Below are positions 1 to 64,000 of a stretch of DNA of 64,000 nt, one piece after another; the first letter of the stretch is position 1, and the number at the start of each line of letters is the position of its first letter. The stretch is taken from the NCBI RefSeq assembly GCF_018977255.1, contig NW_024704742.1, positions 72,666,001 through 72,730,000 of the forward strand, given 5' to 3'. The position numbers and the translations under genes were made by a program. The notes under the pieces are model-generated. The model ran no database searches. It was not told the DNA's origin and saw nothing but the letters and a program-made list of their open reading frames with translations. This stretch comes from Callorhinchus milii. Taxonomy: Eukaryota.

Positions 1-94
1 CTAATCCCACTCACTGGTTTGGGTTGTCCCAGTACCTTGGGATGTCCTCCCAACGTGAAAGGCGCTATACAAATGTAATCTTGTTGTTGTTGTT
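1..94 (+). mobile_element. L2 LINE 3' terminus
   Basis: CCTTGGGATGTCCTCCCAACGTGAAAGGCGCTATACAAATG followed by (TTG)n; the same tail ends the RT-bearing L2 copy at 4592-5950. Confidence 0.8.
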
Positions 95-280
95 GGATTA
101 CCTCATATCAGGCTGAAAGGATTGACCTTTTATTAGTGTACTTACTAGCCAATTTAAAATAATGTTTTTTACAGGTCCACAAAGAGATTTGGGTTTAATA
201 AAGATCAAATTTATGACTTGACAGCAACCACAAGTAGTTTGATAACCAAATCTGAATGAAGAATTATAATAACAAACAGC

Positions 281-660
281 AATAACATTTGATATAGTGA
301 ATTTCACCTGATTGAAAGGTCTAAAGCAATTCACAGGATTTTGCTATAAAGTGTATTTGTTGGCAAACATGGAAACTAATTTGCATACAGCAATGTATCC
401 CAATCAATCATGAAGTGAATGATCCATTTTATTTGGGGGATTGTTGGCCAGGTCATTGGGAAAAACTCTCTTCTCTCTTTGAATAATGAAATAGGATCTT
501 TAATGTTCAGCTGACTAGGCGACCTCAGTTTAACATCTCATCCACGGCATCTTCAACAATGCAGTGCTTCTCCTAGCGCTGCCCTGGAGTGCTAGACTTG
601 ACTACAATCTCAAAGTACCAATGTGGGCTTGAACCCACCACCTTTTGACCAATTGAGCTA
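281..660 (-). mobile_element. Old Deu-domain SINE (SacSINE1/AmnSINE1-like), degenerate
   Basis: Shares blocks with other copies in the window (GGATCTTTAATG...CCTCAGTTTAACATCTCATCC...GCAGTGCT...TTGAACCCACCACCTT); tRNA-like head at right, L2-type tail at left. Confidence 0.7.
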
Positions 661-849
661 CACACACACATACCCATTTGATTAGAAACACAATGAACAA
701 AGTAAACCACTGAATGTAATGCACAACCACTGTGGAAGTGAGTCCTCAAGAGGAGACCATCACCAATACAGTCACTTTAGACCGAAAAACACAAGGCTTT
801 AATGAAATATCACTCTTAGTTCCCTCACTCCCAGCTATCAACGGGATAA

Positions 850-1210
850 GCAGTATGGAGAGGTTTCTGAAATAAGGTGCTTTGATAAAATAAAACAGGG
901 AAAAAATATTTCTACATTGTCAATGAATCAGTAACTAGACGTTGCAGATTTAAGGTAATTAAGAAAAGAGTAAAGGGCATTGTTAGATCATTTTTAAAAA
1001 CAGAATGCCTTACCCGGAATTATACTTGAGGCACATGAGCTTTTAAGGGAGAAATTAAATAAATACCTAAAAAGAAGAGAAATGTTGATGATATTAAACA
1101 GTGGCCCTGGGGAAAGACAGCAAGACATGATTATAGTCCTTATAGTCACACTTTATAGTCGGGGCAGGCTCGAGGGGCCGAATGGCCTACTCCTGCTCCT
1201 AATTCTTATG
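850..1210 (+). mobile_element. CR1 LINE 3' remnant
   Basis: Ends GGCTCGAGGGGCCGAATGGCCTACTCCTGCTCCTAATTCTTATG, a typical CR1 3' tail. Confidence 0.65.
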
Positions 1211-2476
1211 ATGGGGAAGAGGCTTCCAGTGCTGTGAAGGTACATCAAAGGGTAGAAAACAGACAGACGCAAAAACATGGTCTCTACCTTACAGTGTAGG
1301 CAAACATTTCTTCAAAAGTGCGCCCTATATTGAAAATTCTAATCACCCTTAATTCAAATGGATTGAAAATTCCATTTGAAGCTCATCCTTGCTGTGTAAA
1401 AAGGTCACAGAGGCCTTTCAAAACGGCTAAGAATAAACTCCAAAATGAAAGAAATGCCAAATTACCTTTTTTGCCCGAAGAGATTCTAGATCATTCAAAA
1501 TTTAAACGAGTTCCATGCAAGGTGCTTGCCTGTTAAATGGATGGGTGATTTTTCACAATTTTGCACGCGTGTAGCAAAACGTCATTATGAAATTTGACAA
1601 TAAACTATTGTATTACAATTTGATACCTTTTCCCACACTGCCAGAACAATCACATTTCCCAAGTGAATTTAAAAAACAAACTGTTTATCATTTGCTTTGT
1701 AACAGGGCAGTGACTTTTGCAATATTTTGATGTGCCAAGACAGCAGGACAAGAGTGCTGCTGAGGTTCCCTCGCAAGTATTTCTTTACACAAAGCGCAAT
1801 GAACAACTGAAATGGGTTATCCTGTGAGGCCAAGACACTGGACTCACTTAATAAACAACTTTATTCTGTAATTAGAAGATAGAAAGGTGCATTTTCTGGA
1901 AAGGAGTGATCTTGAATCCTTCAATGTTATACATAAGCCCATTTCCACATGAACCATTCCAACACCAGAAAATCAATATTTACTCGAAGATAGGATACAA
2001 GACTTTGTCTTCGATGCAGGTTTGGGCCATCAACTTACACAAGAGAAAACGAAGAGCAGAACACATGTATAACTTGTTTAAGTCATGACCTATAATCTTA
2101 GAGAGAGGCATCATTATTATTATTATTATCATTAAAGGTATGTTACAGTTCGAAAAAATATCAAATCCTCTGAGTCATTCACTCAGTTTATCTGACAGTC
2201 AAAGGAACTTGTAAGTAACTCAGAAGAATACGGAACATGGGGGGAAAAAAAAGCTATAGTAATGCACATAGTTATTTGTACCCAATATATTATACTTCAC
2301 ACCATCAATTGGACAAGTTCAGATTCTGAATATGCAGAAGTGACTGGAATTGAAGAGTTAAATCACAAGAACAAAATACAGTAAATTTCTAATAACTCAT
2401 CACTCCAAGGGAAAAGGGCTTAGTGATGAGTTAGGCTTATGTTTAAATACATAAATAAATGCAACTGGGATATTGT

Positions 2477-2759
2477 GGAGTCCTGTAGCTAAGTGGTTAG
2501 AGCACTCGCTTTGCAAGTGAGAGACCTGAGTTCAATTCCAGGCAGAGGGCGAAACCTTGGGCAAGTTTCCTTACTCCACACGCCTAATAATAATCCCTCC
2601 AAAAAAACAAAAACAATAATAAATTGGTCATTTTTCAATCCATGACTGTTTGTGGGACATTACAGTCAATTCACTTTACAGTATATTCTGTGAAGCGCTT
2701 TGGGACGTCTAGAAGACGTGAAAAGCGCTATATCAAATGCAAGGATTATTATTATTATT
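2477..2759 (+). mobile_element. Young tRNA-Ala-derived SINE with partial Deu domain and L2-type tail
   Basis: A box TAGCTAAGTGG, anticodon arm CTCGC-TT-TGC-AA-GTGAG, B box GAGTTCAATTCC, tail GAAAAGCGCTATATCAAATGCAAGG(ATT)n; closely similar copies at 7990, 36478, 55237 and 63647. Confidence 0.9.
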
Positions 2760-3194
2760 GCCAGCACGATAACTAAAGTGGTAGTGACAACTTAAGGTAG
2801 AATTTAGTTATCGGGAGTTTTACTGTATTACCTTTTCAATAGTCTATTGGGAAAAGAGTGCATTGGAGCAACTCATCTGTGAATAATAGAAATGTTTGGT
2901 GTTTGAAGTGAAGCATTTACAACAACACACATCAGCCACTTCTAAGAGCAATTCACTCCTTGCCATTTCTAATGATAAAAACCACAAGCTTCTCTTCAGC
3001 AAGTTATTCCGTAAGACTATGATGGAGGCTGGAAACCTTTCAACCTATTTTTTGTGTTGGTGTTCGCTGCTGCAAGAAACCATTTATTCTAATCCCAATT
3101 CCCTGTTCTTTCCCAAACACTCTAATGCTCTTTCTTTACATGCGCTTGTCTAATCTACTTAAATGCTTCAAACAACTGCTCTAACAGTCACCGT

Positions 3195-3640
3195 GGCAAA
3201 TCATCCCATACTCTCATAAATCCTCTGGCAGAAGTTCTTCCAAACCTTTTTTTGTACTCCCCTAATTTATAATCTTTAACGTATACAATACAATATAAAA
3301 TTACATTTGTAAAGTGCCTTTCACGTCGGGAAGACGTCCCAAGGCTCTGAAATGCCCTGTATGCCCTCTTGTCCTCTAATTCCCTAGCAGCACAAATAGT
3401 TTTTCACAACTAAGATAATGAAAGGGTTTGAGAGAATTAAACACCTCTATCATATCATCCCTCAACCTTCCCTTTTCCAACAGGAAGATTCCGAGCCTTT
3501 CTTCATTGTTTTATCCTTTCATCTCCGGTCTGATCCTGATGAATCTGTGCTGCACCTTCTCCATCGCTCAAATCTCCTTTCTATAACCCGGTGCCCAAAA
3601 CTACACACAGTATTACAACTGACCAGAATTCACTCAGTAT
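3195..3640 (-). mobile_element. Degenerate CR1 fragment with a nested short L2 tail (~3290-3350)
   Basis: GTGCCCAAAACTACACACAGTA is the reverse complement of the CR1 EYCVQFW region; nested GTGCCTTTCACGTCGGGAAGACGTCCCAAGG tail. Confidence 0.6.
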
Positions 3641-4591
3641 TTTCCACTGCCAGAGGATTACTACCTGAATGCATTTCACTGTAGATAACTGTACTTATGA
3701 TTATTGCTACCGTATCTCACCAATGCCTTTGCAACTCAGAAACATCAACATACTGAAGGTGATGGTAAAAAGCTTATTTATGTTAAAAGAGTGTCTTTTG
3801 GATTTGTGCTACACTGTAAAAAAAACTATAACTTCCACTAAAATGCAGTTGCTATGGCAGCCATTTTATGTCAGCAGGACCATGTTTTCATTTCCCTGTG
3901 TGGCTGGGGCGCTGCTGGACAGAATGTATAGTTCTTATAGTTCTGTTTTCAAAACCTACAAGGCCAAGTTATTAAATGGCCTATGGATGGCCCTCTCAGT
4001 AACAAACACCACTCACTCCTGCCCTATTTATGGGGTAGATAATTTGCCTTCGTTTCCAGAATCCACGAATCCCAGAATATGGAAACGCCGTCCTGCTTCA
4101 ACTCCATTTATTTGTCCACCTGTTAACTATATGAGGTATAAAAGTTTATTTTACTCTTAAGCAAAATATTTTGTTCAATCTCAGCAGGGTACAGATAGAT
4201 GGGAGAGACACCTCTACTCTATTAGTGCAAAAGGTTTCAACAAGAAGAGCTCAAATAACCTCAACTGAGCAGTCACGGTGGCAGCTCCTCATTACAATTT
4301 AAGTTTGTAAATTAGCACCAACTGGACAATTTGACAAAAGGATGACCAATTGAGGTAATTGAAAGGTCTCAGTGGTATAGTGTGGGCTTTGCAATGAAAA
4401 GGAAGCTGCAAAAATCTAAATGGAAAGGGAGCAATGAGCTCAGTGGTTGAGAGAGGGGCATTGTTGTGCTCACCAGGGAGCCATCAACTAAATACCATTT
4501 TTTTTAATTGAAAACATTTCTTAGAAGTTGCAAAGTAAAGGTACTGGATTGTTTGCCAGCAAATTATTTTAAGATTCATCTACAAAAAAGC

Positions 4592-5950
4592 AACGACGAC
4601 AACAAAATTAACTTTATAGAGTGCCTTTCACGTCGGGAGGACGTCCCAAGGCGTTGGACAGTCAGAGGTCAGGAACCGAGCATGGGGGAAGGGTGAGATA
4701 AGGGTGAGGGAAGGCAGAGAGGTGGGAGGGCGATCGAAGGCACGATCAAAGAGGAGGGTCTTGAGACTGGCTTTGAAGGGGGCAAGGGAGGAAGTGAGGC
4801 AAAGGGACTGTGGGATGGAGTTCCAGAGTATGGGGGCAGAGAAGCTGAAGGCCTGGCCACTGATGGTAGGGCGGGTCGGGTGGGAGACATGGAGCAGGCC
4901 AGAGCCCGCTGAACGGAGGGAGTGGGCAAGGGGTAGGGAATCAGCAGGTCAGAGAGGTAGTAGGGGGCAAGGTCATGGATGGTCTTGAAAGTGAGGACGA
5001 CGTGCGAGAGTACACAAGTTGCAGGGTTTTAGATGACCTGCAGCTTGTGAAGGGAAGAGTTGGGAAGGCCGATGAGGAGGGAGTTTCCATAATCAATGTG
5101 ACGAATGCATGGGTGAGGGTTTCGGTAGCCTGAGGGGTGAGGCAATGGCGGAATCTGGCAATGTTGCGGAGGTGGTGGTAGGCAGTGCTGGTCATGGCAC
5201 GGATGTGGGGGAGAAAGGACAGTTCAGGGTCAAACAGGACACCCAGGTTCCTGACTGGCTTTGTGCGGTTGAGTGTGCAGCCGTGGAGGCTGATGCAGTT
5301 GGTCAGGACCCCAGTAGTTCTGGAGTTGAGGGTGGAGGCAGAGAGGTAGAGTTGGGTGTCATCCGCATACATGTGAAAATTTACCCCATGCCTGTGTATG
5401 ATGTCACCAAGTGGGAGCATGCAGAGGGTGAAGAGGAGGGGACAGAGGACAGAGCCCTGAGGAACACCACACAGACGGTGCAGGGACTGGAGGAAAAGCC
5501 GTTTACTGAGCAAAGTGGAGGCGGTGTGAAAGGTAGGACCTGAACCAGTCAAGGACAGAACCTTGAAGGTTGAGGTGGGAGGAGAGGCAGTGGAGGAGGA
5601 TTGAGTGGTCCTCGGTGTCAAAGGCGGGGGAGAGGTCGAGGAGGCAGAGGGAGCCCTGGTCACACATGGTCAGGATGTCATTTGTGACCTTGACCCTCAC
5701 CCAGTTTTAAAACCCGATTGGAGGGGCTCATGGAGGGAGTGGGAGGAGAGGAAAGAGCGAAGCTGGGAGGCAACGGTTCTCTCAAGAACCTTCGACAGAA
5801 TAGGGAGGTTGGAGATGGGCCGGAAGCTGGATAGCTGTGTTGGATCAAGGTAAGGTTTCTTCAAGTTGGGGTTGATAGTGGCTGTTTTGAGGGGGGTAGG
5901 AACAGTGCCAGATAACAGGGAGAGGTTGATGATGTCGGCGAGTAGTGGAA
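4592..5950 (-). mobile_element. L2 LINE, 5'-truncated, frameshifted reverse transcriptase remnant
   Basis: Translated RT motifs [10 protein letters not shown] and [13 protein letters not shown]...[10 protein letters not shown], then [15 protein letters not shown]2 tail with (TTG)n-like end at ~4592-4660. Confidence 0.92.
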
Positions 5951-7989
5951 CTTACAGTATATCTTATGACTAGCTTTGAGACTGTAAACAATGTGATAAG
6001 GCACTATATCAAATGTAAGGATTACTGTATTATTTGTAGATTCTGAGGTTTGTGCGTAATGTTAAGAATTACCTCTATTGTGAGGTTCTAATTGGAATGT
6101 TTAAAAAGTGATAATAATCTTTGCATTTACTGTACCGCCTTATCACATGGTTGAGAAGTCTCAAAGCATTTTCCTGTAAAGTGCAGCGACTATTTGTGGG
6201 TGAATGTGGTATCCAATTTGAGCACAGTAATGTCCCACAACAGCCAATGAAGTAAATGATACAGTTGAACGAGGAACCAAATGTGAACGACTTGAGACGC
6301 ATTCGACTACCACATTCACGGTTTCAATCTAACCATTTTTAAAACAAAATGTAATGGTAGGAGATCACTCATTAAATACTATAAAACAAAAAACGTATTC
6401 TGGAATTCTGATGGCAATGCCAGTGAACTGAGCAAGCATGGATAGTTCAGGGCACGGTGTTCCACACTATTCCAGTGTAAGGACAATAATAGCTCGACTG
6501 AACTGCTTTACAATGACCTAAATGCTCACTCAGTAACAAAGTCTTTAGTATCTCTAAATACAGAGGCCTCATATAATCATTGGAGACTATTCTCACAATA
6601 ATTAACACCAAACCATATGACTTATGACAGTGAGCAGGTGAGGTAAACCATTCCCTGGCCTGCTTATATTCTTCTAACATTGAATTGCATGGAAGACAAA
6701 TTCAGGAACAGTCATCCTATAAAGTTCAGTGGCGCTATAAATGAAAACTCAACAGGGCCTTCGTAAAATCCCAGGAAAGTTGTACCCATAACTGGAACAG
6801 TTGCTATTGTATATTCATGCCCTGAGCAGACAGAAAACAATACCTCAAAAGGAGCTGCAGAAAATAGACTCTTTCTTCCTCTCCTCCCCATAAAATTCAA
6901 GAATTCTTCATAGGCACAAACAAGTAAAATAATCCCCTGTTACACCCAATCCCAGATGGATATCTTTAACAGGCATTTAAGGCTTGGTAATTCTGCAGCA
7001 AAACCTTGCCTGTCCATTGGAGTTACTAAGGTCACAAAATGGCTCTTAAATTTAGAAGATGTAATGAAGCACTTTGTGTTTTAAGAATGTATAACACTTA
7101 AAACTACTTATCTCTTGGATTTGGGCCAATCTTGAAATTAGTATTAACTGCACAACACTTGTGTGTAGAGTCTTCTCTATCAGTTACAACTAACTCAAAG
7201 GCCTTTCAACGCAAGGATGACAGTCAAACGATTTGACTGGCCAGAACACTAGCAATTTTAGCACTTTATTGTTTTTAAAAAGAATCACTCTACCTCTTCC
7301 CTCCTCTCTTCCCCTATCTCCATTTCTTGTAAAACATGCAATTTTTTTTCCTGTGCATTGGACCATTGTTATTACAAATATTGTGCAGCAATTGCAATGT
7401 TACAGATCATACAGGCAACTGGGAATCAAACTGATAGTTGGAGATTACCTGGTCCTAAGCCAAAACAGTTTTGCTTTAAGCTTTAGTTGGTGCTTTACAT
7501 TGAAGCCTCACCCTTCACTAATTCCAAGAATTTCTTGGTCGACCAAAATGTTAAATCAAATCATAGTAGATGCTTCCTTAAGTTTCAATTCCAAAGCTTC
7601 ACTACCTTCCAAACATAACCAACCTACTAGGCTTTGCTTCTGAAACCAGGTACATAGAGAGTTAGCAACTCAATAAGATAGACTAAAGTAACCAAACCAA
7701 AAAAATTACAATTACTTTCAGACAGCAGGCAGCAAAAAAAGTTAGTGAAATGTCAGCACATCACCATCGTACTCTATAATCCTAGAGTGTAAACATCACT
7801 TCCTCTAAAATGAGTTTGATATTCTTAGGTTGTATTTTATTAGTCACATATAAATGTATGCCTCAGAAGATCTGAAGACTGGTTAAATATGCATAAATGT
7901 CAGCTATTGTACAGAAGTTGTTTCTTTTGGCTTTGCTTTATTAACAGATAGCAACAAGGTTTATAAGTCTTACTGCTCAATAATACTAT

Positions 7990-8286
7990 AATAATAATCC
8001 TTGCATTTGATATAGCGCTTTTCACGTCTTCGACGTCTCAAAGCGCTTCACAGAATATACTTTAAGGTGAATTGATTGCATATTTGTGCACGAAACGCGG
8101 CAGCCAGTTGCGCACAGCAGTGTCCCGCAAACAAGTGACCAATTTATTATTGTGTTTCTTTTCTTGAGGGATTATTATTAGGTGTGTGGAGTAAGGAAAC
8201 TTGCCCAAGGTTTTGTCCTGCTGGGAATCAAACCCAGATCTCTCGCTTGTGAGGCAAGTGCTCTAACCACTGAGCTACAGGATGCC
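7990..8286 (-). mobile_element. tRNA-Ala-derived SINE
   Basis: Reverse complement of the 2477 family, from (AAT)nCCTTGCATTTGATATAGCG to CACTGAGCTACAGGA. Confidence 0.88.
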
Positions 8287-8579
8287 ACAATCTGTAATCT
8301 CCATAATCTACTAAACGCACGCAATTGTAGAATTATCAAGTAGGGAATATGCCTTCAGCACGAGAATGTACAATTTAAAATTTCCATTATGATGGCAGCC
8401 ATCAAAGAAGAGTCCTAGATACAGAGCAGTTCTACACGATTATTTATAGCAATTCAAAAACCGTAAACTCCACTACAGTGAATATTTCTAAACAGCATAA
8501 GAGCCAGTTTTGACCACCCTCATTCTCACAACTTTCGTTTCTGTGCAGACTGATGGGGATGTGGGGGTTAAAAAAGAAT

Positions 8580-9155
8580 ACTTGTATTTATTTGGTATAG
8601 CACCTTTCATGTCGGGAGGACATCCCAAAACACTTCTCAGGATTTACTGTGATGTGGATGAACTTGTGGATGAATGCAGCAAACAATTTGCATGCAGCAA
8701 TGTCACACAAACAGCCATGAAGAGAATGACCAATTTTATTTGGTGGATTGTTGGCCAAGACACTGGGAGAAACTCCCTCCACTTCTCAAGTACAACAACA
8801 ACATGCACTTATATAGCGCCCTCCACGCAGGGTAGGGTCTCAGAGCACTTAAAAGTAATGCCATGGAATCTTTCTCGTCCACCGACCCCCAGCTCAGGTC
8901 CGTAACTCTGTCTGTCCAGCGCCTTGGGACATCTTCCCGACATGAAAGGCACTTTACAAATGTAATTTTGTTGTTGTTGAACAGGCAGACAGGCCCTTGA
9001 TTTAATGTCCAAAGTATGGTACAAATCCAATCCTTGCCCCCCCCCCTTCACTGAATGAGCGTCAGCTTAGACTGTGAGAGTTCAAATCATGACATGGGCC
9101 TTGAACCCACAACCTTCTGACTTAGAAGCTGGTGTACTACCAACTGAGCCAAGTT
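8580..9155 (-). mobile_element. Deu-domain SINE interrupted by two L2 3' tails
   Basis: SINE blocks resume on both sides of inserts at ~8790-8850 (minus) and ~8875-8980 (plus, ending (TTG)n). Confidence 0.7.
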
Positions 9156-9624
9156 GACATGCTCCTTGTTCATCTTCTTGGTCCATTTCAAAGAGGCCTT
9201 GCATTCAATTACAGACATAAGATTTCTAGCGACATGCGGAAACTCAGACCATTCACTTTGCAGCTCCTCACCCAGCTCAGTTCTCAACTAATCAATTGGC
9301 TGAAAACTTCACACTTGCAACAGAAACTGCCTGGAAAAGCATACTGTTTCCACTGGATCCACTGTTATTCAGCCTCATCAATGAAGATATCCCAGCAAGA
9401 TTGTCTGATGGTTTCATAGTCCATGAACTAAAGCCCAGAAGGCAACACAATGGTTTGAAATACTTTGCTCAGATGATTGCTCTCTTGAAAAAAAAACGAG
9501 TGAAAAATGTATTTAATAAACCAACATATATATACACTCACACAAAAAAATTGCAACTCTGACCACAATGCAGCTAACTAATCTGAGAACATTTTGAAGC
9601 TAAAAAGATACAAAAAGGCAATAC

Positions 9625-9676
9625 CTCTCTCCCGGCCTGAAATAATTTCAAAGCAGATGTGAATTGAAATGACATC
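9625..9676 (-). other. Weak candidate exon (52 nt)
   Basis: Minus strand ctatttacatag|GATGTC...GAGAG|gtattg; open as DVISIHICFEIISGRER or MSFQFTSALKLFQAGRE; protein not recognised. Confidence 0.15.
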
Positions 9677-11274
9677 CTATGTAAATAGTCCAATAGTGCA
9701 TTCTATCCAAGATTACACATTATTCCCTGGATACAACAACATCTTGCGTTTATGTAGCGTCTTCACACGTCCCTTAGCGCTTAGAGATTGAAACCAAAAG
9801 GTTGTCTAACTCAGGAAAAAGCTTAAAACAATCCCAAGTCAACCACAGCGCAACTGCCTTGACATGTCATCTGCAATATCAAACTGACCAGGATTCTTGC
9901 CAAGCTTTCCTCCTCTAAAAAATATGGATGATCTTCCTACATAAAAGTTTGAAGAGATTTAGAAATATTCTTAGAAGAAATGGGGCACACTTCCATTTTC
10001 TGCTAACCCTCTTGGCATAATGGTGATCCATATTATGCCATCTGAATAGCTACACTAGGGGGCTTTTGGTTTGTCATCAACACAGTGGAGGAACAATTCT
10101 TTTAAACCAGGGCAATCACAGTAAGGGGATGTTAGCTGAAACCTTCTTTTAGAATATCAAAACACGGTCCTGATCAAATTAAATAACAGCACTATTTCCA
10201 CTTCATATCAGAGATACACAAATAGATAAAGAGTAGATTCAGTACAATGTCAGCATTGATGTTGGATAGTTATTGACACAAATAAGTTCACTATTTTGCA
10301 GATAAGAATGCTTGTAAGAATGCCCTCCAGACCTCAGAGCTCCACCAATAATCCAGCACCATATCAAAGCAGGTACAAATTAACTTTTCATTGCAGCCAA
10401 CTACGACATTGCAAAATTGTGTATACAGTACAACTAATAGGAGATGCATTTAAACTTCTTTTAAGAGTCTCAAAACTCAATATTGTAAATGCCTGCAACT
10501 GGCTCACAATTTAACCTAAAGCCATGAACCTTCTGTCAAGGAGTTCAGCAAGTTCTGATTGACCTCCTTTGTCTATGCAAGAGTGACACAGCCAGAGAGG
10601 CTGCTCAAAATAGTGCACTAATCTTTAGGATATTAAACCATGCACTTAAACCCTGCAATGTTATAAAACATATTTTAAATGTGTCTAAAGAATTGAGCAA
10701 AAGTTAAAATATCCAACTAAACAAGTTTTAAATGTCCCAGCTAGGAGAAGATTTGAGTTTGCTGCCAAGAGAGATATTGAAACCACCACAAAATCAGATA
10801 TCTTTACAAGCCACTTAAATGGTACACTGGGCCCTCTTAAGAAACTTGAGCAGCTCCCAGAGTAAATCCAGGATCAGACATGCACAGCACAGAGAAATTC
10901 AACAAGGGCAAGCTAAAGGTGACAAACACTAAGAATTCACTGCCTTCAACAGAAGCAAGACTACAGCAGTTAAGACACCAGAAGAGAACATGCTCCAGCC
11001 AGCACTAAACATTCCACAAGTATTGCCTTTGCTTCCACTTTTAGCAGGTTAGCTTTGCAAGAAATAACCCTAATGCAAAGTGATCAGAGGATGAGTCACT
11101 CTACTGCCTTTTCTAGCCCCCCCACCCCAAATCCACTCAAGACAGTCACACCAATGCTGACACAGTGGTTGAATTTGATCCTGCCTAGTGTCACTGAAGA
11201 ACTTGTATGTCAAACAGTCTGCACATTACTGCAGTGGCCCTGGAAAGGCAAGCCTCAAACATGTGTCACAAGAT

Positions 11275-11460
11275 CAACAACAACAAATTGCATCTCTTAC
11301 ATCAAGATGATACCCCAAGGCACTGGACAGTCACAGGTTTGCAACCTAGCTGGGGGTTGAAATCAAGGGGGTGGGGCCCAAGGGGGATGTGGGTGGACAG
11401 ATGAATGAAGGCACAGTCAAAGAGGAAGGTCTTGAGACAGGCCTTGAAGAGGCAAGGGAG
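11275..11460 (-). mobile_element. L2 3' fragment
   Basis: (CAA)n tail plus GAAGGCACAGTCAAGAGGAAGGTCTTGAG (minus strand LKTFLFDCAF, the L2 ORF2 C-terminus). Confidence 0.75.
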
Positions 11461-12440
11461 AGGTCCCTCAGCCCATCTGATCTCATCCCTCCACCCTATC
11501 ATTCCCCTCATCACGGCATCAAGCAACTTTTTAAATGAGTCCAGTGTCCTGGCCTCTACCACCTTTCCTGGCAACGTGTTCCAGTAGTTAATTACCCTAT
11601 GCTTACCCGAGAAACTTCCAGTTATCTATTCTGCAATTACCCTATGCAACTCTAAACCTATATCCTCTTTTTCTACTGTCACGATGCACCCTAAAGTAAT
11701 AATCTGAGTTTACTTTTTCAATCCCATTTAAAATTTTATACATCTATGAGGTCCCCGCTGAGTTCTCTCAGGACAGCTTGTCTAATTAATTAATTAATTA
11801 ATTGATTAGCTTGTCTAATTGTCTAATTGTTGTTGCTCACTCCTCTAATACTGGAGATCATCCTGGTTGCTCCTTGCAAAACTTCTATGAGCCCTTATGA
11901 TGCAGTGACCAGAACAGTAAGCAGTACTCAAAGTGTGGTTTTACCAGAGCACTAAATCAGTTGAGTGATTTAACATCTGAGGATCTAAACTCAACTGATT
12001 TAGCAATATATCCTGTTTACCTCATTTATTGCTGCTTCACATTTTTTGACATAACTAGCAACAAGTCAACTAACACCCTGGATATCTTTCAGCTTCCCCA
12101 CTGGCAAGTTCAGTCCCATCCATGGAGCACTTGTTTTTTATTCTTTGATTCTATATGTAGTACCTTACATTTATCAGTTTAAACTTCATTTGCCAGCTAT
12201 CAGCCCATGTACATACTCTATTAAGCTCTCTTTGTAGGCATTCCTATGAAGGGTCATGGAGCCAAAACATTGACCCACTTTCCTTTCTCCATATATGCCC
12301 CTGACCTGCTGATTTAGTTTTTCTTTCTCTTTGTAGGACCTTTGCTGCCTCCTCGGATTCCACAGTTTCCCCAACTTGGTGTCATCTGAAAATTTAACTA
12401 ATTTACATTGAGTTTGTGAATCCAGGTTATCCAGGTCACC
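11461..12440 (-). mobile_element. CR1 LINE fragment
   Basis: Minus-strand translations KLVKFSDDTKLG and PGKVVEARTLDSFKKLLD match CR1 ORF2. Confidence 0.8.
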
Positions 12441-12829
12441 TGTCCACCAACAGATACGAGGAATGGGAGAGTTGTCATTGTTGTTGTTGTTGTGTAGCAG
12501 GACAAAATAAAAGCAGGGCCAAGTGCAGCAGGAGCAAAATAAACAAAAGCACACACCAAAATAGATCAACAGGAAAATACAATGTGAGATTAAAAAAAGG
12601 AAAATTTTATAAAGTCCCTTGGATGACTGAACTTAGGCAGACAAGGCCACAGATTTGTGCATCACTGACCGACATGAGGGAGCCAATCGGGGCTGAGAAG
12701 GTTCCAACAGAATGAAAGCAAGAAAATGTTTGCATATTCAAGAAGGCTGACACAAGTAAACCTGGCAACTCTCAACCTCAATAATAGGAAAAATAATAGA
12801 ATAAATCAGAAAGTAAGAGGAAGATTACA

Positions 12830-13220
12830 ACAACCACCACCGCCTACATTTGTATAGTGCCCTTCATGTCGGAAAGACTTCCCAGGGCGCTGCATAGTCA
12901 GTTTTCTAATGCTGTTTTTTTGTACCCAAGCTGGGAGTTGGGGTCAAGAGTGGTGGATGGCAGGGGGGTGAAGGTAGGAGGTTGGCCAAAGAGGATGGTC
13001 TTTAGACGGGACTTCAAAGAGGCAAGATAGGGAGTGAGGTGAAGGGAATGCGGGACAGAGTTTCAGAGTGTGGGGGCAGAAATACTGAATGCCCGACCAC
13101 CAATGGTGGGGTGGGAAGTGGGGGGGGACCTAAAGCAGGCCAGTATCTATCGAGTGAAGGAAGTGGACAGGCTGATATGGGGTTAGGAGGTCAGAGAGGT
13201 AGGGGCGAGCAAGATCATGG
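12830..13220 (-). mobile_element. L2 3' fragment
   Basis: L2 tail variant GTGCCCTTCATGTCGGAAAGACTTCCCAGGGCG and G-rich ORF2 end matching 4600-4990. Confidence 0.75.
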
Positions 13221-13229
13221 AGGGCTTGT

Positions 13230-13500
13230 CCTTGTCCTGCATCCACACTGCATAATGTTCTTTAGGGATGTCTATTTAATCTCAACTGATCTGTCTTTGA
13301 GTAATGCCTCCCAGTGTATGTCTCTCTTACCTCAGCCCTCATACCCCTGAAGGTTGTCCACCTAAAGTTGTATAACACAGTTTGGTTATATGCTGGTAGT
13401 GTATCCCAAGTCAAACTGAATGTTATTGAGCTGTGATCACTATCCCCCAGTGGATCAACTACTTCCACTCACTGAATAGTGTCTGGGTCACTGACAAATA
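13230..13500 (-). mobile_element. CR1 APE endonuclease remnant
   Basis: EVVDPLGDSDHSSITF contains the APE endonuclease SDH motif. Confidence 0.7.
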
Positions 13501-13514
13501 ACAAGTATTCGCCT

Positions 13515-13960
13515 GGTTCAGTTGATAGCACTCTCACCTCTGCCAGAAAGTTTTGGGTTCAAGCCACTCTTGGAGGAGTGCTGCATTTTCTGAGGTGCCA
13601 TCCTTCAGATGAGACATTAAACCTAGGTCCTGTCTACCTATTCAATTGACTGTTAAAGATCTGATCGCATTATTCAAAAAGAGAAAAAAAATTCTTCTTA
13701 TTTCTAGTGTTCCAATATCTAGTGTTTCAGGACATGCTCCTGACATGAAAGGTGCTGTATAAATTGAATTTGTTGTCCTGGCCAACAACACCCAGGTGAA
13801 AATTGGTCATTCACTTCAATGCTGTTTGTGGAACATTATTGAGTATAAATCTGAAGGTGTTTGCCTGCAAAATACACTCCACTTTACCATAAATACCATA
13901 AGTGAAGCATATTGATGTGTTTAGACAAAGTGATAATGTATTTAATCAAATGTATTTATT
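13515..13960 (+). mobile_element. Deu-domain SINE with a nested L2 tail (~13730-13775)
   Basis: Head TCAGTTGATAGCACTCTCACCTCTG...GGGTTCAAGCC; Deu block GTGCTGCATT...GAGGTGCCATCCTTCAGATGAGACATTAAACC. Confidence 0.75.
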
Positions 13961-14626
13961 ATATCATGTATCAAGGTTCTGTGTAAATCCAATTAGATAA
14001 CCATTGTTACACTTCGAATTGGAAAAAACACTTTGGGGAAAAACTAAGTTACTATGATCTGAATAAGAAAGTTATCCACAGGAAGGAATCAAAATTTTAT
14101 AATGCAAAAGGAGGCTATTCAGCCCAAAGTGCCATACACAATTCAGTATTATCAACAAGCTAATTTAATATTCCTTAATTTGATACTGTGTCTTTCATAT
14201 AGGAGGCCATTTCAAAATGGTTCATCGGGTACACAGTAAAATGTGAGGACAGTGTAAAATGTGTTTAAATAGAGAGCAAAAAAATCATGCCTAAGAAAAT
14301 AATGTTTTAATGTGTACATCACCTTAAATAGTGCACTCATTATCACCAGTACTTCACACAAGCCTTGGGTTATTCAAAACATCCATTTAAAACAAGTTTC
14401 AAAGAACCAAACCTACATTTGTGCTCAGTATTCTTCCACGTTTTAACTGTATAGCACAAAGAAGGTTTCACAAACCTCACTAAGGAATGTGTTACCAAAA
14501 CTCCAGTAGCATCATTACCTTTGGATTTTCATGCAGTCACAAACAGCAGAATTTTAAATAGGCTTAAACCTCTACATACATATCTAGATACACATGTCAC
14601 AGTCTGACACACTACACACTTGTCAT

Positions 14627-14790
14627 TCACATTGCATCAGCCCGGAGAACAAACACTGTTATTCTGCTGTTAAATATTTCCTGTAGGGACCTGCAACCCA
14701 GAGAAAAGAATGCTGCTCCCGCATATGCCCAGCACAAATAGGCTCCGATAGCAAATGAAACAAGTAAGAGTTTTGTATTATTTGAATAGT
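14627..14790 (-). other. Candidate exon, product unrecognised
   Basis: Acceptor ttttatttgcgattgtctagtctttcag|AC; one open frame gives DYSNNTKLLLVSFAIGAYLCWAYAGAAFFSLGCRSLQEIFNSRITVFVLRADAM* with a hydrophobic TM-like stretch; unique DNA. Confidence 0.25.
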
Positions 14791-15429
14791 CTGAAAGACT
14801 AGACAATCGCAAATAAAAAGGGGATGTTTTTAAAGTGGTATTAGGTTTTCAAGAACTACCTCAGAAGTACAGGTATTCTTATTTCAATAGAAATTAGTTA
14901 GAATAATACAATAGGGGACTAATTGTTACTTTAACTGCCGCGTTGAAAGGTTTATAAATCTGAAAGAGAATTTAGATTTTTTTTGGATACAGTATGCCAC
15001 ACTACTGAACCCTAGGTACCATGGTACAGCAGCCTCCAAAACCCCTCCACCTGTTTTACTCCAAGCTTTTCATCCAGTAGATGCTCGCATATCACATAAA
15101 ATTTATAAAGAGCAGAAGTCCAAAAATCAATTCCATTTGAAATTTACAAAACCATTTTAAAAAATAATTTCCATAAAAACCAACCAATAAATATTTTGAG
15201 ACCGCTCTAATTTTTAAAGGAAGAAGCTGCTCGTAAAAATGGGAAGTGTTCAGTTGCCATTAATGGCTTCTATCCTTCATACATTTTGTGATCAGCATTT
15301 CAGGAAAGTAAAATATAGTGCTGTATGGTTATGTATGTTCATTATTGCACTGGTATTTTCTGGACTTTACTCTCTTGAAACCCCAGCCAATGGACAGCTA
15401 CACTCCCAATAAAATGCAAGAAAACAGAA

Positions 15430-16330
15430 CAAAAATACACATAAACATAAATGATTTGGATTCAGGTATAGAAGGTGTGGTGTCAAAATTTGCAGGTGAC
15501 ACCAACCTGAGGGACATGGTAAACAGTGAAGGAGATTGAAGAAGACTGCAGGAAGGCATTAACAGACTGGCACAATGGCCAGATTGTTTGCAAATGAAGT
15601 TTAATGTAGGAAAAGCCAAAGTAATTAGCTTCAGTAGGAAGAATAAAGAAGCTGCCTGTTGTCATTAATAGAAACCCAAGAGGAGTAGGGGAGCAAAGAG
15701 ATCCGGGAATTCAGATTCACAAATCTCTATATGTAGTTACACAAGTAGATAAGGCTATAAAAAAAGGCAGTGGGGTCTTTGGCTCCAGCGGAATAGAATA
15801 TAAAAGTGAGGAGGTTATGTTAAATTTATATAAACCTTGCTTAAACCACATTTGGAGCACTGTGTCCAATTTTGGTCTCCATAACTATAAGGATTTAACA
15901 GCAATGGAAAAAGTACAGAGTAGGTTTATGAGAATGATACAAGGACTATCAGAATAGATTGAATAGGTTAGGCCTTTTTTCACTGGAGAAGAGATGTTTA
16001 AGGGTGGACCTATTAGAATTGTTTAAAATTATTAAGAAGGGCTCAATAAGGTTAACATAAATAGGCTATTTCACTTGTTGGGGAGTCGATAACCAGGAAA
16101 CACAAGTTTAAGATTGCAATTAAGGGATCTAAAAGAGAGTAGTGAGATTATGGAGCTCGCTGCCTGAAACAGTGGTTGAATCAGATAATATAGATGCATT
16201 CATATGAGGGAAAGGGGAATAGAAGGGTATGAGAGGGAAAAAGGAATGGGTGACAACTTGTGTGAAGCATTAACTCCAGCATGGACTGATTGGGCCAAGT
16301 GGTCTGTTTCAAGGCTGTATAGTCTTTGTG
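15430..16330 (+). mobile_element. CR1 LINE 3' part (RT C-terminus to tail)
   Basis: INDLDSGIEGVVSKFAGDTNL, CCACATTTGGAGCACTGTGTCCAATTTTGG (PHLEHCVQFW) and a CR1-type tail. Confidence 0.88.
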
Positions 16331-17769
16331 AAATATTAGAAAAATGGTCTCTCTAGCAAAAAGTGGAGTGTTGAGTATTTCCTAAATAATCATCCCATTG
16401 CCTAGACTGTAAAAGAATGATGGTTTTAAGGTTCTTTCACCCCATTTCATTTGATCAGAGGCAAATAAGTCACAGAATCCACTCAACTACAGCAAAAGAT
16501 GAGCCTGATCGACACAGAGAATTTCAGTGTTTCAAACTACTTCTCAGGAAGACAGAATTTCCAATCCGAACATTAATAGTTCCAATTTTGCCTGAAATGC
16601 TCAGCCAACCACAGTGAGCATTTCACCTGAAATGGTCACATTTAAGGGAAGATAGTTTTTTAAATTGAATTGAACAAATTGGCAGCGAGTCAAAAATGTG
16701 CCAGTTAGCCATGCTTAAAAAATCTAGGTGTACCGAAATAAAATAATAATTCTTGCATTTGATACAGTGCCTTATCACGTCTTCTAAACATCTCAAATCT
16801 CTTCACAGAATATACTGTGAAGTGAATTGACTGTTTTTCCTGAAAAAAAATGGCATTATTTCTCTACAGGGAGATGATCAGAAAGGTGTGCCCCATTCCA
16901 ATGGTAACAAGTTATATCTCTAATCTACTGGCCTTTCAACCACTTTACAGTAAAATTGCTAACCGCATTTCACTGGGTGCAATCCTGAGTGCACTTGATT
17001 TGGTGGATAAACCACCCATTCTCCAAGCAGCAGCCAAACTGTGTGCATACAATGGGTGATAGTTGGACATTCAAATTGGTCATAAAAAAATAAGCAATTA
17101 TTGTAGTAAAATAAATCAGAGATCTTAAAATCTCACAGATTTTACGATTCTCATGAAGGCAGTAATCCAGATGGCAACACAATATTAAAAGGCACAAAAG
17201 CCTTCAACATACTGCAGTTAATGTGCCAAGCAAATTTAAAAATTGCTGCACAAGACACTCACTTTGCTGCCCAAGTTAAGCATAACCATTATTTGAAGCA
17301 GAGATGCATCAGTCCATTTACATTTAGATTTAAGTAGGTCAGCTTGGCATTTAACATTAAGCAATTCTGAAGCCAGGTAATCTAATTGCCTCCAAGGCCA
17401 CAGTGGTTGACAATTCTGGATTTTTTTTTACAAACTAAGAAAATGTTGTCAGCATATATGTGCATTATTGCAAACTAAATCATAAAAAGATCACTGTAGC
17501 CCGGCTGAACTCCAATTATTTTCAAGTGCAAGTTCTAACCAGGCAATGCAGCTTGTGGTCTGAAAAGAAACTGGCAATTACATGAGTAATTACTTTATTT
17601 CAGCCATAGAATAATGCTTGAAAATTTAGATACATTATACAGGGTGACCAAAAAATCATGATATCTACCATATTATCTTTAAAAAAATCATAATTTCTTT
17701 AAGACGTATTAGACATTGTAATGGTATCACAATGTTTTGGTCCCCTGAAGAATGTTTAGTGGTACAGAC

Positions 17770-18100
17770 AATAACAAACCTTTCATTTGATTATAGCGCT
17801 TTATCACATCAACAAAACATCTCAAAACTCCACAGGATTCATTTTAAAGTGTGATGACCATGTACTTGTGGGTAAACTAGTTTCACACAACAATATCCCA
17901 ACAACATCATGAAATGATAGATTAATTATTATCTAGGGAATTGCTGGCTGGGAGAACAGGAGGAATTCCCTTTTTGAAAGTGTCATGGAATCTTTAATGT
18001 ATACTTAAACAGGCAGATTTGAACAGAACCTCAATTTGTCTCATACGAAGAACAGCATTTCTGACAACACAGCACTGCATTACGCTGAAGTTGGCTCTAG
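17770..18100 (-). mobile_element. Deu-domain SINE, degenerate
   Basis: Tail CATTTGATTATAGCGCTTTATCAC and block TGTCATGGAATCTTTAATGT...AGGCAGA...CTCATACGAAGAACAGCA. Confidence 0.65.
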
Positions 18101-18210
18101 AATTGCAAAGCTTAATTTTCTGCTTTGGTAAATTTGACTCTGAGATCTAGAATAGTTCTAAATAAATTCTCCCAACTCACCACTCTGTACACATTGAACT
18201 TCTTTCGGAG

Positions 18211-19077
18211 AAGCTGAACAAGGTAAGTTACAGGAGGATTTGAATATACATGGGAGTTAGGCAGATTGGTGGCAGATGAAATTCAATGTGGAGAAATGTA
18301 AAGTACTTCACATGGGAAAAAAAGTCCTGGAAGGGACTATTATTCGAACGGAAGGAAAATAATATATATGGAAAATGAAAAGGACCTGATTGAGTCCTGA
18401 TTGACGATAAATTGAAGCTCGCCCAACAATGCTCTGTGGCAATGAGTAAAGCAAACCAGATGTTGGAATATATCAAAAGATCAATAGCAAACCAAAAAAG
18501 TGGGGTAATGCTGTCACTATGTCCTGCCATTGTTGAGATTATACTGAAGAGTACTGTGTACAGTTCTGGTCGCCACAGTACAAAAAAGATTTTGGAGAAA
18601 TCAAGAAGATACAGAGGAGGGCAACCAAAATGATTGAGGGAATGGAGGGACTGGACTATGAAACTGGGCATGTTCACACTGGAAAAGAGAAGATTGAGAA
18701 GTGACATGATTGCTGTCTTTAAGATTCTAAAGGGGCAAAACAATATAGATCATGACAGGCTGTTTGAACTTGTCCAGAATAGTAGAACCGGAACCAGAGG
18801 ACACGGCCTGCAATTGAAGTGGGGTAAATTCAGAACGAATCTACGCAAACACTATTTCAGTGAGCAACTAGTGAACTGTGGAACAGGCTCCCTAGGGAGA
18901 CGGTTGAAGCAGGAAGTGTTGATTCTTTCAAACACAGATTAGATAGTTTTCTTTTCGGAAATAATATTATGGGATATAGTACAAAGGTAATTTAGGGCAC
19001 ATGTGCCTGCGACTGTTAGGAAGGCGAATCAGATGGACCTTGGTCTTTTTTTGTCGAGCATTTCTTATGTTCTTATG
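18211..19077 (+). mobile_element. 5'-truncated CR1 LINE
   Basis: [16 protein letters not shown] and LGMFTLEKRRLRSDMIAVFKILKG; tail GATGGACCTTGGTC...TTCTTATGTTCTTATG. Confidence 0.92.
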
Positions 19078-19514
19078 ACTGCCTCAGTAGCTGTTTCCGC
19101 GTCCAGTACAAGCAGAGGTCAACATAAAGCAATTAAATGTTGTCCAGTAACACATTTACTTACAAAAATGTCCATTTGTATTAAGAAACCCCTAGTAACA
19201 GTCCAAGACCCTGGTACAGAATTCGGCCAAAGTCAAAAGCGAAAGGCAATGACAAGATTAAAAAGTGAAAATGTGAGTTTGAACAGCCTATGGATTGTAA
19301 AAAAAAATTTTCACCTCTTGTACCCTAGTCTAGAAATCGAGACAAATAACAGCCTCCCAGAATTTTTAGAGTAATAGTTCAATCTCAGGCAGTCTTGAAT
19401 GTTGAAAGAGCTCAGAATTGGCGGGGGGAATGTGCACCACTCCCGGGATAAGCAAAAAGCAGCACCATGTACTAACAAGCTGGTAAGAACTGCAATGAAA
19501 ATAAGTAGACTCAC

Positions 19515-19565
19515 CATCCAGGTTACGTCTCCAGCCACTTTACATCCTGTAACAACTGGATGCAT
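19515..19565 (-). other. Candidate internal exon (51 nt) of an unidentified minus-strand gene
   Basis: Strong sites ctgatctttttttag|ATGCAT...TGGATG|gtgagt; length divisible by 3; only phase 0 is open (MHPVVTGCKVAGDVTWM). Confidence 0.4.
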
Positions 19566-20484
19566 CTAAAAAAAGATCAGTATCTCTGTGTGGAGTGCAT
19601 GTAGAGCATTGGCATCACTTCTGCAAACTTAAGAGATTCCATTTGCAGAAATAACTTTGGTAGCTCATCTATGTACTTCATCAAACTAACAAACTCAACT
19701 ATCAGTTTCCCAGAATCATACAGTAAGGAATCTGGGGAAGATAACAGTCTATCCACAGTTACTGATCTGCATAATGAAATCTATTGACTGACAATTGGTC
19801 TCTTCTGCATTTTATGGTCTCAGACGAGAATACTCAAGTGTCCTAATACTGTCATGCTCTTTCATACATGCAATGTAAAAAGGTATTAGCTTCTCACTGC
19901 CAAGATGATTATAGACTGAGAAAAAATGTAATTACTTCCCATCTTTAACAACTGTGCGATTTCCCTGTAAAAAGATAGATTTTCAAACCTGTATCCTCAC
20001 TAAGCATACCCATTGCCAGTGACAGAACTGCTGGGTAGATTTGAACTCTGTTGCATCATAAACCTCACAAGCAGAGATTAACGAAAGTAGAATTTAACTA
20101 GCACTTCAAGATTTATGGCAGATTTACATTCTCGTAGTACTAGAGCTAAAAACATTTATATTTGCAAAAATAGCCCAGTTGAAAGCCTGCTGTGTGATTG
20201 TCACAGTTAGTAAATTGTGTGTTAAAAGCTGCACATTTTGACCTCAGTCAGAATCGGTCTAGGCTACGTAGCAGATTCACATGAAGCAGTTTTGATCTCT
20301 GCCTGGCTGTGCAAGAAAGGAAACCTCCACGCACATGTTGGCTCTAGTAACCGAACACCACCCAGGCCATGAACTAAATCAAAGCAGCTGTAAGTATAAA
20401 TCCGGGGAGATCACATTAACCTCAGATCATCCCGATTCAAACTGAGTGCAGTCACTACATAGGGCTTGTCCAAATAAAGATCTT

Positions 20485-20552
20485 ATCTAGCCCCACTCTT
20501 CACTCCCAAAAGAAACACATCTAGCCCCACTCTTCACTCCCAAAAGAAACAC
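20485..20552. repeat. Perfect 34-bp tandem duplication
   Basis: ATCTAGCCCCACTCTTCACTCCCAAAAGAAACAC occurs twice, head to tail. Confidence 0.95.
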
Positions 20553-20789
20553 AAATGTTTGCATAGTCTGAGGTGGTGTAAATGCTGCATCATCCAGGTG
20601 GCAATCACAACCTCGACACAAATGTGGTGTTAAACCCCAGCATTCTGCCCAGAACTCAAATAGTGCTTGGGTATCCCTGTCCTTGGTAGTCCCATTCACT
20701 AAAATAGAGGGACAAGGGAAAGGTTGGAGACCTGGTCCAGTTAATAAAAAATTGAGGATAAAGGTTATATTACCCTCTATTATTCTCTA

Positions 20790-21240
20790 AATGACCAGGG
20801 ATGAGGGTCTTCAATTATGTGAGACTGGAGAAGTTGGGATTATTCTCCTTAGAGCAGAGAAGGTTAAGGGGAGATTTAATACAGGTGTTCAAAATTATGA
20901 GGGTTTTTTGATAGAGTAAATAAGGAAAAACTGATTCTACTGGCGGGTGAATTGGTAACCAGAGGACACATATGCAAGATAATTGGCAAAAGAACCAGAG
21001 GGGAGATGAGGATAAAATTCTTTGCACAGCGAGTTGTTACGATCTGGAATGTTCTGCCTGAAAGGATGGTGGAAGCAGATTCAATAATAACTTTAAAAGG
21101 GAATTGGTTATTTACTTGGAAAAAAAATTGCAGAGCTATGGGGTGAGAGCAGGGGAGTGGAGGTTGTTGGATAGCTCTTTCAAAGAGACAGCACAGGCAC
21201 GATGGGCCGATTGGCCTCCTCATGTACGATTCTATGATTC
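20790..21240 (+). mobile_element. CR1 3' fragment
   Basis: TRGH...FFAQRVVTIWNVLPERMVEADSI and a tail ending GATTCTATGATTC. Confidence 0.88.
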
Positions 21241-22194
21241 TTGGTTTTACAAAACAAGTGTAATACTGTTGCTGTAGAGCAGATCGTAGTTCAGCAGTCA
21301 CTTAAACATTTGTTCCACTCATTCAAAAACGTTCTGGTATATAGAATTTAAACAAAGAAATAAAAGCACCTTACAAAAAGAGATATACAAATTTCTAAGT
21401 GATGGTGAACTCTATTGCTACAAATTGTGTAGCTACTGTATTAAAGGTCTATAGTTACAAGACATCAATTCCATTTCTCTAAGTAGCAGAAATCTGGAAA
21501 CGTATCTCCAGACACAAGCATCACCAGCAGTAATTTCGTTGTTTCCACTCGGCTTCTGAAACCAGAGAAAAACAGTGAACAAAATTCATAGTTGCTTCCC
21601 TTAAACCTACAGTAAGAAACTGTTCCAGACTGTTACTGATGTACAATGTTGTAGCCAGTATAACATATTGTCTAAATGACCATCTATATATTCACATTGC
21701 CATTAAAGGGAACCAAATAAAGTCTTCATAAATCTATTTGTCTTCAAGCCAAACCAGACAGGCTTCAGGACAAATCAAACCTTGCCATACAGTTATGAAA
21801 AGTTTAAGTCACTGTTGTAAATGCATTGTTCTATCCTACAGGATAAGTTATTTTGCTCGATTGTATAAAAATACAGACAGTGGGTCCAAATTGCGGCCAT
21901 TGCTTTATTACTGTACTTAGTATGCAAATAATTTAGTGCAGTGAATGTTTGAGAAGCACCAATAGCTACAATCACCCACAGCAACTAAAATGAAGCAATG
22001 CTCTGACTTGGATGGAGCTGAAGGGTGTTGAACAAAATAAATACAGTAGGGTTACTGCGTCAAATAAATGATCATTTCCAACATTACAAACCATATATTT
22101 CGAATGGCTATTTTCTACATTATGAGTTCCAAGACTCATCCTGCTTTCGGGAGTGGGGGGGGAGAAAGAGGCAGAGTTATTTTATATTACTTAT

Positions 22195-22510
22195 TATTAT
22201 TACACCTATACAACAACAAGAGGATGTCTCAAAATCACTTTGCAAGATTTACTGTAAAGAGTGGTGACTATTTTGTAGGCTGACACAGCAGACAAGTTGT
22301 GCACCACAATGTCGCACAAAGTGCCATGAAGTGAGTGACCAATTTTATCCAGGTACTGGGAGAAACTCCCTTCTCTTTTTGAATAGCGCCATGGGATCTT
22401 TAATTTCCATCAAAACAGGCAGATGGACCTCGGTTTAATGTCTCATCCAATGGACAGCATCTCCAACAATGCAGCATTCCCCAGCACTGCTTTGGAATGC
22501 CAGACTATTT
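22195..22510 (-). mobile_element. Deu-domain SINE
   Basis: GCCATGGGATCTTTAA...GGACCTCGGTTTAATGTCTCATCC...TGCAGCATTCCCCAGCACTGC. Confidence 0.75.
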
Positions 22511-22889
22511 TTTTATAACAGCCTTGGGAAGTCTCCCCCATTTGGTTTCCACTGACAATCCCAACAGAATCCAAACCCTTTTTGAGGCTGGACTTAAAAG
22601 GTGGAACAATACAGAGTTTACTCTTTAGTCTCATCTCCTCTTATTGAAAGTAGGAGGTGCTACAGATAAGCAGGTATGGGTTTCCACAAAATCTGACTAA
22701 GTTAGACACAGAAATGAAGCTAAACAAGCAAGGTTACACATCCAAATAAATAATTACAAGAAACAAAAGCAGATGCAATTGTTACGAAAAGGAATCTCAA
22801 GCTCCAGTAATTCCAATGAATGAAGGTCAGAAATGTGATGTTACATATGAACTAACAGATGTCAAGATCAAAGAGAGATGGTTACAAAA

Positions 22890-23625
22890 CCAACAACAAA
22901 ATTACATTTGTATAGCGCCTTTCACGTTGGGAGGATGTCCCAAGGTGCTGGACAGTCAGTGTTTCTGACCCAAGCTGGGGGTCGGGATCGGCGAGGGTGG
23001 AGGCCAATAGGGGAAGAAGGGTGGTCGAAAGCATGGTTGAAGAGGTGTGTTTTGAGATGGGTCTTGAAGGTGACAAGGGAGGGGGCGAGGTGGAGGCACT
23101 GCAGGATGGAGTTCCAGAGTGTGGGGGCAGAGTGGCAGAAGGCCCACCTGCCAATGGTGATGCAGGCGAAGCAGGGAACGTGAAGCAGGCTGGAGCCCAC
23201 GGAACGGAGGGAGCGAGCAGGATAGTACGGGATTAGGAGGTTGCAGAGGTAGGGGGGAGCAATGGAAGGCTTTGAAGGTGAGGGCCAGGATCGTCAGCTG
23301 TATCCTCTGTATAATGGGAAGCCAGTGGAGTCGGGGGTGATAGGGTCACTGAGCCTGGTGAGTGAGAGGACACGGGCTGCAGAGTTCTGGATGATCTGCA
23401 GCCTACGGAGGGAGGAGTTGGGGAGGCCGACAAACAAGGAGTTTGCATTGTCAAGCCTCGATGTTATGGATTTGTTTCAGCGGCCTGTGTTGTGAAACAG
23501 TGGCAGAGCCGGGCGATAGTTTGGAGGTGGGGAAAGGCAGAGTGGGTCATAGCACGGGTGCGGGGTAGAAAGGATAGTTGAGGTTCAAACAAGGTTCCGG
23601 ACTGGCTCAGTGAGGTGGAGTGTGC
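22890..23625 (-). mobile_element. L2 3' fragment
   Basis: IGRWAFCHSAPTLWNS...FKTHLKTHLFNHAF plus L2 tail. Confidence 0.88.
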
Positions 23626-23914
23626 ATATTTTATTGACAAGAGGGAGGTGCAAGGACCAGGAACATTTTTAAAAAAAAATTGATTGCAAAAGGCAAATGC
23701 ATTTCCTTAAAAAAAATCCATTTCAAAAATTATTTACATTTATAAAACATATGGGCCATCACAAGCCTTGGTTATAGGACTTTTAAATCTTCAATTAATA
23801 CACTATTTGCTCTGTTTGAAAACAGAGGTAAAACTCAAATGAACCATCATGCTTAAGAGTATCCAAACCAGACTGAGTTCCACATCGTTATGCCTTCTAC
23901 GCATGGAAAACATA

Positions 23915-24415
23915 CTCTATCCATGGAGGTATGACCCCTGCTTACCCAATTCCAGAGTGTTAGATGCAGGTTGGCAAAAGCCATGGCTTGGGGACCCCAT
24001 AGTGCGGGTTGGGATATTGCTGGACTTCAACAAGCTAAAAATAAATAGGATGCCATTGAGAGCACGGTCTGGCAAGCTTCCCACAGTGTCCAATCCTGCC
24101 ATCATCTGAGATGCTATGCTGTGTGAAGGACGCTATATAAATGCATGTTGTTGTTGCTTGTCCAGCTAAAACCACTCTACCCGGTAGGGGTTTGGCTTGC
24201 AATGGTTAACAGGAGCTGAGTGGGAATAATCCCTGCTCTCAGTGACTGCTCTGCCTCTCCAAGTCCTGTTGATGAGTCAGGCTGGCTGCACTGCCATCAG
24301 CAGTGTACAGTACTGCAGGCCGCCTCACCGAGGAGCTGGGCTACTGAGAGTCATAAGATTGACTCAATTCTGACATACTGTTACCAAACACGTCGCCTTG
24401 GAAACAGCCCAGTTC
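23915..24415 (-). repeat. Unclassified interspersed repeat, copy 1 (short L2 tail nested at ~24083-24154)
   Basis: Its reverse complement aligns by eye with 28170-28430, 44255-44465 and 50070-50570. Confidence 0.75.
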
Positions 24416-27400
24416 GAAGCAGACCCCATTTATGGCCAAATCCATGAATCCTAAATTGACAAAGTTTTTGTATATAAGTCAGGCCAGCAAACAGCCAGTC
24501 ATTCTTCACTGTTAATTTGCTTCTCCACACTCTCAATACTTTGCGAATTTGTGATTTACTGGCTGAAAACTGTAATATTACAATTGTTACAGCAAATCTG
24601 GTTGATGAATATCATGACGTAAACCTATGTGCTCTGCGTAGATCAGAATCACAAGTTACCTGTCCACATTTACATAAAGATGGCTCATTTGATGTTATTA
24701 ATAATCACACACCTCCAGTGCATCATTAAACAATACATGTTATATTGGCCCATTTAGCTACATGCATTTTCTAACAACTAATGTCTGTTTTTGTAGAAGA
24801 TTTGCACCATCGTGAAGGAATGTGCAATAAAAGATGCTGGTGAAAAAGAAAGATTCCGATCTTAGGCAATCTAAACCATGTTGCCATCTGCACCACCGAC
24901 CTGAAATCTATTCCTGGCCACAGCCAATGGAAGGTGAATTACAGGTGGATCCATTATCCATACCATGGGTCTGACTCTAAAGCAGGGTTGTATTGTGGAT
25001 CCGCAGTACAATACTTTTGCAGTGCACTGCCAGTGCTGATGACAGGCTTCCTGCATATATCGCAGAGAAGAATTGATCATATTTGCTGTGCAGGATGCAA
25101 TGAAGGCCTCCTGACTCCAGTGGACTTTCAGGAATTACGAGAAATGCTCGCACGAGTGGTCACCACTGACCATCCAGGATCCTGTCCGCATTGCAGGCCG
25201 AGTGCTTCAATTAAGTTAGCAGCAACCTGAAAATTCTGACCAGCAGTCATATTTATAATATAACCCATTAGATTGTGGGTTATAAGGTCTAATATAAAGT
25301 CTGATGTTATGGACACGAACCAATGCATTATAAACATGCATGGGGCAAGGAACAAGACAGTTAATGATGGCCTTTTCTCTTGACCATTTGCTCACACAGT
25401 CAAGAAAACACACTTCTATGTAGATTATATCTTGTTCCATTGGCAGATTGCTGAGGCTCAGGGATCCTTACCCAGATTTTACAGCTGATCCAACATCTAT
25501 AGCTATAAAGTGATCTGCTCAAAGTCTAAAGGCTTTCTTTAATCTGGCTCTAGACCAAAGGTCTTCTTTGAGTGGAAGCAACGCAACTTGAATTACAGCA
25601 GGAATGGTGGACTTAAGTGGAGTACTGGTTCTTTTGAACTACTGAAAGGTTTAATACAAACCTTCAAATTGTCCCAATGGAGTTCCTTTTTTCCTCACAT
25701 TTTACACAGCTTAGATCATTAGAAAATATCCCGATCGTTTCATCCACAAAGCACTTACATTGTGGAACGTTCCCTTGCGCTCCATGTGCTCAGAGGTGCC
25801 TCCATGCTACTGACATGAGCAATAATGTTGAGCTTATTCTCCTGGAGACTAAAGGACCCACCAAGAATAGTAAATTGCATGATCTGTGGAATATGAGTTC
25901 AAAGTTACTGCTCCACTCCCCAGGAAAATAGGCAGAAGAAAGGGGCAGCCCAAATTCCAAAAGCTAGATTTAAGATTCCACATTTCCTTCTATGTGAAAG
26001 ACTTGCCATTGATTAATTGAAATGTAGTGATGAATTTCAATAAAAAAAACAATGAATGTATTAAATCTTGGGGAGCTCTCTTTATATTTCTGAGTGTTTA
26101 AAGAAATCCAATTTGTCCTCCTCTCCACATTGACTGATTACTGCAGAGAATTCCAGATACAGATCTTCATTGCAGATGACTCAGTTAAATGTGATTTAGG
26201 GTGGAACACACCAAGTATTGCTTCATGTTGGTCCAAAACTTTAGGATTTGCCAGGTCTTTAAAGTAGGCCTTGAGTGATCATTGATAATGGAAAACAGTA
26301 CAAAACTAAACTCAGCTAATTGTTTTGGTCCAATCAACTTATATATTACTCCAAAAATAGACAATACCAGGAATTGAGCCACTGAGGAAATACGGTATTG
26401 GTTCTAAAAGAGGTATGTATTGCTCTTGTTAATTTTTCAATGTCAATTGGCCTCTGTTAGAGCATCTCAGCTAGAATGTGTAAATAAAAAACAGATAAAA
26501 CTTCAATTATGATCATAGAGATGGGAAGATATCTGTTTGTAGGATAAATATTCTATCACATTGCTTGTACAATCTGTACTCAAGCTCTTGGGTTCAAGGC
26601 TGATTTGCAATTTGCTTCTTGTTCCAGGGAACATTTAGCAGGGTGAAAGTTGTTTTTTCTGAGAAAAAGCAAGAAGTTAAAAGGGAAGAGAAAACTCACA
26701 AAGTGTCTTAAATAGACAGGAGTCAGAAACCTGAACCCACCCCATTCTGTTATTAAGTGACTTGGTTCAGATGTCTCTGGTCTGGTTACCTCAGGTAGCT
26801 CAGTTGGTTTGACTAGGGGTTCAAAGGCTGGGCATTCAGAAATATTTCCCTTGAAAAGGGAGGGGGAAGATTTGAGGGGTAAGTGGCATCTCCCTAGGAC
26901 TGAGCTGGTTCGGAGAAGGTGCACTTGGTGAAACTAAACAGGTTTGCAATAATTCAAAGTTAGGCAAATGTTCTCAACCCTGTGAGTAAAGACTGTAAGA
27001 AAGGGTAGCTCATTGTTGGGTAAGTGCCATGGGACTCCACAGAAGTCAGATATAAATCCATGTTGGCAAAGATAAATGGAATAACAGCTCATCACAAGCT
27101 GCTAAACAATCAATTCACTTTACAGTATATTCTGTGAAGTGCTTTGAGACATCTGGAAGACATAAGGCGCTATATCAAATGCAAGTATTATTATTAGGAT
27201 AGATTGGGAATGATTGGGGCACCAAAGCGTCTTGCACTGAATCTTCTATAGAAAATTTGAAGGGATGATATTGCACCAGTGATACTTTGCTGAATTGTCA
27301 TGTTCCTCAGTGCTGGGTAACAAACATTTCCATTTATTAAACAGGTTAAAGACAGACAAAGGGACACTATATTCACCACTAGTTCTATCTGGTGAATTGG

Positions 27401-28169
27401 CATACACGGTCTTAAATTAGATTAACCCAAATATGACAGGGTCAATGACTTCTCAGGAAAGGTAGCTAGAGAGCAGAAACTGCAATGGTGTATGTGGGCA
27501 TGTGCTCTCACCACACACATACACAGGACTGTGTTTGCCATATCTTTTTGGAGACTCACTGGAGTCAAATAGTAAAAAAACAAGCAATTGGTGTTGGCTG
27601 TTAGATTGTGAGGCTCACAAACTGGGGGTTGGACAAGACAAGAGGTGAAAGAGTTCACCTTACTCAAGTTAACAAGCTGAAGATTTTATCAGCGCTACTA
27701 AAAGCAATGAATGGTGTTCTCACACTGAAAATTATCATATCCATAGCTGAATAGACTAGTGTATTCATCAACATAGCTAGAGATCCCAATAACTAATTTG
27801 GGATTCAATAGAATGCAACACCATGGAGTGGTAGAAAGCACATTAATTGTGCAAATTACCTCAGCGTATGAATGAATTATTAAATCATAACCCTCGTTGC
27901 ATGTAACATAGTTACTTTCACGGTAGGATGACTTCTCAAAGAGCTTCATACATTTTTACTGTAAAGTGCAGTGGCTACGGAAGTAGTAGATGGATGCGAA
28001 TCCAACAGAAGTAACTCATTGTGTATAGCAAGTGTGCAAATTGATACTTCCCTTCTCCCATTCATAAACAATCCCATCCTTCAGTAAACATCATTCCCTG
28101 CAAATACACCAGCCTAGATCTTTTGGCACAGAATTCATTCGAAGTCGATATGAAGGGCAAAGGCCAACA

Positions 28170-28430
28170 AAGTAGGAATCAAGTCAACCCTTGCTGGCTA
28201 TCTCAGTAGCCGGTTCTTGAGCCAGGTGGGGCTGTAGTATTCCAGGGCACTGCTTATGACAGCACGGACAGGCTGACTCATTGGCAGATTTGGAAAACCA
28301 GACCAGTCACTGGGAGCTGAGATTCTACCTATTTGACTCCTATTAACCCTGCAAACCAAAGCACTGATAAGTAGAGTGGTCCTAGCTGGACAAACAGTAG
28401 CAACCTTGCTAGACCGTGCTCTCAGTCTGA
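28170..28430 (+). repeat. Unclassified interspersed repeat, copy 2
   Basis: AGTATTCCAGGGCACTGCTTATGACAG...GACTCATTGGCAGA...CAGACCAGTCACTGGG...CTGCAAACCAAAGC, shared with 50160-50300. Confidence 0.75.
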
Positions 28431-31400
28431 TTTGGACACTAATACTTTGATAGGTTTCTGCAACCCATCAAGACTGACCAAAAATAATGTAGCCAAGGTT
28501 AACAAAAATAACACAGAAACACAGCAAAGAAGCAAAATTAAGGGAAAAATGGCATTTTAAATGCTTGTGGACTGTAAGTTGGAGGCAAAGGATAGGATTG
28601 AGGCAAGGCTTTCCACAATTGTGAGGTGCTGCAAAATAATGGTATGTTAGGAGAGTGAGTGCTATTCCTCTAGATTTCAATACAGTGAGAGGAGAGTGTA
28701 GATGAGATTTACATATGCAATAAAAATCCACAGGATTTGATTCAAACTACTTGAAAGTGACAAGTTTGAGATTTGTTTTTAAAAACTTAAAAACTTGGTG
28801 GAGGTGGTACAATTAACAGCAGTTCAGACCCATTTTCTACTGGTTTTATTTGGATGAGTTCATTGAAATAAACATCAGAAAACTCTCAAGACAAAGTTTG
28901 GTTAAAAATAAACTGTCCTCTCTGGACCACAATGAAAGAAGGGATACAGGATAACTCAGGTTACAATTTACATAGTACATAACAGTTTTAAATGCAGGAC
29001 TGCAGTCATCACAAATCTGAAACTTGTAGCTGACTACCACTGGACCCATTTACCAGCTTGTAAACACTTCTGGATCCAACAAGGAAACCGCTCCAAATTG
29101 CTGCAGGAATTATTGTTTAAACATGCATCAAAGTTCTAGCAGAAGAGCAACTTAATCCACAATCAAAGCAGAAGGCAAAATGCTTGGCTAGTTTAATAAC
29201 AATCTTTTCCCGGGGTCCTGGCCAACAATCCAATAGATAAAATTGGTCATTCATTTCATGGCTGTTAGTAGAACACTGCTATGCACAAATTGGGTGCCGC
29301 ACTTGTCCACAAATACACACTCACTACACTTTACAGTAAAACCTGCACAGCTTTTTGAAATGTTTTGACGAATGAAAAAGGTTACTATATCACATTAATG
29401 GTCTTATTAAAATAATCTATAGGTCAGTTTGGTGACTTATGTTAGTTATGTTTGGAGAAAAATCCTACTTGGAACAATGTGTGCAACGAGAGAGGTGTAC
29501 AATGGTAGGAAGTTGAAAAACATTAAGGAGATTTTGTAAAGCAAAATTCAGTGCCTGGACCTCTCTTTCCCCACCCCCCACCCACACAACCACCGAAGCA
29601 ATTCTTCAAGAGCAATGGTTTTTATCATACATTACAAATAGAAAAAAAACTAACAGCTAAAAGGCATTAAATATTTACATCACGATCCGAGGATTTTATT
29701 ACCAATTAAAGGAATGCTTTCTTGTGGTGAGATGAACACGTTAATGTATTATAAAAGGTCATCTGCCAAAACCATGCGTACAGAGATTATATAAATTTTG
29801 CAAGAGAGCAGATGGCTCTTTCAAAGATCATTTTTGGACTCAAGCCACACGGTCTATTACAGAGCATTGCAGACGAAGGAGGAAAAAGGAATCTTGGTGG
29901 ACGAAATGTGCATATACTAGAGGCCAAAGATTTACCATGACCATTTCAAAAATAGGTGCTGTTGTGGAGCCCATCAATGTAGTTTGTGAATAGAGCATTG
30001 CTGTGTAACTCTTCAACTCCTATCACTGCATAAGGAGATCTTGCTGTGTACCTGCTATTGTATGTCAGAATTAGTAGAATGTCACCAAGCTTTTCAGAAC
30101 AAGTGGCATCATTGTTGCATTACATAAACTTGCAACAAAATAAGGTTTTCATAAACATTCAAAAGAGTAACAATACTCAAATTCTCTTTTTCCAGGGAAA
30201 CATCAGTGCTGGATACTGAGCAATACATTTGGTAACAGTTGCACCAACCATAAATAAACACTTTGTTGTCAGTTTCTTCAGCATCTTTCTTGCCTGGCAG
30301 GTATAAATAACATGTTGCGGTGAACTGCCTTATTGCATGCAACAGCATAATGAATCATTGCTGAGTGAGTGAGTGTGTGTGTGGTTAGAATTATATTGAA
30401 GGACAAATTTGTGTACAACTGCTAGAATAAATAATCTCCTTGCTCCCAACAGAACTCCAAACCTCAGTTTGTTGCAAGTCACGCATGTGTCGTGTCTGGG
30501 TACAGACGACATCTCTTATGGGAATCAATGCACAGAGAAGTGGAAGCACCACCAGCTGCTTTACACTCCCTGCCTTTATTGGAACAGACTACCAACAGGT
30601 GGCTAGGTCACATTACACCAATACTGTACTGCCATGTCTACAATTCTTCTACACAAACAATACCACTGGGACAAAAATAGGCAATCTGAGGTTCAAGATG
30701 CAATCAACTTTACATATCAGGAACTGCACATTAACTCCCTGAAGCACAGCAACAACATAAAAGATCTTCACCATAAACTCTGGCTAGAAAATTGTTTACT
30801 CGCCTTTTAAAATAAAAATGTTATAAAATTTGAATCTTATACAACTGTTAATAAATTGGCATATTTTAAAATGTTGTTGGCACATGTGTTAAAAAAAAAC
30901 TATTTGGATTCCAATTTAACATCTGTATATTTCTATAGGTAACAGATTCTCCCATTTTCCCCAAAACAAATGCACACAGTACAAATTACTTGTTTGGGCG
31001 GCTTGTGTTCTAAACGTCTTAAAAAAACAACCAGAACTAAAAAATCGAGCGACATTTGAAAATGATGCAGTCACACACATACGATTCCTCTTTATTACCA
31101 GGATATGAGGTTACAGGAGATTTCTTCAAGCTTCCCTGCATTTCTGGCGAGCTGTCAGTGCAGCAAGACAACCTGCTCCAAGGCTTCTGCCAGCACCACT
31201 CCAGCCAATCATTCAAAAGGTGCAAGTATGCCCCAAGGTTGGAAAAATCTCATTTAACAGCTGTTAAGTGCATAAAGTTCAGTTAGTCGTTCAGCGGGGC
31301 TGCTTGTGGACGAGGGAGCAACCAGACTACACAGACCCAGCAGCACCGGGTTTCGCAAGAGCATGGTTAAAAGAGCATATAGGCAGTGTAGCTAATGGAA

Positions 31401-31554
31401 ATTAAGACATGGGTCCTCTTCAAAGATTGGCATTAGATTTGAACTTCCCACTCCTCTGTCCCCAAGTGGGCAAGGACAAAGGCACAAAATAGAACCAAAC
31501 ACAACTGCATAATACAGTGAATCATGATTGTCCAGGCTGGGCACCAATCCAAAA

Positions 31555-31785
31555 ATATTTTGTTGTTACGAGTTGTTACAATCTGGAATGCGCTGCCTGA
31601 AAGGGTGGTGGAAGCAGATTCAATAATAACTTTCAAAAGGGAATTGGATATATACTTGAAAAGAAAAAAATTGCAGGGCTATGGGAAAAGAGTGGGGAGT
31701 GGGCCTTATTGGGTAGCTCTTTCAAAGAGCCAGCACAGGCAAGATGGGCCGAATGTTCTCCTCCTGTGCTGTAGGATTCTATGCC
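31555..31785 (+). mobile_element. CR1 3' fragment
   Basis: RVVTIWNALPERVVEADSIITFKRELD plus tail; same subfamily as 20790-21240. Confidence 0.88.
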
Positions 31786-34554
31786 TCTAATATTTACTCT
31801 ATCAAATTACATCCTCAATAAAACAAGTCAAAAGGGGGGCGGGGGGAAGAACAGAGCAGACATTCATAACCTGCAAATAAAGGAGCTATCCATATCTAGT
31901 CTTATTCACATTCTAGATACATTGAAACTCATGAAAATTTAATATAGGAATGTTTTAAATGAATAAAGACCAGATGGTTGGCAATACATGACAGGGGTCA
32001 ACAAACCGAGCTTGTTAATGATCAATAACCACAAACGATTGATAGGTTTCATAATTTGAACAGTTTATAAAATATTTTCAATGCCTTATTGGTAACCCAT
32101 AACAATATTTTAATCATCAGGGGCATCTCAGCTGCACTCTCATGTGACTATTATTCTGAACAGAAGGCATTAACAAACAAATCTAGACAAGAAGATTTAG
32201 GAGTTAACAAGGGCTTTTATGTGATGATATGATAAAACTTGTTTTCATCAAACTTTCAGTATTCTGGTTCTATCCTAGCAATTTCCAACAGACCTGCCAT
32301 TGCTGGCGTGAGATTTGGCTGCCTGTCTCTTTCAGCTGCACAAGGACATTCAGGTTGGTGGGTTCCCCTTTAAGGCTCAGAAGGGACTGTGAAATTTTAC
32401 ATCGGCCTGGTTACAATCGATATCTGGGTTACAGTGTTGTTGGAGACAGCACAACTGGGGGGGGGGGGGGGGGTGGAAGAAGGGGGAAAGGAGAAATAAA
32501 AATCATGACCACAACCCAATCCAACCCTACCCATAAAATTCCTGTGTACAGATGTTGTCAAGTGAGGCCAAAATCAGATGCCCTCCAGGTAATCGAGAGT
32601 GACTCTTTTTTCCCTTCCCCCAATGAATCACATCTGTAGGAGAGGATGAGGAGAGAAGATTGAAGTAATGGAAGAAGATGGAGAAAAAGACTAAACACAC
32701 ACTAAACAGTTTGGAATTTACAATAATTTGGTGACAATTTTTTTTTTAAATACCTACAAATTCACAGCTCATGATTTTGTCAAAATTTGTTTTTGCAAAA
32801 GCGGGATACTTGGGAAACAAACGTAACATCTGTTAAAAAAAAATGTCATGAGCAACTCGGATAGATTCCTCAGTGTCAGTCTTCCTTAAGTTCCTCACCC
32901 AAACAGGCTATTCCCATCGGTGAGCCCAGAACGTGAGTGTTAGCTACTGAATTATGTGAAGCATCACAGGCAAGTCTGATCCTGTTCACACATGCAGATT
33001 TTTGACTGCTTGAGGGGTGGGTGGGGGCAAAAAAAACAGCAACAAAACTGCTGACATTTTGACACGGCCTATTCCAGGGCCAACAAGGCCTCGGACTCCA
33101 TGCTCGCACACTATACCCCACCCCCATAACAATCAGCCATCTCAGCAAAGGTCAAGCTCGACACTTTCTCGATCTCTACAACATTTAGTTGCATTTAATG
33201 TCTGAATCATTGGAGAAGCTGTTTGGCATTTTGATACCCAACAACAATATTTTTCATTGGAAAAGCATCTGCTCAAGGCTTAGTTAAAAGCAGCATCCTT
33301 CTCCAAATAACACCTGTGACATACATCCAAAAGGCACAAAGGAGTGTCTGTCAATTTATTATTAAGCGGCCAGCCACTGGTCTATTGAATTTTTGACTGC
33401 TGTTCAGTACTGTTGCCAAGGTGCAAGCCTCAGTGTTGACTCATTATGCTGAAAGATGCACAGGTTTTATTGTGCAGGCAAACTTGCCTGGAGTCAACCA
33501 GTGCGCACCACCCTCACCGCACCTACCATTTGGGGATGCAGAAGCAACCAAGCTGGTCCCAGCACCAAAGGACAGGAGTCTGCTCCCTCCCAATCTTTAT
33601 AAATGACTTATTTTAAGTCAATAGCAATTCTTGACAGGGTTCAGTCACAGTAATAGAGATCATTTTTCTACACCACAAAAAGAAGTAACCCAACTGATGA
33701 CCCATCAACTGGGAGCACGGACCTCCTAAATTGGCAAAGTGGATCCCCCAGTTTTCTTTCCATTCTTTCTGAACACACCTTGGATATAATCTGGTATCCC
33801 AAGCCTCTCCCACTATTCTTTCCCCAGGAGGGACTTCCAACACCCTTCCCTTTACTTCCTACAGTATATTTGTCTACAAACAGTCACTACACTTTACAAT
33901 ACATCTTGTGAAATACTGAGATGTGAAAGGCCCTATATCAAATAAAAGGATTATTATGTTTTTTTTAAGCTGCTCCTCTACATATCTTCCATCCCTTCTC
34001 TTTACCCTGGTTGTACTTTACAGTCACCACAAACAGCATCAAAGCTACACTCACCAATCACATTATCTCTGAGGAACTTCATAAATTCATATCAGAAAGG
34101 TGCAGCATTTCTGTTCAAAATCTGGACCATCTCATCAACATTTTTAATTAGTCTCTGATAAGGTTTCTCCAATTACATACAAGCAAATGTAATTGCAGTC
34201 AAGTGACAGCAGCACCTCTTGCACAAATATCTTATGATCTTTCCACAGTTATTCTCAGGGCTGTGTAAAATGCAGGCAGATTTCCAGTCGATGTCCCATA
34301 CTGTCCATACCATGAAGTTAAAAGAATATTTTTACAAACGAATACATTTTATGAGAAACTGATCAGCAAGTCAGGAAAGGATTTCAGGAAGATGGGATCA
34401 TTTAAAAGTAGGCTTGCCAATTCCCGATTTTGTTCAATTTAAAAGAAAAATTCCAATTTGCTTCAAATCAAAGAAAAAAATCATTAAGCATCTTATTACA
34501 TATTCAGTGTTTATGAAATCATGAAAATGGCTGACTTCCTGACCACAAAATTGC

Positions 34555-35190
34555 CACACAAGATTGCATTTATAGAGCGCCTTTCACGTCGGGAGGACGT
34601 CCCAAGATGCTGGACAGTTGAACCCGAGCAGGGAGGAAATGGTCGAGGGGAGGGAAGGGATGGAGTGAGGAGGGTGTAGAGAGTCAAGAGGGGAGGTGAA
34701 GGCACGGTTGAAGAGAAAGGTCTTGAGACCGGCCTTGAAGGAGGAAAGGGAGGAAGCAAGGCAAAGTCACTGGGGGATGGAGTTCAAGAGCCCCGGATGC
34801 TGAGAGGCTGAAAGCCCGGCCACCGATGGTAGGTCGGTTAGGGCGGGGGGTGTGGAGCAGACCGGAGCCAGAGGAACGGAGGGTACGGGCAGGTAGGTAG
34901 GGGGATAGTAGGTCGGAACGGTAGGAGGGAACAAGGCCGTGAATGGCCTTGTATGTGAGGATGAGGATCTTGAATTCGATCCTCTGGGGGATGGAGAGCC
35001 AGTGGAGGCGAGCGAGGGTGGGAGTGATGTGGTCCCGAAGCCTGGTGCGGGACAGTACACGAGCTTCAGAGTTCTGAATGACCTGCAGCTTGTGGAGGGA
35101 GGTGCCGGGAAGGCTGACGAAGAGAGAGTTCCCGTAGTCCAGCCTTGAGTTGGTAAAGTCGTGGACCAGTGTTTCAGCAGCGTGAGGGCT
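34555..35190 (-). mobile_element. L2 3' fragment, relatively intact ORF2 C-terminus
   Basis: SRLDYGNSL...LQVIQNSEARVL...HITPTLARLHWLSIPQRIEFKILILTYKAIHGLVPSY...IGGRAFS; L2 tail. Confidence 0.92.
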
Positions 35191-35659
35191 CACACAGTCA
35201 CTTTGTTCAAGAGGCATTGCTCATGTAGGGTATTCACAGGTTGTGCCTCAACCATGATTTGCAACACATCACGTAGCAAGCTCCGCTTGTGCCTGGACAT
35301 AACGTGTATGCAGGAAGGGACGTCCACAGTGACATGACAGCCCAGGAGCCGGCCATTTTTGCAACCAAAAAGATCACTAAAAAAAACACATCCAGAAAAT
35401 AAGCGTCAAATACAACTTGTTGAAATGAAACTTATGAAAGGTAAATAATAAAATGTATACCGATGGGAAATGTGCATTACAAAAATAAATTCCATTTCCA
35501 AATCAGCTCAGGGCTGAGGTGCTCTCCTTGAAGACAGAAGTCCCAGCTCTGTATGGATCACATAATCAAGCTCTTTCATGTTAAAACCAGCATAGGTGAG
35601 CTGTGGCTGTTAATTAACAGAACTTAACATGTAATGGAGATAGATGTACGAGAAGGAAC

Positions 35660-36030
35660 CGACATTTTTATAGCATCTTTAACATCAAACAATTTCAAAC
35701 TGCCTCACAGGTAACTGTTGTCAAGTGTATTTAATGTGTTTTGTAGGCAAGTGGCAGCCATTTTGAGCACAGAGTGCCACAAACAGCCACAAGGTGACTG
35801 ACCATTCAATGTGAAGGATCCTTGACCAGGAGACCTAGAGCAGCATCATGGGATCTCAAAAACAGGCGGTAGAACATTGGCTTAACATCTATACTGGAAG
35901 GCTGCACCCCAGCCAAAGCCTCGATCCCCAGCATCATTCTGGAGTGTCAGCTTAAACGATGAGCTCAAGTTTTGATGTGGCATTGAACCAATAATCTTCT
36001 GACCTGGACAGTGCTATCAACCGAATCAAA
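35660..36030 (-). mobile_element. Very old Deu-domain SINE
   Basis: Residual blocks GTGCCACAAACAGC, CATGGGATCT, GGAGTGTCAGC, TTGAACC...CTTCTGAC. Confidence 0.55.
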
Positions 36031-36477
36031 CTGAAATGAATGCGACAAAAGATGACACCATGCTGCATTAAGACTTCCACAACAAAAAGAGTCAGTTCTG
36101 GTTACCTTCATTGGAGTCATGACTTCACAAAGTATTAGCTCTCAAGGAGACGACAGAGCAGGCAGGCAGAGCACTTAGTTTTTAGGGTTACATGCGAGTC
36201 ATCAGCTTCTCAGTGAATTTCAAAATTGTAAACAAAAGATAGCAACCAATCAGGGCTGTGAAGTAGTCTTTTCCATGCTTCGAATACAGCATAAATACAG
36301 TCCCATTTTTTGGCTTTGACTGTTAGATTTTTGCCATGACATAGAGAGAAGTGCTCTGAGATCTGAAAAACAGGCCTAATGTAGTCAAAAAAATGTCCAA
36401 ATTAGCTGCCACTTTGACTACAAAATACAGTCACTACATTTCACAGTAAAATCCTATGAAGCGCTTCAAGACAAATT

Positions 36478-36790
36478 GGAGTCCTGCAGCTCAGTGGTTA
36501 AAGCAATCGCCTTGCAAGCGAGACACCCGGGTTCAATTCCAGGCAGGGCGAAACCTTGGGCAAGTTTCCTTACTCCACACGCCTATTAATAATCCCTCCA
36601 AAACAATAATAAATTGGTCATTTTCAACCCACGACTGTTTGTGGGACACTGCTGTGCGCAATTGGCTGCCGTGTTTCGCCCACAAATATACAGTCAATTC
36701 ACTTTACAGTATATTCTGTGAAGCACTTTGAGATGTCGAGAAGACATGAAAAGCCTATATCAAATGCAAGGATTATTTATTATTATTATA
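36478..36790 (+). mobile_element. tRNA-Ala-derived SINE, near full length
   Basis: GGAGTCCTGCAGCTCAGTGG...GGTTCAATTCC...GCTGTGCGCAATTGGCTGCCG...(ATT)n. Confidence 0.9.
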
Positions 36791-39700
36791 AAATGATGTG
36801 ATTCAAAATTATAATCAAATGCAAGGATTATTTTTTATTGGACATGGTCTCATCTGAAAAAGATGAAAACCTTGTAATATCATTTGTGACTGGTCTCAGC
36901 AGCCTGCAGATGTTCCTTCTTTATGTCATCGCACTTATAGATTACAGTTCTTAATTGGCTCTCTTCCCTTCAAAAGCCACAAAGTGTACAAGGACAAGTG
37001 AGTGGTCCCATGGCAGCCAGATCACTATGGTTCGCAACTGCAAGACAATTACTTGTTCTTACAAAGAATGTTAGCTATCTTTCTCCAGCATCCAAACCCA
37101 CGTGGAACTAAATTTGCTATCCATTTAGCGAGACATTTGAAGACTCAAGTTATTATACCCTACCTACGTGAGACTGTAACCAGCACAGAAACCAACCACA
37201 GTCGCTTCACCTCCCCAGATCAGTGATGGCATGTTAGATTGATCAAAAAAAACAGAACATTAAGGTTGAATTTTAGAGATTTCCAATTTCAAGATCAGAC
37301 AAGATATTTACCACGTCCAAAACACCATGGCTTTAAAACTTCACATCACATCAGCGTAGCTCAATTGTATTTTCCTCCCCTCCCTCTGGTTAACCAGCAT
37401 AAACGACCCATTTTAGTAGATCATAAAAAATGTATTACCAGAGTACTATGTGACTAAGTATAGCAGCCAAAGCAAAACTAAAATATGCAATCTTTAGAGA
37501 TGCAACCATATAAGCAAACATCCTGATATCAGCATGCAGCGCAGCAACAAATTATTTTCATCAGCTCTAGAACTTCACAAACAGCACTAGACAGGCTGGA
37601 GAAAGTCACATTTTAAGCATCCCCATACAGCCAACAGTCGTGGATTGAAGTGACCAATTTTATTATTTTTAAATGTAATCTTGTTGAAGTTGTTGTTGTA
37701 GATGGACCTTGGTCTTTTTTCATCTAATATTTCTTATGTTCTTATTCATTACAACAACCCTAGAAAATACAACAGGTTGCTCCTTTGTAATAATAATTAT
37801 TTTGACCTTCAAAAATCATCTGTCATGGGGTCCACCTGAAATGAGATTTCAATCAAGGGGATAGAGAAGAAATCTACAAAGCATTTAAGAAAGTGACTGA
37901 CGGCATTTTTTTTAGTGCAGTTCCTCACTTACTCTCAAAAATAAATCACATGTTAAGAACTGAAGCAAGTCAAGTTAAACTGTGATTGATATTGAACTAC
38001 AGGTCAGCAAAGTATTACTTCAAGGCCACTAAAGACCAGTGAAACACAAACTATGAACACTACAAACCTCTCAGTCTCTCAAACATTGCATTGTCATTTA
38101 TACTGGGAATATATTTGGCATTAATTCTCATCACCAAATAATCTACAAAAATAGCAAAAACAGCTGTAAAGTAGGATTGTTTGAAGTAAAGTCGACACGT
38201 GGCAGAAATATCCCTTTTTAAAGCTTGCTTGGAAAGAAAAATGCTTACTGTTATTACTGAAGACATCCCCATTGGACCATGAAAAATGAGTACATTTTTA
38301 AAAATAAGCCAATCTCCCTGCTGCTTAAATTTACCACAAGAGATAGATATTCGCAGAAATAACCCTATATATTGTACAAGCATACATCAAGGTCCTAAAG
38401 TCAAATAGACAAATTTCTGCATATATTTTACTGTAAAACATTTTCCAGATATTAGAGCACTAAAAAATGTTCAGTTTAAAACCATTCCTCCAAGTCAATT
38501 TCAACAGAGTAAGAATGTCACTCATGGAAAGAATTAGCTCAAATTGAGCTTGAACAGACCCAGGGACAAAGACCTATGTGTTCAGTATTACCTCTTCACC
38601 GAAAGGTTTCACTGGTTTATGATGCCCACCTTTACATTGTGTTTTTGCCAAGTGTTGTTCACATTTATTTCAGAGTTCACTCGTTACTTAACCAGCCAAA
38701 ATCTGTCAGATAGATTCACTGGTGAAACCAACATTGATACTTGTGCAATTTGTCCACCCAAGTTAATGATTGATAAATTATAGTACACCTCAAGGTCATC
38801 TATAGGCTTTCCAGCATCCACCTGTTGAGATGCAGATAAGACGGAGGCAAGGTCTTCAAATATTGGTTGATACAAGTGTACAAAAGTTGGAATACTAAAC
38901 TAGGTGGTTAGATCAGGCAAACTAAAGATTCAGAAGGTGTGTTGGGTGGGACAAATAATTCAACACCTCTACTGAGACAAGGCAGCAAATCTTTACTTCT
39001 ACATTTGGTCAATTCTAGGTGTCTTGGTTAATCACACTTTGACAAGAAATCTTGTCATAACAAGGCAATACATTAAGAACAGTCTTATCTGTTTCAGCAA
39101 GGTGGCTGGTTGGCTAATCAATGCACAATTAATTGAATATCTTTGTGGGCAATATTTTCACCCACAATATATACAGTCAATTCACTTTACTGTATCTTCT
39201 GGGAAGCATTTTGAGATGTTTTGAAGATGCGATTAGGTGCTATATCGCCCACAAACATACAGCCAATTCACCTTACATTATATTCTGTGAAGCGCTTTGA
39301 GACATCTAGAAGATGTGAAAAGCGCTATATCAAAAGCGAGGATTATTATTAGATCAAATGTAAGGATTATTATTATTAATGGAGGTGTGTGCCTGAGCCT
39401 GCATCTTTGTAGCCCAAACTCAAGTGGTCCTAAACAGTGGAATGTTGAGACCTCATTTCCAATAGGACTCACTTCCCCCCCCCGCCGCCCCCATGTCAGT
39501 CGACCTTGGCCTGTCATATCCCCCAAACAATGAAAAATGATTGTGAAGCATGAAGATAACCTGTGGAATAATGCCACAAATTACAGATTTCTCTACCAGC
39601 TCTATTGAGATCAAAGATTGAAAAATATGCTAAACAAAATATTTTCTGAGGGATTACTAACTGAAAATTGAACTTGTAAATCCATGGGACCCAACAGGCA

Positions 39701-40914
39701 ATATGCAGCTCCATATCTGCCAACAGTGAACTAATAATAAGGAGATCAAAGAAAGCCAAAGCAGTTGCCTTGGACACAAGTTATGCTTTCAACGGTGCCT
39801 GGCACCCAGCTCTGTTTTTAAGGAGAAACGGATAAACAAACTCACACTTCTGAGGGAGCAGCAGGAACGAAGGCTTAAAAACTGGTCAGCTGTTTGTACT
39901 TGAGCAGAGAACAGCAAAGAATTTGGGAAAACTCAAGGAGAGAATAGAAAATGGTATGTAGGGAAAGTCGGAAGCAGGAAAAAAAGATTCATGCATCATT
40001 AAGGTCTAGATACCTGAACTGCTCAAAAAATGTTTTTCACAGCATCAGTGATACTAGAAAAGAGGTTACATTTTGTTTGTGAACTAACTGTACAAAACAT
40101 TTATATGCATAATGCAGTTATATTCATTTGTTTAGCACCATTCGCGCAGGACTAGAACTAGGACCAACCTAGGATTGACTGCTGACCTGGAAAATAAAAA
40201 GTGCTCACAAATTTAGAAAAAGGTATCTTTTTTTAAAAAAAACCTACCAGACCTGATAAACACAAACAAAGAATAGACCAAGTGACCCAATGTTCCTGGA
40301 GCAGTTTCTGTTCCACAAAACACAGCAGCTTACAATTATTTATAAAGTTGAAGTGTAAATGATCAAAGAAAGAAAAAACATGTTAAAGGGATGGATAACA
40401 GTACTGGGTGCGGTGGGGGTAATTTCATCCAAAGAATTCAAATAGCAAAGTTGTGGTTTATTGCCAGAGCTGGGATAGTGTTTTAAAAACTCTTTCTGAA
40501 AAAGTAACAACCCAAATGACTGGCATTTAATTCACGGCATGCAATGAAAGAACAAAAGGTTTGTGAAGTCCTTTAAGAGGGAGAAATAGGCACAAGTTTC
40601 AATCCAAGTGCATTAACTTTTAGGTAACCAGCATAGACTATATATATATTGAGATACAAAAAGTTAGTCATGCAATATTAAAATTGCAAAAATTATATGG
40701 AGGAGAACTCATGAAATTTAGTGTTTGACTATCAAAAGGTCATAAAATATGGTCAAAATTCCAATAGAAGGTACACTGGATTTATGAGCTGTGCAGAGAA
40801 GGGGTGGGGGGTGCATTCTAGATATCTTAAATGTTGGATCCTGCAAATTACTGTACAAATTGAAACAATCTTCAATGGTTAAATTTACATTGTCATGTGT
40901 GCAAGATATAGGGA

Positions 40915-41480
40915 ATATAGAATTACATAGAATGCAACAGCACCGAAAGGGGCCATTCAGCCTTCCTAGTCCTTACCAGGGTTTATATTCCACATGAGTC
41001 TCCCTCATATAAGCTTCCACTTAAATACATTGATTATTTTTGCTTCAACCACAGCTTCCGGCAGTGAGTTCCTCTTTTGCACCACCCTTGCATAAAAATG
41101 TTTCTCCTGACTGGCAAACTAATATTTCTGCTCCCTTACTTGGACTTGCAAACAAGTGACAGCCCATTCATATCCACATTATCAAATTATTTCATAATCT
41201 TAAACACTAATAAGTCTTCTTTCAATTGTTCATCTCCAGAAAAAAAAAAGACTATGTTGCTCAATCTTTAATAGCTGTCAATCTCTAATGCTGCAACATC
41301 CTTACTGCAACATCCTTACTGTAATACAACATCCAGAACTATACAAATGCTCCAAATATGGCCAACACGTTTTTTCATAAATTTAACACAACTTCCCTAC
41401 TTTTGTACTCTATTCCTTAGAGATAAAACCAAGGACTCTCAATTTACATTCTTTATGGCCTTGCACATCTGTGCTGCTAC
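40915..41480 (-). mobile_element. Degenerate CR1 3' fragment
   Basis: Reverse-complement CR1 tail (ATAGAAT...GGCCATTCAGCC) and TCAACCACAGCTTCCGGCAGTGAGTTCC (NSLPEAVVE). Confidence 0.65.
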
Positions 41481-41959
41481 CAATAATAAAGACTCAATGT
41501 CAGAATGTCTATGTTTTTTATACAAGGGAGGAGACACACTTGGAGCATTCTAGACTTTAAAAGCACCATCCGTAACAAGCGGGAAGCCACAACAAATGTT
41601 TTGCACAAATATCTTGTGCGGAGGGCATTATATAATTGTAAATTAATTAGAGTAGAAGGTAATCCAGGCAAGTTATTTCCCACTGAGAAACCGAGGACAC
41701 CACCAAGACTAGAGAGAGAAAAGTGCCAGGTGCACCAGTGGTTATGCAAAACCAAGCTTTAGTTAGGTTAAGGAAAAATTGAGGGACACTGAAGCTTCTT
41801 GGGGGAAGGCAAGTCTGGTGGATTTTAATTTCACACCGTAAGGACGAAGAACATTTCCAATGGTGTTTTTGGAGCTTGGAAAGAACATCTGATGATCTTT
41901 AGATATTTTGTGCAGATACTCAAACAGACAAATCAAATCGCTATCTATCTCATCTTCAC

Positions 41960-42280
41960 AAGAGAGAGGACCCGAGTTCAAATCCTGGGCAGAGCAAATC
42001 GCTAGGCAAGTTTCCTTACTCCACACTCCTCTGTTTACCTAGTAGTAAGCAGAAACCCAGTTGTTAGTCAATTGAGATTGCTTTTTCAGGGATAATAATC
42101 CCTTAAAAAAAATTATTTGGTCACTCAATCCACAACTGTTTGGGACACTGCTGTGTACAATTGGCTGCCATGTTTCTCCCGCAAAATATGCAGTCAATTC
42201 ACTTTACAGTATATTCTGTGAAGCACTTGGAAACATCTCAAAAACATGATAGGTCGCTATATCAAATGCAAGGATTATTA
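41960..42280 (+). mobile_element. tRNA-derived SINE, longer internal variant
   Basis: Same head, core and tail as the young SINE plus an extra ~55-bp block (CCTCTGTTTACCTAGTAG...GTTGTTAGTCAATTG) also present in the 63000-63363 copy. Confidence 0.8.
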
Positions 42281-44254
42281 TATTCATACAAAAGCTAATT
42301 TTCATTGTATGAATAGATTAGGTGTTTTCTTAAAACTGCCTTGGCACTGATGCTTTTGTTCAACAAGTGCCACTTCTGACAATGCAGAGATGAAGGCAGT
42401 GCTTCCTGATAGGTGCCCCAACACCTACCAACCAGTTTTACCACCTCTTGTGCACCCATGCAAGAAAATCACCAAAGATTTTCAAATAAAGCCCTGACTG
42501 TCTGTTGCCTGAACAAGACAGTGGAGATTGGATTTAACGTTGAATAATGGAAACATTCAAAAACTTTTTGGACAGCATTCCCATTGCTGCACTTCTAAAT
42601 TCTCCAAGTAGGTTTAATCCCATCTGCTCTTTCGGGACTGTGCCTCCTGTTTTTGGGATGATGGCCTCCAATCAACTGTTCTGAGGAAACCAAGAATAAG
42701 TGACATATATTCACATCTCCCCATAATTGTTGCTGGTTTAGCCAAAAGGTACCGCTTAATAGCTTCTAGATTTTATGCACAGATCATATATCAAGTCACA
42801 CAAAATGATATATTGTACTATCAATATTTGAGTTGATATCTTCCTGTTCCAGTTTTTTTTAAAGTTCAGGCTGGATTAGATAATCTAAAATATTATTCAA
42901 CATAATTGCAATAAAAAAAACAATGAATTTCTCTCCTCTGTGCCCAACCCTCAGTATTTATTTTAAAAACAGATTTGTAAAGTAAATAAATAATCATTCC
43001 ATTTCTATAGCAAATATTCTCTGCTGAAATATTCTACAAGCTCCAAAGGAGGTCAGTGCCATATATCATAAATATCAAATTCAACTTAAAATAAGGAAAT
43101 GAAACAAGTATGTTAGATTAGGCTTATTTCTGGTCACTGCAGCTTTAAACAGGGCACGTACTATATGAACCACAGAGTAAAAATGTTGCAATTTCCTCTT
43201 TCAAAGCAAACTAAGAACATAAATAAAGTTAGTGTTCCTGGCGTCTATACTATCAGACATATTGGCAATAGATGCCAAGTTTATTACCTCTACCACTTAA
43301 TCAGAAATTTAGAAATAGATAAGAGCAAGATGGGTTGACTCATAAGTTGAGTTTCTTCAGTTTCTAATTATATTGCTGTGAAAAAGACAACTGAGGTGAA
43401 TAACAGACAACACTGAGTGATAACTAGAGTGGATTCATGAATCTTGTGCGTGCATTCAGGTCTAAAGCTTCAGCATCAATACAACATTAGAATCTCAGAT
43501 TTCGATCGAAAAATCAACAGGAGCATCTGGTACTGCTTCTACTGCTTCCAAATAAGCTTGGCAAGCCAATACAAAGCTGCCTTTCATTTCAGTTCTCTTC
43601 ATATTCTTTTTCTTGTAATACAATCCTGCATTCATGCAAAGGAAGGAGTAGTTTATCTCAAGTAACATGAATGGAATGATTTCAGGATTGAGATGCAACA
43701 ACAAAAAATACAGCACAGGTAGCACTTACAGGTGTATTGTTTAAACCATTCTCCCCATTGACAGCGGTGTTCTTGCTGATCACGTGTGTCTTCTAGTTCA
43801 TGTCTTGTTGCTGCTCTCCATGCACAGGCAATTCAATGGCAGAGTGGATTTCTATCATTACAAACTGAACTTGACATGATGTGGCACAGATTTTGCATCA
43901 AATGTTTAACCATTCCACCTCTCAACAAAAATAGCACTGCCATCTAAGGGGCATGTGGTATGAAACTGAAATACAGTGAACTCGTTACTCCAAGGGAAAT
44001 TAGTTTATTCTAAATGCAGCCAGGATATTGACAGCATGATGACTTAAGTTGTAGTGTCAAATTAAGACAGGGTTGAGTTAGCTGTACCCTGATAACAGTT
44101 GATTACACCAAAGTCACATGAATGCACTACTGTGAGACTAGATCTATTTTCTGTATTCACCTATGACTCCAAGCCAGACACAGACACAAAACAACCAGGG
44201 TATAAGATAACAAAAGTGATGGAGTTTTGCGACAGGCCATGTGTTAACAATGAA

Positions 44255-44465
44255 TCGACCCTATTAACCCTACAAGCTAAAGACCTACAGGTTGGGTAAT
44301 CTTAGGTGTACAAGCAGCAGGACGCTTGCCAAACAATGCTCTCAATAAACCGTGCAGCTTCTTAAACTCCAGGAATACTACAATGCTCTTTGGGATCCCC
44401 AAGCCGCACTTCCCAACCTATGCTTATTGTTCTCCGGAATTAGGAAAGCAGAATTCTCCATGCCT
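44255..44465 (+). repeat. Unclassified interspersed repeat, copy 3
   Basis: CCTATTAACCCTACAAGCTAAAG...GCTTGCCAAACAATGCTCTCAATA...TTAAACTCCAG...CCCAAGCC...CCAACCTATGC matches 50380-50500 and 28340-28427. Confidence 0.7.
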
Positions 44466-44999
44466 TGGTGGCAAGCAATGTAGACACTGCATCTGGTGTG
44501 AATAGTCTGAAACACTGTGATGAGTTTCAGCTTGTGTTCAACACTCTTTCCCTTCCCCAAAATCCCTACCAGCTGCACAACTGATTTGAATTCTGAGATT
44601 TTCCTTTACAGAGCATCTGAAAAAAAACTTCCAAAAGTGTTAGGAAGACAGGAGCATTTGATAGAATACACTCTCTTGCTGCCTTTGTGGATTGGCCTAA
44701 TATCAGAATACAACTGGTGTGTGTCTGGGAGGGGAAAGTTTACCATGACAGCAGCACATTTTCCTTTTGCTTCAAAAACACATCAGCTGGACTTGATTGT
44801 GTTTTGATGCTAAGTTTTAAAAATTCAGCAAAGCACCAAGTTGACCAAATATCCCAAGAAATATCTAGGAAATTTAAATGGCATTTCATAAGAACCTTGG
44901 TAACAGCACTGCTGCATGCATTTATGCAAGGACAAATTTATTATAACACCGTCCTCTTAGCTCAGTTTCTTTGTGGCCATTTTAAAACAATGATCAACA

Positions 45000-45360
45000 A
45001 AGTGACTGACATCCAGGTTGTCAAGTTGCTGCTGATGTCACTTCTTGTGAGTTGTACATCTGTACTGTGTCACCGCCAATGTGACTTCCTTTATAAATAA
45101 CCATTTGGGGCACTTTATAACGCGCAAGAAGTGACATCAGCCACACTTCCTATGCACTGCGCACAACAAGCAGGAAACAATGTTGAACACAGCTGGTATC
45201 CAGGTTATCAGGTCACTATCTCTTAGCCATTATGTGCAGTGCCACTGACATCATTTCCTGTACTTTGTATATGGATAGAATGTGCAAGCAACATTACTGA
45301 CATCACTTCCTTCACAAAGCGATAGAGGCACTTCCTGCGTATATTACGCAACAAGACGTG
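45000..45360. promoter_or_regulatory. Putative enhancer/promoter: ETS and ETS-CRE-like motif cluster with a C/EBP-like site
   Basis: GATGTCACTTCTT (45034), GTGACTTCCT (45081), AAGAAGTGACATCAG (45126), CACTTCCT (45144), CTGACATCATTTCCTG (45245), CTGACATCACTTCC (45297), CACTTCCTG (45329), TTACGCAA (45344); several CpGs retained. Confidence 0.5.
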
Positions 45361-46840
45361 AACGGTGATCTAACAGCCTGGAAGCCATCTACATTAAGCA
45401 CAGGAAGCCAGGTACAGGTATTCATCACTGGAAGATGGCTGGGCCATGCTTCTGGTTAACACTGGTCTTCAGGTCCACAGTGCTTTAAATGAAGCTGAGC
45501 TATAGGAGAGAGGTGGCCTCTGCAACAATATTGTACTGTATGCAAAAAGCATAAATGCCCCAGTCCACTGTCAATACAAACAGGAATTTCCCCAGTCAGT
45601 AAACCATGTTTCACCAAATAGCAAGTAATCTATCCTTGAATGGGCAACAGTGAACTTTTGGCATGGTACATTACATTACCTCATAAAAATGGTTCAATCT
45701 TTGACCAAATTGCGTCCCTCCAGCCCCAAGAGATGGTCTCAATACAGGATTTCCTCTACAAACACTGCATATTGCTAGTAAATTTTAATACTAATCCATG
45801 CAGCTCAGGCCCATCATTTTGCAGGCTGTCAGACAGACAGCAGACTGCATGCCTCAATGCACTCCCAACCTCCTACAAGAAAAGCTGATTCTTAAGCAGT
45901 GTGTTACAGTGACCAATGTAAGCAGCTTGATATTATGACTATCATTTTAGCTGATTAAATGGGAGGCAACACTAGGCAGATTACGGATTGCAATTCTCTG
46001 AACAAATAGAATAAAAAGGCAGCCGTAACAACAAAATAATTGTTCATATGGTTCCAGCCATTAACAAAAAATTGCTTTTATCTAGTGCCTTTCACATCAG
46101 AGGATATCCGAACGGCGTCCCGCCTGTCTGTTCAGCTTGATGTGAAAAAAAGTCGTATATCATGATTCAAAAGCAGAAATTTCTCTCAGTGTCCTGGCCA
46201 ACAAAATGCAGTCACAATTCAGTTTTGGCTTACACACATTTTATACCAGATGCAAGCTTATTTACTTCCACATATCACCCTTGTGGATTGTTAGTCTGCT
46301 TTACGATTCAGGAGGATATGAAGGAGCTGTCCTGCCACTGCTATTTCAAAGTTGTTCCCCCCTGACTTTCCTTGTGTATATTCCCCACTCATCTGAGTTT
46401 ACACAGAATACAATTTAACTGTCTATTCATTTCACCTTTTGAGATATTGTCAGAGTAGATTAGCTGCTGCATTTGCCTATATAACATTTACAAAACAGTC
46501 ACTCCACTTTACAGTGTATCCTGTGAAGCACTTTGAAACATCCTCCTGATGTGAAAGGCACTGTATCAAATGCAAGGATTATTATTTTTAAGCCTTTTAT
46601 TTTACATGAAAAGTGCTATACAAATTACTATTATTCTGTGAGGTACTTTAAGATATTTCAGCATTGTAGGTCCTAGAAAAATGCAAGTTCATCCTTATTT
46701 GTCCTAAACTGGCGTGGGAATGCTCCTCAGAGGCTGCTACAGGGTCATTCTAGCCTGGTATGACACAGAGCTTTGGCTTCCACTTTAAAAAAACAACATA
46801 CTGTGCTGCCTTCAGATAAAAAGACGGGCTTGTTGGGTGT

Positions 46841-48574
46841 GCACAGCTCAGGCTCAGCTCAAGCACAGCACAAGCTCAGCACAGCACAGTTCAGCACAGG
46901 CTCAGCACAGGCACAGCTCAAGCTCAGCACAGGCTCAGCTCAGGTTCAGCACAGGCTCAGGTTCAGCACAGTTCAGCACAGGCTCAGCACAGGCACAGCT
47001 CAAGCTCAGCACAGGCTCAGCTCAGGTTCAGCACAGGCTCAGCACAGCACAGGCTCAGGCACAGCACAGGCTCAGCTCAGGCTCAGCACAGGTCAAGCTC
47101 AGCACAGGCTCAGCTCAAGCACAGCACAGGCTCAGCACAGCACAGGCTCAGCTCAAGCTCAGCACAGGCTCAGCTCAGGCACAGCACAGGCTCAGCTCAG
47201 GTTCAGCACAGCACAGTTCAGCACAGGCTCAGCTCAGGCACAGCTCAAGCACAGGCACAGCTCAGCACAGGCTCAGCTCAAGCACAGCACAGGCTCAGCT
47301 CAAGCACAGCACAGGCTCAGCTCAGGCACAGCACAGGCTCAGCACAGCACAGGCTCAGCTCAGGCACAGCACAGGTTCAGCACAGCACAGCTCAGGCACA
47401 GCTCAAGCTCAGCACAGGCTCAGCTCAGGTTCAGCACAGGTCAAGCTCAGCACAGGCTCAGCTCAAGCACAGCACAGGCTCAGCACAGCACAGGCTCAGC
47501 TCAGGCACAGCACAGGCTCAGCTCAAGCTCAGCACAGGCTCAGCTCAGGCACAGCACAGGCTCAGCTCAGGTTCAGCACAGCACAGTTCAGCACAGGCTC
47601 AGCTCAGGCACAGCTCAAGCACAGGCACAGCTCAGCACAGGCTCAGCTCAAGCACAGCACAGGCTCAGCACAGCACAGGCTCAGCTCAGGCACAGCACAG
47701 GCTCAGCTCAGGCTCAAGCTCAGCACAGGCTCAGCTCAGGCACAGCACAGGCTCAGCTCAGGCACAGCTCAAGCTCAGCACAGGCTCAGCTCAGGTTCAG
47801 CACAGGCTCAGCACAGCACAGGCTCAGCTCAAGCACAGCACAGGCTCAGCACAGCACAGGCTCAGCTCAGGCACAGCACAGGCTCAGCACAGTTCAGCAC
47901 AGGCTCAGCTCAGGCACAGCACAGGCTCAGCTCAGGTTCAGCACAGCACAGTTCAGCACAGGCTCAGCTCAGGCACAGCTCAAGCACAGGCACAGCTCAG
48001 CACAGGCTCAGCTCAGCACAGGCTCAGCTCAGCACAGCACAGGCTCAGCACAGCACAGGCTCAGCTCAGCACAGCACAGGCTCAGCACAGGCTCAGCACA
48101 GCACAGGCTCAGCTCAGCACAGCACAGGCACAGCTCAGCACAGGCTCAGCTCAGGCTCAGCACAGGCTCAGCTCAGGCTCAAGCTCAGCACAGGCTCAGC
48201 TCAGGCTCAGCACAGCACAGGCTCAGCTCAGGCACAGCACAGGCACAGCTCAGCACAGGCTCAGCTCAGGCTCAGCACAGCACAGGCACAGCACAGCACA
48301 GGCTCAGCTCAAGCTCAGCACCAGCACAGACTCAGCTCAGCACAGGCGCAGCTCAGCACAGCACAGGCTCAGCTCAAGCTCAGCACAGGCTCAGCACAGC
48401 ACAGGCTCAGCACAGGCTCAGCTCAGGTTCAGCACAGGCTCAGCACAGCACAGGCTCAGCACAGGCTCAGCTCAGGCTCAGCACAGCACAGGCTCAGCAC
48501 AGCACAGGCTCAGCACAGTTCAGCACAGGCTCAGCTCAGGTTCAGCACAGGCTCAGCTCAGCACAGGCTCAGCA
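46841..48574. repeat. Complex 5/6-mer satellite (AGCAC, AGCTC, AGGCTC, AGGCAC, AAGCTC, AAGCAC, AGGTTC, AGTTC) with a ~350-370 bp higher-order repeat
   Basis: Read directly from sequence; the rare GGTCAAGCTC variant is at 47091 and 47439; an ~80-bp block recurs at 47201, 47571 and 47936. Confidence 0.97.
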
Positions 48575-48949
48575 GCCAGAGAGGAGGCTACTCAGCACCT
48601 CACACCAATGGCTGTTGCTTGTCCTCCTGTTGCAGTTGCCTCACATGTGTGCCCGCTGTCATGCCCCACATGCTGCAGTACGAGCGAGCGCCCGTGTTTG
48701 ACTGTATGAACTGTCACTGCTCACCCCGCACTGAGCAGTCAGCCTGCATGGCTTTAGCTGTGCTTGTGGTTGAACGGGGAAGTGGCCAGGCTTTGCTGTT
48801 CAAAAGACTTTCACCTTCACAGACAATAAAGAATTCATCTTGGTTTGGTTTGCATTGCAACATGTTTCATTTGGGCCTGATGTTATCGTGAGGGAGAGAT
48901 CCAATGACTAAAACAAAAGTAGGCTTGTCCCTGAAGCCTTATTCCAATA

Positions 48950-49250
48950 TACTTAGAAGGATGTTAGGTTACTATTATTAGGATAGACTGGAAATGTTAG
49001 GCCTTTTTTTGCTGGAGATGTTTAAGAGGGGACCTAATAGATGGGCTCAAAATAAAAGGGTTTGATAAGGTTAGGGTTAGGCTGCTGCAACCTGTTGGGC
49101 AACCTGTTGGGCAATCCGTAACCAGACAACACAAGTACAAGATAGCGAGAATTTAGGAGGAACAACTTCACACAAATTTCAGTGAGATTGTGGAACTCGC
49201 TGCCTGAAGCAGTGGTTGAATTAGATAATATAGACGTACTTAAGAGGAAG
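48950..49250 (+). mobile_element. CR1 3' remnant
   Basis: VRLWNSLPEAVVE; GACTGG...TTAGGCCTTTTTTTGCTGGAG as in the 15960 copy. Confidence 0.7.
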
Positions 49251-49254
49251 CCAG

Positions 49255-49840
49255 ACAACAACAACAACAACTTGGATTTATATAGAGCCCTCCACGCCAG
49301 ATGGTGTCTCGGAGCGCTTCACAGCAACAGATCCCGGGGCCGAGCCAGGGGGAGGAAGGTAACCAAAGGAGCGGTCAAAAAGAAAGGTCTTCAGCAGAGA
49401 CCTGAAAATAGGAAGAGAGGGGTGAGGCGAAGGGAGTGAGGAAGGGAGTTCCAGAGCCTCGGGGCGTAATGGCCGCCGATGGTGGAGCGGAGGATTCAGG
49501 GGACAAGGAGGAGGCCAGATCCGGTGGAGCAAAGGCAATGGGCACTGTTGTGAGGAGAGAGGAGGTCAGAGAGGTAGAGTGGTGCAGTGGAGTGGAGGGA
49601 TTTGAAGACAAGGGTGAGGATCTTGAAGTCGATCCTCTCTGGGACAGGCAGCCAGTGCAGTCTGGCAAGGACTGGGTAATCGGGGAGCGGAGTTTGGTGC
49701 GGGTGAGAATGTGGGCGGCAGAGGTTTGGATGATCTGGATTTTATGGATGGTAGTGGAGGGGACAGCGGTGAGGAGGGCATTTGAATAGTCCAACCAAGT
49801 GGTGACAAAGGCATGGATCAAGGTTTCAGTGGCTTTTGGA
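49255..49840 (-). mobile_element. L2 3' fragment, second L2 family
   Basis: ETLIHAFVTTWLDYSNALL...LKTFLFDRSF; distinct tail GCCCTCCACGCCAGATGGTGTCTCGGAGCGC with (CAA)n. Confidence 0.88.
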
Positions 49841-50069
49841 ATGAAATCTTCACATGAGGGAGAGGAGAATAGAAGAGTATAGGAGGGAGTGAGGAGTGGG
49901 TGGAGACTCATATGGAATATAAACACCAACACACACTAGTTCGGCTTAATAGCTTGTTTCTGTGCTGTACAAACTATATCTGCCTGGGTAGGTATTGGTA
50001 AGGGTGAGTAGCTATTGAGTGGATGAGGGAGTGCCTATCCTTGTGGGGAGGTAAGCAAAGTCTTTTGGA

Positions 50070-50570
50070 GTTGAGCTGGCAACAAGATGGCGGATTTGGC
50101 AGATTCGAATCACCCCTCCGTGGTGGTCTCGGTAGTCCAGTTCCTAAGCCAAGGGTCGGCAGTATTCCAGGGCACTGCTCATGACAGATCAGCCAGCTTG
50201 GCTCATTGGCAGAAGTTGGAGGGGCAGACCAGTCACTAGGGCAGGGACTTCTCCCATTCAGCTCCTGATATTCTTGACTCTGCAAACTAAAGCCCTAACA
50301 GGTAAAGTGGACCCATTAGAGCTTTGACTTGCAGAGTCAGGGTTAACAGGAGCTGAGTGGGAAGCACTAGTTGGACAAGCAGTGGGAAGCTTGCCAGACA
50401 GTGTTTCAATAGCAAGCTATGCAGTTTTAGTTGGTTAAACTCCAGTACTACTCCAATGCACACTCTGGGGTTCCCAAGCCTTGGCTCTTGCCAACCTATG
50501 CCTATTTAATTTATAGCAACATTCTCCTTAATTAGGTGAGCAGAATGTGCGCCCCTCCAAGGAGAGAGTA
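50070..50570 (+). repeat. Unclassified interspersed repeat, copy 4, with internal inverted duplication
   Basis: Aligns with copies 1-3; carries CAAGATGGCG (YY1-like) near its 5' side and a fold-back at 50253-50361. Confidence 0.75.
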
Positions 50571-50649
50571 TGTATTCCACTCCAGACACGGAAATCTCTG
50601 TGTGTCGGTGGCGTACAAAAATAATGACAACTTGCATTTTTTAAACAAT

Positions 50650-51190
50650 ACAATTTACATTTATATAACACTTTTCAAATTGGGAGGACCCCCAAAGCAC
50701 TGGACATTCCAGAGTTTGTACCTGAGTTGGGAGTAGGAGCTAAGTAGTTTGGGGGTGGAGGGTGGCAAGGTGAGTGAGGGTGGAAAAGATGGCTGAAAGT
50801 GCAGTCAAAGACAAAGGTCTTGAGCTGGACCTTAAAGTAGGTGAGGGAAAGGGCGATGTGATGAGTCTCTGGGATGGAGTTCCAGAAAGCAGGAGCAGAT
50901 AAGCTGAAAGTCCAACATCTGATGGTGGGCAAGTGGGTTTGGGGTACAAAGCACCATTGCTTCCTGAGTGGAGGGAGTGGCTGGGTTTGTACAGAATGAG
51001 GCAGTTATGGAGTTAGGGTGAGGCAAGACCCTGGAGATATTTAAAGGTGAGAACAAGGATCTTGAACCCGATTCACTGGTGGTTGGGGAGCCAGTGGAAT
51101 CAGGAGAGGATGGGAGTGATAGGCTCATGGAACCTGGTGCGGGAAAGGCCAGGGGCTGCAGAGATTCTGATGGGAGCCAGGCGGGAGAGC
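50650..51190 (-). mobile_element. L2 3' fragment
   Basis: FSLSAPAFWNSIP...FKVQLKTFVFDCTF. Confidence 0.8.
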
Positions 51191-51879
51191 ATCTGTATTG
51201 CTGATGTTCGACTGAAGAAAGTTGGAGCTCATCCAGGATTTGATGTCCTACAAGCAATACAGTACCTTTCAACGAGATAGCAGAACTCCATCTAGTTTAA
51301 GTACTCTTAAACATAGTGATGGATTTCCACATGTCAGACCAGCTGACCAAAACATTGGGTAAGGCAGTCATCATTTCCAAATTCTGACTTAATGTTAATC
51401 ATAAGACCAATTGTTTTGTGAGCAAGGAAAGGATAGGACAAACTTGTCTACATGTTAAAGCAACATAAGGTGAAGATCATACCCCTGGGCTATGTCTGAT
51501 ACTTCTAAGAGGGCTGCTACAGGGTGCATTAGTTCTGGTCTGAGAATAGAGCACATGCACTACCAGTTCTCCTAGCAACTGACCGTAAATACTGAGAACA
51601 GGGAATGCAAAAGAAAGGGAAATACATACCAAGATATATTACTAGATTCTTTTTCACAAAAAAACATAAAGTACGAGTTTGCAAGACCATTGTAGTGTTA
51701 TACACTTGTTTGTTACATTGTGGCCCATCCACGAATGTAACAAATGCAGAGCACCTTGAAACACAATAAGATTGTTAAGCAATTCCCAGAAGGATGACAA
51801 TAGATTCCGCTCATTTTTCTTTCTTGCTCTTTTTTTCTGTCTTAAGTGCTCATTATTGGTAAATCACAGAAGTGTAACT

Positions 51880-52067
51880 TCAACAACAACAGCAACAACA
51901 AGATTTCATTTATAGAGTGCCTTTCACGTCGGGAGGACGTCCCAAGATGCTGCACAGTTGGGTCAGGATCCGAGCAGGGGGCAAATGGTCAAGGTGAGGG
52001 GAGGGAAGGGAGGGAGCGAGGAGGGGGTAGAGAATCGAGAGGGGAGCTGAAGGCACGGTCGAAGAGA
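51880..52067 (-). mobile_element. Short L2 3' tail
   Basis: (CAA)n...GTGCCTTTCACGTCGGGAGGACGTCCCAAGATGCTG, nearly identical to 34570-34620. Confidence 0.85.
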
Positions 52068-52114
52068 ATACTTCAGAAGTTTGTCAAGACTAAAACGACA
52101 AACCCTGTGAAATA

Positions 52115-52560
52115 TAACAATAATAATCCTTACATTTGTTATAGAGTCTTTCATGCCAGGAGAACGTTTCAAAGCACTTCGCATTATTTACTATAAAGTG
52201 CAGTGATTATATATTTGGTGGGCAAACTGAAGCAGCCAGTTGCGCACAGCAATGTCCCACAAACAGCCAAGGAGTTAATGGGCAATTTTATTTGGGAGAT
52301 CGTCGGCCAGAACACCAAAATAAATTATTTTCTCTGTTTAAGTAGCACCATTGGCACTTTTAACATCCAACTGAAAAGGCAGACAGGGCCTCAATTTATT
52401 GTCTCATTCGAAGGACAACACCTCCAACAATGCAGCGCATCCCCAGCACTGAATTCAAGTGTCAGTTTAGACTATTTGAGTTCCAAGTCCCAACATGGGG
52501 CTTGAACCCACCACCTACTTAATCAAAGACAAGGGTACTAACAACTGAAGCTGGCTGACA
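52115..52560 (-). mobile_element. Deu-domain SINE, near full length
   Basis: Tail (AAT)nCCTTACATTTG, core GCAGCCAGTTGCGCACAGCAATGTCCCACAAACAGC, head GGGCTTGAACCCACC. Confidence 0.8.
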
Positions 52561-52599
52561 CATATATGAACATAATTGCGGTAAAAAATGATTTTTGTA

Positions 52600-53010
52600 T
52601 CATGAGCTTACAATATAAAACCAGAGGGGGGATGCTTAACCTGTATAAATCATTAGTTAGTCCCCAGTTAGAGTATTGTGTCAACTGTTGGTCACCCCGC
52701 TTTAGGAAGGATGTCAGGCCCTTAGAGAAGGATCAGAATAGAGGTATTAGGATGATACCAGGGATGATTAGTTCAGCCTACGAGCAGAGGCTAGAGGAAC
52801 TGGGCTTATTTTCCTTGGAGGAAAAAAGTGAGGAGAGACTGGTAGTAGTTTAAAATATTGTGTTTTTACACAGTAGATACGGTGACATTATTTCCACTGG
52901 TCAGTGAAAAGAGGACTTCAATTTAAAATAGTTAGCAAAGAAGCAGAGGGAGTATGTTTTTATATGTAGAGTTATCAGGATGTGGAATGCCCTGCCAGGT
53001 GAGGTCAGAG
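52600..53010 (+). mobile_element. CR1 fragment
   Basis: MLNLYKSLVSPQLEYCVNCWSP...YEQRLEELGLFSLE. Confidence 0.85.
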
Positions 53011-53796
53011 TATTGATAGGCGTCAGTATTTGTTATTTCCTGTTATAAATATTGAGTTTCTCCAAATTATATTCCAGACTTCTATAGCTGTATTCTCCAG
53101 TGGAACCATGCTGTTTTTTGTCTCAGTGATATGATGCAGGTGCCGGTTATGGGACATTCTTGGCATTAGATTAGCTGCCCTTATTGATTTCATATTAAAC
53201 ATTAACATTTTCTGAAAAGCTTTAAATGTTTGATCATAAGGATGCCCTACATTAAATGCTAGTATGAGTTTCTCCCAGTGTCCAGGCCAATAATCCCTGA
53301 AATAAATATGGTCATTCACTCCATGGCTGTTTGTGGGGCATTGCTGAATGCAAATTGCTTGCCATGTTCACACACAGACATACAGTTATTCCACATTAGA
53401 GTAAATCCTGTGAAGCACTTTAGGATGTCCTCCTGAAAGGCACTATTCCAAATGTAAGGATTATTCTTATTAATAGCAAGTATTGCTATCAAAAATAATC
53501 TAATTGATAACATCACTGGTGGAATATTAGTGAGGGATTTCTTAGTGATTTCAGTGCTTTGAGACAATAATCACTATAATCTATACCAGCAATGTCCCAC
53601 AATTGGCCGTAAGATGAACAACCCAATTAATCTTTTTTGGTGAAGTTAGAGGAGGGGGAGATGTAGGCCAAGACTTGAGTGAACTGTCTATTCTTCTTTG
53701 AGATAGTGCCTTTGAATTTTTAATATCCATTTGAATCGCCAAAATGGACAGATGAGATTTCAATTAAACATCTCATCAGAAAGAATGGTACCTCAA

Positions 53797-53990
53797 ACAA
53801 TAATAATAATAATCCTTGCATTTGATATAGCGCTTTTCACATCTTCTAGACGTCTCAAAGCGCTTCATAGAATATACTGTAAAGTGAATTGCTGTATATC
53901 TGTGGCCGAAACATGGCAGGCAATTGTGCACAGCAATATCCCACAAACAATCGTGGGTTGAAGCGACCAATTTTATTATTGTTTTGTTTG
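53797..53990 (-). mobile_element. 3' half of a young SINE nested in an older Deu SINE (~53590-54110)
   Basis: (AAT)nCCTTGCATTTGATATAGCGCTTTTCAC...; older SINE blocks resume on both sides. Confidence 0.8.
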
Positions 53991-54139
53991 GGAGCACAAT
54001 AGAGCACTCCCTCAGTTCTGCATGGGAGTAACGTGTCTGACTTGGTTATAATTTCAGATTGTAATGGAGAGCTCAACCACACAAGCTTCTGATCCAGAGG
54101 CAACAGTGCTACAATGTTACTTCTGTACCTGCCTAAAAC

Positions 54140-54480
54140 GACAACTTGTATTTATATATTGCCCTTCTTCCTGCACGGTGTCACAGAGCGTTTAACAATG
54201 GTGTAGTTTGATGCGGAGCCAGGGAGAAAGGGGAGGAAACTCTTCAGGTGCGATCTGAAGATGGGTAAGAAGGAGGCAAGGCAGAGGGATTGAGGCAGGG
54301 AGTTCCAGAGGTCCAGGCAGAGTAGCTGAAAGTACGACTGTCGATGGTGAAGCGGAGGAGGCAAGACCCAAACCTGCCGAGGAAAGGGGCAGGCAGAAGA
54401 ATTAAGTGTGAGCGGGTTGGATGGTAGGGAGATGCTAAGGCATGAAATGATTTGTAGGTGAGGTGAGGATCTTGAAATTG
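54140..54480 (-). mobile_element. L2 3' fragment
   Basis: LWNSLPQSL...FRSHLKSF; tail resembles the 49255 family. Confidence 0.7.
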
Positions 54481-54842
54481 ATAATTCTGCTAATTAAAGA
54501 TAATTTTATAGCCACTCTAATTCCTGGTGGTTCATTTAGATCATGTAACATTCACATCTATTTTATAAAGTAATTGCTGTTGGTGATTTTCATGTGTAAG
54601 TGTATTTCCCATCTTTTATTTCATTCCTTTAATGCAAGTCTGCTGTAGATCACAAAATCAGTCTTCAACATCTTTCCCTCTTAGTAGTTGGGAAAAATTC
54701 AAAGCATCCATTTCTTAAAAAAATAATCTTGATTAATTTTTGTGGCATTTTATTGCAACTCACTGGAGAACGGGTACAACAGTTAAGGAATTAAATATAC
54801 AGTATTTTGAAAATACTGGAAATGAAGTCTGAGAACTGATTC

Positions 54843-55190
54843 AACAACAACAAATGTAGATTTATACAGCATCTTTCACATCAGGAGGATGACCCAACGT
54901 GCTTGACAGTCCTGGCTTGGCACACAAGCTGGAGGTGGGATCCAAGGAAAGTAGGGGCATGGGGATAAGATGACTGACGGGGCAGTCAAAGAGGAAGGTG
55001 TTGAGGCGGAGCTTGAAAGAGGTGAGGTAGGGGATGAGTCAGAGGGACTCTGGGATTAAGGCAGATTGCTGATAGTGGATAGGTAGGACAGAGAACATGG
55101 AGCAGACCGGGCAGTGATTGCTGAGCGGGGAGTGTGGATAGATTGGTACAGGTTTGAGAAGGTCGCATGGGTGGGAGGGGAGTTGGGGGT
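54843..55190 (-). mobile_element. L2 3' fragment
   Basis: (CAA)n plus TTTCACATCAGGAGGATGACCC tail; AAGAGGAAGGTGTTGAGGCGGAGCTTGAA. Confidence 0.7.
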
Positions 55191-55236
55191 GCTAAAAGTT
55201 ATTTAAATCAATCTGATGGTGATTCCAAGAGAAATG

Positions 55237-55559
55237 TAATAATAATATAATAATCCTTGCATTTGATATAGCGCTTTTCACGTCTTCTTGACATCTCAAA
55301 GCGCTCCACAGAATATATTGTAAAGTGAATTGACTGTATATTTGTGGGCGAAACGCGGCAACCAATTGCGCAGCAGTGTCCCACAAACAATCGTGGATTG
55401 AAGTGAACAATTTTATTGTTTTGTTTTTTTGTCTTTTCTTGAGGGATTATTATTAAGCATGCAGAGTAAGGAAACTTGTCCAAGGTTTCGCCCTGCCAGG
55501 AATCGAACCTAGGTCTCTGGCTTGCAAGGCGAGTGCTAACCACTGAGCTACAGGACTCC
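55237..55559 (-). mobile_element. tRNA-Ala-derived SINE, full length
   Basis: Reverse complement of the 36478 copy, ending CACTGAGCTACAGGACTCC. Confidence 0.92.
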
Positions 55560-55769
55560 ACGTAGAAGATGATATTTTAAATTGATGTAACTCCCTTTCT
55601 CACAATTTGAAGTTACTGTGACACCTGCCTACAATCTCTCCTTTGAGGTATCTGACAATGACTGAGGAATGTTGGTTTGTAGCCAGGTTCCTATTGGTGT
55701 GGCTTTGAATGTCTATCCACCATTGCTCAAGTCAGGATGAGAACTTTGTTCAATCTATGACAGATGGAA

Positions 55770-56350
55770 CTCAAAATGCAAAAAGTGTGATGTAGTTTGA
55801 ATAAATCAGAATAAATTCTTAATGAGAAAAAGCTATGAGTAGTGGCTGAGGAAAACAACTTAGGCATCTAAGTCTACAGGTTTTCAAAAGCTAGGAACAA
55901 ACAGCAATTAAAAAGGCTAATGCGATGTTGGCCTTCATCGCATGACTTTTGGAATAAAAAGCAAGGAAGTGATGATTCAGTTCAGTTGGAGAAATGTGTT
56001 CAGTTCAGGCTGCCACACCTCATGAAAGATATGCTGACCTCAGAGGGCAGATTCACCGGAATATCACCTGGGCGGAAAGGGGCTAAATTAAGAAGAGAAG
56101 CTGGGAAAACTTGGGTTATATTCCCTTGATCTAGGAGTTTCAGGGTTAATCTGCTTGAGGCATTTAAAATGAAAAATGTTTTCCTCTTGTAGGGAATCAG
56201 AATAAGATGATATATAATCTTAAAACTAGAGCTAAGCCACTGAAAAGTGAAATCAGAAAGTATTTTCTGTCACAAAGTGTTGTGGAAATATAGAAGTCAC
56301 TACCTCAAAAGGTTGCAGATGCCAGGTAAATTGGAATATTTCAGAGGGAG
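55770..56350 (+). mobile_element. Highly degenerate CR1 fragment
   Basis: LEKCVQFRLPHLMKD resembles CR1 LEYCVQFWSPH; AAAAAGGCTAATGCGATGTTGG (KKANAML). Confidence 0.55.
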
Positions 56351-56367
56351 GGAGATAAGAAAAACAA

Positions 56368-56664
56368 TTATTATTAATCCTTACATTTGGTATAGTGCCT
56401 TTCATGTTAGGAGTACATCCCAAAGTGCCTCACAGGATAGATTGTAAAGTTTAGGGACCTTGTGTTCTAAGGACAATTTTGTGCCACAAACAGCCATGGA
56501 GTGAGTGACCAATTTTATTTGGGGCATTGTTGGTCAGGACATCAGAAGAAACTCCCTTCTCCCTTCTCTTTTCAAATCATGCCATGGGATCTTTAGAGTC
56601 CAACCGAACAGGCAGACAGGATTTCGGTTTAACGTCTCATCTGAAGGATAGCATCTGCTAGCAC
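56368..56664 (-). mobile_element. Deu-domain SINE truncated at the CR1 junction
   Basis: GCCATGGGATCTTT...GGCAGACAGGATTTCGGTTTAACGTCTCATCTGAAGG, then an abrupt switch to CR1. Confidence 0.8.
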
Positions 56665-58480
56665 CTCTAAGTAAGGTCTTACCAATGATTTATACAGTGG
56701 CAGGATTACCCCACTATTTCAGCTTGCTATTGATATTTTGATACATCCCAACACCTGGTTTGCTTTACTCACTGCCACAGAGCATTGTTTGGAGAGCTTC
56801 AATTTATTATCAATCAAGACCCCCAGGTCCTTTTCATTTTCCATACATATTGGTTTCCTTATGTTCAAATAATAGTCCCTTACAGGATTTTTTGCCCCAT
56901 GTGAAGTACTTTACATTTCTCCACATTGAATTTTATCTGTCACCGATCTGCTCAATTCCCATGTATGTTCAAATCCTCCTGTAATTTATTTTGTTCAGCT
57001 TCACCGAAAGAAGTTCAATGTGTACAGAGTGGTGATTTGGGAGAATCTATTTAATTCTAGATCTCAAAAATGAGAGTCAAATTTACCAAAGCAGAAAATC
57101 AAGCTTTGCAATTCTAGAGCCAACTTTAGTGTAATGCAGTGCTGTGTTGTCAGAGATGCTGTTCTTCGTATGAGACAAACTGAGGTTCTGTTCAAATCTG
57201 CCTGTTTAATCTTGTTCAGCTTTGCAATCTACTACCTTCATTAGCTTGGTGTCATCTGCAAACTTAGCCACTGTGTTTGCGTCTCCTAGTTTCAGATCAT
57301 TTATAAAAATATGAAACAAAAGAGGTCCCAAAATAGACCCTTGTGGAACTCCACTGGTAACATTTTTCCAGTCTGATGACATTCCCTGTACCACCACCTT
57401 CTGGGTTCTTCCGGTCAACCAATTGTGTATCCATTGTAATATACATCCACTGATTCCCGCTTTTTTAGTTTTAGTACCAGCCTCTCAAGAGGAACTGTAT
57501 GAAAGGCCTTACTGAAATCCAGATATACAACATCCACAGCCTTACCCTCATCAAGCTCCCTTGTCACACTGTCAAAGAAAAACAGTAAATTAGATTGGCT
57601 AAACCTTACCTTCATGAACCCATATTGGCTATCATTTATGATTTCTGCCCAGATGCTCCATGATTTTATCTTTAATAAGAGTCTCCATAGTTCTATCCAC
57701 AATGGATGTCAAACTTACTGGTCTCTAGTTTCCTGGGTCACTTTTGTTACCTTTCTTAAAAATAGGTGTAACATTTGCCTTTCTCCAGTCCCCTGGCACC
57801 TCTCTAGTATTCAGTGATCTTTGAAAGATTTCTGCCAGCCTTTCTCCAACTTCCTCCCTTAAGGATGAACCAAAAAAATGTTGGTTACATTAATGGAATT
57901 AAGTTCATTAAGGATCCTCAGATGCAATTTATCCAACCCCTAAGAGTTATTTACTTTAAGTTTACACAGCTGGTTGGCAACCATGCTGGTAATGATATGG
58001 ATAGTGTCACAACTTTTCTCTGGACATCTTTGAGTTCTCTTTCCAGATGAGATAGGTTACCCACCTCCTCCTTGGTAAAGACTGATGCAAAAAACTTATT
58101 TAGCATTATTGCAGCCTGTGTAGAATTATTTGTCATGTTGTCTCCCAAACCCACCTTCAGTGGCTGTATTCCATTGTTTGTTTTCCTTCTACTCTTAATG
58201 TAACTAACTCTTTTTGTTATTATCCTTCACATCTCTTGCCATGTTTAATTCAAAACTTTTTTTGCCATTCTGATGCCTTTTTTGCAATCCAGGCATGCCT
58301 TCTGGTATTGAGTCTGACTTATTTCCATGCCATTTTTCTTCATGGCCTTAAATGCTTCTTTTTTTCCTCCACCAATTTTCCCTCTCCCTCTCCCTTTTAC
58401 CATTCTTACACTTCATGGATTTCTCTCTTCATTCACTTATCTGTTATACAGTAATTTCAAACCTTGCTCCCAACCTCAGT
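56665..58480 (-). mobile_element. CR1 LINE RT region carrying a ~208-bp insert (57002-57209) homologous to 18005-18210
   Basis: [51 protein letters not shown]...KFADDTKL; the insert is flanked by AAGCTGAACAA on both sides (minus strand). Confidence 0.92.
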
Positions 58481-59339
58481 TTCCTTTTCTGCAGTTGTTT
58501 TTGACATTATGAATGAGTGAAATCACAAAACATTTATTTACACTGAAAATGTGGAATCTATAACTCCAGAAGGGGCATAAAGGCAGAATCAAATGGGATG
58601 TTTAAAACAGAGAAGGACAGATAATTTGGATGTAACATTATAAAGGGCTATGTGGAAAATATAGGGAGATGGGATTTGGTGAACTGGTGGAACAAGCACA
58701 ATAGGCTGAATGACCTCCTTCTGTTCTTGTCTACCTATCAGTTGCTTTACGCATACTTTGTTGCCCATATGTCTTAAAGATAGAGATTAGTCTGCCTTGT
58801 AATCTGGGCCATGCATCTCAGGACATTTATAACCATCATAAATCAGGGCATATTGGAAATGCATTCATAATCCAGAGGGTAAATGACAGCACTTTGTGCT
58901 ATCTGTAAAATACACCGTTGGATTCTGGTTTGGGTTACGATTATCAGACCATGAGTGGCTCAAATTCTGCTTTATAGTATCTTTTTTACCATTAAATTTG
59001 CAACATTTTCCATCTTTTCTATAATCCAAAATCGTGTTTTCCTGAAGTGGATAGTTTCAAGTGTTCTGTAATTCATGCTTGACTATTCACAGTAGGGTCT
59101 CATTACTGTGTGTGAGTGTTACAGAGCAGATCACTGTTCCCTTCAGGGGTTGTGTGTTGTCAGTGTGTGTGTGCATGCGTGTGTGAGTAGGTCACGTGTG
59201 AATGCAGGTGCCTGCACACCTCTGGGACTGTTAGCAGTAGGGAGAGGTTGTCTCCGTTGGAGCAGCCTTGGGATTACAAACCATGTGGTTTTTGAAGCAA
59301 GTCTGTGTCTGTATGTGCTTATCTGGCTCTGTTGGTTGA

Positions 59340-59670
59340 TGTTTCCAGTACATTTGTAGGCCAACGTGACAGCCAATTTTCCTCACAGCAGTGCCTCACA
59401 ATCAACCTTGAAATGAATGACCAATTTTATTTGGGGATTGTTGGCCACAACACCATGCTATGGGATCTTTAATGTCCACACAAACAAGGAGATCAGAACT
59501 CGGTTTAACGATTCATCTGAAGAATGGCAGCACTCAATCAACAATCCATTACTCCACCGCTATTCCATTGGAGTGTCAGTCTAGACTATAACCTTAAAGT
59601 CACAATCTGAGAGTTGACCCGATAACCTTCTGACTCAGAGGCAAGGGTATTACCAAATGAGCCAAGTGAC
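59340..59670 (-). mobile_element. Deu-domain SINE
   Basis: TGGGATCTTTAATGTCCAC...CTCGGTTTAACG...GGAGTGTCAGTCTAGA...ACCTTCTGACTCAGAGGC. Confidence 0.75.
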
Positions 59671-59940
59671 ACCATGCTGATACCTGAGTCAGTTGATGTA
59701 AAAGTTGCTCACTTGCCTCACCTTGCACATTGGGAGGATACCTCAAAACTCTTCACACAGTTGAATAGGAGCTTGAGCGCAGAAGAAAAGATGGAGTTTC
59801 AGAGAATGAGGGCAGAATGACTGACGGCTCACCCACTGATGGTGGAGTGGATTGCGAGGGGGAGGTGTGAAGCAAGCCAGTGTTTACAAAACAGCTAATT
59901 GATGAGGCCTAGAAATAGCTAATTGCTTTTTTTTTTACAG

Positions 59941-59985
59941 TTTAGTACTAGATGGAGAGACAGGCTGCCTTGCAGCCATACAGAT
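59941..59985 (+). other. Candidate 45-nt exon
   Basis: Branch-like GCTAAT, a T-run and ACAG acceptor; donor AT|gtatgc; open as LVLDGETGCLAAIQ or FSTRWRDRLPCSHTD, or from an internal ATG as MERQAALQPYR. Confidence 0.25.
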
Positions 59986-61079
59986 GTATGCCAACTTAAG
60001 ACAGATGTCCCGCCAAGCCCTAAGCAACTTTTACATTCAAAAATCAATCAATGTGTTTGTGTCAGTTGCTGTCTGGATTTTTTTTATTTATAACACTTCA
60101 TGCCCCAGTATCTGCAATGTAAGGAAACATTTTATTAAGGTTGCAAATCAAATAATTTTGATAGCTTCGGTTTGAAGCATACAGCTAAGAGGTGGTGTCT
60201 CACAAGTCGTGACAGGTAGTACTGTATACCATAATAACCTTGGCTATCTTACTGCTGAAATTGGAAAGATGGAGTAAGGAATGTGCTATGACATATATAA
60301 ACAGCTTTGTGATCTCAGGACTTAGTCCGGATATTGCAATACAAAAAGTTCTCAAAGCAAATCCATTCCCAAGCTTTATCAGGAGGCTCTTGCACCAGTG
60401 TAAAATTCCAGTCTCAACTTATAACAAGTTTGCAATGTTTCATGATGTATTTGATATCATGATAATAATGATAACCCCTGTATTCAATGTAGCACTGAAT
60501 CACGTCAATGCTCACCTATGTCTCGGATAACAGTGCTCTTGGACATTCCTCTGGTTAGGTTGCATGGTTTAGCTTTCTTTTTCTTACCATCTTTCCCTAT
60601 GGGTATTTTTTCTGTTGTAAAGATAAAGGGTTCGTAGGATGAATGACGAAGCCCGGGAGGGAAGGGGGGTGGGGGCAGCTATAAAAGTCAGTGCTCATAT
60701 GTTATTTGTATAACTTTCTCTGGAGCTTTGGTCTAATGACAGTTATAGAATCTGACCCATTTATATGAACAAGACTACAATTTATATTTATCCCAAGGTC
60801 GCAGATTATTCTTAGAAGTTGAGTTTTGCATTTTGGTCACCTATATGCGATCATATGTTACTGCCGTCAGCTCATTTGTTCTTATTTTGGATCTGATTGC
60901 ACTTGGTGTCTCAACATCTGTTGTGCTTTACACATTGTCTGAAAAATCCAAATTATATTTATGCAAAAGGCTGTTGTTCTTTTCCATTCTATATTACATT
61001 CATTTTGGCTCAGATAAAAACATTCTTACATCTGGGTCAGACATTATTGGGTTCACGTCCAGCATCAGGACATGAGTTT

Positions 61080-61340
61080 ACCTAGGCTGGCAGTTCAGTG
61101 CAGCATAGGGTAGCACTGTATTGATGCAGATGTCATTATTTGAATGAGATGTTAAACTAAAGTTCTACCTGCCTGTTCAGGTGAATGCTAAGGATGCCAT
61201 AGCATAGAAAAGACAAGGGAATTTCTTGTGGTATTCCTTCTGTCAAGTGGGTATTCACCACATAGCTGTTTTGGGACTCTGCTTTGTGCCTACAAAAACA
61301 GTTACTACACTTGTCAGTAATTAATTGTGAAGCATTTTGG
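61080..61340 (+). mobile_element. Degenerate Deu-domain SINE
   Basis: ATGAGATGTTAAACT...CCTGCCTGTTCAGGTGAATG...GATGCCATAGCA; GCTGTTTTGGGA...GTGAAGCATTTTGGG. Confidence 0.6.
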
Positions 61341-62999
61341 GAAATTTTAACTATTCACAGGCAACAAAGTGGCATAATCAACTTGGATGTTCAAAGATAG
61401 ATATGTAGATATTTGGAAAGTAAAGATATTAAGTGGTACAGGGAAAGACAGGAAAATGGGATTTTAAAAAATGGCATAATCTATTAAAGTGGCAGAACAG
61501 GAACCAAGAACTGAAAAGTTTCTTCTGTTCCTAGTACATATGCATGTTCCAGCTTGGCCCTCTGAAAGTTGTTACCTTCCAGTCAGAGTTAATATAAGGG
61601 TTAAAATTCATAATCCAGGCTCACACACCAGTGCAACAACAAGACTGGGGCGTGTTTCATTGTTGGAGGCACTGGCTAGATATAAAGATCCTAAAGCATT
61701 TGAGATTAAGTGATAGATTATTTGTTCAAATTTATGTTTTTCTGGGTTTTAGATTTGGTGAGTAGAGGCATTTTTAGTATCTTCTAAAAGATAAATATTT
61801 TTGTGGTTGGCTTCATTGTATAAGCTGTTACACTAGCCTCTCTTAGTTTTTTTATGAATAGCTTCATATTGGGTTTTCATTTTTAAGCCTGAGTTACAGA
61901 AAGGAAAAGACAGAGTCCATCTACTGTATGCAATCTTCTGATATATTCACCATGTAAAATTGAAAGCAATTCTTGGCAATTCTTCTTACAGAGAATTAGA
62001 TATATCACTTTTCTTCAATGTATTTGAATAACATAAAGTACTGGCTAGTGGATGTATGCCATCTGAAATGAAACATAAATAAAATATAGTGCTTCTGTCA
62101 GCGAATTCAAGAGGGAATTAGCTGGCTACTTGGTGATATGTTCAATTGAGCATATGAGAGGTAGTGCAGTTTTGGAATATTTGTTCTTTTTTTAAAAGAA
62201 ATAAATACTTTAGGACTGACCAGATGGACTTCGTACTCATGCTCTACATTCCTATCTTATAATGTTTCCTATTCCTAATGTCATTCCACATTGTTAACTT
62301 ATTTTTATTAACCTGCAATGTGTTGTTATTAAATCACCTATTAATCAATATTTGCAGTCCAAGATCTCAAATGTGTATCCGTGCTGTGGGTCTATGTACT
62401 GTATTGATATATTACTGTATATCTAAAATATTACTAATTTAACTCCCAAATCAATCCTCTAACAGGAGCTGGCTGTTGAAGTAAAACAGCTAACGATATC
62501 TGAGTCACGTACTTATGAAGTAGTCTAGGCAGTGGAGTCTGCAACTCCAGAAAAGAATGAATCTCTCTTAAATGATATTGATCAAAATGGAATAGAACTA
62601 GTTTGACTATAGAAGAAGTTTATTGCTATGCTGGTATAATGTGTCTTGTTGCCAGAACAGGTAAATTGTCCTATTTGTGCGATGGTTGTCAGCAGTCCCA
62701 GTGGGCATTCTGAGATTGGAGCTTTTGAAATCTGTGACAGAAGTTGTTATATTCTCAACAGGAACAAAATATGGCACATGTCATCTTTATGCCACTGATT
62801 CCACAGCATTTATCATTGGGTTATGCCCCTTATCATGAAGGACTTTGATGTGTTAAGTAGGGCACAATGCTGGATAAGCCTAATTCTGCAGATGCATAAA
62901 GTTATCCATACACTGAACAATTCCTCTATAATGGTATTAACTAGATACCTTGATTTTACCCGCAAGGTAATGCGGGGATTATGAAGGTGAGTATTAGGG

Positions 63000-63363
63000 T
63001 AATAATAATAATAATACTTGCATGAGATAATTTAACATAGTGCCTTATCACGTCTTCAAAACATGTTTACAACAGAATATACTGTAAAGTGAATTGACTG
63101 TATATTTTGTGGGTGAAACGCGGCAGCCAATTGCACACAGCAGTGTCCCCCAAACAGTCATGGATTGAGTGACAAACTTATTGTTATTAATTGTTTTTGA
63201 AGGAATTATTACCCTCGGAAAAGTGATCTGACAATCAACTAACAACCGGTTCCACTGCTAGGGAAACAGAAGTGTGTGGTGTAACATAACTTTCCCAACG
63301 TTTAGCCCTGCTGTGTATCTCGCTTGCAAGGCGAGTGCTCTAACCATTGAGCTACAGGACTCC
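63000..63363 (-). mobile_element. tRNA-Ala-derived SINE, longer internal variant
   Basis: Head ...GCGAGTGCTCTAACCATTGAGCTACAGGACTCC, extra internal block as at 41960, (AAT)n tail. Confidence 0.85.
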
Positions 63364-63646
63364 ACGGGTAGGTACTGCATTGGACATAGCATTTATCAAT
63401 CCACCAGAAGTGGTTAGTAACCTGGAAGTGGATAAAACCTTTGGATGTAGTGATCATTTTATATTGGCTTTGATATGATAATGAAGGATCAGGTTAAGGA
63501 CTTCAGAAGAACAAAGTTTGGGGCCTATGAGAAAAACTCCAGGGAAAATTAAGTGGGAAGCAAAACTACTTAATAAGACCACAAAAAAGATGGATTATTT
63601 TTGAGTCTACTTTAACAAAACAAGATTACTGATCAATAGATGAGTA

Positions 63647-63937
63647 GAGTCCTGTAGCTCAGTGGTTAGAGCACTCGCTTTGCAAGCGGGAGACCTGAGT
63701 TCAATTCCAGGCAGGGCTGGACACGCCTAATAATAATCCCTCCAAAACAAAAACAATAATAAATTGGTCATTTTCAATCTACGACTGTTTGTGGGACATT
63801 GCTGTGCGCAATTGGCTGCCGCGTTCGCCCACAAATATACAGTCAATTCACTTTACAGTGTGTTCTGTGAAGCGCTTTGGGACGTCCTCCCGACGTGAAA
63901 AGCACTATATCAAATGCAAGGATCATTATTATTATTA
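63647..63937 (+). mobile_element. tRNA-Ala-derived SINE with an L2-identical tail loop
   Basis: GAGTCCTGTAGCTCAGTGG...GAGTTCAATTCC; tail GGGACGTCCTCCCGACGTGAAAAGCAC, then (ATT)n. Confidence 0.92.
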
Positions 63938-64000
63938 ATAGGCGCTGAGGATTATTATTTTGGAGTTCAATAAATATGAGGCTGTGTCTAAGGACTGGAG

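Follow-up and report, generated by a model that had tools for sequence, protein, structure and literature searches.

A probably neutral, actively turning-over satellite of the CAGCA/CAGCT family, dense in AID hotspots, in the DNA of a cartilaginous fish

Does a long array of 5- and 6-bp units, nearly all of them carrying an AID hotspot, belong with the immunoglobulin switch regions or with the ordinary satellites? The question is raised by one locus of Callorhinchus milii, which lies in a 64-kb stretch of DNA that was analysed whole (the window). A first-pass annotation had read the array as switch-region-like, with a convergent ordinary satellite as its fallback. Here, the fallback is the reading that we favour, on the strength of a unit set that four mutations explain, neutral simulations and a CAGCA/WGCW class of repeats known in mouse. 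Very probably, the array is a neutral micro- or minisatellite that belongs to the CAGCA/CAGCT family, is actively turning over and lies in non-immune DNA of this cartilaginous fish.

The array and its internal landmarks are located as follows.

46841 to 48574, no strand assigned: tandem array of shuffled 5/6-mer variants, in 320 units that follow the pattern A[-/A/G]G[C/T][A/T]C.
47139 to 47296, plus strand: perfect internal block of 158 bp, which recurs 370 bp downstream (47509-47666).
47509 to 47666, plus strand: the 158-bp block again; 119 bp of it are found a third time at 47896.
48317 to 48349, plus strand: three single-copy variant units, AGCACC, AGACTC and AGGCGC, grouped near the right end, two of the three without RGYW.

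The array is 1,734 bp long in the assembled sequence, with 61% GC and a single CpG. Tandem Repeats Finder (TRF) calls it at 46844-48573 with periods of 11 and 16 (scores 1466 and 1237), in agreement with the coordinates 46841 to 48574 first proposed. Its repeat character is far above chance, one 15-mer being matched 82 times against 0.01 expected. Splitting 46841-48574 into units yields mainly AGCAC (111), AGGCTC (75), AGCTC (62) and AGGCAC (24), followed by AAGCTC (13), AGGTTC (11), AAGCAC (10) and AGTTC (7). The rare units are AGGTC (2) and one each of AGCACC, AGACTC and AGGCGC, plus two cut end units.

Eight types account for 313 of the 320 units, so the earlier description of a string of eight main 5/6-mers with RGYW and rare exceptions holds. 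The exceptions that it listed are confirmed for AGGTC (twice), AGACTC and AGGCGC; a supposed ACC unit parses instead as AGCACC, in which AGCA is kept. The plus strand is C/A-rich and the minus strand reads GAGCT/GTGCT/GAGCCT. The latter had been called G/T-rich, correctly in view of its make-up of G 35.8%, T 28.3%, C 25.0% and A 10.9%, with a one-sided G skew of 0.18. It contains, however, only one GG and no GGG, GGGG or GGG(G/C)T pentamer.

The 119-bp perfect block recurs at offsets of 365 and 735. Higher-order duplications of about 365–370 bp, marking recent events, are observed directly in the assembled letters, as is the unit anatomy. The plus-strand frames are all open (645, 700 and 629 aa), but they repeat the same peptide words and match no Pfam family, and a coding reading of the array was rejected. 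CACAG, the start of the RAG heptamer, occurs 145 times in the array and CACAGTG is absent from it.

Counted on the plus strand, RGYW is present in 315 of the 320 units, and its density is 182 per kb in the array versus 33 per kb in the window outside it. The two-strand hotspot WGCW is found 198 times, in 62% of the units, with AGCT contributing 75. The AGG- units and AGTTC are without it, so 38% of the units lack a two-strand hotspot. The claim that nearly every unit keeps an RGYW/WGCW hotspot is therefore true of RGYW and untrue of WGCW. As directly counted, WGCW reaches 11.4 (11.42) per 100 bp over the array and 12.3 in its best 400 bp, compared with 2.1 in the rest of the window. WRC is found 198 times on the plus strand and 317 times on the minus strand.

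Tandem repeats rich in WGCW are a known class in mouse, where they are defined by a TRF score of at least 100, a length of at least 400 bp and at least 2.0 WGCW per 100 bp (PMC4532491). The array has scores of 1466 and 1237, a length of 1.73 kb and 11.42 WGCW per 100 bp, by TRF settings slightly off the defaults of that paper. Such repeats of at least 400 bp occupy 2,753 of the 1.2 million mouse autosomal 2-kb intervals, with CAGCA as the commonest motif (PMC4532491). At the mouse rate, about 1 in 14 windows of 64 kb would contain one by our own arithmetic.

Like the non-Ig WGCW pentamer repeats of mouse, the array is made of tandem 5-bp CAGCA/CAGCT units, exceeds 400 bp and has no Ig locus in sight. 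Unlike them, it mixes 5- and 6-bp units, reaches 11.4 WGCW per 100 bp where they have as many as 19, and belongs to a cartilaginous fish. Searching the mouse paper's supplement gave no repeat sequences for comparison (PMC4532491). On all three counts of the definition, the array belongs to this known class.

Possible relatives were sought by several searches. Those of protein sequences with a 200-aa piece of the array translation returned 1, 8 and 59 matches, and nine of the ten looked up were contig products. Several contig-product matches share peptide words with the array, a hint at the level of predicted peptides that such repeats recur. The array pattern was found in no viral contig and, as a 36-mer, in no metagenome; as a 20-mer it gave two isolated single matches and no arrays in the metagenomes.

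The only named protein matched by the array translation, among 8,000 candidates scored, is a GLI2-like gene model of the sturgeon Acipenser sinensis, MGH0169970.1, whose record is flagged UNVERIFIED_CONTAM. Its middle is a GLI-type zinc-finger protein, the gene of which we take to be GLI2, and the second finger gives way to a low-complexity tail. This tail is 51% identical to the array translation and has 65 six-residue words in common with it. As read from the protein model alone, the sturgeon repeat would, like the array, be consistent with AGGCAC/AGCTC units. Unlike the array, it belongs to another lineage and apparently to a different locus, since no GLI exon was found in the window by tblastn with the sturgeon GLI part (best E 3.3).

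The sturgeon model is truncated after the second finger and runs on into the repeat (residues 569-810), and its N-terminus (1-95) is also a translated tandem repeat. The simplest reading of its sequence would be that the gene model strays into an AGGCAC/AGCTC-type intronic repeat at a developmental gene. As a gene model, it is probably an annotation error.

How could so many units have kept RGYW? The 313 units of the main types fill eight of the nine cells of a 3x3 table, made of the prefixes AG, AGG and AAG and the suffixes CAC, CTC and TTC. Four mutations plus exchange inside units thus explain the unit set. The near-universal RGYW follows from the four founder mutations and the shuffling of units, and the 320 units are copies rather than independent retentions. 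One random mutation of a founder unit keeps RGYW with a probability of 0.40–0.62, and among all primitive repeats of 5- or 6-mers 28–34% have it on one strand. None of the four amplified changes destroys it, whereas three of the four rare ones do.

Neutral slippage was simulated at the nucleotide level from a founder with RGYW, and the runs ending with at least 98% RGYW were scored. With four amplified mutations, these made up 2 of 34 runs, and, in a larger set run under progressively stricter limits on rare mutations, 23 of 568, 18 of 249 and 14 of 122. Overall, 98% RGYW was attained in 4–12% of the four-mutation runs. The level of at least 98% was reached in only 0.5% of 1,649 matched runs by a cruder unit-level simulation with little inside-unit exchange, and in 0 of 139 and 0 of 38 runs with five and six amplified mutations, respectively. 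Because these two variations fall short, the neutral reading depends on the four-mutation history, which is the parsimonious one.

The retention of RGYW among the variants is accordingly unusual to a mild degree, at about 1 in 10 to 1 in 200 according to the model used. The motif was picked after the array had been seen, and among 3,456 degenerate 4-mers of equal specificity there are 74 whose fit to the array is as good as that of RGYW.

Some factor other than AID, for example a DNA- or RNA-binding protein or a hairpin-biased expansion, might have constrained the variants, which we regard as improbable. The low probability of the retention under the neutral models (P of about 0.005–0.12) is in line with such a constraint, and so are 148 YGCY and 68 TGCTGA motifs on the minus strand and the folding of a 300-nt minus-strand stretch with a z of -3.3 versus shuffles. 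We assume YGCY to be the MBNL motif and TGCTGA the Maf motif. Motif matches come cheap, however, when 74 equally specific patterns fit the array, and the amplified AGTTC, AGGTTC and AGGCAC weaken the hairpins in a substitution test. Hairpin-biased expansion as the source of the variants was rejected, because the amplified variants fold worse.

In the neutral satellite history that we prefer, a CAGCA- or CAGCT-type pentamer would have expanded via replication slippage. Four early changes would have been copied along, namely A/T at the variable base, the gain of a purine, G/A at that purine and C to T. Misaligned exchange inside units would then have shuffled the prefixes and suffixes into the eight unit types, and later unequal exchanges would have produced the duplications of about 365–370 bp. 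RGYW would be widespread since the founder contained it and the changes, mostly transitions and single-base duplications, hit degenerate positions about half the time each. Both this slippage history and the lack of function are what we infer from the array.

The surroundings of the array bear on where it came from and what it adjoins.

46488 to 46591, plus strand: tail of the commonest interspersed repeat of the window, left of the array.
48575 to 48975, no strand assigned: right flank, with 55% GC in its first 255 bp.
48976 to 49829, no strand assigned: fragments of retroelements on the right side of the array, with matches to other copies in the window.

The window is strewn with tRNA-headed and reverse-transcriptase repeats. 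The repeat with its tail at 46488-46591 is presumably of the SINE/LINE type, and the fragments at 48976-49829 are, in our naming, CR1-like and L2-like. Six tRNA-like matches (2480-2550, 8213-8284, 36480-36551, 55488-55557, 63303-63361 and 63648-63719) each lie inside a copy of the window's main interspersed repeat and are heads of tRNA-derived SINEs, not tRNA genes. Broken reverse-transcriptase fragments of non-LTR retroelements (Pfam RVT_1) are at 4944-5951 and 57209-57708, both on the minus strand. About 170–200 bp right of the array, 48731-48775 is a short, degenerate inverted echo of its units (BLAST E 0.88, not significant).

Mouse has expanded simple repeats that were born in retroelements, and the array might have expanded inside a transposon or a solo LTR. 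We hold this to be very improbable. A TATA-like ATAAAAAG at 46816 precedes the array, AATAAA at 48825 follows it, and both flanks are richer in GC than their surroundings, as such an origin could leave behind. Yet the right flank (48575-48985) is single-copy in one deep DNA run, giving one contig at 80% likeness with no loose ends. Two runs presumed to be RNA did not cover this flank, which carries no weight on expression. Moreover, neither flank has a second copy in the window and the target-site candidates are of only 4 bp, at chance level. The origin in a solo LTR or transposon was rejected as the flanks are not a dispersed repeat, the left one being judged within the window only, and no target-site duplication was convincing.

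No Ig family domain, whether V, C or other, was observed by Pfam among 415 ORFs of the 64-kb window, comprising 412 of 45 aa or more, each repeat-masked over less than half its length, and the three array ORFs. This upholds the earlier statement that no Ig exon is visible. The Pfam matches obtained were RVT_1 in four ORFs, one decayed thymosin-beta and four weak ones below the cut-offs. RSS-like sites in the window are at chance level, with three relaxed sites versus 0.9 expected and a maximum of four in 30 shuffles. A crude scan of the window for splice sites of a host gene gave 18 candidates, none convincing.

Three minor frames were seen elsewhere in the window. One at 38687-38899 (minus strand), considered as an exon of a host gene, is a frame of 71 aa that looks coding-like by eye and matches neither Pfam nor a solved structure. 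Another at 43725-43870 (minus strand) has the consensus-like donor GTAAGTG after a short open frame and is a possible small exon with no Pfam match. The third at 10850-11005 (plus strand) resembles thymosin-beta, in a decayed frame that looks intronless (Pfam Thymosin at E 8.7e-5, with a score of 22.6 bits against a cut-off of 24.8), and is probably a processed pseudogene.

Could the array be a true or proto switch region, serving the inter-cluster isotype switching of cartilaginous fish? Mammalian switch (S) regions share AGCT, which forms their cores, and GGGG; G-clusters start R-loops and a G content of 35–50% extends them (PMC4245955, PMC9827813, PMC3840166). Like the mammalian IgH switch regions, of which Smu consists of GAGCT and GGG(G/C)T, the array is of kb scale with two-strand hotspots, and it has 75 GAGCT on its G-richer strand with the one-sided skew given above. 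With 198 WGCW in 1,734 bp, it is indeed a long tandem array dense in AGCT/WGCW. The G content of the minus strand, 35.8%, lies at the bottom of the R-loop elongation range (PMC4245955), and its relevance would depend on which strand is transcribed.

Unlike the mammalian switch regions, the array is devoid of GGG(G/C)T and GGGG, having one GG on the G-rich strand and 36% G versus about 46%, so the G-clusters of a switch region are missing. It has no Ig C exon in the window and no known upstream promoter or I exon, and within these 64 kb nothing places it ahead of a C-region gene in an IgH locus. Its minus strand does have G-runs, 80–150 bp outside the right end of the array (plus-strand CCC/CCCC at 48652, 48664, 48691 and 48724). 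Transcription of the minus strand, if it occurs, could let these runs initiate an R-loop.

The window's strand skew has a bearing on that. With the masked repeats set aside, the plus strand has more A than T over 1–48 kb, and the sign is reversed after 56 kb. This hints at minus-strand transcription of the array, which would leave the GAGCT strand as the non-template strand, as in switch regions. The change of skew within 48000-57000 could itself be a transcription start region or a replication origin; no CpG island was seen there.

G-richness is not indispensable, as the S regions of Xenopus are AT-rich and function without it (PMC4279169, PMC8201067). They lie, however, in the IgH locus ahead of C genes, whereas the array has 61% GC and no Ig gene in its window. 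Sharks switch between Ig clusters by an unexplained route, but reviews describe their Ig loci as being without S regions (PMC4279169, PMC8201067). All IgH isotypes of four elasmobranchs map with TCR-alpha-delta and PSMB5, in the group of human chromosome 14; the elephant-shark VH genes are linked to TCR-alpha-delta, and not all chondrichthyan Ig genes are in the main complex (PMC12227049). The last of these speaks in favour of a switch region. Our literature search, with most subscription journals outside it, found nothing on the array or on switch-like chondrichthyan satellites.

Taken on Ig linkage over the 64-kb window and on G-clusters, the array is not a member of the switch-region family, and we deem a true or proto switch region extremely unlikely. 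The switch-region-like reading of the first-pass annotation is not sustained, there being no Ig exon in the window, RSS-like sites at chance, no G-clusters and no AID-type footprint. As to the last, AGTAC, AACAC, AACTC and AGACAC are all absent from the assembled array, and the only units in it that fit C-to-T at WRC are AGTTC (7) and AGACTC (1), a result that concerns the assembled sequence and not somatic events.

A separate reading, compatible with the neutral satellite, is that the array has no function and is still a real AID off-target fragile site if transcribed in B or T cells. Transcription would then expose WRC cytosines on both strands and lead to somatic mutations, deletions or breaks. 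We consider this possible, though unlikely. The hotspots for it are plentiful on both strands, as counted above, G at the lower edge of the R-loop range and G-runs outside the right end would assist (PMC4245955), and shark AID is an active deaminase that mutates Ig and TCR genes (PMC8201067). In mouse B cells, WGCW repeats of at least 400 bp are present at 46% of 37 reproducible AID-dependent off-target breaks (PMC4532491).

The same mouse data also temper the reading. Smu and 43% of those off-target sites that were reproducible have 19 WGCW per 100 bp, above the array even in its best 400 bp (PMC4532491). AID targeting was detected at only a small fraction of the 2,753 mouse intervals, the repeats being in 6% of 801 and 12% of 284 called sites (PMC4532491). 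Inside the array, moreover, the G-rich strand has no GG clusters. The earlier suggestion that the array could be AID-sensitive hence has published backing, as AID frequently causes breaks in mouse B cells at WGCW arrays of the definition that fits it (PMC4532491).

By itself, the neutral satellite is of little weight, as it adds another WGCW-rich satellite to a class with thousands of members in mouse. It would be of great importance only if sister arrays lie in IgH clusters at switch junctions, since how switch regions arose and how sharks switch isotype are both unsettled. The array family would then be pre-adapted landing pads for AID, whose sister copies in IgH clusters break for isotype switching and were the raw material of the tetrapod switch regions, and this copy would be an orphan, still breaking in lymphocytes. 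We rate this scenario as highly improbable.

More modestly, the array is a usable test case for possible off-target damage to such repeats by chondrichthyan AID, which is active in B cells as well as T cells. In one limited respect it may act like a weak S region: it may, by analogy with the mouse repeats, be an accidental target of AID if it is transcribed in lymphocytes that express the enzyme.
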